Both the position numbers and the translations under genes were made by a program. Shown here one piece after another: positions 1 through 64,000 of a stretch of 64,000 nt of DNA (the first letter of the stretch is position 1; every line of letters begins with the position of its first letter). The notes under the pieces are model-generated. The model worked only from the letters and a program-made list of their open reading frames with translations, did not search any database and was not told the origin of the DNA. Origin of the DNA: Leucoraja ocellata (lineage: Eukaryota); assembly GCA_036785375.1 (NCBI GenBank), contig JAWMAR010000751.1, positions 186,001-250,000 of the forward strand, written 5' to 3'.

Positions 1-414
1 TGGTTGCTGAAACCCCAGCGGCCGGTAGCAAGCAATTAAACTTGGAAGTGTGCAATAAGATGGAACTAAAAGAACGCATATTTCCAAATTGTGGGACTGG
101 AACAGGTTAGAGAATGGGAAGGAAAAATCGATCGCAAATTTAAAAAAAAAAAAAAAGGGTAAATGTATATCCTTGGGTAGAAACCACAGAAACACGAAGA
201 CGACAAGCTAGGAATCAGAATCAGGGGAGAGTATTACCTCAGGGTACAATACAAAAGACTGTCTGTCCAGAGGTACTTTGGAATAGTTGTGTCTGGAGGC
301 GACAACAGCAAAGGTGTGAGAATCAGCAAGTGAACCTAGGCATGGAAATGTTTCAAAGGGACGGTGGGGGGAGGGGGAAAATATGATTTTTGCTGACAGC
401 AGTCAAGGTCTAAA

Positions 415-665
415 ACTCACCCGAGTACTGGAGTGACCCAGTGGGCCTCTTCTTTGGACTTGTTTGGGGAGAGGGGGAAGGAAAGCTGAAAGCGAGGAGG
501 GACAGGGAAGTAATGGCAAGTAATAGGTGGTTATAGTTTGGGAGGAGGGGGGAGAGAGATATAGGTGCGAGTCTAGTTGGAGGAAAATATTTGGTGGTTA
601 CCTACAATTGGAGAATGTAGTGTTCATACTGTTGGGTTGTAAGCTACCCAAGCAGATTACGAGGG
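415..665 (-). mobile_element. Degenerate 3' end of an older Penelope-like element
   Basis: The reverse complement of ~598-663 translates to LVICLGSLQPNSMNTTFSNCR*, matching the C-terminus LIFRLGSLHPGGMNIEFSQFC* of the Penelope copy at 9.4 kb. It is followed by a pyrimidine-rich tail and decayed terminal-repeat sequence. Confidence 0.65.
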
Positions 666-1407
666 GCACTGGTCGTTATATTATATAACCTTGGCAGAAA
701 ATAATTCTCTCTCTCTACCTAATAAGCAAAAGAGGCACAAATGCCATTGAAACCCTTGGATTAGGGTCAGGTTGGAGGTATTCCACAAAATATATATTTG
801 ATACTCTCACTTGCAACACCATTTGGCTACATTTGAATGCAAGGTAAAAAGGCAAGATAATGAGTTCAACATCACAATGTTCCAGAAAGGGTAATCGCTT
901 TTATTGCATTTCAAATGCAACTACCAAGAGCATTGATTTTAGTTCTCTTCATTACTATTCTTCAGATCAGGTTTCATGCCTCATTCACTCAAATTAAAAA
1001 AGCATAACTTTATCATCATGGTTTGAGTTAATGAAAAGTTTGGCAAACTTCTCCATCTTGGAGATCTGAAAAGTATGGGATGAGAACAATTACATTTTCT
1101 TCATGACGTTCAGATAAATTACCAGAAAGGAAGCACCCAAAGAGCTTACCACCAGATTACCAGAGGAGAAGAAATGCATTTATTTAGTTTCACAGCCCAT
1201 TAGCCCACAGCAAATATGCTAGTTTTCCAAAATACATCAAATTATCTGACAGCTAGCCCATGCATACTGCCAGCCTATTTCTAGCATTCTGAACTTGAGG
1301 GGAACCAGATCAAATCTACCCTCAAGTGTTTTAGCAAGGTGTAGTAGTAGTTCCAAACACTCTTAATCCTTCCAAGAAAAAGATTTAATGTAGATATATA
1401 TTATTAC

Positions 1408-1476
1408 CTGGCTGAAGACATAAACAAGTCGCCCATTAATTTGGCCCTGACCAGTCACAACGCTGTCACCAGGAAA
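1408..1476 (-). CDS. PCCB: Propionyl-CoA carboxylase beta chain, exon 3 ([23 protein letters not shown])
   Basis: 69 nt, flanked by tttcag and gtaata, phase 0/0. The peptide matches the PCCB carboxyltransferase domain. Exon 4 was not found and probably lies left of the window. Confidence 0.96.
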
Positions 1477-1559
1477 CTGAAAGAGCCATAAATAAGAATG
1501 AACCAATAAGTTAGTGAAAAATCTTTTCAAATACTGTAATAACAGGAATGAAGTTAGGA

Positions 1560-1692
1560 GTAGAAACAAAAAACTGCAGATGCTGGTTAAGGCACAAAAG
1601 GACACAAAGTGCTGGAGTAACTCAGCAGGTCAGGCAGCATCACTGGACAGCGTGGTTAGGTGATGTTTTGGGTCGAGATACTTCTTCAGATT
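1560..1692 (-). mobile_element. Penelope-terminal-repeat-derived short element with degenerate hammerhead-like core
   Basis: gacacaaagtgctggagtaactcagcaggtcaggcagcatc...ttcttcag, homologous to 9610-9740; the GAAA of the core is mutated. Confidence 0.75.
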
Positions 1693-2319
1693 CTTGTTCC
1701 GGAACTGGGCCTGGAATCCAGGTGAGTTGACGGCCCTAGCCCACGGGCAGCAGGAGTGCATTAAACGTCGATGGTGGCTGCGGTAGGCAAGGCCTGGAAG
1801 AGGTCATAGTAGCAGTGGGGGCCGGGGTGGCGATGGTAGCCCAGCCTGGTGGTGAATGTTGGTAGGTCCAGATTGGGGGTGTCTGGGGTAGGGGTGCAGG
1901 CCGAAGGTGATCTTGGTAGCCCGGCCTTCAAGCGGCCAAGAGTTGGTGTCAGCAGCCCGGCCTGCACGCGTCCATGGTGGCAGTACGGGCCGGGGGTGGC
2001 ATCAGCAGACCAGCCAGAGAGGCCGTGCGATGTCAGCTGCCCGGCTTGGAAGCAGCTGGGAAGGCAGTGTGGGCAGGGGATGGCATTGGCAGCCGAGCCT
2101 GGCAGTGAAGGTTACCAGGTCCGGCCTGGAAGTGGCTGGCATGGTGATCTAGGCTGGAGGGTGGTGTCGGCAGCCTCAGTTACTTCAGCACTTTGTGAGC
2201 TTCGTCATTACACAAGTTTTGATCAAAGACATTGCTTATCATTTTCAATACCTGTCAATTTCAATAACCAGCAGTTGTGTTTTTAAAGAGACAGTGGTGT
2301 TTGATTACTGTGGGGATGC

Positions 2320-2377
2320 TCCGTCCACTATAATTGAAATTGGTTATGAAGAGGTCTGAGATAACGAGGGTTTACTG
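2320..2377 (-). mobile_element. Possible Tc1/mariner (pogo/Tigger-like) terminal inverted repeat; the GC-rich block 1700-2190 may be internal sequence
   Basis: The reverse complement reads TA+CAGTAAACCCTCGTTAT, a typical Tigger-like end. No partner TIR was found. Confidence 0.4.
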
Positions 2378-3195
2378 TACAATACAATCCCCCCTCCCAC
2401 TCCCCCTCAAAGGAAATGCATGTCCGTGTCAGAAAGAGTTAGGCATTACGAACATTTGAACATGGTCAAGTTCCTTTATTGCTGTCCTTTCAGAAATAAT
2501 CAGCATGTTGATCATGATTATTCACAATTCAAGATGTTTACCCAATTCAGCGAATACACAGATCCATAAACATTCTGATTAGATGGTTGAGTTACAATTT
2601 CCTCTCAAGAACATTGCATCATATGGCAGTTGTGATTCACAGAAAGATTTCTTCTGCTTATTTGCTAGCACAACACTTTATAGGGACTATTGTAACACTA
2701 AATTTATAAATGCAATTCCATCCTGCACTCAAAAGATGTAACGAAAGAATTCTGTACACCAGGTCAAAATCAAGAAAGTACATAAAACAAATTAAGATGG
2801 AAGTAAAACAATTGTGAGTGAAGGTTAGTTTTTCTTCTTCAAATTCCAAGCTTTTACTGGATTATACTCATGCTACGAAAGTCATTTAATCCTCCACCCC
2901 CCATCTCCATTTGTTTTAAGGTTGAGGAGAATACCTTTTCTACAGTTGGCCATTTCAATGTCAACCAGACAGGGAGTACTTCAAACTGACCAGAATATTT
3001 GTTCAGAAGTTAACTGGCTCCAAAGAGTTCTGGTCAATTTGAAGGACTCTCTATCTGCGAGACATTGGAATCACCAAATGTTGTAAAGGTATGCTACTCA
3101 ACCTCAAAACAAAAATGTAATGATGGATCGTTGCTCTTGTAAGGACAACCATTACAAAAATATAACTCATGCCATTTCTACACATCGTACCATAC

Positions 3196-3315
3196 CTTAT
3201 TGTCTTCTGTGCCCATACCAAAATCTGAGCATCTGTGTTCAACAAACTTGTCATATTCTACAAAGGTGTCAGGGTCCAGGAGCAGCTGGATACGTTCCCT
3301 GGCAGTCAGCTTCCC
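3196..3315 (-). CDS. PCCB: PCCB exon 2 ([40 protein letters not shown])
   Basis: Translated by hand (not in the ORF track). 120 nt, flanked by cttag and gtatgg, phase 0/0. Contains the GKLTARERI motif of the carboxyltransferase. Confidence 0.97.
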
Positions 3316-3554
3316 CTAAGTAGAGAGTAAACCACAATTAATGTCATTCGTATAGATTAAATTATATTTTCCTCCCCAGAAACATGAATGGGAAGTGGTA
3401 AACGGAAACAAAGAATGAATGCATCCAGTGTATTTTCATAAGAACAGCCAAAGTTTCATGTACACAGTGTACACGCTGTCAAGAATTTGGCACCTATTTC
3501 AAAGCAGAAATAAAAAAGTTTATTTATTCTGTGGTGTAGCTGGTAACCATATTT

Positions 3555-3730
3555 ACTTTTTGGTTTTAGAGATACAGCGCGGAAACAGGCCCTTCGACCT
3601 ACAGAGTCCGTACCAACCAGTGATCCCCGCACACTAACACTATCCTACACACCAGGGACAATAGTCGAACCCAGATCTCTGGGGCTGTAAAGCAGCAATT
3701 CTACCACTGCACTACCATGCCACCCCTGTA
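3555..3730 (-). mobile_element. Internally deleted HE1-like V-SINE (CR1-type tail)
   Basis: ttttagagatacagcgcggaaacaggcccttcg...cactatcctacacac, homologous to the fuller copy at 51380-51701. Confidence 0.75.
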
Positions 3731-3759
3731 GTAACCTTTATTGCATAATCTTTATGGGC

Positions 3760-4040
3760 TCAATCCTGACCTCAGGTGGTGTCTGTGTAATGTTTGCATA
3801 TTCTGCTTGTAAGCCCCATGGTTTTCTGCTGGCTTGCTTCCAATTTCCTCCCACATCCTGAACAGATGCTGGTGGTTTTACGGATAATTGTAAATTACCG
3901 CACGATGCAGGTAAGAGGCAAAAAACCCCCCAACAAGTTTCAGTGGTAGGCATGTGAGAGAGAATGGATTACAGGAAAGCAAGGAATGATGGGATTGAAC
4001 TGCTCGGACCAGCATGAATCAGATGAGCCAAATGGCCTCT
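3760..4040 (+). mobile_element. Older V-SINE-like fragment
   Basis: ctcaatcctgacctcaggtgg..tgtctgtgt..tttgcatattct..tttcctcccacatcc, resembling a decayed B-box and V-domain. Confidence 0.55.
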
Positions 4041-4667
4041 TGATTGTAATTATCACAGCACAGAAGTAGTATTTTACACCCATGCTTAATTGGAATACAA
4101 TGTCAGTTATACGAGACTTTTGCCCAAACAGTCTGTGACCCATAGCGCTATGTTTAAACCCCATAGTGCTGCAGCCGACAGGTTTGTTTAAATTTCCAAG
4201 CGCTAAGCCGACAACGCTCTGTTTAAACCTTTGCACGCTAAACCGGCAGCGCTGTGTGTATCGCTTTGCGTGGCAAGTCTGTAGCGCGGTGTACTGCTTT
4301 ACACGTCAGTCTATGTCTGATAGAGCTTTGTTCCCAAAGAGGGTGGGGCCTCACTCGGATGCAGTCCCTTGCCATAGGTTATAGTTTGAATTTGGGAGCA
4401 GCGCTATTGGACAGGACTTACCGGAGGCAGAGAGAGGTGTGCTGCTGTAAACCGGACCCCACGCATAACAAAACAAGTATTGTTTTTGTTCTCTCTGCCA
4501 ATAAAACAGATTTGCCTTTTCCTGTCCTACTAGTCAAATCCTTGAACCCGTTCCCTTGCAACAATGTCACATCGATGAAATAAATTAATGAGACAAGAAG
4601 ACATTATTTTTACCTAGAAAGTGGTGAATCAGAGTTCATGAGGGCTGTAGAGGCTCAATTAGATTAT

Positions 4668-5655
4668 ACTCAGGAACCAGCTCATGAGCCACCTCTCTGA
4701 ACTTCCTGTGGGAATCAGTGAGCGTCTCGCGACCATCCTTCTAGTTCTTGCCAGCAACCAGATGGCAACAGTTGAGTGCCTATGCCCCTCTGAAGAGGAA
4801 GTAAAAGAGACCTTCTACGCCTACTTGGACGAGACACTGTTTAAAATCCCCAGGGAGGATAAGATTATTCCCCTAGGAGACTTCAACGCCAGGGTCGGCC
4901 GGGACCAACACCTCTGGAAGGGTACCATAGGAAAGGAAGGCATCGGGAACATCAACTCCAATGGAGCTCTGCTTCTCAGCAAATGTGCTCAGCACGAAAC
5001 TCGTCATCACTAACACCCTCTTTCACCAGAAAAACAAACTAAAGGCATCTTGGAGACACCCACGCTCCAAACAGTGGCATCTCATTGATTCATGTCATTG
5101 TGAACATCACAAGGGCCATGATCGATACAGATGACTGCTGGACAGATCATCGCCTCATCCGCTCCATGATGTCCATCAATCTCAAGAAGAAGAGGATTCA
5201 AACAAAGCAGATCCAGCCAAGGCTGAACCTTGAAAGCCTGGAGGAAACTGCCACCCAGCAGCGATTTCTGGCTTCTCTTGGGGAAAGCCTCCAACAGGAA
5301 TATCCTGATGATATTGAAGGGCACTGGAGATGATTCAAATCCACTGTCCTTGATACCAGTAAAAACATCCTTGGGTGCAAGTCCAGAAAACACTAGGACT
5401 GGTTTGACGAGAATGACACAGAGATAGAACAGCTCATCTCCAAGACAAGGAAAGCCTTTTGTGCCTGGCAAAATGATGTAACCTGCAACTCTAAAAGAGC
5501 GGCTCACTCCAGAGCCAAGGCGGACGCCCAGAGGACCTTTTGGTGGACAGATAAGGCTCTGGAAATCCAGAGACTGGAAGACATCTGCAGACCCACAAGT
5601 AGACGACCCTTTGGAGAGGGCAGTCATACTCGTTTCGAGTGACTGCTGATGACTC
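4668..5655 (+). mobile_element. RTE-clade (BovB-like) LINE remnant: APE endonuclease with frameshifts, RT deleted, 3' tail retained
   Basis: ORFs contain LPVGISERL, KETFY..L, LGDFNARVG and NSNGALLL. Adjacent frames give ITNTLF, WRHPRSKQWHLID and CWTDHRL. The element ends in gactgctgatga. Confidence 0.85.
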
Positions 5656-5957
5656 ATGACAGAATGTCAGGTTTCTTAGATATTACGAAATCAAGGTTTG
5701 TGAGATTAGGGCAGGAAAGAGTAGAAAGATCTGCTTCAATCTTGAGGAATGAGGGGCTGTATGGCCTACTCCTGCTTCGGTTTCTTATGCTCCAACATTT
5801 TTGAAGAGTCTTCCTTCAGTTTTTCAAAATAAATAAAACACTAAAATGACAATGTATTAGTTATCAAGAAGCAGAAATATACAAAATTAAAATTCTATTG
5901 TATAGTTAAATGAACGAGATATTTATTTGACTGGAGGTTTAATTCTATAAGAGCAAT

Positions 5958-6462
5958 GTTTTAGTTTAGTTTATTATTGTTACGTATATCGAGGCACAGC
6001 GAGAAGCTTTTGCTTGCGTGCTATCCTGTAAAAAAAAGACTCTACATGATTACAATCAAGCCGTCCACAGTGCAGATAAAGGATACAACATTTAGGGCAA
6101 GATAAAGTCAGATTAAATATAGTTGCCTCCAAAGAGGTAGATGAGAGGTCAGGATTGCACTCTAGCTGATGAGAGGACAGTTTAGTTGCCTGATAACATT
6201 AGGGAAGAAACTGTTGCTGAATCTGGTGGTGTTCATCTTCACATTACAGTACCTCTTGCCTGATGGAAGAGGGGAGGAGGAGGAGTGACTGGGGTGAGAC
6301 CGGTCCTTGATTATGCTGGCGGCCTTGCCTGAAGTGGAGATGGAGTCAATGGAAGGGAGATTAGTTTGCTCGATGGTCTGGCCTATGTTCACAGCACTCT
6401 GCAATTATTTGCAGTGTTGGATGGAGCTGATCCCAAACCAAGCTGGGATGCATCCCGATAAA
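5958..6462 (-). mobile_element. 3' fragment of a Rex1/Babar-like LINE
   Basis: ORF 6162-6404 contains KAASIIKDRSHPSHS...LPSGKRY...TTRFSNSFFP, the typical C-terminus, followed by a 3' UTR with aataa and a (ctaaa)n-like tail. Confidence 0.8.
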
Positions 6463-6894
6463 AATGCAAACCTGCAGCTGAATAATAAAGCTCCAGAAAA
6501 TGGTGAACCAAAATTCTCACTAAGTCACCTGCACCCAAAGATTTATTCGATTGAATTTTTAATTTTTTTAATTTATGTCATGCACAAATAATACATTCCA
6601 AAAAGAATTACTTCTACATTGTCTGTAATCAATTGAACAAGAAAAACCAAGAACAAGAATTAACAAAGATGCTAAATTATATAATAGTAATTTTTAACCA
6701 GAATTTATTATTCTTAAAATGCGATCACAACAATGGCAAACAGCATTTGTTGCTATTAGAATCGAGGATTTTTAAATACAAGACCACATCCATGGTCAGG
6801 TCTTGGTTCCATTCCAGAGAACTATTCATACTATAACTCAAACAGTTTGCACAATTGCTGCCTGACCCACGGAGTTCCTCCAACACTATGTTAT

Positions 6895-7560
6895 ACAATG
6901 GATATGCATACTCGGGTGTTTGCAGGTTTGCAGCACACGGGATCTTTCAAAGTGACTGCAGTAGATCTCTCGAATTTTTCTCAATTTGCTGCTTACCACT
7001 GCATCAGAAGAGGGGATCCATGAACTTTATATTTCAGCTACGAAACGGGTGTCACCCCTTGCCATTAAGATTGCCCACTATTTCTGTCTTCGAACATGTG
7101 CAGAAAGCTACAAATTGTATTTGTATGCCACTGAAGGAATCCCATTAATGATCCAGTTCTTTTCATCAACAAGAAACATTTCCAATACCTATATTATTAG
7201 GTGGGCATGGATCATGAACAATGCCATGCTGCCACAAAGAACACACGTCACCTTCATCCTCAAGTGGACTGAACTGCTAGACATATTCAGTAACCAAGTC
7301 AGCCTCAACAGATACACGCTGGGGGACTGTGGTTACTCTGGGCTACCTTGGTTACTCAGGACTACCTTGATTACTCACTTTAGTGCAACTTGGAATCATA
7401 ATAATCGAGCAGATATAATGAGAAACACACAATGACCAGAATTGTTGTTGAAAACAAAAACACCATTGGTCCAAAATGAGAAGCCGCTGCTTACATCAGT
7501 TCCAGGATACCCTGCAGAATTCACAGGGTGGTTTTATGCTGCTTGATCTAGCCAATCAAA
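6895..7560 (+). mobile_element. Fossil PIF/Harbinger (HARBI1-like DDE_Tnp_4) transposase
   Basis: Colinear degenerate motifs across frames: RFAAHGIFQ (cf. FxxxGSFQ), LGDCGYSGLPWLL (cf. LGDSGYxLxPWLL), HNNRA, TRIVVE..TIG and RSRCL. Confidence 0.7.
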
Positions 7561-7869
7561 GACAGAGTGCAAGCGAGATCCAGAGCCAAAGGTCATGATA
7601 CAGAGCCTAATGAAAAGCAAGAGAAAGACCAGTAATTAGGACTTTCAGCATGTCCCCATTGCCTTGTTTCCCAGATCACATGATAATGCATGTATGAGAT
7701 GAGACTTCTCAGTTTATTTCTAACAACGAACCCACAACATTATAGCCCGTAGTGCAACTCCAATGATCGTCTGCATAAATCATGGATTACATCAGAGCAC
7801 ACCAATGATCAGGCAGAGGTACCCAAACAACACATCGCACTCTCACACACTGTTTTGTATGCTACCAGC

Positions 7870-7985
7870 ATGTTCAGTTCAGTTTAGTTTATTGTCACGT
7901 GTACCAATCTACAGTGAAAAGCTTTTGTTGTGTGCTAACCAGTCAGTGGAAAGTTAATACATGGTTACAATCAAGCCATTCACAA
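7870..7985 (-). mobile_element. Rex1/Babar-like 3' tail fragment
   Basis: ttcagtttagtttattgtcacgtgtacc...gaaaagcttttgttg..gctaaccagtcag, homologous to 5960-6070. Confidence 0.65.
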
Positions 7986-8267
7986 AGTTGCCTGGGTTGG
8001 GCACCATCAAGCCCGCCAACAGGACATTAATAAATTAATTTATCATCCAAATTTCTGAAGAGTACAGACTTTTGAATGCATTACAAACCCAGAGAGGAAA
8101 TAAGAAATTGTCAGATAATTGCAAGAGGAATACATTGATACAGCAATCAAGAACCAAGAAAATAATAAATAAATCCCCCTAAAGCAGAGGGAGTGATGAG
8201 TTCTAGGTCCTGGAGTTTGAAGATTATGGGATTACGGTGTTGAACATGGAGCTATAGTCAATAAATA

Positions 8268-8370
8268 GCAGTCTGAGTAAGGGTTTCGACCTGAAACATC
8301 ACCTATTCCTTCCCTCCAGAGATGCTGCCTGTCCCGCTGAGTTACTCCAGCATTTTGTGTCCATCTTTAG
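8268..8370 (+). mobile_element. Penelope-terminal-repeat-derived short element (degenerate hammerhead-like core)
   Basis: gtctgagtaagggtttcgacctgaaacatcacc...gagttactccagcattttgtgtc. Confidence 0.75.
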
Positions 8371-8657
8371 AAAAAGCTGTCAGCTTTTTTAAAAAAAATG
8401 CAATTTAAAAAAAAAATCTCATTTGTAAGATGTCAAGTCCTGAAATTGTGAATTTTTTAATCCTTCTGTTAGTTGTGACTGGTTCACAGCTAAAGAACTT
8501 TGAGCCACAAGGATATGCACAAGGTGAACTAATTAACCCTTGAATTATTGCATTTGCATCAAAAGTTTACTTGCCCAATCATAAATGAGTGAACTTAACA
8601 TGTTTTTGCTTTATTGATTCTTTTAGGCCAATGGTTATTACATTACACATTAAAATT

Positions 8658-9740
8658 ATACCCACTGACTCCCATGGCTATCTGGACTACACTTCTTCCC
8701 ACCCTGCTTCCTGTAAGGACTCCATCCCCTACTCCCAATTCCTCAGTCTACGCCGCATCTGCTCCACGGATGAGGCGTTCCACACCAGGACATCTGAAAT
8801 GTCCTCATTATTCAGGGAACGGGGGTTCCCCTCCTCCACCATAAATGAGGCTCGCACCAGGGTCTCTTCCATACCCCGCAACACTGCTCTCTCTCCCCAT
8901 CCCCCCACTCGCAACAAGGGCCGAGTCCCCCTAGTCCTCACCTTTCACCCCACCAGCCGTCACATACAAAAAGTAATCCTCCGTCAGTTTCGCCACCTCC
9001 AACGTGACCCCACCACTCGCCACATCTTCCTATCTCCCCCCATATCTGCCTTCCGCAAAGACCGCTCCCTCCATAACTCCCTTGTCAATTCTTCCCTTCC
9101 CTCTCGTACCACCCCCTCCCTTTACCTCCCCCCTCGACTCCGTTCAAGGACCCAAGCAATCGTTCCAGGTGCGACAGAGGTTTACCTGCATCTCTTCCAA
9201 CCTCATCTATTGCGTCCGCTGCTCTAGATGTCAGCAGATCTATATCGGTGAGACCAAGCGGAGGTTGGGCGATCGTTTCGCTGAACACCTCCGCTCGGTT
9301 CGCAATAACCAAGCTGACCTCCCGGTGGCTCAGCACTTCAACTCCCCCTCCCACTCCGTCTCCGACCTCTCTGTCCTGGGTCTCCTCCATGGCCACAGCG
9401 AGCAGCACCGGAAATTGGAGGAACAGCACCTCATATTCCGTTTGGGGAGTCTGCATCCTGGGGGCATGAACATCGAATTCTCCCAATTTTGTTAGCCCTT
9501 GCTGTCTCCTCCCCTTCCTCAGTCCCCCTGCTGTCTCCTCCCATCCCCCAGCCTTCGGGCTCCTCCTCCTTTTTCCTTTCTTGTCCCCGCCCACCCCCGC
9601 CCCCGATCAGTCTGAAGAAGGGTTTCGGCCCGAAACGTTGCCTATTTCCTTCGCTCCATAGATGCTGCTGCACCCGCTGAGTTTCTCCAGCTTTTTTGTG
9701 TACCTTCGATTCTCCAGCATCTGCAGTTCCTTCTTAAACA
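8658..9740 (+). mobile_element. 5'-truncated Penelope-like retroelement: RT thumb, GIY-YIG endonuclease and terminal repeat; antisense within PCCB intron 1
   Basis: PTDSHGYLDYTSSHP..SIPYSQFL.LRRICS (Penelope RT C-terminus) and NLIYCVRCSRCQQIYIGETKRRLGDRFAEH...VAQHFN (GIY-YIG), with a frame break near 9120. A 13-nt direct repeat, acacattaaaatt, lies at 8645-8657 and 9738-9750. Confidence 0.92.
9608..9643 (+). ncRNA. Minimal hammerhead ribozyme-like motif in the Penelope terminal repeat
   Basis: CTGAAGA-A-GGG(tttcgg)CCC-GAAA-C-GTT: CUGANGA, stem II, GAAA, palindromic ACGT stem III and an NUH triplet. Confidence 0.7.
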
Positions 9741-10567
9741 CATTAAAATTGATTTGCAGCCAATAATAAAAAGGAAGCTAATTCATTTTGACAAAACCAA
9801 AGCAAGCAATTTAAATGATAAAAAGCAGGAAGTACTCATCTGTTATGAGTGTAAAAGAGTTGATGTTTCAAATCCATAGCCTTTTAGAAGCACATCTGAC
9901 CTTTAGACGAAAGGTCAGCAACCTGGAACATCAACTGTTCCACTCTTCACATAAGGTGCCGAGCACTTCCAGAGTTTTCTGCTTTTATTTGAGGATTTCT
10001 AGCATTAGTAGATGTTTCCCCGTTGCAGAAACAATCTAAAGGAAACAGTATTTCAAAAAATAAACCAGGTGTTGAATTAGAGACCATGCTATGGAAACAA
10101 TGGAAGCAAGGAGCTATATTTTGTTTCTATTTAATGATTGCGGTAATGTTAATACCTACTTTATCTCAGACATACAAATTGTTGATACCAGAACATAGTT
10201 TTTCTGAATTTATGATAAGATGGGTGATAGCTCATGAATATGACAGGAGAGACTGCAGAACTGGAATCATGTGGAAAAAACAAGGTGCTGGCGGATTTCA
10301 ATAGGTCAAACAACATCTGTGGAGGGAGTAGACGGACGACATTTCAGGTCAGTATCCATCTTCAGAGTAGGGAGGGAGCATTCTGAAAATTACGAATGGG
10401 TTCACCATTGTCCTAATAATGTTACCGACAGAAATCCAGAACTGAGAAAATAATTTTTTAAAAAGAGCAAATTCCTCTACAGCATGGTAACAAATGTGTG
10501 CACTTCTAGTTATTACCCATCAGTTTTTTACATCACAAAAATAATGAAAAAAAGATGAGTAAATGCT

Positions 10568-10658
10568 AAGGTACACAAAATTGCTGGATAAACTCAGCGG
10601 GTGCAGCAGCATCTATGGAGCGAAGAAAATAGGCGACGTTTCGGGCCGAAACCCTTCA
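10568..10658 (-). mobile_element. Penelope terminal-repeat fragment truncated within the hammerhead-like core
   Basis: Close match to the reverse complement of ~9617-9705; CTGA is lost. Confidence 0.8.
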
Positions 10659-11184
10659 TTTCTCCAGTGAGGCATATACGTTGACATTTACTTTTCACTA
10701 GTTAAGACTCAATAGTTATTTGTTTTTTTTTCCCTCAAACAACTGGCCATTAAACATCCATCAAAAAAAATAGTATCTAAAACCAGTTATCTGGCATAAT
10801 ACTAAGAAAAATGCTATTTTTACACCGGAGCCTTGTAAATACCATCTGGAAATTTGAACTCATTCGCGTTATCATCGGTTTCATGCCCGTCCTTAAGAAA
10901 CAATGTTTTACACTTTTTAAAACATGTAGATCTTATACATAAAATGAGTCTCCAATAAATTGTCAGTCTCCAATGAATATGTAACGATCGCCTAATGACC
11001 CAATGTTGACGAAATTCGCAAATTCAAGATATATTTTAACACTAATGAGAATAAACACAGGAACGTTAATAAAATCTGGCAATACACCATTATGTGTTCA
11101 TCATTAACGTGCTGAGAAATTAAATTATGTGTTTAAAAGTGAAGTTGCAAAATTCCGATGAAGGTTGATCGGCAGGAAGCGTAC

Positions 11185-11340
11185 AAGGACACAAAGTGCT
11201 GGAATAACTCAGCAGATCAGGCGGCATCCACCGGAGAACAAGGGTAGGTGACGTTTCGGGTGGAGTCACGGTCATCAAACGTTATATTTTCGTGCTCCAC
11301 AGATGCTGCCTGACTTGCTGACTATTTCTGGCGTTATTTT
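11185..11340. mobile_element. Fold-back (head-to-head) Penelope-terminal-repeat element, diverged
   Basis: A minus-orientation arm (gacacaaagtgctgg...gacgtttcggg) followed by a plus-orientation arm (aaacgtt...gatgctgcctgacttgctga). Confidence 0.7.
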
Positions 11341-11647
11341 TGTTATTTGGAAGTCTCACATAATTGTTACAAAGATGCCTTTAAGCAGCACCACCAAATA
11401 TCACCCCAGGAAAATGTAAGCGATCGTCGCACTACCCAGCAAATGACACTGATAACATAAGTGACAAATGTCATCAATGAATGCCTCCCAGTCTGGCACC
11501 AGAAGGGGTACCTACCGAAGGGGTACCTACTAGACCAAGGACATATCGAAAATAAACAGAACGTTTAGAAAAGGAAGGTAATAATTAAACATATGCCAGA
11601 GTTGCCGTAAAGGCGTTTTGTAAATACAGACGATGTCTCAAACATAC

Positions 11648-11866
11648 CCTCTTGTGTTGGGCATCTATCCTGTGTTGACCTCCTCCTAGCATCGCCCTTT
11701 GAGACTTCCTCTCGATTCTCTCCTGCACGGTCAAGTTGCCGACTGAGTACCATTGCTTCGGCTCCTTGGCAACTCTAACGGTCGCAGAAAGAGACGTGTA
11801 TTTGCTCACCCGTAGCACACGGGTGAGCGAGCGGGAACAACACAACACTGACAGTCCAGCCGCCAT
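11648..11866 (-). CDS. PCCB: PCCB exon 1 coding part: mitochondrial targeting peptide and ..ERIERKSQRAMLGGGQHRIDAQHKR
   Basis: ATG at 11866 (atcATGG), R/S/L-rich leader, LGGG.RIDAQHKR motif, donor AGG|gtatgt; 73 codons, phase 0 into exon 2. Confidence 0.95.
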
Positions 11867-11869
11867 GAT

Positions 11870-13355
11870 CCCGAATAATGATCGAGCTTTGCGCGAACCA
11901 GGCTGCTCAGCCCGCGGTCCACCCTGGATGATCGACGGCCGGAGTAACCAATCGGCTTCGGGAAATGCTACGCCGGCGCAGCTTTCGACCAATCATGTAG
12001 GAGGGGGTGGGTTCGATCACGTCGACATGGTTGGCGGATCGAGCAGACGCAATGGAAACCAGGATCTTTGATGGAAACGGCTAAAATGAATGCGGTGTGA
12101 CTGCTGGGAGTTGTAGTTCGAAGTAAACAGGCACGATGATGTCGTCCGCCATGATGGGGCGAGTGAAGAACTACAAATCCCAGCAGAACCCGCGGGGAGC
12201 CCCAGCCCCGTTCACGAAGGACCTCCACCGACGCTATTGTCATTGGCTAAAGGACGGTGCGCAGCCACCCAACCCCCCCTATAAAAAGGAAGTCACCCGC
12301 CCGTCTGCTCAGACACGCACCACGCAAAAAGCAATGCGAACGCAGACAAGGAGAAATGCTTTCAAATCAAGGGTTTCACGAGGGCCAAAGTTGGCAAATA
12401 AAAAAAACTTCAATCGATGATATTTATTTTGCATGCGTCTTCATAAAAAGAAAGGATATTAATGTCATGGGGGGCGGGGGAAAATCAACGTGTGTTTTTT
12501 TTCGCAAGGATGAAACGGATCAGGCATTGGGAAAGGCGCTTCGTTACCTTCTTTTTTCTTCCAGTCACGTGACCGGCGTTCGAGCTCTTTCCGTTTTTTT
12601 TTCCTCTCTTTTTAAAACCGAACGTTTCCACCATTTGAAACAAAAATCTGGTCGCCCCTCGCGCTCCTCCTCCGAACCCGGGCAGCGTTTAAACAGGGGG
12701 CGGGCTGTAACCGTCAGCGGGCAGTCCGCGGTGGGAAGGAAGGCAGGAGAGCCGCCGCGGGGTGAGGGTAATGGTGGCCATGTCGGGGCGGGTTGCGAGG
12801 GACTGAGCTTTCCTTCGGTTCGCACGCTCGTTCCTTCCTTCCTTCCCCCACCCCCCCTCCCCCTCCTCTTCTCTCTCCCTCCCTCCCTCTCCTTCCTTCT
12901 CCCCATCCTTTCCCTCCCGCGGATAGAGAAGGCAGCGGCCGCCACCGCCGCTCGGAGGAGGAGGGGGCGAGAGAGAGACCGGGGGCCGAGCGGGAGGCGA
13001 GTCCTCGCGAATGGCGAGAGGCGGGCGCCGGAGGCTCGAGCCCAGCGGATCGCCAGAGGGACGGAGCGGCTCGGATGGAGGCGCCGTTCGCGGCTAGTCG
13101 GCTCCAACTCACAACCACAGCCGCCGCGGCCGCCGTGTAGTGATGGCTCTGGGAGAGGAGCCGAGCCGCCGGAGACCAGGTCGCGGCAGCGGCATCGTCC
13201 GCTGACACCCAGCTCTGTTATAAATGGACATTGGCGACGCCGCGGTAACCGGGCATCGGAGTAAAAGCGATCGGAAAGGCGCTCGGCGGCGGAGGCGGCG
13301 GCAGCAGCAACAACAACAACGCAGCGGCCTCCCCGGCCGCTGCTCGGACGCCGCC
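11870..13355. promoter_or_regulatory. CpG-island bidirectional promoter and 5' leaders shared by PCCB and MSL2
   Basis: High CpG density from ~11.7 to 13.5 kb; CCAAT boxes (~11948, ~11989, ATTGG at 12242); TATAAAAAG at 12280; GTCACGTGAC E-box at 12564-12573; GC boxes. The divergent ATGs are 1.49 kb apart. Confidence 0.85.
12101..12186. promoter_or_regulatory. Inverted pair of ACTACAnnTCCCAGCA (ZNF143/THAP11-type) motifs
   Basis: ctgctgggagttgtagttc (12101-12119) and gaactacaaatcccagcag (12168-12186) are reverse complements at 18 of 19 positions. Confidence 0.8.
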
Positions 13356-13497
13356 ATGAATCCGGTGAACGCCACCAGCCTGTACGTTTCGACATGCCGC
13401 TACATCATGCAGTGCGAGCCGCAGGATCCCGGCTCGTTTCCCGAGCTTTACAAACTGCTGCCTTACCTGCGCCAGTCCCTTTCCTGCTGTGTCTGCG
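13356..13497 (+). CDS. MSL2: MSL complex subunit 2 (E3 ubiquitin ligase), coding exon 1
   Basis: gccgccATG start; MNPVNAT.LY....LLPYLRQSLSCCVC; donor G|gtgagt, phase 1 (142 nt). Confidence 0.96.
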
Positions 13498-16400
13498 GTG
13501 AGTGCTCAACGATGCAAAAAAATATAGGCAAAAAAATCGCAACGGAAAGGGCCTTTTTATTTCTCGCTGAAGGAACAGAGAGGTGAAGACAGATCAGTAC
13601 AATTCTATTCCGAACATTGTGCTTTCTCTGTTATTTCCCCTCCTATCTCTATTGAACTCTACAAGGAAGGGGTTGTGCATTGCACCAGATGCCTGCACTG
13701 TTTGCCACTAACTACAGCAGAATTCAATTATTTAATATCTTGGCGATGCAGATGGTGCAAGTTCAGTAGTAAATGTGTGCGTGTGTTTGTTTTGACTTTG
13801 GTCGAGTGCAAGTGGCGTTGTTTCCACCTCCCCCTCAACGTTCGTACTCATATATTGCCTTTACAGTGCAGCCACCGTTTGCTGTATTATGGGAGAAAAG
13901 CTCCACTCAGCATGCTTTTTTTGTGTAAACGTGACTGAGAAATCTTAAAGAGCAACAGTTAGAGCAGAGTGGCTGTTGATGTTTGGGGTAAACATGTTTT
14001 TTCCTTCTCGAGGTAGGGAGAATTTAACTTACAGTGCTACAGAGGCCTGCACTGGTACACCAACCATGTGTTTTTATCTCTATGAAAGTGTCCTGTTTGA
14101 GCGATTTTGTTTTTGGTCATTACAGCATTGGTCTGATACTTTACAACAGTGATCTGATAAAACGACAAGTGAGTTGTATTTATTAATTGTCCGATTATGC
14201 AATGTGTTTTCTCAATTCCCAGCAAAGGCATATCGTGTCAAAGTTGGGAGTTTTTCACCCATAGTTTGCCCATATTAAATAGTTTTTTTAAATGAGAAAG
14301 CTTCAGTACGGCTGAAATAACGACGGTACTGATTTATTACTACGACTGGTCTGTCCTTTTTATAGTATCGATCAAAATGTGTAATTTTCCTACAAGCATG
14401 TAAGCACAAATATAACATCATTCGAATGTCCTTTTGTCACCGAACGCCCATTTTATTAAATGTAATTTGGGATCTCGAGAAATCAGGTTGTAGGCTTGTA
14501 CCCTGCCATTCTGGTTTGAAAACAAAAGTCACCACGTGTTTGGGGAGAGTAGTGGTTTCATCGCCGTGTATTATTGTCTCTTTGCAATTCATTCAATTCA
14601 GCTTTTTAAAACGTGGAGCTACATTTATTGAGCAAATCTGAACGCGATGAACATAATATAGTAAGATAATTTCCCTCTTTTGTATTGACCAACTATTGTT
14701 GCATATAAATAGTTTAAAATCCCAGCATATTGCGTTGGTGAGAGGAAGCACTTCATAATCAGGTTCCAGTATAAAATGATAATCGTAATTGACTGCATTT
14801 GTTATCGTTTCCTGAGCTTGTTCGCTGAAAGTTGCATTTTCGCATTAGGTGACCACCACACCCGGTCGCTGGCGTATTCTGCCCAAAAGTAAACACACAC
14901 ACACGTGCTTCTTTAGAAGCGTCGGCCTGGAAACGAAGCATGTTCAGCCAGTGAGCAACTCGATTCCAATTACTTTCGGTCACCGTTCACTTCAGATTTT
15001 TAAACTTTTAATATGTCCGAAGAGATATTAACTGCACCTGAACGACATTGTATGGAATGTTAGATACTTTTTTGAACAGATTGATAAGCTGCAATCATTG
15101 GTGTATTAACGGTAGCCTTATAGCTATGGCTGTTTTGAATTGTTTTTGCTTAGATGGTCCTGTATTATGGCTCTGATAGTTAAAGATAAAGATTTAGTCA
15201 TATTTTAATACTGTTTAAGGTCAGATGTTTAGACTATTCCGTATGTAAGATTTTAAGTCATTTCTCTGGAATATTTGCAGTGTACTTAAAAAATTGAAAT
15301 GCTTTTCACAAACATTTGTATTCATTTATGATTAATACTTCCAAGTATTTCAATTGTTTATCTAGCTTTGGAAAGAAGGCATGTCACTCCAGTCTTTGGA
15401 GAATAAGTATTATTGTAATATTGTTACAGTTAGCATTGATAAATGTCCAGGAATCCAGCCTGGAACTTGCATATCCATTGAGATACTTGGCCTTACCTCT
15501 GATCACAGGGTTTGTAACTGATATAACATTTCATACATTGCAATTTTTCACCATAATTTGCTGGTTTTGTAGCAGCATCAATTTTTGGTGGGTTTCATAT
15601 AGGTTGTGAATGTTTCAAGCCCCTGTCCAACTTTGTGACAGCTAAAGTTAGTTTGGCGGGATTTGTCATCACTTTAAATGTACAGGAGCAGGAGAATGGC
15701 TTTCCCATTTATGAGATATTTGATGAGGTAGCATGCAAGGATGACTGTGCCGCTTAATATAGGTCGAGGAAAGAGACAAAGTTGAACTCGGAGAACTAAA
15801 CCACACTTGTGATTTGAGGGATGAGATGAGCTGATTGTATCCTAAAGGGAAGAAGACCAATGTGATTTATCCTTCATAGCTAAACGTGGTGGTTCATTTT
15901 GGGGGGAAACTTTAGTTTTTCTTTAGTATTAAATTGGGTTAATAAACATCTCTGTGATGCAGTACCTTTTTTAAGGTAAGGAAGTATAAACTTGTGTTTG
16001 GGACTATCCCTTTTTTATAAACCTAGGGGAGCATTCCCACCTTTACTCATGTTGGATAAGCTGCTTTGTAAATGATGGCTAGTTGGTTGGTGCCTGATTA
16101 TGGTTTGTGCGTCTGCTTCATTGTTTGGGTGTCGAGCTCTGGGCAGAGTGCCAACAGTCAGGTCAATTTAGTATGCATTAGGGAAAAGAAGCAAGGATAA
16201 TCTGAAAAATGTGTATGCAATTAGACTAAATCTGAAATGGAAAAAGGGAACATGTATCCAGCTTTACATTCTGTGGCTATGTATTTTTTTAAAGAAACAA
16301 GTTTATTACATTTTTTAGTATTCCAATTGGATAGATCTTTCAAAGAGATAAAGAGCCAAATAGTCTCCTTTGACAAATCTTTCTGATTTGCCCAATGAGT

Positions 16401-17429
16401 TTTGTGTTCACTTTAATTTGAGTTTTGTAGATAGATTTAATGTCATGTAAATAAATGAGTTTATATTGAGGTCTTCATACCATTTGAAGATTTTGTTTAC
16501 AACTAATCAACAAACCTTAATGCACTTGATGTAATTTCATGAGCAGAGCATCAAATGTATAATCAAGCCTTTTAATTCTAATACCAGCAAATATTTACAG
16601 GCTGTTCCCCGTAATGATCACATTTTACAGGTGCCCATAAGCTTCTTTGCCATAGATTGGAAAATATACACTTGATATAAGAGCGGTACATCCACAGTAT
16701 TGTAACGGATGACATCAAAAGCTCTCTAAAGTAATAATTCATAAAAGTGGAGAGAGAGAGGAAACTCAATGGTTGCATTTGCACAGTGCAGTAGTGGAAT
16801 ATCTTCAGTTGTGAGCAAGTTAAGTTTTTGACTTTTTTGCGCATGTTTAACTTGCTTTTGTATGGGGTTTATACTGATGGAGCGAGGTATACCAGGTTTC
16901 AGAAGGTGCTCATTGTTGAGAGGTTAGTGATGTTGGGTTAAAAAATTAGTGTATGTGGGTTTTTATATATAAGAAAATAGGTTACATATAATGATTTGTT
17001 TACAAACACTTGTCCTACTCTTTAGGCTTCCCTAGAAGACTACTGCAGTGCAAAATGTTACTGTTGTAAGTCTGTTTCCTGTTTAAAATATACCATCTAT
17101 GTCGTAGCTTTTCATCGGTTGAAAATATGACATTTATGTAAATGAAACGCATTCATTTCAGAAGACAAATGACAAACGGTTCAGTTATTTTTAACAAGAA
17201 ATACATTTGTAAATTTCTTCATTTTTAATCTGTTATGTCCAGCCACAAGAATTTGTTACATTAGTTTCAGTTTGTCAGCTTCCAAATTTCTTTTTAAATT
17301 ATAAGGATAACTTTTTTACTTGTACTATGACCACGCAGTGATTAATGAATCTCGAGTGAGTTTACTCAAGCGACTGATATGTTTACAAATACACAGGACA
17401 AGATGTTAAAAGTCCAAAGTGCCAAATAT

Positions 17430-17806
17430 CAAATTACTCCCGATGGTGATGGGAGCCTTCTGCACTCACCTATGCTACTCCGATGTTGAGAAAGGCTAGG
17501 CAGACACGTCATTGGGGTTATCAAGTGGGCACCTACTTTCATCGACGTTTTGCTGATTGAACCCACGACCTCTCCAGTAGGCTCAGCGGTGCATTCTGGC
17601 GTCCCAGAACCACCACCCCTCTGCATCTGTCTAGTCGGTTGTTTGGGAGACCAAATGGGGTCTTTCCTCTTCAGCCAGAGCCACTGGCTACTGCGCTCTG
17701 CCACCCGTGATGTTTCTTTGATGGCCTGGCGTAAGACTTGTCCGCTGATCCCCAGGTCCTTCATCTATGTTGCCACACAACATAGATGTAGATGTTGCCA
17801 CACAAA
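17430..17806 (-). mobile_element. 3' fragment of a restriction-like-endonuclease non-LTR retrotransposon (HERO/R2-group-like) in the MSL2 intron
   Basis: VATSTSML..KDLGISGQVLRQAIKETSRVAERSSQWLWLKRKD.IW resembles the HERO C-terminus (AERASxWLWLRR). A short internal duplication of tgttgccacaca is present. Confidence 0.7.
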
Positions 17807-18697
17807 AATCCCATGGTCTGTTAATTTCTGTCCCTCAAAAAACATTGCATTTTGAAGATTTTTGTTTCAAATCTGATATGTGTATTCTATTGTAATGCTG
17901 CAGTCACCGTGTATTTATGTTGCACCTCAAATTTGTGCAAGTTCTTTGCAATGTTGAGGTGTGAACGATTTAGAGCAGTCCTGACCATTTTGAAAATAGC
18001 AATGATAGACACAGTACTAAACAACAAATTTGTATCTCCTTTTAAGCACTGGTGTTTTTTTTAGGATATATAAAGAAATCAAACGGTCCAGATCATGCTC
18101 ATGCTGGTAACTCAATAAAGATCCAATAAGAGCTTCATTCCAGATGCCAGTACTTGTGTACAGAATATGCTGGAGGTCAAAGGCATCTATCTGACTTTTT
18201 CATCAAGCAGAGTCCTATAACCCGCTGAGCATGGGGCCGGTTACCTTTGGTATTAGGCCCCAAAGCGACATGCCAGCCGCACTTGGTGTATCTAGTATAC
18301 CCTTATTCATTTGAATAGGGTGACTGGTCTACATTTTTTTTTTAACTTTGTGTTCCTAGTTGAACTTATATTTGAATTCTATATAGATCACTTCTGGGAA
18401 AAGCAAGAAGACTTTCTAATAGCTTGTGGTGACCAAAGGTTATTGGGATAATCTAGACATAGTCTTGGGTTCCACTGCCTGTGGCCTAGTTGTCACTCAC
18501 AAAGCAGTTCACTTTGTGGGGTGGCCTTGCCATCTATTCTGGCCATATACACAAAAGTATGCAGCAGCACAAGGTGAGTGCATTAACAAAGCTCATACTG
18601 CAGTGCAAACCTACCATTTCATTTCACTGAAGTGGTTGGGGAATATCTTTTCAAATATACAAGATCATAATTTTACTGTGAACAAAGAAATGTTAAC

Positions 18698-18812
18698 ATG
18701 GAGACACAAACTGCAGATGATGGAAGGTTGAGCAAAACACAAAGCGCTGGAGCTACTCAGTGGGTCAGGTAGCATTTGGGGAGGGAATGTGCAGGCAACA
18801 CTTCAGGTTGTA
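18698..18812 (-). mobile_element. Old Penelope-terminal-repeat-derived fragment
   Basis: aaactgcagatg...acacaaagcgctggagctactcagtgggtcaggtagcat. Confidence 0.6.
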
Positions 18813-19433
18813 GCTCTTTTATTTGCCGTAAAATGCTTTATACACCAAAGACTAATGGAAGTGTAAGCATTTCAGGTACAAAATGACTTGTTTGTGATAT
18901 CTCAAACTATAATAGATCTCAATTCATAATCATGGATGAAATATGACTGAAATATTAATGAGCATGTTGTTGGATAGGGCAAGCTTTGTAAAGGCTTGAC
19001 AGCCTGTTATGGAGGAATCCCATTTTACAATATAATTGTAGCTGCAAAATCACATTTAAGACATCTACTGAATTTTATTACAAAAACTACTGACATGGGT
19101 AACATATTCTCTAGTCTGTTCTACCAATGCCACATATTACTTACTAACAAATAATAGACTATGGTCATTGAATTTGTGTGATTTTTATTTACACTTGTCC
19201 CTAATTTGGAAATGAACATGAAGTAATTGGATCCTAATTTTTTTTTTCTCCTTTTCCTATATTGGAACTAATATATTTTTAATGACGTAGAAGTACATTA
19301 CTTCTCAAAGAATTCCTAGATCAGTAATTTATTAAAGTAAAATTGAAAGGATTTTCCGGAAAATAGATGGGAAACAATTTTTCTAACTTTTATCAACTAC
19401 TTTGCACAATAATAATAATATTTTCTTTTACAG

Positions 19434-21064
19434 GAAACCTACTGAAAGATCCAATTGCACCTACAAACTCCACTTGCCAGCATTACGTCTGCAAACTGTG
19501 TAAAGGCAAAAAGATGATGATGAAGCCCTCCTGTAGTTGGTGCAAAGATTATGAACAGTTTGAGGAAAATATACAGCTGAACATACTGGTGCGTTGCTAC
19601 AAAAAACTATGTGAATATGTAGCTGAATCCCCAATTTCACAGCACCTCACTACAGTAATGGATGGCGCGCCTGACATTTTAAACCTGCTGCAAGAGGGGC
19701 TCTTATTGGATGAAGAGAGACAAGGGGCTGCTGCTTCGGCAAGTGCTTTAAATTTATCAAATTCACCGACCCCGTCGACCTCGGAATGCACCAGTGACCT
19801 GGAAATGGCGGCTACACCACAAATCATTGAAAATATTCAAGACTGTGAGCAAGTTTCAAGTAATACTGAATTAACCTGCTCTAGTTTCAATGGGTTGCCT
19901 GGTTGCAACGGACTTTCTGTAGGCGAATTTACTGTAAATATTTTTTCTTCTGAAAATTCAGAAAGGCTCAATACATCCTGCATGGCAGAGGACTTCAAAA
20001 GTAGGGACATTTCTGACAGTTTGCAGGCAGTCAGCGAAGTAGTTTCTTGTAGTAATGTTGATGTAGTGGGTGTTGACATTTGCAGTTATGGTGAAGACAT
20101 AAAGCCTAATGGCTCTTTGTTACTTACTGGTGGACATGTATATCAAGACCTAGAAACAGTTTCAAATGATCTAGATGCCTGTAGCAATTATTCACAACCG
20201 ATTTCTGAGGCAATTACACCCAATGGACCTCTCTTAGATGCCAAACCTATCTCCTTGCCTTCTATAAACAGTATTTTTGTTTCTAGCAACGCACCCCCTC
20301 ATGGTATTCCCTGTGTAGCAGCAACACCCAAAATAGTACGGATGAATCGGAAGCGATCTCGATCGGAGAGCGACAGTGAAAAGATTCAGCCCCTACCTAT
20401 TTCCAGAATTATACATGGCCCACCGTTAGGGGCTGCTGCTCCTGTTCCTGCCAAACGCGAGACTAAGTTGTCCACAGAAACTGTCGTCACCGTGCCAAAC
20501 GGGGGCACACTAAAAGTGGGCAAACCTTTGCTTGCGACCAGTAAAAATGTTAAAAAGCACGCAGAACATGGAGCAAAGAAATCGCACTCAAAAGTAAAGC
20601 AGGGAACAACCAAATCTAAAACCAAGGAGAAGGTTCATAGCAGTACTATAATGCCTGGTAGCCCATCAAAAATAGCATACAAAAAACCCCCAGAGAAGAA
20701 GGGGTGCAAGTGTGGACGTGCAACACAAAACCCAAGTGTTCTTACTTGTCGTGGGCAACGTTGCCCTTGTTATTCAAATCGCAAGGCCTGTTTGGACTGC
20801 ATTTGTCGTGGATGCCAGAACTCGTACATGGCCAATGGTGAGAAAAAGTTGGAGGCTTTTGCCGTGCCAGAGAAGGCCTTGGAGCAGACCAGGCTTACAG
20901 TGGGCATCAGTCTAACCAGTATCAGCAATGCGGTGCGGAATGCAAGCACGAGCGCAAGTGTCATCAATGTGACAACTGGGTCGCCAATACCTACTTTCCT
21001 AGCTGCCAGTCCACATGACGACAAAAACTTGGATGAAACTATTGACTATAGATATGACTGTTAG
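19434..21064 (+). CDS. MSL2: MSL2 coding exon 2 (rest of the RING finger, acidic/Ser linker, basic region, CXC domain); spliced protein is 590 aa
   Basis: Acceptor ttttcttttacag|GA; CQHYVCKLC..KMMMKPSCSWC (RING); RKRSRSESDSEK; CKCGRATQNPSVLTCRGQRCPCYSNRKACLDCICRGCQN (CXC); ends RYDC*. Confidence 0.97.
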
Positions 21065-23245
21065 ATTGGAATCGATCTGGTGGACCTTAGGCATGTCCCT
21101 GTTAATGGGATGACTACAACTTTAAGGCAGCTATAGTTCTATATTTGGGGGAAAAAAACTTAGTTGAACTTGCCGTAGTGCTTTGGGTATAGATCACTTG
21201 AAGTAAATGTAAATCATCAGGTTTGACTCCAGAGGAGAGGAATATGTTAATTTGAATAAGATGTAATTATGAACTTTTGCAAGTGGTTTATACTGAATGA
21301 TCTTTGGCAAGAGAAATTTGACCTCATTGTTGCTGCTTATGCATTGTGCATAATCGCAGAAGGTTAAGGTGTAATTTAAAAAAGAATGGTGAACTACAGT
21401 ACGAACAGTTTAAAAAAAAACATGTAGAATATAATGTCACTTTTTATATGCAGATTATTTTTGTGTTCTCTAAATCAAAAAAAACATTGGTTTTGTTTTA
21501 TTTTGGTAATGTCATTAGATGACCCAAGAATATATTTAAAACAAAATGCCTCATTATTTTCTAGTGTCTGCATTAGCATGAATCAGTTGCACAAAGCAAA
21601 ACACTCCCATAACACCTGTGTAGTTAGTTTCAAGTAGAAATGAGGATGATATTTTAGGCGCACATGGTATATATTTTCTTCCCTCAGGGTTGCTTGCCGT
21701 TTTATTAGAACCATGTGGTGCTCAATGTGTAATTTTGTCATGAATGGTGGTTGCTGGAAGACCCCACCCCACTCTGCACATGCACTTAGATGCCTACAAT
21801 TGGAGACAGTGTCGGAGCCATGTTAACAAAAGTGTGTACAGATGAAGGTTATTGAGTCAGTTAAGTTGTGCACAAGTGTTTATGCAGGTGTTTCTCTAAC
21901 GTATCTGAGGGGCTTGATCTTTTACAAACTTGGGGATGTACAATAATTTGATACTGTGCTGGATTTGTGCTACAACTCGCCACTGTCTCCTTTTGATGAT
22001 ACAGGAAGCAAAGTGGTGATGAATTAACATTGAACCCAAACGTGCATATTACAGCAGTGCCTCTGCATTACTTGTTATCTGCCATTGGGTAGCATAGCAC
22101 TTACTGTATCGTCCTGCATTTACCTTCTAGTGCCAGATAGTACTGCAGGTGGTAGTTAATTGTCAGCATGTCTAACTAAAATGAACAATAATACATTTTA
22201 GCCACATTGGCAAATTCAGGTTTTACATTGGTATAAATACAGTTGAGTAACAAAACAATTGGCCCTTGTGTCTTTATGTGCAATTTGACCAATATCACAT
22301 AAAGTTGGAATGAATAAGTACAATAACTTTCACTAAGGCAGTTCAACAATGGGGACTAGTGCATGTGCTCCTCTCCCTCTCGTGTCCCTTGCATTGAAAG
22401 CAAATCCCAATATTCTGTCATTAATAATATCTCATAATCCCATTACTTCTGTCAATGTGGCTGAACTGCTTGTACCACTGTCCACCATTGTAATGTATAT
22501 GAAATTACTCCTCAGCCTCACTTTTGGTTTGGCACATAGCATGCACAACAATGGTTATTCACATAGTGTAAATGTGCAGGAAATTTTTCACATGCAGAAA
22601 GAGATCGGATGGCACCTTTTTGTTTTTATAGTGTAGCTGGTGTCATTTCCTGTGAATGTGGTCAAGTAGCGTTTTGAAGCCATAGGAATAATGTGATGTT
22701 TGTGTCCAGTCTGTATTTTTTTTGTTGTTTTTTTCTTTTTTTGTTTTGCAAGAAGAATTGAAACTATTTTTGATAATGAGAGTAAATGGTGGAAAATGCT
22801 TCTTCAGTTTTCTTGTCTTTTTTGGCACCTAAGGCACCTACATTTTAATTTTTTTTACATCCGTGGTAAATTAATGTCATAGCAAAGCTATGTTTTTGTA
22901 TTTGTGTATTGTGATTTCTGTATGCTGACCAAAAAAATCCATTAATTGAGTAGGTGGTTGATCCTAACTCTCGCATGAACTTTACGCTTGCTGTTCAAGC
23001 ATTTAAAACAGATACTGGTATGTAGCCACAAGAAGTCCGTGGAACCATTTCATGACATTTTTGCAAAGCTGTGAAGCTGTATTAACACTGTTGTTTTCCT
23101 GTTACCCGTGGTAAAAGTTGGTCCAGATTCCATTGAGGAACCTAGAGAAAACATCCTTAATTTTTTTTCTAAATGCTGGTATATTCATGCCGTTTTTCGG
23201 AACATGTATGAGAAAGTAATGAATAAATGCATTAGTTTTATACTA
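21065..23245 (+). other. MSL2: Probable MSL2 3' UTR with U-rich tracts; candidate poly(A) signal AATAAA at 23222-23227
   Basis: AT-rich sequence after the stop with no recognisable TE; U-tract at 22716-22748; AATAAA followed by T-rich sequence. Confidence 0.55.
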
Positions 23246-24427
23246 CTCTGGTTTAGCTATATTCAGGTGCAATATTGACTGTATTGGCATAAAGATGCAA
23301 AATACTTGTCTTATTAGTATACCTGCTCAGCATAGTTTTTCATGATTTTTGACAAGGGTATGTATGCTATGAACATATTGTGTTTTGGATTGGTGGGAAA
23401 CATTTATTTTGATGAAGAACTAGTAAAGCAGAACCAAATTTTTATTTTTTATTTTTTTAATTATTTTTTAATGGATTATCACTTAGCATTCAGAAATGTT
23501 TCTTAAAATTATGAACACCAGGAATAACGCCATCAAGATGTGCTCAGCATTTGTTAAAGGTAGGATTAGTATCAATTTAAATATTTATTTGAGGATATTT
23601 TATTCATTGCAGTTACATCCATTCATTTGGCTTGTGATGTCAAATTAAATAGATCCTCGCAACAATATTTTTGTGATCTCGAGAGTAAGGCCCAATTCAA
23701 GATGCGTACAAGGGCACTCTGGATCGATAGGCTGCTGCATCAAGGCATTGGGAGAGTGGATTAACTGTTTTATCTTCCATCTGCGTACCAGGTTTTTTAA
23801 ATTTCAAGAATACTGCTTCGGAACCTTGCTGTTTCCAATAGGCTCCCGTAGCTTTTTGTGATTACCAGCGTGTTGAACTTATGCCTTTACTCTTCATTGT
23901 TAACTCCTGGAATACAATATTTTACCCAAGATGCACTGTGACCATATCAGGCATTGTTGTTGATTCTAATGAGTGTAGTCTTTCCTTATTTCTGGAAGGT
24001 GTGTTATTGAATGATAGGAATACTTTTCATTCTTCTGTTTCTGAGGAGAGAAATGGTTAGTTCTGTCTTTCCAACTACTCTCTCAGCTTAAGTGCTTTGT
24101 GTGTGCACTAGGTTTTATAGTCCTTTTTGTTCAGAAGAACTTGAAGTCCCTAAACTTTACTCATTTGGTAGAATGAGCTCCCAACACCTTCCCACTCCCC
24201 CAACCAAAATGAAATGTCAAGGTTGAGATATCTGTTAAATTAATTGAGTGGGTAGATCCAAAACAATTACCTTGAAGTTCAGGACAATACTCAACTATTT
24301 TAACATAGCCAAGTAAGTTGAATTTTCTGTGGTATTTTGAAAGGTTACCGATACATTGTGAGCTCGGAATCCATTAAAGGATTTGATTTTAAAGCAGGTA
24401 AACTGCATTCAGCTCACAGCAAAACCA

Positions 24428-26230
24428 TAAGTAAGTTTATTGGCCAAGTATTCACATACAAGGAATTTGCCTTGGTGCTCTGCTCACAAGTACCAACATG
24501 ACACACAGTGACAGTTACGAATAACTCAGTAAACATTAATAATAATAAAACATTAATGAGAAAACACCATTGTTCAAGCATGTGAACCAACTAAATACCA
24601 GATCAAAGGATGGCTGCAGAATTTTGGCTGTTGAGTAGAGCAACTACTCGTGGATAAAAACTTTTTATGTCCGGATTGTCAAAGCTGCCACAGCCAGAGT
24701 CGCCTTCCAGAGGGAAGTGATTCAAAGAGTTTGTGGCCAGGGTGAGAGGGGTCAGAGATAATCATGCCCGCTCGCTTCCTGGCCCTTGCAGTGAACAGTT
24801 CATCAATGGGGGGAAGGTTGCAGCCTATAACCTTCTCTGATGATCGGACGATTCGCTGCAGCCTCCAGGTGTCGTGCTTGGTGGCTGAGCCAAACCAGAC
24901 CATGATGGAGAAGGTGAGAACAGACCCTACGATGGCTGTGTAGAATTGGACCATCATTGCCTGTGGCAGATTGTGCTTCCTCAGCTGCTGTAGGAAGTAT
25001 ATCCTCTGTTGTGCCTTTTTGATGGTAGCTCCCCAGTCGATGGTAGCCCCCCACTTAAGGTCCTTGGAGATGATGGTTCCCAGGAACTTAAAATACTGCA
25101 CAGATGTGACTGGTATTGCTGATGGTGAGTGGGATGAGGAGAGGGGGAGCTCTCCTAAAGTCTACAATCAATTCCACTGTGTTAAAAGCATTGAGCTCCA
25201 GGTTGTTGTGATGGCACTAGGACGCCAGCTGTGACACTTCCTGTCTGTAGGCAGATTCCTCCCCATCCTGGATCGGATCAATCAGGGTTGTGTCGTCCAC
25301 AAACTTGAGAAGCTTGACAGAGGTGTCTCTGGAGGTGCAGTCGAGTAGTGGAGAGGAGAGAGTATGCTTCTATGCTGAGTGTTTGCGGGTCCGAGATGTG
25401 CTTTCCCAGCCTCACATACTGCTTCCTGTCTGTCAGGAAGCTTGTGATCACCGACAGAGGGGTTCAGGCACAGTAAACAGAAAGTTTGGAGTGTAGTAGC
25501 TCTGACACAATGGTGTTGAATGCAGAGTTAAAATCAACAAACAGGATCCTCGCATAGGTCCCCTGGCGGTCTAGGGTGCTGTAGGATGAAGTGCAGGACC
25601 AGGTTGACTGCATCATCCACACATCTATTGGCCAATATGCAAACTGCATAGGTTCCAGCAGGGGAATTGTGATATTTTTCAGCTTGGCCAGCACAAGCCT
25701 TTCGAGTGTCTTCATGACTACAGAGGTCAGCGTGACAGCCTGTAGTCATTAAGACAAGTAAACCTTGCCTTTTTGGGTACAGGGACAATAGTGGAGACTT
25801 TGAAGCAGGCAGGGACAGTACATGTTTGCAGGGACTGGTTGAAAATGTCTGTATAGACCGGTGCCAGCTGTTTGGTGCAGAGCTTAAAGATAGAGGGAGA
25901 AACATTGTCAGGTCCTGGAGATTTCTGGCTTTTTTGTCTTGTGAAAAGCCTCTCCACCACCTCTATTTTTATTGTTGATATTGGATAAGTGATGTTGTGC
26001 AGCACTGTGGGTGTGGGTGATTGGGTGTGAAGTGGTGATTGGAGGGGGGTGGGTGGGTGTAGAAGGGATAGTCTTTGCAGACTGAGGTCAGGCTGTGAGT
26101 GGGTGTGAAGTGTTGGTTCGGTTGGGAAATGGTCGTCTTTTCGTACTGGAGTCATGCCTTAAGTGGGTATGAAGTGTTGAATGGTAAGGAGAGGGTGCAG
26201 GGTCCATTATTTGTAGACTGAGGTCTACAA
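24428..26230 (-). mobile_element. Rex1/Babar-like LINE, 5'-truncated and frameshifted RT pseudogene
   Basis: KSPGPDNVSP, IFNQSL..VPACFK.STIVPVPKK..CLNDYR, QFAY, ARILFVDFNSAFNTI, FKFLG..IS.DLKW, SHPGHKLF..LPSGRR; 3' end aataaacttactt. Confidence 0.9.
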
Positions 26231-27437
26231 ACACTATGCCTTTATAGGATTATTGCAATTTAGGATAGAAGGAACGGGTAAAGAATAGGACAGAATCCTA
26301 CAATGTCACTTTCCCCAGCTTGTGGGGAGCTGTGTCTACCTGTTCACATTATCTGCATTTTACTTACTTGTTTCCACTTGAACAATTTTGCCTCCTCCAT
26401 CTTCAAACGTGCTTTATTTACAAAACGTTATAATTGGTAAAAGCGTACCATATGCCAATTCATTACAGGACTTTGCTATTGTTCTGGACTATTGTAAGCC
26501 TAATATACATTGTCAGATGCAACTTTACCCATTGTAAGTTGGGGTTTTTTTAAACTGCGGTATACTATTGCTTTAAGTTGAATTTTAAAGTCCTACATTT
26601 AATGAATTCGTACTTTCGATAACACTATAAATTATTCCAGACTTCAAAAGGTAATTGTTAAGATTGTTAAATATAATTAACTGCGATGGCCTGGACAGTT
26701 CAGAATTTATTTTAATCATTCTATTTTATAAAGGAAACTGCTTATAAAGGAAATTCCAGAACCTTGGAACATACTATTACTTAGAGCCTGCTTCACCTCC
26801 CAGGATATCTCTTGAGTGGAGAGGTTCAGATCTTCTTGATTTCTACATTTGGAAAAAGTGGAACACAATGCAACGCAACTTTTTACCAAATATTGTAAAT
26901 TATTCCAATTTTGTGCCTTATTATATCTTCTCCCCCCCCCCCAACCCCCATCATTTCCAGTAATGTGTATGTTATGACAAAAAGGAAACAATATTGGACA
27001 TGCATAAGTCTGAAAAATAGAACAAAGCATTAGGACACTATTTATTGACCTTTCATCGAGCCAAACGATTTCCCCCTTTCCAGACAATATCTGGCATACA
27101 GAGTATTTTCAATGATTTCTGTTTCGCATCAATACAAGGGTACAAGCATCATATGAATGGTAGACTCTGTTCCTTGGATTCTTAAGCAAAGCCATTGGAA
27201 TTTGTCTGCCATTGGGATAATGTCCATTACCAACAATGGTCTAGGTCTAGGAGATAAAACAATTGAATCAGAACTATATTGCAACTAAATATAAAATAGT
27301 AAAGCTGGTAGCTTTTTGACGTTTATATGGCATTTTACTATGTAAAATCTCTGACGCAAAATGTTAGTTTTAAATAGGATTGTAAACCTTCCATTTTGTG
27401 TTTTTCAAAAAACTAAAGTGGACAAATATAAACAAAG

Positions 27438-27617
27438 GTTACACAAAAAAGCTGGAGAAACTCAGCGGGTGCAGCAGCATCTATGGAGCGAAGGAAATAG
27501 GCAATGTTTCGGGCCGAAACCCTTCTTCAGACGGGTTTCTAATATGCTAATATTCTAATATTCTATTCTAATTATATTATTTTATATTCTAATATTCTAA
27601 TATAATCTATTATATCT
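27438..27617 (-). mobile_element. Penelope terminal-repeat insertion plus ~80 nt of (ctaatatt)n-like filler, bounded by a 14-nt TSD
   Basis: aaatataaacaaag at 27424-27437 and 27618-27631; 27438-27532 matches the reverse complement of ~9610-9705. Confidence 0.85.
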
Positions 27618-28540
27618 AAATATAAACAAAGATTTGATATGTATGCAAACTAACAATTCACAACATTTGCATTTTGAATAATGCAGAAATTATAAATATG
27701 AATTGAAACATATGACTCATGGTTTTATAAACAGTGCAGTGATGTTAAGATAATATAACCCATTATTTAGACTAGCTTGTTTATTATGTTAAGCTGTGAG
27801 CCACACACTTTGGAAGGTTGTTAATGCACACATAATGAAGAGAAAACTAGAATAGTAGCAGGAAAGTGAGGTTTAATTATGTTGAAACCAGGGAAACTGA
27901 CGTTTTTCTCCTTGGAACCTGACGTGAGGAGAATGGGTGAGGAAGTGTTTCAGCAAGAATCTCTGGATCATGAAATGCACTTTGAGAACAATTTGGGTGA
28001 ATCGTTAGAATTTTATATTCTGTTGACCAAGTTATTTAAAGACATTCCTGGCAATTGAAAATCTTTGTTTGACTTGGATGTCATTTCCCACAACATCTGG
28101 AAACCTGTATGGTTATCCTCGGAAAGTGATCTAAAATCTGTTGCAACTGGCTTGCAGTTGTGACTTGCCAATGATATTACGTTTCTGGAAGTACTCTTTC
28201 TAGAATTACTTGTTTAAATGTTAACAATAAAGTTGGAATGCCATGATTGGACCTTGAGCCACACAATAAGAAGATTGTTGGCAACTTAGGCAAAGGTGGG
28301 AGATTTGGTCTGGTGTGTATAATAATTACAAGAAAATACTGCATGTGGAGTATGATTTCTGTTTAATGATTGTCATTTCTAATGTGCATTTTAGATATTT
28401 CAATATATTGCCTACTATACATGGCAGTGAATTTCATGTTTACTATTTATGATTTAAATCTTCAGTGTGCATGAGCAGAATATTTTACATCTATAGTAAA
28501 ATATTTCATAAAGTTTATTTAAGAGAATAAATGAAACTCT

Positions 28541-28811
28541 TTGTCTACCTTCGATTTTCCAGCATCTGCAGTTCCCTCTTAAACACTTTGTCTACTCCAC
28601 TGCGAAATCTCCTCAAGGTATGCATACTTTGAAGAAGTTCTCCTCCTCCCTCCGAAGAGTTTTACAACCTCCTCACTGACTGCTCCCCCCTCTGTGCCCT
28701 GCCTCCCCCACCCTATGTCAGTCTGAAGGGTTTCGGCCCGAAACGTTGCCTATTTCCTTCGCTCCATAGATGCTGCTACACCCACTGAGTTTCTCCAGCA
28801 CTTTTGTCTAC
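28541..28811 (+). mobile_element. Non-autonomous Penelope-derived monomer, circularly permuted, with 12-nt TSD
   Basis: TSD aaatgaaactct at 28529-28540 and 28812-28823; starts and ends with ttgtctac; hammerhead-like core with a 3-nt deletion at 28723-28747. Confidence 0.85.
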
Positions 28812-31800
28812 AAATGAAACTCTAACACTGGTTTAATATAAATCAATAATCCGAGTCTGCCACTTGATTCCTTAAACTTGTTGTGCTGCCATTTAAGATC
28901 ATGTCCCATCTGATTGTAACATCAGCTTTGCTCTGCATTCCCATTTACTCAAGCTAAACTTTCATTCCCTGGATAAAGAGAGATTCTTAATTAAATCTGG
29001 TGCCAACCAGACAAGATCTGCTTATGCCTAATCTTTCCTATAAAGTAGCCATTCTTCTATCTATGCCAATGTTATCTCTAACATCGTGAGCTTTTATTTT
29101 CCATAACAACATATGATGTGGCATCTTGTCAAATACCTTCAGGCAATCTTGGTATGTCCACTCGGCCGTTTTTCCACAACATAATGCAAAAGATTGGAAT
29201 TGGTCAGCAAATATTTCCCTTTCACAAAATCATGCTGACTTTGCCTGATTGCCTTGCGAAAATGTTTGTAGTATACCTCTTAACACTTTCTCTTTGACAC
29301 ATTTGGTAAACAAGTTTGAATCTGATCCTTGTCTTGTTAACTTTGCCAGAAATTGCATTAATTCATCTTGAACTTTGTCTTACATTTGCAATTGTAAACC
29401 TATTGTGCTATATTTATAGATACTGAGAGAAAACAGGCCCTGCGGATATGCTTGAAATGCCACAGTGCTTCAGCTGAGAAGAGGCGGGGATACTGTTCTG
29501 TCCTAATTGCTATCTACAGTCTTCTGGTTTGATGGTAAGATTGACTTTATCTACAGCTGAATGCAAATACTTGTGTGATTAAACTGGAAAATTTGGGGGG
29601 GAAAATGCATTCAATTCAATGAGAAACTCGTAACCTCTTTAAAATTCTTTATTTAATTTCAAAATCTCAAAAAAGTCTGCACTGTAAAGCCATGCTAGCA
29701 CAAGCAACCAGCAATATTTCACACCATTTTCAGCAACCAAAAAGCATAACACAGCTTTTATTTTGAATCATTTCCATAGTTTTTAAACCATTAACAGTTA
29801 CAACTTTTTTGAAAAAGTTGTACTGTTTGAGTTGTTTTACAGTAGCTCACATTTTCAGAGATGGCGCCATTGAGTTTGCATAGAGCAAGAATTATTGTGA
29901 AAAAGAAATGGCAACTTTTCATCAAATCAGTCATTTTGTACAGATTGTGTTGCATCTGAATAATACACATGTTTCAACCATTTAAACAAAACAAAGACTC
30001 TACTGCTATAAATAATAACATTGGAAAGTATTGCATGAAGATGCTGGAGCTTCTCATGTTTAATGTATAAATCTGTCGTTCATCAAGAATAATTGAATTT
30101 TTATTTCAATCACAAACTCTGAAGCTACTTTCCTTTGCATTTTATATATATATATAAAAAACCCTATATGGTAGTTTATGAATTTACAAAGAATCTAATG
30201 CTGAGGTTTCTATATTTGCAAACCACACTGAATGAACAAACAAATTTCACACATTTTGTAGTGAGTTTTTTTTATATTACATTACTTACAGTGATAATGA
30301 AATTCTACACGTGTGTACATTAATTGTCTAGAACAGTAAAGGCTATAAATAAGGCACATATTCAAAACAAAATGTTAACAAAAAAAGTAAATGGCAGTTG
30401 CAGAAATGTACTGTGTTGGTACATTATATCAAACTTCACAAACAGGAAGAACAAATGTAAGTGTTCAAATTAGTTTTCACCATTGCTCAGATGATGCAAT
30501 GTGTTGGAAGGGTAGAAATGGCCGACATGCGTCCAAGGACCTGTGAACCCACCATGTTGACTAATTTTCTTTGTCTGATATCTGTACTGCTTTCTTCAGA
30601 AATAGACTTCCATTGTAAGTGTGGCATTGAATGTTACAATTGAGATTTAGTCTGGTCTGGTATAAATTAGTGGGACCATTGTAGAACCAAGGGTTGTCTG
30701 GAAAATGGGTGAAAATGCTTTATCTTAAAATATTATGAATTATGATGATTCTCGTATTTGCTATGTAGCTTTCCTCTAAGTAAAAGTCCCATATGATTTG
30801 AGCATCCTGGTTGTGGTCTGATAAAAGAATGAAGCCTATGGAACTAAGTTTAAATTGTCTGCAGTTCTAACCAACATTTCTGAGAATTTTCATAAGCCCC
30901 CACAAAAAACATGTGACAAATTAACAATTTCAAGCATGCAGTCTTATTCTAGCTACTCCGAACAACCCCATGGCACTAACTGTAATCATATAATCAAAAC
31001 TTCAAGATGTAACTGATTTCTGAATTATAATCCACGCCACAATTCAAAGAATGCCATGTCAAAGTTCTACATGGTTGGTACTCAAAAGGAACATAAACCT
31101 TCCTTTGTTATTCACCTTTAGCTTTACTGGCCAAATACCACAATTGCTGCTTCTGGCTCTTGCAAACATCGGAGGTTTAACACAATGCCCAGAGCAAAGG
31201 TTTCAAAACAAACACATCACAGTGATGCAGATTTCAGAGGGTAAGGATTTAGAAGAAACCATTTTTGTAAAGGACACATGATATATCAGAAATAAAATAC
31301 TTGTTTAATTGTGTTGATGTTTATGCTATAACCAATCCCATTCAGGATCTTGAACCAAACAGACTATTAGGCCAATTGGCACACAGTATGCTCAATATGT
31401 ATGTATGTCTGTGGTCTTATTTGCATAGGCTGATAGCTGAGAATTAAAAAAAAGCAAAATTCAATTTTGTTAATTTTGAGTGCACAAAACATCTTATTTT
31501 CTTTATATTAAATCATAGAAACACATCAGCACATCCCATCTGTGATCTGCCTTTCAACCACTGATGAAAATTTAAGAAAACGATTAACATATTATTTTCT
31601 GATCATTTAACAAGTGCATGATCTTGTAATTTTTTAGGTTTTCACTGCTTGCAAGACATATCAAACAGACAAGTCTTTAAATTGGTGGCACTGGCAGAAA
31701 AGGTGAATCAAAATGGCACCCTATTAGGACTAATCTGACATTCACATTTCAGACAAGAGGTTCAAATAATTGTTTCCATAGTCTACATAAAATAAAACAA

Positions 31801-34689
31801 ATCATTCCTCATGTCCAGTAATTCATCTTATTTTACAACTTCAGGCATCTATCATTCTTGTCCTGAGGATTTTTGAAAACTTAAAGCAAATAAAATATCA
31901 AAGAATTCTTATTGTCATGAAAGGCAATGAAATTATGGTGAGTAATCGATTCCCTGCGAGAAGCGATTTAAGGTTAGCAAAATTGTAAATCGCTTAAGAT
32001 TTTACCAGCAGCACATGGAGAAAGTATTATTTCTTTACCAAGGTAGTTTGACTTGATAAAACCAAGCAAATGTAGTATCACAGCAATCATTTTGTGTTCA
32101 TGTCACATATATAAATTAGGTTGACAATATAATATTAATCATTTTTATAAACTGAGTTTTGGGATCCTGAACAAGACCCCTCTGCACTAGAGAATGTTTT
32201 ACTCTATGTCCAAGTACACCGTGGTTGTTTCTGACATCCTAACAATGTGCCTTCAGCACCAACCGTTAATTGGAAATGCATTCATTTCACACTATTACGA
32301 CCAGTATTGCCATTTCATTTAGACTTTGTGCTGTATTTACTAACCCATTGGAAACTTCCCAATTTAACTAAAATAATTTAACTTCATACCACCTGTTGAT
32401 ATTTCTGAGTTTTTTATTCCATCACTTTGAGTTCCATTCTCCTCCTCAATAAACCTGCTGTTATAAATGCCATTGTTCGAATCTACAATCTTATCTATGT
32501 CATGGAATGGTTACTGGCTTCTCTATTGTCACCTGCTCCTGTTCAAAATTGATTATTTAACAAATAAAAAAATCTATAATGTTTACACTATTGCAAAAGA
32601 TACAGAACCCCTACATTTATTTTAAAGCAGGTCACATTTTGTGATTTGGACAATGTACAAAGCATTACTTTGGGTGCTTCTATTCATCATCATTCTTTTA
32701 TCAAATTGCTATAGCGTTGTAACTCCCATGAATTCATAATTATTTAGATAAAAATAAAAACATCACCTGAAGTATCTAATATTAATGCTGTTGTCTGAAT
32801 TCCCTGCTATTTGATTTAGTTAAAGCAATAACCTGTCTATTTGTTAAAATGATCAGTTAGAGGAAATGAAGTAATTCTCTCTCCAGCATTACATTTTGGT
32901 GCACAGTATTCTAAACAATTAATCCAGGACGAGGAAGTCAAATTCTTACACCTTTTGGCACCTCCAAATACAATTCTGGAATACACATCAAATGTTGAAT
33001 TTTTAGTACAATGTACACATTTTATGCTACATCTGTGAGAAAATTATAAAAGTTTGCTCTCAGATATTTTTATCCATAGGTTGAACGTTGGTAATAAAAT
33101 CTGGAGTAACAAAGAGCATGCAAAAATAAAGTGACTATCAGTCTTTCATCCACTCCTACCACTGAGCATATAAAATCTGTTATGTTTACCTCTCCTAATT
33201 AATCTCCAAAGGAAGCATCCAAAATATGCCATAATCGCTACACAAGCAATTATGTCATGAGGTGCCACCAAATGTTATCAAATCCAGAAAGTGAAACCCA
33301 TTGATTGCATACTTTCCATAGTAAGATAGAAAACATCTCCAGTTCTTGGCACCTGTTTTTTTGCACTGACTTATTGGGCTAAATTTGCTTGATTGGAAAT
33401 TTGCTCGGCAAATTAGATAATTAAAGATTTCTTACCTGGATATATCTTTTTCTAAATGTGCAAATGGATTTTTCTAACAGATATTTTTGACTTTAAAACA
33501 TCCAATGTGTAGATATATACACAGTAAAATCATTTGAAATATACCTTACTGAAATGTGGAATTGAAATATTACTGGAACATTTGTGATATTTGACTAAAA
33601 TTGAATGTGTAACCTCAGTCAAATAATGCTCAATATGGAAATATTGTGAGTTAATAAATGCAAACAATTCCCCAAATTTTGTAATAATGTTTTGTCATCT
33701 ACTTGTATTATCAGTGTTAAAATTCTACTTCCCAATTAATTTTGATCCCTTGCTAATAATTTGACACCATGAATACCAAAAGGATTATATGCTTCTCTGT
33801 TTCTTCCAATAGAACCAATCTGCCAAATCAATAATGAACTATGTTTCTTAAATACTTTCTGTGTGTACTGGATAAACATTTACATTTAATTCTTAGGTAA
33901 CCACCTTTTTCCTGCATCCTAGGTTAAAACTTAACCTGGCAGATGCTGTGAGCTTGCCTTGGTAATTTCCCAATGAACTTTCAATGGGTTGAATACCTGC
34001 AATAATGGCCTGTTAGGAATTCCATCATAATCTGCTTGCCAGTTGGCTTCAGATATTACAACTGCTTCAACACTGTTCTACATAATATATATATAGCAGA
34101 CGCAGCAAACATAGCCTACTCTTTATCCAAAAGGGACCTACAAGAGACGCATGCCAGACCCTTTCATAAAATGCCTTTCTCAATTACAGAATGCTCTGCT
34201 TATGCAATGTGTATATGCAACACAAATAAATGACCCAACTTGAAAGCTCCCATCTGAGAATAAGTTTTAGTGCATGATGTATGCTTTTCTCCACAACTGT
34301 TAAATACTTCACATAACATCACTATGGAAAAATACATAGGTAATTAACGTTAGCATCATGTAGTTGCACTGATGTTGAGTCTACTAACAGGCCAAGCAGA
34401 ACAAAGTATGGAGTAAATATCACTCGATTTCCTTTGAGATACTGATGCGGTTCTAAAACTTCAGGTGGAGAGAGGAAAAAAGTGATTTTCAATAACAGTG
34501 CTTTTTGATGAAAGAGGAAGTGCGTTGTTTTGTTACTAATTTTTAAAATGTTGTTTTACCTACTGTTACATAATACCACATTAATCACCATATTCAATAC
34601 GTCAATTTTTGGAGTTTACTCATGTAATAATGAGGGAGCTTTTTAAACAAAAAAGGTTAGTAATTTAGAGGGCATGATGGTAAAATGAT

Positions 34690-34980
34690 TAAATTACTGA
34701 ATTGTTCTCCAAAGGCCTATATCATTGACCTGGAATCTTGAATTCAAAACTCTGCCTGGCACCTCACAATTTCAATAAATCTGGAATTAAAATATTAACA
34801 TTAATGAGACCATTAAACAATGTGGTTGTTGTAAAACACCCTCTGATGCACTAATGTTATTTCATCAAGTGTCTACCATCTATCCGAGTCTAAACCCATT
34901 GAAAACAACTGCAGGTCAATTTGAGCTTAATTAGGGATGAGTAATAAATAGGTCTTGGTAGTGAATCCTCATCCGTGGTA
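34690..34980 (+). mobile_element. Old SINE-like repeat with L2-type tail (related decayed copies at ~55320-55600, ~58700-58900 and ~59200-59470, minus)
   Basis: ..ggttgttgtaaaacaccc.ctg..cactaatg.. and taattagggatgagtaataaat..cttggtagtga..cctcatcc; a reverse-complement version recurs at 55.3-55.6 kb. Confidence 0.45.
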
Positions 34981-35087
34981 TGTAGCTTGCAGATTTGTTA
35001 CCATTTATAAAATCCATGTGTGGCTCATTGCTCGTGATGTTATGGGAAAGCTGCATCTATAAATTGTAAATATAGTCATCTTTGTTT

Positions 35088-35252
35088 GCTTTAGTTTAGA
35101 GCTACGGCATGGAAACAGGCTCTTTGGCCCACCAAGTCATCGCTGACCAACATTCACTCGTACACTAGTTCTACGTTTTGAGGTCGCAGAGAGAACGTAA
35201 AAACCCCATACAGACAGCACCCGCATTCAGGATCAAACTAATGCTGTAAGGC
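35088..35252 (-). mobile_element. HE1-like V-SINE fragment
   Basis: ttagtttagag..catggaaacaggc...agaacgtaaaaaccccatacagacagcacccg. Confidence 0.7.
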
Positions 35253-37691
35253 AAACCTGCTCAACAATTGTTCAGAAAGAAAAAAAGGTTGGTTCAATCA
35301 CAGTTGGGACATGCATGGTTGAATGGCAGGTAAACTGCTGCACAACTTGATGTTTAAAATAAAATTATAAACAATAGCTGAAATCTATCAAAAGTATTCA
35401 ACTTTTTCTTTTTACAGATTTTTACGGACCTGCCATTTACCCACTGCATTTTCAGTTCTCCTTTTATTGACAATATCAAAAGCCAGGCAAAGCAACCCAG
35501 AAATATTGCATGCAAAATAAGGGCTGTAGGATGTTGCAGAGAACAAGGTGTGTGTACAAAAAAGATATTAGATAAAAAATCACTCATTTTAACAGGCTTT
35601 CTAGTTTTGCTGAAACTATTTGTCTAATATTTTTAAATTGCCTTTTTATATGCTTCCCTCCATACTGTTAAAATACCATTTCAAAAACAGAGAACAAAGT
35701 CCTGCAGTTGCAGGATATCTGAAATAAAACATAAAAGGCTGTAAATACTGAACACGTCAGGCAGCATGTGAAGAAATGAACAGATTGCCTTTCATGAAAA
35801 CCAAAATATCATCAACCTGGAACTCTTAACTCTTGTGTCTCTCTCCATAACGTTGTATTATGTTCTAGATATTTCCATCGTCTCCTGTTCTTTTTGCAAA
35901 ATATTTTTCTCTATTGAACACTGCGATGTCAAGTTCCTTCTTTGTAATTTATTGAAACAAGTAGTTGGCCCATGCTGGAGGAAATCATGGGCTACAAATA
36001 AAGTTTGACCTCCACTGTGCAGAGTCAAGAAATGTTGAAATGGCAATTGAATTGTGTTCACTTTTGAAATAAACTAACCTCCACAACAGAGGCAACTGGA
36101 GTACATTAAAATTGCAAAATCAGACAGCTTGGTATTGGGCCAATGGAAAGCGTGGGGGAAAAATAATCATACTGGTAAAATTGACTCGACATTATGCAAC
36201 ATTTCTAACTAAGGCTGCAAAGCAGCTTTAGTTTACAATATCAAAACAAAATCAAAATAAAAGTAAATTACATTGAATGACAAAGTAAATGCTTCTGCAT
36301 TATATATTTTGTAGTAGTTACATAACTTGATTCAATTTACAGACTCTTCACTGTGTTAACAGTTTCTTATTAGGAACACAGAATCTGCTTTCTTTACAAT
36401 TCTTCTATTAATATTCAGAAATAGAAAGTACCATGTTGTTTTCATATGGGTCCTAAATTAAATTTCTACTTGTTGTGGCCACAATTCTTTTGAGATTTTG
36501 ACTTCTGTAGGACTGAAATTTACTATCCTATTTTCATTGGGGTAGAATTTCAAACAATTACTTTGCGATCAATTTTTTGACACTGTTCACTGAAATTTGA
36601 GGTTGGTTGCTTATATAAAGTACTTGTAAATTTATCCTGCAATTTGCACCCTCAGCATGAAGTTTTGTGTTTGGCCTTGAGCTGTTATGTGGTTGGAAGA
36701 AAGGGACTACTTGGACATTGAATGTTTAATCCACATTCAAAACTACATCAATTGCCTATTGAATGAAATACTGGACCATTGCATTAGCATGAATTGAGCA
36801 CAAAATTGTAGATTCCAAAAAAGCAGATGGATGTTAGATGGAAGTCAGAACAAGAGCCCAAGATTTAGGCTCAAATTATCACTTAAAAAACGTGAGCAGA
36901 ACTGACTGAAAGCCTTATAGTTGCTGTGTGCTGGTAGTTGTGACTGTGTGGCCTTTTCATGAAAGCCGATTTCCAATTTATAGAGGCTCCGATAAACTTG
37001 CTAATACAATGCATGCAAGGAAATTGGAAAGCAGGGAGTTTCCTTTAATCAGTTTTCTTATATCTCTGGCTGGTTTGATTTTGTGGGTAATACTGTGCAT
37101 TTCATCCGACATTCATACAGTGAAAGTACCTGGGATGTTTTTCTACAATTGAAACGTTATATAAAGGCAGGTTTGCAGTGGTGTTTCTGACTTGTGCAGA
37201 TAATCAGCCTATTCGGCTATTGCTGTCAATTGACAATGAGAGCAAAACAAAATCAGTGCTTGAGACTGCTAATAGGAAGAAAGGAACTTTATGAAGCCTT
37301 GATAAGGCACAGATTAAAGGGTGGTTTGCACTGCAAAGAAGTCAACCCTGAAAGGTGAACAAGAGGGTGAAAGAATGGAAAGAACAAGCAAAACTAAACG
37401 GCGTCAAACGCAGCAATGGCAGCTAATAAAAATCCACAAACATAACACTGCATTTTAAGACATATTGCACAAACAGACAATATTTTAAAATTTTGAATAA
37501 AGTCCATTGCACACAGTAAGCATGTACTTCGTTCTGATATAAAATCTAGCATATTCTCTTCAACAAAAAAGCCGACAAAAAAAAGTATTAACAATTTCTT
37601 TACACGACACACCTGACTGGGTGGCAGTCAGTCTTCAAGGTTAATGTGCACTGGTCACCCTGACTGTCCAGCAGCTGAGCTAGCTTTACAT

Positions 37692-37788
37692 TTATGTTGG
37701 CAGGTCGGAAATGACAAGCTTGTCTATCTTGCTGTTGAGTTCTGGGGCAGTGGATAGTTCATCTGATTCATAGTCTTCTTCAAATGAG
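37692..37788 (-). CDS. PPP2R3A: PP2A regulatory subunit B'' alpha, last coding exon (SFEEDYESDELSTAPELNSKIDKLVISDLPT*)
   Basis: Acceptor ttttccccacag|C completes the GG+C codon from the previous exon; FEEDYE.DE resembles the mammalian tail; TAA at 37692-37694. Confidence 0.85.
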
Positions 37789-38024
37789 CTGTGGGGAAAA
37801 AACAAATGATTGTACGATAATGCAACCACAGGATACGTTTTTGTGTACTATGGTTGTAAAAGTAGATAATAACCGATTTCTAATCCGAGCTGCCAACTGG
37901 CGGAAACTTGTGGTTAGGCACTTACAATTACAACCACAGAGTGATAGCAAGGATGAGGGGGAGTTAATTTCCTCAACTATTTTAACCTGCTCTTTTCAGC
38001 GAAGGATTATTTCACCAGACATAA

Positions 38025-38206
38025 GCTGGAGTAAAGGAATAGGTGACCTTTCGTGTTGAGACCCTTCTGGACCTATTCCTTTTATCCAGAGATGCTGCCA
38101 AAGGACCTATTCCTTTTCTCCAGAGATGCTGCCTGACCTGCTGAGCTACTGCAGCTTTTTGTGTCTATCTTCAGTTTAAACCAGCATCCGCAGTTTCTTC
38201 CTACAC
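38025..38206. mobile_element. Fold-back Penelope-terminal-repeat element with internal duplication
   Basis: A minus arm (ggaataggtgacctttcg..gacccttc), then ggacctattcctt...ccagagatgctgcc twice, then a full plus-strand tail. Confidence 0.75.
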
Positions 38207-38463
38207 GTAAGATAGTTCTTTACTAATGCATCAAGTTTTGATCCATGCTGATCACATTTTGATTCCATCCATTTTAAGCTGCTAACCTTATTGTTAAAAC
38301 TAAAACATTGTAAAATGAATTTTAAAAAGGTTACCAGAAAGTGTTGTTTTGCATTTATTCCTTGCAATCAAGAAAAGCAACCTAAGATTCATAAGGAAAC
38401 AATTAAGAAGATTTTCTCTGCTCTGCTGTGACGCATTGAAAAATTGATTAACATTATTTGAAG

Positions 38464-38565
38464 GGAGACAAAAATGCTGGAGAAACTCAGCGGGTGAGGC
38501 AGCATCTATGGAGCGAAGGAAATAGGCGACGTTTCGGGTCAAGACCCTTCTTCAGACTGCTAAAT
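38464..38565 (-). mobile_element. Penelope-terminal-repeat insertion with intact hammerhead-like core (38528-38555) and 11-nt TSD
   Basis: The reverse complement reads gcagt-CTGAAGA-A-GGGT(cttg)ACCC-GAAA-C-GTC-gcc; attatttgaag at 38453-38463 and 38566-38576. Confidence 0.85.
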
Positions 38566-38584
38566 ATTATTTGAAGACTCCTAC

Positions 38585-38691
38585 CCTTCCTGTAACTGTT
38601 CATTGGCCGATTCCTCAGCAACTAAAATTTCATATTCTTCAGCTGCGTATTTATCCCAGTCGGAAGGTTCTGGACCATCACTGTCGACATC
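38585..38691 (-). CDS. PPP2R3A: PPP2R3A exon (DVDSDGPEPSDWDKYAAEEYEILVAEESANEQLQE-G)
   Basis: 107 nt, flanked by tttcag and gtagga; conserved SDWD.YAAEEYE.LVAEE; translated by hand. Confidence 0.95.
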
Positions 38692-38867
38692 CTGAAAGAA
38701 ACAAAATACAATCGTCAATGACCACCCAGGGGATTAATGCTGCAATTATTTTAATGTATAAGAACATAAGAACAATTAATTATGTTTTAAAGTTCAATCA
38801 ATCTTATTTTGGAAACATTCAGTTTGACAAAAAAGACTATGCATAATTTAATCGGGAAGCTAATGGT

Positions 38868-39105
38868 TTCGTTTTAGTTTAGCTTAGAGATACAGCGTGG
38901 AAGCGGGCCCTTTGGCCCACCGGGTCCGTGCCGACCAGCGATCCTTGTACAGTAGCATTATCCTGCAACACAATAGGGACAATTTACAATTTTTACTGGT
39001 CAATTAACCTACAAATCTGTACGTCTGGAGTGTGGGAGGAAATTGAAGTACCCGGAGAAAACCCACCTGCGGAGAGAAGGTACAAACTCTGTACAGACAG
39101 CACAG
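38868..39105 (-). mobile_element. HE1-like V-SINE fragment
   Basis: Homologous to 51380-51620. Confidence 0.75.
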
Positions 39106-40397
39106 ACAGTATATATTATATATATATAATATACACTAGGTACTCAAGGGTAAAACTTTATACTGGGCTATAATATAAATTGAATAGACATTATTCCATT
39201 TTTTTCCCCTCTATGATCAATATCAACAAAAGGCATGCCTACTTGCTGCTATTGCTCAAGGCAAAGTAATAGTCTACAATATTAAAGCTGAGATTGATGC
39301 CTTTAATAAGGCTCTCTCTTATCCATTGCTGTCAAGTGTTGATAACCCTATAGACAATATTACAGTTATCCAAATTGCAGAACATTTTTTAGAAGAACAA
39401 AATCAGAACTGTATAAACAGAGAGTATATTACAGGTTCCCTGGTATCTCACTTTGAGCTAGATTGCATAGCCTATAGAGACTGCCTATGAAGGCTCATAG
39501 ATTGATAGACATTGTTGCCTCCCTCTCTGTTTTGGTTGCGCACGGTCAAAGGGCAGCTATAACTATTGCTCTTTTTATCATGGAGCAATCTCCAGGCTTG
39601 GACGAGCTGTGCAGCCAAACAAAGCGAGGGGAGGGCACTAGCTTCCATCAATTCCCACACCAAGTGGTAAAAAAGGCTGCGGGATCCAGGAATCTGATCA
39701 CTTGAAATGACCAGGGTTCACCTCTAAGGCCCATATCCCAATGCAGAGCAGTGGCACCACTTGACCAGCCTGCCCAACACCATCACTCGCAGGCAACCTC
39801 TCCACGCCAAGCCGTGGGCTATTCGTATCTGCAGGTGCATCAACTAGGGGTTGAAGCAGGTTTCCAGCATGGTTCATGCAGACACTTTCTTTTAAAAATT
39901 ACAGGTAAATTCTTACCTGTGCATGTTTGGACTGGAGGACCAAGAGTACAACAACCAATTAGGGCTCTGCAATATACGCTATATGATAAGGTAGTTATAC
40001 TTAATCGTGATTAAAATCCCAATATTCTCAGTATACTTCTCTACTCACTTTTTCAGTTTTCTCTTACTTTCTCGTTCACTGATCAGTGTATGATTCCGAG
40101 GCATAAATTGCTTGTGTCAGAAATTATTCTTTATAGATGAGTCTCGATACTGATGACCAGTAGGTTTTGAGGGAATTCTCTTGCATACCGAGCCATATTA
40201 TGAATATTCTTGTATTATAAAACTTACCCCCTTGCAGCATGATGCGAAATTATCACATCCTCTCAAATGAAGTAAATAGGTTCAGATCAGATATAGCTCT
40301 GTTGCTCAAAACACATCCCCTGCCTTAAGCTTGAAACAAATGCATTTTGCTTCATTGGGGACAATTCACACTGCTTGGTTGCCCCATATACAGTTAC

Positions 40398-40516
40398 CTT
40401 TTGCACAGCAAATGGATCTCTCTGCTCGTGGTCCAGATACTTTTCCAAGTTGAAGCAGGTATCATAAAAGATATGAGCCATTCGGCACCTCTTTAGATCT
40501 CGCATGGTTATTTTAC
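40398..40516 (-). CDS. PPP2R3A: PPP2R3A exon (G-KITMRDLKRCRMAHIFYDTCFNLEKYLDHEQRDPFAVQK)
   Basis: 119 nt, flanked by ccag and gtaact; sequence characteristic of B''alpha. Confidence 0.96.
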
Positions 40517-41229
40517 CTGGATAGAAGAAGAAGAATGAAGATAAAACTGGGAAAACACTAGTAAAACTACAAATATCTTTACACTGACAAATTACTTGCA
40601 GCCATGTCTCCATCTAAGTGCTGCATTTTCCTTACCTATCTATAAAGCTGTCAACAAACTTCCTCTTTTGAAAGCTACAGAGAGGAACCTTGCACAAATG
40701 GAAGGTGTCACCAATGGAGAAGAATTACACATATTGCATCCACACTCATTTCAGAATTGGAGGAAACAACAAAATATTAAGGCATGTGTGAGCAATGACC
40801 TGGATGTTCAGATGACAATTCATAAAGCAATAGATCTACTACAGCAGGAAATTCAGCCATTCACATTTAACATGGTTTTATGAAATACTTAAGTAAAGTA
40901 CCAGGTGCTAACTGTTATATGGACCAATAGTTGTGGTTGACACAAGAGGTTGGTAGTCTGCTCTGGAAAGTTAGATCACATGGGATCCACGGAGAGCTAG
41001 CCAAACTGGATAGAAAATTGGCTTCATGGAAGGATGCAGAGGATGATGGTGTAAGGCTGTGATTACTTAAACCATGCAGGAATGTTGTCACGTCAAATTT
41101 GAAAGCCAGGAGAATTCTCTTTTGCATCATGCACTTTAAACAGAAGCAAATGGAATTATGCTCAGACAGCAATATAAAGGCTATTGAATTCATATATTTC
41201 ACAAGCATGTAAGGGGAAAACCATCAACA

Positions 41230-41930
41230 ATATTAAATGTAGGTCTGCACCCATTTCAAAACAGAAGATTATAATTATTCACTGATCGAGGATGTCTGAA
41301 GAGGGGAACATATTCATCTGAGATCTTAGATAAATTGCACACTGCACATACTGGCAGGAGTACAAATGACAGCTGTAGCCAAATCTTGTATTTGGGTCAG
41401 ATATTGATAATGCCACATAAATGTCACCATGCACAGTCTCCCAATATTACAGAACAAGTGCCAATCCTACAGATAAAGAAGTGAACCACATCCATAGAAT
41501 TCACATTGATTCTTTGACAGAAAGGCATCAATAATTTTCGTGTTCAAATGGATTGAAGTTAGTCATGGGGGATCAAGTATGCTAGCAGAGCATATAATTA
41601 AGAGGCTGAGATCGATCTTTGCAACCCCAAGGTATGCCTGAAGAATTGGTGTCATGTCAATTTTGCCTCATGTGTTTCAAATTCTTCATGAGGAACAAGC
41701 ATATCAAGCATTCATTAATTCCCTCATAACATCCAGCTTCTAGCAGTGTAACTGAAAACTGTCTCTATTCTTTGGAAGTATCGAGGGAACAAGGCTTCCA
41801 ATATTGTTAAGTCTAGTTAACTTTGTGTTCAGATATCATCCTGTGACGCACTGTGTCGCACAGGATGCACCCCAGCAGGGCACTTCATGAGCCACAAACG
41901 TTAAAACCACTAATAGACTTGTTATGGCGA
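41230..41930 (+). mobile_element. Highly decayed Gypsy/Ty3 (Mag-like) integrase remnant
   Basis: Colinear motifs across frames: LHPFQNRR.L..DRGCL, LDKLHTAHTG, RIHID, KWIEV, RLRSIFA..GMPEELVS, FMRNKHIKH...HPAS and TGCTPA. Confidence 0.7.
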
Positions 41931-42527
41931 AGGAAGTCGAGAAACTGTAGTGTACCCAACATTTTGAATGAAATCAACAACACAATGGAAAAATAATTCT
42001 GGTGACCCGGGAAAGTATTAAAACCAATAAAACAAGTACTTCCTGCAAGAGAAAAATGCCGTATCATAGAAATATGTAATGACAAATGTGTTCCAGAAGT
42101 GCATACAGAAGAGCTTACACATGTCAACAGCGAGATGAATCAATTTGTAATATGTTCAATGGCACAAAAAGTAAAAATGCCAGCGATAAAAACATAGTTA
42201 AGGAGATTTAAGTGTCTGAGAAAACCAGTTGATGGACACAACCTATAATCACTGTGTATGTGAAACACTTTTCCAAAGAGGGAAAACAGTTTACTGTGTT
42301 TGCACGTAAATATGATAGGAAGTCATGTTGGTATGTAATGTGATGGCATCATGAGCTTGCCATTACCACACAGTACTGTGGTCAGGACGCATTGCAGCAG
42401 GTACCCACCGATGTCTCCCGTAGATTATTCCAACAGACAGCACCAAACCCTGGCTCACAGACCATCTCCAAATACAATACAAACACAATGCTAAAACTTT
42501 GGTTTGAAAACAATCTTGCTATACCAG

Positions 42528-42650
42528 GATAGACACAAAGTGCTGTAGTCACTCAACAGGTCAGGCAGCATCTGGAGCCTGATCCTCTGAGTTACTCCAG
42601 CACTTTGTGTCTATCTTTGGTATAAGCCAGTCTCTGTAGTTCCTTTCTAT
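42528..42650. mobile_element. Fold-back Penelope-terminal-repeat element lacking the ribozyme core
   Basis: Inverted arms gatagacacaaagtgctg...cagcactttgtgtctatc. Confidence 0.75.
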
Positions 42651-43117
42651 TTGCTATACCAGAAACTGTAGGTTTTCAATAATTCCCTGAAACAGTAATA
42701 TAGCTTTCTATAGAGCAAGAAACTTTTATGTATGAAAAACTAAAACATTCTAACCTATCCTAGAAGTTTTTATTGACAAATTTGCCTTAAAATAACGTAC
42801 TGAAAATTCACATTATTTAGTCATATTTGCATATCTCAAATCCAAATTATTTAATGTTTAGTATAGCTTCATTATTTTTGTCTAATTTCCATTTCCCCTA
42901 CTGATGAAAGTCAATGTGTCACAAACTAGAGAGACATACATGTGATACAAGAATGCACTGTTAAGTAAGCTCAAGGTGCCCTTTATACATAAGAGAATGA
43001 TGATAATTCATAGCTACTTTCACACTAGATACTGCCTGTTTACCAAACCAGCATTCCAGGGAGTAAAAAACATTGATGTGAAATTGTGTATATAATCAGT
43101 CTATAATGTTTGATTAT

Positions 43118-43510
43118 ACCCCTCCCACTCCGTATCCGACCTCTCTGTCCTGGGTCTCCTCCATGGCCAGAGCGAGCAACACCGGAAATTGGAGGAACAG
43201 CACCTCATTGGGGAGTCTGCATCCTGGGGCATGAACATTGAATTCTCCCAATTTTGTTAGTCCTTGCTGTCTCCTCCTCTTTCTCAGCCCTCCTGCTGTC
43301 TCCTCCCATCCCCCAGCCTTCGGGCTCCTCCTCCTTTTTCCTTTCTTCTCCCTGCCCCCCCACCCCACCCCCCATCAGTCTGAAGAAGGGTTTTGGTCCG
43401 AAAAGTTGCCTATTTCCTTCGCTCCATAGATGCTGCTGCAACTGCTAAGTTTCTCCAGCTTTTTTGTGAACCTTCGATTTTCCAGTATCTGCAGTTCCTT
43501 CTTAAACAAA
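43118..43510 (+). mobile_element. Short 5'-truncated Penelope copy (GIY-YIG C-terminus plus terminal repeat) with 16-nt TSD
   Basis: Close match to 9343-9740; tataatgtttgattat at 43102-43117 and 43511-43526. Confidence 0.92.
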
Positions 43511-43610
43511 TATAATGTTTGATTATTCATTTTCTGAAAATAATGTTGTTCTCTGCTAAAAGATAAAGATTGTAGAAACATCTGGGTGATATATTTGTAC
43601 AGTTATTTAC

Positions 43611-43786
43611 CTTCACATTCTGGCTTCACAAGATCCAGCATCTGACAGAGGAGATCATGGAATGGCAATGGCTCAATGCCCATTCCTTCCATCCGTTCAC
43701 ATTGCTCTTCATAGAAGTATTCTAGCTCATACATGGACAGCACCCCGTCCCCATCAATGTCCATGGCCCGAAACCAGTATTCCATG
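43611..43786 (-). CDS. PPP2R3A: PPP2R3A exon with EF-hand (MEYWFRAMDIDGDGVLSMYELEYFYEEQCERMEGMGIEPLPFHDLLCQMLDLVKPECE)
   Basis: 176 nt, flanked by ttttag and gtaaat; DxDGDGxLSxxE EF-hand loop. Confidence 0.97.
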
Positions 43787-43829
43787 CTAAAATACAATGA
43801 AAACAACTTAATACTTATTACTCCTTACT

Positions 43830-43985
43830 CCTCGGATTGTTTTATCTAGAGCATTGGAGGCTGAGGGGTGACCTGAGAAGGAAATAAAATACTGAGAGGC
43901 ATAGACAGGAGTCTTTTCGTCAGGATCAACATGTCACACACTAGAGGACGTAGATTTATGGTGATAGGAGGGAAAGTTTAAAGTT
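43830..43985 (+). mobile_element. CR1-type LINE 3' fragment
   Basis: ctcggattgttttatctagag..ggaggctgaggggtgacctga (cf. LGLFSLE.RRLRGDL). Confidence 0.7.
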
Positions 43986-44129
43986 CTACCTACAGGTAAC
44001 CACAACATGTTACAATGAGCGGGTCCTGGAAAACAGTCCATATCACAAATTTCCATAACATGAAGCTTCATCATCTGTGCAGGTGCCATGAAATACAAGT
44101 TAAAAAAATTAATTGGTATTTATTTTTTT

Positions 44130-44350
44130 ACTTTAGACTAGAGATACAGCATGGAAACAGTCCCTTCGGCCCACTGGGTCTGCGCCGGCAGGTGATCACC
44201 CCTTACACTAGCACAATCCTACACACTAGGATTACACACATCCTACACACTAACTTACAAACCTGTTAAGTCTTTGGAATGTGGGAGGAAACCGGAGCAC
44301 CCGGAGAAAACCCACGCAGCCACAGGGAGAACGTACACTGTGCCACCCAG
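44130..44350 (-). mobile_element. HE1-like V-SINE fragment
   Basis: gagatacagcatggaaacag...gtgggaggaaaccggagcacccggagaaaacccacgcag. Confidence 0.8.
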
Positions 44351-45212
44351 AAGTTTCAGAAGAGCACATTTTTATTCCGTATCCCAGGTGGTTGGTATTA
44401 GTGATTTGTGAATTCAACAAGGGTGAATTTCCATTACCTGAACTGTTGTAACGGAGGGGTCATCTGTTCTTTACCTCATATTCTAAGACTATGATCCAAG
44501 ATTCTAGACTATCCAGCTAAGAAAACATCCGCAGAGTACCATGTCTGTCCAGTCCTTTCAAATGTTTTCCACATGCCTATGGGACTGCCTCACATTCTTC
44601 TAAACTTTTCTGAATCCAGGCTTTGTTAACCCAACTGCTTCTCTTAAAACCATTCCACCATTCAGCCTGGCGGTTCTTCATTACACTATCTCTATGATTA
44701 TTTCCATTCTCAGGTAAGGAAACCAAAACCATACACAATACTGCAAACATCACCAAGGTCCTATATAAAATCCTTGCTCCTGTACTCAAGATCTTTTGCA
44801 ATGAGGGTCAACATCCATCTGCCTTTTTATCTGCCTGCTTTGCCTTCAACTTAATTTTTAGCAATTGGGGTATAAAACATCCTTTGACTGAATATTTCCC
44901 AACCTGTCACCATCTAAATAATGCTCTTACTATCTGTTTCTTACCAAAGTGGGTTGTTTCTCATTTATCCACGTCATATTGCATCTGGCATGTATTTGTC
45001 CACTATTTTAACTCGTCAAAATTGCCTTGATGTCTCTTCCAGATGATGCTGCAGAAACAGGTCTATTCACTGCCACCTTCTTAAAGTTAAATAAGGATGG
45101 GCAATAAATGTTGAACTTGACAATGTCCATATTGTAGGAATGAATAATAAACACAGAAATGTAAATACCAAGAGTTGGAAATGTTCATTCACAACCTTGT
45201 TATAAAAACTAC

Positions 45213-45302
45213 CTTGTGGAATTCTTCTTATCTTCTTCTGAAAGGAGAAACCATACAAAATCAGCATAGCTCATTCGTCCATCCCGCTGCACACAGTTTC
45301 CC
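45213..45302 (-). CDS. PPP2R3A: PPP2R3A exon (GNCVQRDGRMSYADFVWFLLSEEDKKNST)
   Basis: 90 nt, flanked by tttcag and gtagtt, phase 2/2. Confidence 0.96.
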
Positions 45303-45761
45303 CTGAAAATCAAAGACAGAGGTGTTGTATTTACCAATTCAAAACTAAATCTTCCTAAATCTCTTTTCAAAAAGACAAATGCAAAATGTTCTTTAAAAAA
45401 AATAGTAAAATCTCCAACCCACACCCATAACCGAGGGCAGATAAAGCTCATTGCTACTTTTATTGACGAGCTCACCTGCAATCCACCTCTGGAAGACAAA
45501 TATTAATTCTCTGACCCCCTTTAAACTCTTACTTCCCACCTTAAACTTATTGCTTTGAGTCTTTGACATGAGGCAAAGTATCTTACCATCTACTCTATCT
45601 ATATCAGAGTCCCTCTCTGCTTCCTCCATCCCAGTCACATATCTTTATCAATCAACTGCTCAAAAAACACAATGCAATTCCAAAATGACACCCCCAATTT
45701 TGAATTAGCTCAATGTAAAAAAATATAATTAATTATGCAAAAATGATGGTGTTATACTCAC

Positions 45762-45810
45762 CTTGTAACTGCACCGGAGAATATTCGTTCAATAATTCTA
45801 TTAGAGATAG
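45762..45810 (-). CDS. PPP2R3A: PPP2R3A exon (A-ISNRIIERIFSGAVT-R)
   Basis: 49 nt, flanked by ccacag and gtgagt; phases 1/2 fit both neighbours. Confidence 0.95.
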
Positions 45811-47064
45811 CTGTGGAGAACAAGAAAAATAGCAATAATTATTGGGTTGAAAATGACGCTGCAGGTAGCAATGGGGTTAATATTGAGACTTTGAACAAGG
45901 AGGGAGCTGCTGCTGAAGCAACTTCTGATCATCACAGCCGCTGTTAAAGCAGGAAACCCTGTCATGGTCAATGCTGGAACTCTGGAGGAGAAAACAACCT
46001 GAATTCCTTTTACACGTCTTGTCTTTATGCAAGTAAAAAGGACACTGGTGACTGCTCTGTCCCTCGTTTTAATGCATTTAAAATTTAACAAGTAGCATTT
46101 AATCAAGGAATCACTGATAAAGACTGGATCTAATTAATTTTGACGGCAAGAGCTGTCTCAAATAAATCCTCACAATTAATCTTTCTAGCAGAGCATTAAG
46201 GCTGACATATTGGACTCACTTCTTGACTTTAATCAAAGCATTCTACCAAGGCTTTCTGCAAACATTTTAAGCATTGGCCATGGATTGCAATTTTTTCCCA
46301 ACTGATCCATGATACTGATATGTGATCGGTTAAGAGGTTTTATTATTTACAAAGGTTTTCTGTTTTCTGGGAATCTTTCACAGTCAAATATAATGGCTAG
46401 AATGATTATGCAAGAGCAGTCCATCAGCAGGGATTCTGGAAAAAAACCAGAAAGACACCGTTTAATCTGTCAGGTCTAATCAGGTTTTACCGTATAGCAT
46501 ATAAAGCAGAAGAAATATAAAGAGAATTAAGGCCAGCACTCGCAGTATTTCCTCAGAGATTTAGCAGAGAGCTTTGATGAAAGCCAAAATGAAGTGAGTT
46601 CAAAATGTCAGCAGTGATGCTGCTTCGTAAAGATTAAATTTGAGGATTCATGCGAGGCATCCTGTGCAGTCAAAATCAATGAGATTCAGAGTCGTTATCA
46701 CCGATTTCTCCATGTTAAAATTACTTGTTAAAATTAGAACGCATTAAAACAGGGAAAGAATAACTAGTGAAAAATAATTTTTGCTTAAATTATTCTGTTA
46801 GCATTTTCCATGCACAATGTTCTGTCTTTAATGTATTTTATGCTCCTTTATTAAAATATTTTGGATATGTGTTTGTATTTTGCCTTCCAAGAACAGTTGC
46901 CTACTAATTCATGTGCAGTCAGTTGCATTAATTGAAATTTGGGAGGCAGAGGACAATGCACAGTCAATTGATTTGACACCTATAAAGCCAATTACTGGGG
47001 TTGAATGATCAGACAATTGTAGGAGAATTCAATTCAAAGTGAGTGTGGAGGAAATGTTGTCTTA

Positions 47065-47283
47065 AGGACCTGTCCAACTTGGCGATTTTTTTGGTGACTG
47101 CCGGCATCATTGACTGACGTATCAGGTCACCGAAAAAGTCGCAGCGTGATGACGTATTAACGAGCGGTGTTTTTTCAAGTGTCGCCACTGGATTTTGAAA
47201 TGTTCAAAATCTTTTGGCGACCCTGATACATCAGTCAATGACACCGGCAGTCACCAAAAAAATCGCCAAGTGGGACAGGACCT
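47065..47283. mobile_element. MITE with ~70-bp terminal inverted repeats and TTA TSD (PIF/Harbinger-type)
   Basis: aggacctgtccaacttggcgatttttttggtgactgccgg... matches the reverse complement of the right end, aggtcctgtcccacttggcgatttttttggtgactgccgg...; tta at 47062-47064 and 47284-47286. Confidence 0.85.
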
Positions 47284-47399
47284 TTATTCCTTCGCTATTA
47301 TTCTGTTTTACTCATTTTGGAATGTGGTGCTCAATACATAAAGACGTTTTCTACCAATGCAACAAGCTGTAGCCTTGCTTTTCACACACCTATTCTCAT

Positions 47400-47712
47400 G
47401 ACAGGGCAAAGATACGATACACTTTTTAATCCTAGGGTGAAAATGTCAAAGATTTTCTTGGAGGGCATAGCCTTAAGGAGGTGCAAGTCATTGTACATAG
47501 AGAGTGGTGGGTGGCTGGAACATACTGTCAGGGGTGGTGGTAGTAAAATAGAAGCTGTGAAGAGGCTTTTAGATGGGCACAAGGATATGCAGAGAATGGA
47601 GCAATATAAATCACATGTGGGCAAAAGTGATTAGTTTGAATTATCATCATGTTCAGCAGATATTGTGGGCTGTAGGGCCTGTTCCTGTGCTGTTCTGTTC
47701 TGTGTTCTATAT
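47400..47712 (+). mobile_element. CR1-type LINE 3' end
   Basis: gggcatagccttaagg...agagagtggtgggtggctggaac...ttagatgggcac...gggcctgttcctgtgctgttctgttctgtgttct tail. Confidence 0.75.
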
Positions 47713-48584
47713 TACCTGAGACTTACAAATAAGTCAGAGCAAAGGCCATTTAGCCCATGAACCCATTTCACTCAGCCCAAGTTTGCTAATCGTGCAAGGG
47801 ACCCGTGCTTAATATAACTTCACCACTAACAATAACAGTGCGATTCAAAAAATTGAATCTAAGACAATGATCCTAACCATCCTGATTTTGTTCCAACTTT
47901 CTCCCAAGATTGTATTGCAGATGTGGGTGGGGCTTGCCAGGGAAGGCTGCTCCACAGGGAAGGAACCCTAAATCAAGGTTTTAGGCTTGCAAAGACCAGT
48001 TTATTTCAACTTAGTTTCCTTGTGAGTTTGCGTTATCAGAAATGAACCTTAAAATCCCTCCCCCTCCCCCTGCCTCTCAAAAGTAAATTCCAATCATCCT
48101 TCTACACCCTCCTATTCCCCTTTCCTGACTGCAATCGCTATTAGTCTCCATCCTGCCTGCTGGATATCCATTCAAAGATAGACACAAAATGCTGGAGGAA
48201 CTCAGTGGGACAGGCAGCATCTCTGGTGAGAAGGAATTGATAGTCATTCAATCCCCTTTGTTCAAGGATCTGATACCAGGTTCAGACCGGGTATGAAGCC
48301 TGGACTACTTAAATAATCCACTTCACGTATAACATCTCAGTAAAAGTGAGTTAGGAGACAATTGATGCTGATCTCTTCCGGCTCAAGCATGCCATGGGTT
48401 AAAATTGGAGTAACTATTTCTGTAACTCAAACTTAAAGCAAAAGCCCCACATGTTACAACTAATAACTGTCTAATATGCTGCTTAATATATAATAAATGC
48501 TATTGAAGTTTTGATTACCCCCACACTGTCAGGAGGTGAACACAAACTGTTTGTGCTAGTTCTGATGAGCAGTTGCAGTGTCTG

Positions 48585-48705
48585 TGTGTGAGTGAGAGAG
48601 AAAGAGGAGAGAGAAAGCGAGAGACAGAAAGAGAGAGGGAAAAAAAGAAAGAGAAAACGCTAAAGAGAGAGGGAGAGGAGAGAGGGAAAGGGAGAGAAAG
48701 AAGAA
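48585..48705. repeat. (GA)-rich low-complexity tract
   Basis: Imperfect purine run (gagagaaagaggagagagaaag...). Confidence 0.8.
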
Positions 48706-48865
48706 AACTCATTGAGGAAGACCATTATCACCAGACCCAGAAGAAAAAATGAGTTTCAAAATTGGCAATCAAATAGAGAATGCAACACTTCTTGAACCAG
48801 TGTTACACAAATATTATTAGATAACATTTAAGACGCATTGCTATGCCAGTTATAGAATTACTTAC

Positions 48866-49022
48866 CATGGTCATTGTGTCTGGCCAAGTCCTTCTGGTCA
48901 ACAAAGAGGTCATGGTCAGTGTCAAGTTCCCAGAATTTACAGTAAATAACATAGAAATGCTCATAAGAGAAGTAGTCTGTAATTTGGTTGATGTCATCCT
49001 CTTCCTCCAGGAGGGCGAGAGT
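48866..49022 (-). CDS. PPP2R3A: PPP2R3A exon ([52 protein letters not shown])
   Basis: 157 nt, flanked by ctttag and gtaagt; invariant B'' motif [20 protein letters not shown]; translated by hand. Confidence 0.97.
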
Positions 49023-49873
49023 CTAAAGGCAAAAGGCAAATGTTGTTAAATAGCAGGAACATTGGTGGTAATAAATTGATTCTCTTGCATCATTGCACTC
49101 TGGGTTTCATCAGTAAAAGCCTGGAAATGGTAACAAAGGCCCCAACCTTCTGCTGATAAAGATTCACCAACAAGAAGCTCTTTGTGAGGCAAGTAATCTC
49201 TGATGTCCACACCTGAGCATTTGTACATGGAAGCCAGAGATGAGCTTGAGTTCAATGCCCTGACTTCCATTTCATCACCGGGCCCACCTGTGGGGTGCAA
49301 TCCCAACATGCTGAGCCATGAAGCCAGATGCACGGCACGTGAATGGCATCATCCAGCTTCTTTGTAAAGGTAAGTGCAGCCAAATATTCTTGGATATTTT
49401 CTTCATTTCCTCTTAAGATTAATGTTTTTTATTGATAGGTTTACATCACTTTCATTCTTAATTATTTTTCTGCCCAGTTTCCCTTCCTCAATCCAGACTT
49501 TTAGCTTCCTCTTTTTATATTAGATCTAAAATTGAAGTTGCCCACTCTAATTCATCTTCACACTCTCACCTTTTCTCCATCTTTCAGTTATAATTTTTAA
49601 TCTTTTTAACATTTTAAATTATCTTTAATTATTTTATATGTCTTGGAGCTGTTTTTTATGCGTCTCCCGTCGTAAAAAGACAACTTGTTGAAGGGCTATT
49701 GGCAGTCTATGGGCAGGACCTCATGGTCTGCTCTACTTCATGGATCAGCTGTGGCAGGAAGTACTAGAGCTCCAGAGAAATGTAAGAGCAGGCAAACGTG
49801 ATGGTGGGAATAATGCAGTGGTTCCGAGTAGAGGTCAGGACTGGACGAAATATCATCTCCCTTAGTGGCAAGG

Positions 49874-50169
49874 TTGGATTGCAACCTTGTCGTGGTCGGG
49901 GAACTTGTGTGTCTCAGTGACCCCAAGAGCTATGCCAGCGGGAGATTCGTCTCCTGTTAGGGTCTTCCATGCTGGACAGGTCGAAGGGTAGAGGTGAGAC
50001 GAAGAGCGATCCACTGGTCCTCCAGGTTGGAGGTTGAGCACAGGGCTAACAATCCTGTCTCGGAAAGCAAATATGTACGGAAACAGCAACTGAAGGAATC
50101 AACAGGAGTGGAGGACCTCCGTTGTTGCCCTACATGCCAGGAGGCAATAATAGACAGTAAGTAAGTAAG
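49874..50169 (+). mobile_element. Bipartite non-autonomous RTE-derived element (RTE 5' UTR fused to 3' end) with (GTAA)n tail and 12-nt TSD
   Basis: ccttgtcgtgg...gagctatgcc...ggacaggtc...gatccactgg resembles RTE/BovB-type 5' UTRs; ttagtggcaagg at 49862-49873 and 50170-50181. Confidence 0.75.
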
Positions 50170-51214
50170 TTAGTGGCAAGGCAGATCTGGTTGGGTTTAG
50201 CTGGATAATCACTCCACAACTATAATGCAGTCCAGGACAACGTTTCTTCCTTTGGTTTGTAGCTTTTAAAAATGACATGATTATAAGCCAGCCTCCGCTT
50301 ATAATTGAGACATTGATGCTCCTAAAATGTAGATACCAATTACAGAAAGTAAATGCTATTCCCAATTACAATTACCCTTTATTTCATACAACATTGAAAA
50401 CTATGCAACCCACTAGATCCAGGGAGATCATTCAGCCTGCTCTTCAAATGATAATCCAATCAATCCATGCCATTACTTATTTGTTGGTAATCTATTCTCT
50501 CACATGCCCAGCAACTCCTCCCTTGTTCTCCTACCACCCATGTGTACGGTGTCATTTATACTGACCAATTCACCCACCCAACTGGCACATTTTGGGAATG
50601 TGGGAGAAAATTAGAGTACCCAGGTGTAATCTATGCGCTCACAGTGAGAAAGTGCTGGATGTTCAGCCCACCCTGGCCCTACTTGCCCAGTCTAGCTCCC
50701 CCTACCACTTTGCTCACATTACTAACAACTTTAGGGCCAACATCATTTAACATCTAAATGAACGCAGGCATATGTCAAAGGGAAAACTACAAAACTTGGG
50801 CCAACATGCTTTCAAATAAAATTTGAGTTATTAGTTAACATCAAAATCTTCAAATGATAATTCAATTCTCACACAGACAACAAAGATATCTGTTAGAATA
50901 AACACAATACCAGATAATATTTTCAGCTGTGCAAATTAACAAAAAAAAGATCCTCATTACCTATTTATGAAGTGCCAAAGATCAAAGGAACATGTTAGAT
51001 ACATGGTGCATAGCAGCCTATATGCTATAGGAATCACTTATCTCAGTAAAGCAAACCTGGATATGCTATAAAACGTTCCTGCATGAGTTTACCATTCGAA
51101 GTACTGAATATTTCCCTTTATTTATCCACTTGTTGTGAAGGTAGATATGCAAGTGTTCAAATTGGGCGGCTGAGATGGTAAACGGCCTCTTCTTGGTGAA
51201 TTTAAGCAACGTGC

Positions 51215-51350
51215 TAAGTTTGAAGAAGGGTCCTTAACTAGAAATGTCCCTTGTCCATGTTCCCCAGAGATGTTGCCTGATTTGTTGAGTTACTCCAGCA
51301 ATTATATCCTCTTGTGTGAACCAGCATCTGCAGTTCCGTGCTTCTACAAC
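51215..51350 (+). mobile_element. Diverged Penelope-terminal-repeat element
   Basis: tttgaagaagggtcc...gagttactccagc...ccagcatctgcagttcc. Confidence 0.7.
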
Positions 51351-51379
51351 TTGCTAAGCTTGTTGGAGGTATCCAGTGT

Positions 51380-51701
51380 TTTAGTTTTTAGGTTTTAGGG
51401 ATACAGCGCGGAAACAGGCTCGTCGGCTCACCGAGTCCGTGCCGACCAGTGATCCCTGCACATTAACACTATCCTACACACACTAGGGACAATTTATATA
51501 TATACCAAGCCAATTAACCTACAAACCTGTAAGTCTTTTGAGTGTGGAAGGAAACTGAAGATCTTGGAGAAAACCCACCCAGTCATGGGAAGAACGTACA
51601 AACTCCAGACAGAGAGCACCCGTAGTCGGGATCGAACCGGGGTCTCTGGCGTTGCAAGCGCGTTAAGGCAGCAACTCTACAGCTGCACCAATGTGCCGCC
51701 C
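51380..51701 (-). mobile_element. Near full-length tRNA-derived V-SINE (shark HE1-like) with CR1-derived tail
   Basis: The reverse complement begins gggcggcac..tggtgcagc (A box), has GGTTCGATCCC (B box, 51628-51638), a V-domain tggagtttgtacgttct..ggtttt..tttcc..ccacactc and a tail cctgtttccgcgctgtatc. Confidence 0.85.
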
Positions 51702-51834
51702 AAAATGGAAGAACTGCTGTGACAATATAAGCAGACTTGCCCATTTTTTAATTATGATTTTAAGTTCTCAGCCGTGTTGCTGATAACATACTGCTCTGTC
51801 TGACAAATTGTAAAAAATCTGGACCTTTACGTAC

Positions 51835-51921
51835 TTGCAGGAAGTTGCTCTTCCTCAGTTCCGTCAGTGTTATCTTGCCAGACCAGGATCTGTTGACTGT
51901 GTAGAATATTCTTTGTATAAC
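51835..51921 (-). CDS. PPP2R3A: PPP2R3A exon (VIQRIFYTVNRSWSGKITLTELRKSNFLQ)
   Basis: 87 nt, flanked by ccgtag and gtacgt, phase 0/0; translated by hand. Confidence 0.96.
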
Positions 51922-53231
51922 CTACGGTGAAAGAAAATAAACAAACCATAAATAACCCTCAGCGGTAGAGCCCTGCAGAAATCAAACTGCGCTGATTCCC
52001 AGGAGAGAAGGGCAAACAGACAGCAGTTCCATGCTGCAGTTTAGACAGCCATCCAATAACAATGACTGTAGGGTCTTGCCAACCTCAATCTCCTTGGTGA
52101 TCAGTCAATGTGTCTGATCGCCAAGGAGAAATTAGCATTCTATTTTAAATCACTTCACTATGACTTGTTAATAAACCAAAGGATTAACATTATTCACGCA
52201 TCAAGAAAACCAATGACAAGCTACCAACCTAATATGGAGAGTCCTATGATAGAGGTTACCTTTCAGCACTCACTCTTTCCATGACATGAGGACTTTGAAA
52301 TCCTTCGCACTTACTCATGCACACAGAAGTGGCTGCTGTTGTTAACCCTTTGCTTTTTTTTTGTGAGGTAATCACACAAACCGGACTATTTTTCTTACAC
52401 CAGGATCTCAAAATCCTTTCCTTCTCCAATCACTGAAGGGGATTTCATTTCTGGACACTAGCTGCTGAGAAACATGCACAGCAGTTGAGGGAGAAGAAGA
52501 AGTGGATAAAGCAGCGGTTTTGACCACAATGGAGACCACAAATAGAAGAGATGATCAGATCATGGGATATCCAGAATGGGTCCTTTCCCAATGGTAAATT
52601 TGTTTTGGTCATGGCAATAATAAAATGTATCTGCAGCACAACAGGTGAGATGAGGAACTTTATATGGTTTCATTTTTTCATTTTTCTCTAGCTACATTTT
52701 CAGGGGGACTTCCGGGGTGGGGGGGGGGGAGATTTCAAGTACACTCTCGTAATTCTGACAGGATTAAAGGAGGTGCCAGACCACCAGTTGCCAGTGGTAT
52801 TTTGAAGTGGCACCATTATAATGATACTTCAGAATGCAGGAATATCACAATACTAATTGTTTCAGAAGGTAGATTCTAATATATTAGTTCTCAAACCTCT
52901 CTGTATAGAATAACCCTTTGCAAATGTCACCACACACTTTGGGAACAATGTCCAATAGCCAAAGTTGAGGGAGATGAAGAAGTTGAGGGAGATGACGTGT
53001 TGTCACTGCAGAAAATTATTGATATTTGACAGATGGTAATTTAAAAAAAAAATCATAAACAGTAAACATTCATCAGAGTGAGGTGTCCAGTGACCTTGGG
53101 GATTCCAGATTCCCCCCCGACATTCCCTCAGGAACTTCAGATTCCCGGAGGAATTTCCTCAGGGACTTCCTTTGGGACACCCATTGTGAAACCCGTGATT
53201 TGCAAGTGCAGCATTTCCAACCTGATATTAC

Positions 53232-53306
53232 CGTGGTAATGTATCGTGAATGGAATTCTGGTGCATCCTTCAAAAACGTGAGCCCCGGATGAGTATCCAC
53301 AATATC
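53232..53306 (-). CDS. PPP2R3A: PPP2R3A exon (DIVDTHPGLTFLKDAPEFHSRYITT); most 5' exon recognised in the window
   Basis: 75 nt, flanked by ccccag and gtaata; HPGL.FL..APEFHSRY motif. The next upstream exon was not found in 53.3-64 kb. Confidence 0.96.
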
Positions 53307-53534
53307 CTGGGGGAGACATTTAAAAATATAATTAGTCTTTGAATCTGGATCATTCTACCTGGCAAAATTAACACAACTCGTCAATACATAATGTAGATAA
53401 AGACCATGTACCAAGGCTTTATGGCTCAGGGGCATTAGCATTAGCCATAGTTGTTGACCGTCGCCCCTCAAGCTCGCTCTGCCATTGGGTTATATCCAGG
53501 CTCTTCTGCAATTCAACATAATTTTACATGTAGG

Positions 53535-53650
53535 GCCAGGCAGCATCCCTGGAGAAAAGGATCCTTCCAAAAGGTTGCTGCCTGACCCGCTGAGTTACTC
53601 CAGCTTTTTGTGTCTATCTTCGGTTTAAATCTGCAGTTCCTTCCTACACA
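53535..53650. mobile_element. Fold-back Penelope-terminal-repeat element
   Basis: caggcagcatccctggagaaaagg | ccttccaaaaggttgctgcctgacccgctgagttactccagc... Confidence 0.7.
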
Positions 53651-55617
53651 TCATTTTACATGCCTTTTTTTCATTTCCTTGGTTATCTCACCTAACAAAA
53701 TACTTTTCTCAATCTTAAGAGTTCTGATTACTCCCAAATCTGCAGATTTCCGCATGGCAAATCCCAGATTTCAATTGCCTTCAGTGATAAAATGCAGTTT
53801 CATTTCATTCCCGAATGACCCAAGTTGGCTCTGACATGTAGTTCTTGAACATTCCCAACAAAGGATAGGCTTAAAAGCACCTTAAACAGGGCTAATCTCA
53901 CATTCAAGCTGTGAAAGAGGATAATATTTCCTTTGCTGAGAAAGTGACAATGTTTCTTTACACTTCTGCAAAGTTCATTACAAGTAGTAAAATGACTTTG
54001 AGGTTTTATTGCCAAACTGGAACATACGAAATGCAAGCAAGTGTAAGAAACAGGAGCAGGCAACATGTCCTTTCATTCTATTTCCTTACTAGATTGTATC
54101 TTTATTCTTACCCATTTTCCTAAATTCCCCTGGTTTTCAAAAACATATCAATCTCAGTCTTCAACAATGACTGTGATCTCTGGAATTCTTTGAAATGCAA
54201 CATTCTCATCGTCAGAATGTCTTGACTTCAACTTAAATATTGTCTTCACAAACCCAATTATAAATGTAACATTAGTTTATAGATCGGACATTGGTTTTCC
54301 CACAGGCAAGGCTTCTGGTTGGCCTGCCTGGTGTCAGTAGGTAGAGAACTACATCAAAGTTCTCTCATGTGGAATAAAGAAAATGGCATTGCATTTCAGT
54401 AGTGCTGAAGCCTTGGATGTTAATGAAAATTGAAGTAACTCATCCACATCGTAAACCCACATGAGCTTGGCAATGTATTGTTTATGATACGGCAATTTCT
54501 TTCTTATTGCACAATTAACGAACAGGCCGTTGTACATTAGCTTTCTGGTGCTGCAGCACAAGCTTTTAAGATTACAGCCAGTATTATAAAGATTCCTTGT
54601 AGATGTTTTGAGCGCAGTACATAAAACCTGGTCGGACAGCAATTTTGGTTATATTAATAACCAGACTCTTTTGCTAGTATAACTGAGGAAGATAAAGATT
54701 ACTGGCTCTCTCCATTTACCTATCAGGCCTCTCCAATGCTGACACCAGCATGCCCACACTACATCTCAAGCTCAGCACTTCAAACTTTTGCAATGGTTAT
54801 GCAATGTTAGTGCTTGCAATATTTAGACTACATAATGCTGGTATTTTTTTACCACTGGAAATAAGTTGGTCATTGTTCTTCAGTTACAAATAGGACAAAC
54901 TTCCCTTGGGCAAATTCTCGTGACTAACTCAGTCGCTGCGTTATTTTAAATATAGTCATTTATAAACGCTGATGTTATCGGGGCACAGCTTCAGTTTGCA
55001 ATACATAACGCAAAGCTTAACACCATGCAAGGTAATTGCAGAAACATTAGGAATGAGATTCTGATCAAGGATAATCCTATTTAAATAATTTACAGTATGT
55101 TTATTTACAAATGATAAGAGATTCTTATGAACCAAAATTATAGAATTTAATTTCGCAAGGAAAAGGTGATAGGTTTGTATGTATTTAATTGTGTTCAAGG
55201 TATTAAATTATTTGCATAATCTCATTAAATGCTCGAGGAATTAATGAATTTCTAGGTTAATTGCAATTCCTAAGCTAATTTCTGATAAATCGAAGAAGCC
55301 CTATAAAAATTATTTTATTCCTCTCATGGGAGGAGAACATTGCTGGCAAGGACAGCACTAAATACCCATGCCAAATTCCCTGAAAGTGTCTAAGCAGAAG
55401 TAGACATCAGTCCATAGCAAATGGACTTGCTAGTCCATTTCCGAGGCATTCAACAACTGCATGCTCTGGGCCTGGAATTGAGCATAGGCCAAATCAACTG
55501 AGGACAGCGGATTTCCAGAGATCATTCTCTGAAAGACATCAGTCAATTAGACGGGTGTTTATTGCAATCTCATGTTTAATGCTTAACATTGTTAATACAA
55601 GTTATTTTTAAACAAAT

Positions 55618-55806
55618 ATAGACACAAAAAACTGGAGTAACTCAGCGGGACAGGCAGCATCTCTGGAGAGAAGGAATGGGTGATGTTTCGTCTCGAGAAA
55701 CGTCAACCATTCATTCTCTCCAGAGATGCTGCCTGTCCCGCTGAGTTACTCCAGCTTTTTGTGTCTATCATCAGTTTAAACCAGCATCTGCAGTTCCTTC
55801 CTACAC
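55618..55806. mobile_element. Near-perfect fold-back Penelope-terminal-repeat element with 14-nt TSD
   Basis: Arms 55618-55689 and 55697-55768 around gtctcga; atttttaaacaaat at 55604-55617 and 55807-55820. Confidence 0.9.
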
Positions 55807-55867
55807 ATTTTTAAACAAATTCCTGATTGTCTCATGGAATTTAAAATCCTCAGCTGGAATTGATACT

Positions 55868-56900
55868 TTGAACATAGAACAGTCCAGCAAAAACACAGGC
55901 CCTTCAACCCATAATGTCTGTGCCAAACATGAGGCCAAGACCATCTCTTATCTACCTGAGCACATCCCTCCATATCCATTTGCTTTTCCAAAAGCCTCAA
56001 GAGCCACTAACCCTCCATATCCATTTGCTTTACCAAAAGCCTCAAGAGCCACTAACATATGTACCTCAGTGCCCTTGGTAAAAAACAGTCGCTCCACACA
56101 TCTGTACATTTTGATGCCCCTCACCTTAAAGCTGTGTCCTCTAACATTTGAATTTTCCATCCTGGAAAAAAGGATCTGACCGTCATAATTGCTCTAAGTC
56201 GCCCAAGTCGGGGCGGCCCGGTCCGGGGGGAGGTTCGGCGCCCAAGTCGGGGCGGCCCGGTCCGGGGGGAGAAGCGACGCCCATGTCGGGGCGGCCCGGT
56301 CCGAGGCTGAAGACGGCACAGTACTCACGTGAGGGTGGCTGGGACGGTGTTCTGGCGGCGGTGGCCTGAGTCCGGGTTTCAGCCGCGGGCCAGCAGCTGC
56401 TTCTGCAGAACTGGTGGGCGGCAGCTTCAACCACCCCGGGACGCGGTGTGGAGCCGCGGGACTGTTCTTAACATCGCCCGGGGGGGGGGGGGGGGCATCA
56501 CCCCAGCGCAGAGGGAGAAGAGGAGGGAAGAGACTGCGACCTAAGACTTTTGCCTCCATCACAGTGAGGAGATGCTGGGTGGACTCACTGTGGTGGATGT
56601 TAATGTGTGTTTATTGTTGTTTTATTGTATTGTATTATATGTTGACTGCTGCAATTTCGTTCAGATTTCTGAATGATAATAAAAGGCCATCTATCTATCT
56701 ATCTATCTATCTATCTATGCCTCATAATTTTATATACTTCTATCAGGTCTCCCTGCAACCTCCAGCACTCCAGATGAAACAATCCAAGTCTGTCCGTCCT
56801 GTCCCTGTAGCTAATATTCCCTAATCCAGGCAACATTCTGGTAAAATCCCTCTGCCCCCTTTCCAAAGCCTCCAAATCCTTCTTGCAATGGGGTGATCAG
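55868..56900 (-). mobile_element. CR1-type LINE 3' region, with a 45-bp tandem duplication (55966-56055), interrupted by a younger insertion
   Basis: The reverse strand gives RGHSFKVRG..RLFFT and, beyond 56715, LFHLECWRLQGDLIEVYKIM (cf. LFSLE.RRLRGDLIEVYKIM). Confidence 0.8.
56185..56718 (+). mobile_element. Unclassified GC-rich non-autonomous retroposon with 39-bp tandem units and (ATCT)n tail, nested in CR1
   Basis: Units start at 56201, 56240 and 56279; CpG-rich body; LINE-like 3' UTR ending aataaaaggccatct(atct)n. Confidence 0.65.
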
Positions 56901-58249
56901 AACTTGTACTTATGACTATGGAACTTTACTCCAGGTCTCTAGATTGCTAATTACTAAATAGAAACAGAAAATACTGGATATACTCAGTGCAGAGAGAGAC
57001 AGCATTAATGTTTCATATAAGTAAGCGTTCATTCAGATGCCATCAGGAATGGTCCCTTCACTAACTTCAATAGTTAACTTTCTCTCTCGCTCGTCACTTT
57101 TGCTGTCTGTTTTGCTGACTATTTCCAGCATTATCACTTTTTATTTCAGATTTCAGCCTCGATTTTGAATTTAACACTGCTAAACTGATGTCATGTGAAG
57201 GCCAGTGGGGGATGTAAACAATGACGATGATAAGATTATTCACGACTATGATCTTGTCAGTGGTGTGTGTGCATGCGTTTGTTTTTAATCTGCTGCCTTC
57301 TTCAGGTTTACACTCTCCATGTACCACCCATTAGTTAAGCATGATCACTAGCAATATTCCAGCACCTAACTCGGATGGCCATGTGGATTTATCATGGGTG
57401 GCATCACTTCAAAGCCTCATGTTTTGTCGGTCCAGGTTTGATGTCAGGTCCTAGAAGGGCAGCTTTTTGCATTTACTTTCTTCCTCCAAACTGTTTGATA
57501 CTAATTTGTTGATAATCTTGTGTGTGGGCTCAACTCAGGTGTTTGTGTCAGATGCCGTTTCCTCACGATCAACTTTTTTATTAATAAAATGAAAAGTCGT
57601 AGGAAAGGACTTTTTGAAGCCTAAAAATCATTTTGATCAAAAAATCCAATCTCTGCAAGATTATTGTAACAAAATAATCTTGATGGTGTTTCACTGGGAG
57701 CTTTCTGGAAGAACAGCTTCGGTGTGTGGAGCCAACAGGGATATCTCCTGCAACAAGCTCCAGGGAGTAACTTCATAGTTCATTTGCTTTGCAGGTCAAA
57801 TGATGTCTCACAAATACTCAAGATTGCACTTACCCGAGCTCAACTGTAGGACAGTTGACTGTTAACTATTTTGTCAGTTGAAGAAAAGATTTCCTAGTCA
57901 TTTTGATGATTTTAAATTACATTAATTATCTTGTAGAAATAACTTCAAATCACTCACAAGCCAATTATAGCTGAAGGCTATAATGTTACCATATTTTTTT
58001 GCCTAATTTGTATTTCAGATGAACTCCTGCTGTGGTTGGCATACTAATCACTAGCGTTTGGCTCCTAGCGATCTCTACAGATTCCCCTGTGTAAACGTAC
58101 CATTTTGGACATTACATTTAATTTGGGTCCCAGCGGTATGTTGTTCCTCCAGAGACACGAGAGTTTGAATCAATTTGTGTACTAGGATGAGAGCTATTAA
58201 ATGGCTTTCCTAACATGCATGCCAATTTTTTTTTATAGCTATATTTAAT

Positions 58250-58555
58250 ATGAGGAAGGGGCTCGACCCGAAACGTCACCGACTCCTTCTCTCCAGGGAT
58301 GCTGCATGGCCTGCTGAGTTACTCCAGCATTTTATGTCTATCTTTATTATGATGCTGTCACTGCAAAATGCCAAATGTCTAAAGATAGACACAAATGCTC
58401 TCAGAAATAGCGACTCCATTTAAAGTTGAAAGGCGATTTAAAAATAAATAAGGAGCAGGAAGACACAAAATGCTGAAGTAACTCAGCAGGTCAGGCAACA
58501 TCTCTGGAGTACATGGATAAGTAACGTTTCGGGTTGGGACCCTTCTTCAGACTCA
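58250..58555. mobile_element. Tail-to-tail pair of Penelope-terminal-repeat elements; the minus copy has an intact hammerhead-like core (58523-58550)
   Basis: Plus copy at 58250-58342 (..gctcgacccgaaacgtcacc..); the minus copy reads gagt-CTGAAGA-A-GGGT(ccca)ACCC-GAAA-C-GTT-actt. Confidence 0.8.
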
Positions 58556-59486
58556 CTAATTTTCAACACGTGGATCTCTTCAATGCTGTTGTAAACTTAA
58601 TCAGGGCCAATTGGAGAGATATACGAGAAATAATAATAAATGAGTAAAACATTAGCTTTAACTTATCAGTGGTATCAACTTTTTAGGTGTTCAAGAAAGT
58701 GGTTGTCATTATAAGTGGTTGGTTGGCATTATATATTTGTTGCAGGATGTGATGACGATATCCATGATTGGCCTTGAACTAAGCGGCTTGCTTGGTCATT
58801 TCAGAGGGCAATTGAAAATCTGCCACGTCATTGCGTCTGGTGTCATTTCGGCCAGATTTGTTATGGGTAGCAGATGGATGTAACTGTACACGATCAGAGA
58901 CTTTGCTTCCCACCCATGTCTGACAGGATTCAACATCACATGAGGGCTGTGTTGGGCATCAACAAACGTCACAACCCTGTGTGCTCAGATTGCATTTTTC
59001 AGTGGAACAGTGGAGAAATAAAATCTGTTAGCATATTGAATAATATGAGGAGTAAGGTAAGTGACAAATCCATTTAGAAAGGGGTTGACTATCATATGTT
59101 AAGACTACACATAAGTGGTACTGAATACAGAGTTAAGGGAGGAATGTGCGGGAGGTGGCGGAAGCTTAGGCCCAGGCCTCGTCTCCATATTACTAAAGTG
59201 GGAGTGGAAGAGTACTTATAGCTCACCCTGTTAACCTGCTTCCTGGTAAATCATTTTCAGGTCTTGGAATTAACACACCTTGATTTTTTTTTGGAATTGC
59301 GATCCTGACTCACAAGACCAGGTCAATTCAGATTAGAGCAACAGAATGGCCAATCTACAAAATGTTGTGCCCGAACGGATCTCTAAACCAGATGAGTTTT
59401 TTCCCCCAATAATTTGGTTGTAATTTCTTTGGTCACTGCATCTTTAAAAAGGAAAATTCCAGTTGGTTAAATTGTGGAGTACTGGA

Positions 59487-59572
59487 GATAGACACAAAAC
59501 GCTGGAGTAACTCAGTGGGTCAGGCGGCATCTCTGGAAAAAGGAATAGGTGAGGTTTCAGTTCTTCAGACTC
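59487..59572 (-). mobile_element. Penelope-terminal-repeat fragment with stem II deleted
   Basis: gatagacacaaaacgctggagtaactcag...gtttcagttcttcagac. Confidence 0.7.
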
Positions 59573-60987
59573 CACCTGGAGTACTGGGCCAGGTTTCTAT
59601 GCAATGCAGCAGTAATTTAAAAGCTATTCTGTCATATCTCTGTCAAACTGAGGTGATATTCACATAAACAGTTATTGCTGGATAAATTAAGAACAAACAA
59701 GAATATACAGAGAATATCGAGCTCTACAAATGGCACGCTCACAATACTATAAAACTTACACTTAGCGGACAAAATATCCAGTATATGAAATGCAAACTAT
59801 CAAAATGAGCGCTATTTTTAAAAATCAGAATTATCACCAATTATTGTGCTTTCCTTTGTATGAAAGGGAGTGGGCATTTTCTTGTACACGTTTACCTCTT
59901 ATTTGGAGGGGTGCTGCTACTTGTAGGATCTTCTAGTAGCTGTTTTTAATTTAAATAGCCAGTGAAACAAACACAGGGCTAAACTTTAAACCTGCTGCAT
60001 GCTTTAATAGGATTCATAACTAAAAAATCAACATGATTTTTTTTTAAAGTGATGAAAAATAAGTTACGACTCTTTTGGATTATGGGTTGCAACTCATTCA
60101 CAAATGCTTCTTGGGTACTGGAGATGCGTGATGGTACCATTAGATATAGTTACGATAAATTATCAGGAAGAATTGTTCTTAACACCATCCTTCAATATGG
60201 ATTATATGGCCCAGAGGCATTGGAAATGCTCTTGGTTATCCACAATAGTATTGTAATTTGCCTCACCCAAAACATCAAGGAACAAGAGGGTTGTTTGGTG
60301 CAAAAGCCTGTTCTAGCTACCAATCCAGTGGTTCTCCTACTGGATCAGAAAATGAACGCATTATAGCCTAATTTCCAACTTCTGTAATTAAAAATAACTG
60401 TAATTAAAAATATGTTGAATCTTCTTATGGATAAGTACAATTAAAATGTTGATGCATTCCTTAGCTGTACTTAATGATAGATTTGTTGCACCCTCCCACT
60501 CTCAAAAGATATTACCGTAGTATATAGTAGAGCCTAAAATTTGCGTTTGTGCCAATAGATGGTATAATTTTACAGTGCAACAGTTTCATAGTGAAGATCT
60601 AGATTCCTACAATAGCACCATCTGCTGTACAAATGAACAATGACCTCTACTTAGATCAGTAATGAATATTGGAGCCAGTGAGTGATAACTGGGACATTAA
60701 CTGACCCTGATTGGAAATGTGGGATTATTCCTAAGAAAGTAGATAATGCTCTGGCAGCCCAATGGATGCCAAGAACTTGCAACATTTTTATATTGCGTAG
60801 AAGCCCTTCTTATTTGTGTAACCAAGTGTTGAGAATTTCAGAAATAAAAATCTAATTTTAAGAGCAGCATGAAAATTTATAGGAGGAAGGGTGGCAGGAC
60901 CCAGTGATGTTAATACTGAGGTTCCCTGTTGGAGGGGAGGAGCAGTAGAACCCAGGAGAGACATTAGGGGAGTCATTCCACATGATG

Positions 60988-61076
60988 TTGTCTGAAGAAG
61001 GGTCCCAAACTGAAGCATCACTTATTCATATTCCCCAGAGATGCTCCCTGACCCGCTGAGTTACTCCAGTACTTTT
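60988..61076 (+). mobile_element. Penelope-terminal-repeat fragment, degenerate core
   Basis: gtctgaagaagggtcccaaactgaagcatcac...gagttactccag. Confidence 0.7.
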
Positions 61077-61149
61077 GATCAGAAATGTTGTTCTGCGTGA
61101 TTGTGTGACATTCATCTCATGCTACATTCATGCAGCATATTCAAACCCC

Positions 61150-61770
61150 TCTTAAGCAAAGGTAAGCATTAGCCATTTTCCTGTCTTCTGGTAGCTCATC
61201 ACTCAAGGCTGAGGAAGATACAAAAATCTCTGCCAGGCCATTGCAATGTCTTCCTCTGCTTCCCATAACGTCCAAGGATGCACTTGGTCACGCCTCAGGG
61301 ATTTACCCACCTTCATGACCCTCACACACAGCCAGCACCCCATCTTTTGTAATGTTAATATGTTTCAGAACATCACTGTTCTCCTTTCTGAATCCCCTAC
61401 CTTCCCTGACCTTCTCCACAATCAATACTGATGAGAAATATTCATTTATTTGACCTCGCTCATCTTCTGTGGTTCCACACATAGATGACCATACTGATCC
61501 TTAAGGAAGTTTATTCACTCCCTAGTTACCCTTAACATACTTAGTTTCTTGGAATTCTCCTTTACCTTATCTGCCAAGATATCTCATGTCCCCTTTTTGC
61601 CTTCCTAATTTCCTTCTGAAGTGTATTCCCACATCCCTCTTCCTCAAGAGATTCACTTTATCCCAGTTGATACTTGATATACGTCTACATCTGACATAAA
61701 GCTTCTGTATCCTGACCAGAGCCTCAATATCCTTCATCAGCCAAGATTCTCTTATCCTGCCAGCCTTGCG
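61150..61770 (-). mobile_element. Decayed CR1-type LINE ORF2 fragment
   Basis: The reverse strand gives PGPSASLDVMGSRGRH (cf. PGPD..YP..L.E.REEI) and KAKRGHE.-like motifs. Confidence 0.55.
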
Positions 61771-62607
61771 TTTAACTAATTAGTTTTACTATTGAAAGTT
61801 TGGAAGTGTATTCTGTAGATCCCCAATTGTGGTTAGCAGTCACAAGGTTAACTATGGTTCTGTATTGAGCATTTAATATGTGTGGGGGCAGAGAACTTTT
61901 AATTTTACACAGAAAGATACATCAAAGAACTTTCACTCCTGTGTTAAAGTTTATGCGTTTTGTTGTGTCTGTTTTCTAATTCACAGGGCTGGTCTACATC
62001 CAACTATCCGAGAACCATGACTGCCTGAAGGGAGTAGTTATTTTCTGAACCTCACTTGCCAACGCTGGTTGATAGCTACGGTTTATTTGTATACATGTAT
62101 AATTATGTGGGCGATTATGATCCAAGAAGTTTTACAGAGAAACAGTTTGTATTGTAAGCTGCATAAAGGAAAAAGTTAAACAGAATGGATCTGAAAACTA
62201 TGAAGATAAGGAGAAGAAATGACTTCCGTGCCTTTCTTATGAAATATTACCCCAGACAATAACAGAAGTAGAATACGAAAAAACTCTGTCCCTAAAGTAA
62301 TTATGTCTATCCAGCAGTTTGGAGCATTAGAATTTGGACCTATGATTCCCAGAATTTGAACCCAAGATTCCTAACATTTTCCACTACTGACGTTTTCCTC
62401 AATGTTGTAGACTAATTGATATGGTGTGATTACCATGAATAGTCAATAACATCATTACTTTGTACCATGCAACAAACAGAAGACTGAAGGCAAGCCAGAT
62501 GGAGCCTAGTCTTTGATGGTCCCTTCAATGCTCCTATAAATAGTGCAGATACTGTGGAATCTCTTCCCGAAACAGTTTCACATGCGAAACAGAGAAAACT
62601 ATCATGA

Positions 62608-62748
62608 GATCATTTAAACATTTAGACAGGTACATGGATAGGATAGGTTTAGCGGGATATGGGCCAAACGCAGGTGGGACTGGTGTAGATGGGATAAGTT
62701 GGTCAGTGTGGGCAAGGTGGGGTGATGGGCCTGTTTCCACATTGTATC
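62608..62748 (+). mobile_element. CR1/HER1-type LINE 3' tail
   Basis: catttagacaggtacatggataggataggtttag.gggatatgggccaaacgcagg...gggcctgtttccac. Confidence 0.75.
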
Positions 62749-64000
62749 TTCAGGTTTTAATTTTGATCATTCCATAAACTTAACACAATAACATATGAAG
62801 ATCTTTCTGCAATAGTACCAACAACTTAAATGTTTGGGATACAGTTAATTTATTTTTTGTTTCCAGATACTGAGGTCAGGCAGAAAACAATGTTAAGGTT
62901 TAACATTGATGAGTATTAATGTGAATTACTTATAGTGGAAAGTCATTGCCCCGTAATCAGAATGGTTTGTCTCTTCATTAATGCCGGTTAGCTGAGTTTA
63001 CCAATGTTAACTGATGTTATTTCAGAATGCCCAAATCCACTAATTATTTACTCACAATTAATGCATTATGTGGAATTTGAATAATTAACACATCACTAAC
63101 AAATCTGGGGAGATAGTAGTTGAGCATTCATTTATTTGAGCTTGTTCTAACATCCAATGAGACCGTGGCTGAACCTGTGATCTAATTTCATAACCTCTTA
63201 ATAACTTTCATAAAGTCTCATCCAGCAATGGTAAGATGAGGAGCGACATTTGATCTAGCATTAATGACCATTTAAAGGGTCTCAAAATACGACCAAGCTT
63301 TGAAGTGTTTCCTAACTTCAGTCCCGATAGGCTGGCTCTATAACTTTTTTAACTACATCTATTAATGCTATATTTTCCCAACCAGTAATCTCCAGACACA
63401 CAGTAATTTTCTAAATTCAGGGAATACAACCATTGTTTGTGAACAACACCCATGTCATTCTAATAAATTTTGCTCCCTTCTAGACTAATGAAATATTTCT
63501 AAAGTACAGTACCTAGAACTGAAAAGAATACTTCTGACGTGGTGGCTTAGCACTTTGCAATAATTATGATCCTTTGTATTTTGGCTCTCCAAATATAAAC
63601 TTTAGCAGTGTTAGGTTGTTTGATTGTTCTTTTTCAATTGTCTTCGATAACGATTCTAAGATTCGTACAAGTTAATTTCCAAGTTTCTCTGGATATCCAC
63701 ACTAGTTTCTGTTTTTTCAATATTAAAAAGTTGCACTGTTGCTTTAAGACTGAAAAGGATGAGGTTACATTTGTTTATATTGAAATACACTTGCTTAAGT
63801 TTTAATGTGGCTCAGTTCCTTTGATATCACTTACACGGTATATATATTAGAAAACTTTCCCTAGAATGAATGGCAATGATTCCAACATAGTAAGTTAAAC
63901 ACCTACTATTTCTAACTTTCCACTCCACCAATGCTGCACATAATTAACAATCCGATCTGTGGTTTCACTCTGCTTTTACTCTGCAGGCTGCAGGCTGCCA

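Follow-up and report, generated by a model that had tools for sequence, protein, structure and literature searches.

The closest described systems are the EN+ Penelope-like elements (PLEs; PMC8557442). The insert reported here shares with them a minimal type I hammerhead core in which A9 is followed by an extra base and which has G10.1-C11.1 and a palindromic CG, as well as the partial-tandem layout, the 35-nt optional tail and a target-site duplication (TSD), and its relatives carry the reverse transcriptase (RT), the CX4CXXC linker and the GIY-YIG domain. In contrast to these elements, the insert lacks about 2.7 kb of the ORF and its core is broken. Since the linker motif was present in 4/4 relatives checked, the family is probably of the Neptune type.

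For the Poseidon PLE of Anolis carolinensis (Frangieh et al. 2024, PMC11167929), the excerpted text gives two preferred 3' ends bounding the tail, targets rich in A/T, and at most slight target-template homology, all of which recur here, the last at the insert's priming end. According to the same excerpt, copying begins internally on RNA spanning the junction between pseudo-LTR (pLTR) and ORF, with uncut RNA as the main substrate. However, the start sites in Anolis lie 111-118 nt inside the ORF, whereas priming sites 1 and 2 of the skate family precede the ATG, and the excerpt reports no crossing to downstream RNA. The Penelope copies of Adineta vaga (Arkhipova et al. 2013, PMC3846280) are likewise dead, TSD-flanked and marked by internal microhomology-type deletions, but the excerpted text ascribes these deletions to DNA repair and describes no form consisting of one unit plus a few bases.

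Non-LTR retrozymes (Cervera and de la Pena 2020, PMC7229834; Li, Clavereau and Pollet 2026, bioRxiv 10.64898/2026.07.22.740005) have units of ~150-450 nt, or 51-972 in the 2026 survey. They resemble the insert in size (263 nt), PLE derivation, lack of an intact ORF, type I hammerhead ancestry and a TSD of >4 bp (12 nt here). Unlike them, the insert is not tandem, unamplified, broken in its core and not self-paired, and no expression was seen in a poly(A) run. For the skate PLE family itself, literature searches yielded only the 2026 preprint, whose supplements may list chondrichthyan retrozyme families relevant to it.

Structure of the insert

The window is the whole 64,000-nt stretch of Leucoraja ocellata DNA that was analysed (contig JAWMAR010000751.1, positions 186,001 to 250,000), and all coordinates refer to it. 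One comparison used the skate gene model P0256 (XP_055520926.1), a predicted protein that was compared at the protein level only. The features are as follows.

28529..28540, no strand: left TSD, 12 nt, 9/12 A/T
28541..28548, + strand: 8-nt terminal overlap (TTGTCTAC), the last bases ahead of priming site 1, found again at the 3' end
28549..28586, + strand: PLE tail bounded by priming sites 1 and 2, with a length of 35 nt in the 9.6-kb copy; tail concept from the excerpted text of PMC11167929
28587..28619, + strand: PLE 5' leader, opening with the element's second TTTGTCTAC; high-copy in three genomes, whose contigs join it to the tail, as does P0256
28620..28689, + strand: first ~24 codons of the PLE RT/GIY-YIG ORF, ATG at 28620, 2-nt deletion near 28657; assigned from N-terminus comparison, P0256 and contig depth
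28686..28697, + strand: seam from ORF start to C-rich 3' UTR, its exact point blurred by low complexity
28693..28722, + strand: final ~30 nt of the 3' UTR, rich in C; the 5' strand of hammerhead helix I forms its end
28723..28749, + strand: minimal type I hammerhead with a 3-nt core deletion, likely inactive; predicted cut after 28747
28750..28811, + strand: remaining pLTR, which runs to the insert's 3' end at priming site 1
28812..28823, no strand: right TSD
8659..9737, + strand: reference relative outside the insert, a 5'-truncated PLE with the 3' half of the ORF, 3' UTR, intact hammerhead, tail and 13-nt TSD

The sequence-only reading had proposed a PLE-derived retro-insertion of unit length with a short overlap, and its geometry is borne out. 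The insert (28541-28811) measures 271 nt, that is 263 + 8, with TTGTCTAC at both ends (9 nt if the last T of the TSD is included), and the clean 12-nt TSD is exact at 28529-28540 and 28812-28823. A chance duplication was rejected (p ~9e-5 over 21x21 offsets). The order is indeed permuted: the pLTR tail leads in the insert and trails in the 9.6-kb and 43.3-kb copies. TTGTCTAC, a repeat that flanks the element's tail on either side, stands at three positions (28541, 28588 and 28804). Positions 28541-28585 are identical to two ORF-bearing copies at 42/45 and 41/45 letters, and the pLTR piece 28541-28586, standing ahead of leader and ATG, reproduces the partial-tandem layout of PLEs.

The interior told a different story from the one claimed for it. 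The ~130 nt said to be absent from other copies have no further match in the window, but they are ordinary element sequence: 28587-~28689 are leader and ORF start, high-copy in three other genomes, and ~28693-28722 are 3' UTR. The alternative that had been named against the circle, namely that 28588-28715 is simply contiguous element sequence, is what we found for 28587-~28689. Because these ~130 nt are ordinary leader, ORF start and 3' UTR, the insert reads as one PLE unit plus 8 nt from which ~2.7 kb is missing at the seam (~2.65-2.75 kb, estimated from relatives). The unit was also said to hold no ORF; it has no intact one, but a broken remnant of the first ~24 PLE codons, its only coding content, starts at ATG 28620. 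The family possesses an ORF with RT and C-terminal GIY-YIG, of which the insert retains the start only.

Three lines of evidence bear on this ORF start. For copy counts, contigs of three other, related organisms were used in place of the source genome; the resulting values are summed contig depths (82% likeness, 86-100% of each run read), which are rough and represent no true copy number. In total, 4 of 21 listed runs entered the comparison. On this scale, 28600-28637 reached 0.36-1.2 million, against 20-53 for the single-copy flank. In P0256, leader and ORF start are contiguous with the pLTR (35/41 identical). The reading from ATG 28620 (X at the break) resembles the N-termini of the 5 closest among 43 anchorable full-length PLE relatives (114 in the set), and a match as high was reached by 0/2000 shuffles and 0/1387 window ATGs; a simpler best-hit test was weak, with 96/2000 shuffles and 24/1387 ATGs reaching the score. 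The claimed donor-like site aag/gtatg overlaps this start codon, and the RNA depth of 106/35 ahead of it is followed by 115/39 behind it, with no drop, so the splice-donor reading was rejected among the joints listed. These were the stronger joints, with 221 weaker ones ranked below them, and rare use of the site may occur.

Priming sites, seam abundance and age

Among 18 PLE copies examined in the window, 10 bear TSDs, of which 4 end at priming site 1 and 6 at site 2, 35 nt apart. The insert's 3' end (28811) is thus a usual PLE priming site, and many loose contig ends lie behind 28585 and 28811 in the three genomes. Of the window copies that bear a core, 10/13 start 0-4 nt before it. The insert lies between MSL2 and a gene that has an exon at 38.6 kb; the latter gave no PDB match.

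The only new seam lies at ~28689, 58 nt from the hammerhead cut, and not at the GUH site, where the junction had been placed. Its bins (lower of two) had depths of 119, 448 and 240 in the three genomes, against single-copy depths of ~52, 21 and 38, which corresponds roughly to at most ~2, 21 and 6 copy-equivalents, compared with hundreds of thousands for the pLTR; moreover, ordinary ORF starts and 3' UTRs account for part of the depth in the seam bins. Among the contigs listed, one spans the seam (X1 record 7, depth 34.8, 1 mismatch, 2 gap letters), and none does among those listed for X2 and X7. The depth of the PLE family collapses across 28640-28675, with family-type depths of 127, 1146 and 742 at 28675.

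The insertion locus is common to related species. The insertion is old: its flanks differ between species by 5-8 of 172 letters. A recent or private insertion was rejected: 6/6 flank contigs from the three organisms reach 23-29 nt into the insert before stopping, each below the 31-letter bridging rule, and no empty-site joint was present among the joints listed for these organisms. In a poly(A) run (X21, ~6% read), depth was 0 in 14/14 flank bins, no flank or seam reads were found, and 5/5 reads at 28716-28717 bore ordinary 3' UTR letters. Because poly(A) selection removes circles, this run says nothing about them.

Origin of the insert

The insert is very probably a gutted, unamplified copy of a Penelope-like retrotransposon. 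Direct observation covers the parts of the insert and how they are arranged, the TSD, the absence of the ORF interior, the seam at near single-copy depth and the locus shared between species. Taken as sequence, it appears to be a single, old, dead copy whose ORF start has been joined to its 3' UTR, mostly an ordinary PLE copy and not a retrozyme. It is one dead insertion of a described kind among several hundred thousand PLE end-pieces.

As to how it arose, we give an even chance to one target-primed copying event in which RT crossed within the element's RNA. The element's endonuclease would nick an AT-rich target, and copying would start at priming site 1 (28811), inside RNA spanning the pLTR-ORF junction. 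RT would then read back through the hammerhead, still uncut, and reach the C-rich 3' UTR at the usual family stop or slightly upstream of it. There it would leave off and resume near ORF codon 24, in a C-rich stretch that lies downstream on the same RNA. Finally, it would copy the ORF start, leader and tail and halt 8 nt beyond its own start, on RNA already copied. A template jump is a possible, tentatively held means of crossing, while a single earlier ligation of two RNA ends is unlikely. The 2-nt and 3-nt deletions are likely to have arisen later, but before the split from organism A. This crossing model is supported by the position of both breakpoints in special zones, one where most core-bearing copies start and the other where family depth collapses, and it would yield a near-zero overlap without coincidence. 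The rarity of the seam speaks for it too, as does P0256, a second skate copy in which ORF codon ~18 is joined to the ORF end, a different seam in similar zones. According to the excerpted text of PMC8857657, R2 jumps in vitro, jumping may not be needed physiologically, and LINE-1 chimeras are attributed to pre-ligated RNA; in the PLE literature consulted, no demonstration of a jump or ligation was found. The case for crossing rests on one locus. The finished DNA is identical under the rival explanations.

We consider it doubtful that a 263-nt RNA circle left this insert behind, a circle closed not by the hammerhead but by ligation of a PLE fragment across the pLTR-ORF junction, with its seam near 28689, and then copied once around from the normal internal priming site. 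If so, such events would recur in skates, P0256 with its different seam being a second case. Such a circle could also represent the birth step of retrozymes, because ribozyme, ORF start and both priming sites are all retained in its product. More generally, gutted TSD-flanked copies record a priming site and a stopping point and offer a test case for more-than-unit insertion of PLEs and for retrozyme birth; if their overlaps and seams were counted across whole genomes, linear, jumping and circular templates could be told apart.

The main rival to RT crossing is a later DNA deletion: a full-length PLE, running from a short upstream pLTR piece through leader, ORF and 3' UTR to priming site 1, would have been inserted from a linear partial-tandem transcript, and ~2.7 kb would have been lost between C-rich stretches. 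Partial tandems with a 5'-truncated upstream pLTR are normal in PLEs (PMC8557442, PMC8969392), the 8-nt overlap falls within the 64 nt available to a linear RNA cleaved at the upstream hammerhead, and the insertion is old. Microhomology deletions occur in PLEs (excerpted text of PMC3846280) and in window copies; the 9.6-kb copy lacks the linker stretch and the insert has its two small deletions, which reflect DNA loss in the family. Nevertheless, this route needs a rare full-length copy, as the depths at 28675 indicate, requires both deletion ends to fall in special zones, and demands a 5' truncation within 8 nt of the priming site, an estimated chance of roughly 1 in 6 to 1 in 13. We regard it as rather unlikely.

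The reading first proposed, in which a non-autonomous 263-nt unit, present as a dimer or array, was excised by two hammerheads and closed into a circle, or else read off the array, and then inserted once around, is improbable. What the unit retains is exactly the cis-acting set of hammerhead, ORF start and both priming sites; its size lies within the retrozyme range (PMC7229834), pLTR-derived retrozymes exist in the one chondrichthyan surveyed (bioRxiv 10.64898/2026.07.22.740005), and the short overlap is consistent with it. The "once around" geometry survives, but a jump or a one-off ligation of a linear fragment fits it as well as a ribozyme circle does. Against amplification as a circle or array stand the rarity of the seam and the window itself, which holds one unit plus 8 nt and no tandem array. 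A joint that "goes back 263" was rejected as circle evidence: it is nothing but the usual pLTR sequence, which 5, 6 and 6 DNA contigs contain and which was read in either direction (381/325). Nor does the unit pair with itself in excess, folding no better than shuffles as a linear molecule (z -0.43; 60/200 fold as well) or as a circle (z -0.16; 76/200 as good). Helix I has 2 pairs only, and no stem shows a two-sided change among 10 copies.

It is highly improbable that both hammerheads cleaved a full-length PLE RNA of ~3 kb, that the resulting circle was copied for one round and 8 nt more, and that the ORF interior was lost afterwards: the circular-intermediate model for PLEs (Cervera and de la Pena 2014, PMC4209133) accounts for the short overlap, and 5 window copies have intact minimal hammerheads, but the same rare later deletion is required, minimal PLE hammerheads cut poorly in vitro (PMC4209133), and according to the excerpted text of PMC11167929, the Anolis PLE did not require cutting for its insertion and no RNA-seq reads ended at the cut site.

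Hammerhead motifs

The 3-nt core deletion and the broken ribozyme reported earlier are real; the insert's core fails the minimal type I descriptor, which 5 window copies satisfy with predicted cleavage, and its hammerhead is likely inactive. No Rfam hammerhead match was obtained at E<=1. The predicted monomer folds lacked the hammerhead shape, which a dimer-type motif would not be expected to form as a monomer. Pattern scans gave 0 and 0 matches in viral sequences, 0 in one metagenome scan, a single chance match (L001) in genome contigs, and one unrelated minimal hammerhead (L002) in a second metagenome scan. Across the window hammerheads, 86% of cells were paired, without a covariation signal.

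Structure of the insert and its assignment

The 271-nt insert at 28541-28811 is a real feature that had been partly misread: it is a gutted, unamplified and ancient copy of a Penelope-like element (PLE). In agreement with the sequence-only reading, it is bounded by exact 12-nt target-site duplications (TSDs; chance ~9e-5), the tail of the pseudo-LTR (pLTR) stands first, TTGTCTAC occurs at both termini to give one unit plus overlap (263 + 8 nt), and 3 nt are missing from the hammerhead core. A third TTGTCTAC, at 28588, had been overlooked, and the repeat flanks the PLE tail on each side. Compared with two ORF-bearing copies in the window, the part from the hammerhead to the end is identical at 89/94 and 82/94 positions, and the tail at 42/45 and 41/45. 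The short direct repeat bounding the element's tail falls within 28534-28548, 28581-28595 and 28797-28811. The sequence at the left target junction agrees with that around the second repeat in 14 of 15 letters, a likeness that may have helped the 5' joining of the insert.

By its pLTR, tail, hammerhead motif, ORF start and TSD, the insert belongs to the PLEs and behaves as an ordinary insertion. It is likely of the Neptune type, judged by the linker motif of its relatives (criterion from PMC8557442). PLE copies with internal deletions (PMC3846280) and the partial-tandem form (PMC8969392) are known. We found no description of this skate PLE family, or of a gutted PLE of one unit plus a few bases, in the literature searched, which lay outside most subscription journals and Repbase.

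Identity of the sequence after the tail

Contigs of three other, related organisms (X1, X2 and X7), together with a poly(A) RNA run (X21), were aligned to 28391-28960 at 82% likeness, with the flank depth of the contigs (20-53) as the single-copy yardstick; these were four of 21 listed runs. Contig depth reached 5-9 million on the tail, fell to 0.36-1.2 million across 28600-28637 and stood at 21-35 million in 28752-28770, and many contigs of all three ran unbroken from the tail to 28652-28659. Therefore the ~130 nt after the tail, which had been described as unseen in other copies, is common element sequence. At position 28624, C is found in most other copies, and some have two extra letters near 28657.

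The Leucoraja erinacea gene model XP_055520926.1 carries pLTR, tail, leader and beyond in a single frame, 35/41 identical to 28542-28664. Translated from ATG 28620, with an X standing for the 2-nt break, the reading was scored against the amino termini of full-length PLE proteins, which had been ordered by their similarity to the C-terminal ORF pieces of the window; 43 of 114 proteins had the anchor motif and enough upstream sequence, and the other 71 were excluded. Against the top 5 and top 10 proteins its score was equalled by 0/2000 shuffles and 0/1387 window ATGs, and against all 43 by 4/2000 and 1/1387; a cruder best-hit test was weak (96/2000 and 24/1387). From these sequence comparisons we conclude that 28587-28619 represents the PLE 5' leader and 28620-~28689 the first ~24 codons of the PLE ORF. 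The ~30 nt just upstream of the core resemble ordinary PLE 3' UTR, and ~2.65-2.75 kb is absent from the insert, as reckoned from relatives of ~904-913 residues. The donor-like site proposed earlier coincides with the ORF start codon, and X21 RNA depth is steady across it; the splice-donor reading was rejected.

Depth collapses over 28640-28675 (in X1, from 1.0 million at 28624 to 90,000 at 28657 and 161 at 28675), with ~10,000-40,000 copy-equivalents comprising tail, leader and the first 7-12 codons, where the alignment ends. Possible reasons are a third priming site within the start of the ORF, the presence of other subfamilies, and a mini-element joined at a different seam.

Rarity of the seam and age of the insertion

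At the seam (~28689; 28686-28697), the ORF start is joined to the C-rich 3' UTR. Depth in the two seam-crossing bins was 119 and 337 in X1, 844 and 448 in X2, and 412 and 240 in X7; because any copy that runs across the seam adds to both of them, the ceiling is ~2, 21 and 6 copy-equivalents, respectively. Much of this depth has family ORF letters (28675, 28684) or ordinary 3' UTR letters (28717). Among the contigs listed, one reads across the seam (X1 record 7, depth 34.8, one mismatch); it is two letters shorter than the window, and therefore both small deletions are common to X1 and the window. Summed contig depth is not copy number, and the contigs listed are a subset of all records, but seam and family still differ by three to five orders of magnitude.

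Flank contigs stop 23-29 nt within the insert on both sides (6/6), a reach below the aligner's 31-letter bridging rule in all six. No empty-site joint was among the joints listed for X1, X2 and X7, and their right flanks show 5-8 differences in ~172 letters. Given flank contigs that enter the insert, the absence of an empty-site joint from those listed, and the differences between flanks, the insertion is old and shared.

PLE copies in the window

PLE end-pieces are spread all over the window.

PLE pieces in the window
8273, 10662, 27530, 38555, 51220, 58250, 58550, 59569, 60992, 1689 (start positions): PLE end-pieces, most starting 0-4 nt before the core
55612-55810, 42522-42655, 53530-53650, 58250-58556, 11185-11337: inverted pairs of pLTR pieces, three within a single TSD

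The inverted pairs agree with the usual inverted PLE form and cause spurious Rfam hairpin matches in the window. TSDs were present in 10 of the 18 copies examined; four end at site 1, as the insert does, and six at site 2, 35 nt beyond. These two end sites agree with the Anolis study, in which the PLE tail is tied to two internal positions where reverse transcription starts (PMC11167929). Of the core-bearing copies, 10/13 have their first base 0-4 nt upstream of the core, where the C-rich tract ends.

The minimal-hammerhead descriptor fits five window copies and not the insert. Ten aligned hammerhead copies have 86% of cells paired, with a helix I of two pairs, and show no two-sided (covarying) change in the stems; the putative ribozyme is assigned by the motif described in PMC4209133, not by covariation. 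The 3' UTR at 9496-9611 and 43264-43379 has a long pyrimidine tract and CAG one base upstream of the hammerhead core, resembling a splice acceptor. Helix I marks the end of an intron in Drosophila virilis Penelope (PMC4209133).

Origin of the insert

PLE enzymes are not known to break down the RNA-cDNA hybrid. The possible routes look alike in finished DNA, and the mechanism is what we infer from it. Copying would begin at site 1 on an RNA that extends across the pLTR-ORF junction, the template type used in PMC11167929; reverse transcription would arrive at the C-rich tract, resume near codon 24 of the same RNA, and halt just past its own starting point. One such crossing event would account for all features of the insert at once, and we hold it evenly balanced whether this produced it. 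The predicted hammerhead cut, after 28747, lies 64 nt upstream of site 1; therefore a linear RNA cut upstream permits an overlap of up to 64 nt, and 8 nt needs no circle.

Crossing by a template jump is a tentative possibility. Jumping by other retroelement enzymes has been seen in vitro and its role in vivo doubted (PMC8857657), and for LINE-1 a switch to a region further downstream on the element's own RNA has been proposed (bioRxiv 10.1101/2024.08.27.596794). Crossing by one-off RNA ligation is improbable; LINE-1 chimeras have been attributed to pre-ligated RNA (PMC8857657). A second such join, of codon ~18 to the ORF end, appears at protein level in XP_055520926.1 (E 0.11-0.15, not significant alone). 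In this TRIM-like model, residues ~311-374 form a PLE piece that continues into the 3' UTR, by its sequence either a second gutted PLE copy or a gene-modelling artefact.

A later DNA deletion within a full-length PLE copy is unlikely: it requires a rare full-length copy, both breakpoints must fall in special zones, and the truncation must end no more than 8 nt from the priming site. A circle of 263 nt made by the ribozyme, the retrozyme-like origin first proposed from the unit-plus-overlap structure, is improbable, as it requires a dimeric parent and predicts a family, and none was seen in the X1, X2 and X7 contigs. Unlike retrozymes as described in PMC7229834 and bioRxiv 10.64898/2026.07.22.740005, the insert failed every test of tandem units, intact cores, amplification and self-pairing, and the 263-nt unit folded no better than shuffles. 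A full-length PLE circle is very improbable indeed.

Head-to-tail joints of short units (28585 to 28725; 28811 to 28725) occur in X1, X2 and X7 contigs; such ~90-130-nt dimers of end-pieces are better retrozyme candidates than the insert.

A joint that goes back 263 nt was found in 381 and 325 X21 reads and also in 5, 6 and 6 DNA contigs; being normal pLTR sequence, it was rejected as a sign of a circle. At 28716-28717, X21 reads had ordinary 3' UTR letters (5/5). The organism of this run has an orthologue of the insert, judged by X7, and in the ~6% of the run that was read RNA depth was zero in 14/14 flank bins; circles are lost in poly(A) selection, so the result says no more than that transcription of the locus was not detected in that sample.

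Genomic surroundings

The insert sits between MSL2 and an exon at 38584-38691, which we take to be PPP2R3A-like; a PDB search with this exon gave no match.

Other features of the window
11585-11992, minus strand: PCCB exon
13224-21064, plus strand: MSL2
24679-26158, minus strand: LINE-like reverse transcriptase fragments of another element, with Pfam ALKBH8_N on one piece
38584-38691, minus strand: exon, presumably PPP2R3A-like
3557, 29413, 35081, 38875, 44129, 51386, 55895: second dispersed repeat family, SINE-like (D7, D9, D13, D15, D17)

The window comes from a cartilaginous fish, probably a skate in view of the Leucoraja match. The PLE ORF piece at 8.6-9.5 kb has its best protein matches in shark and ray. 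At ~9120-9135, the 9.6-kb PLE copy is missing ~17 codons of the RT-endonuclease linker and carries a frameshift.
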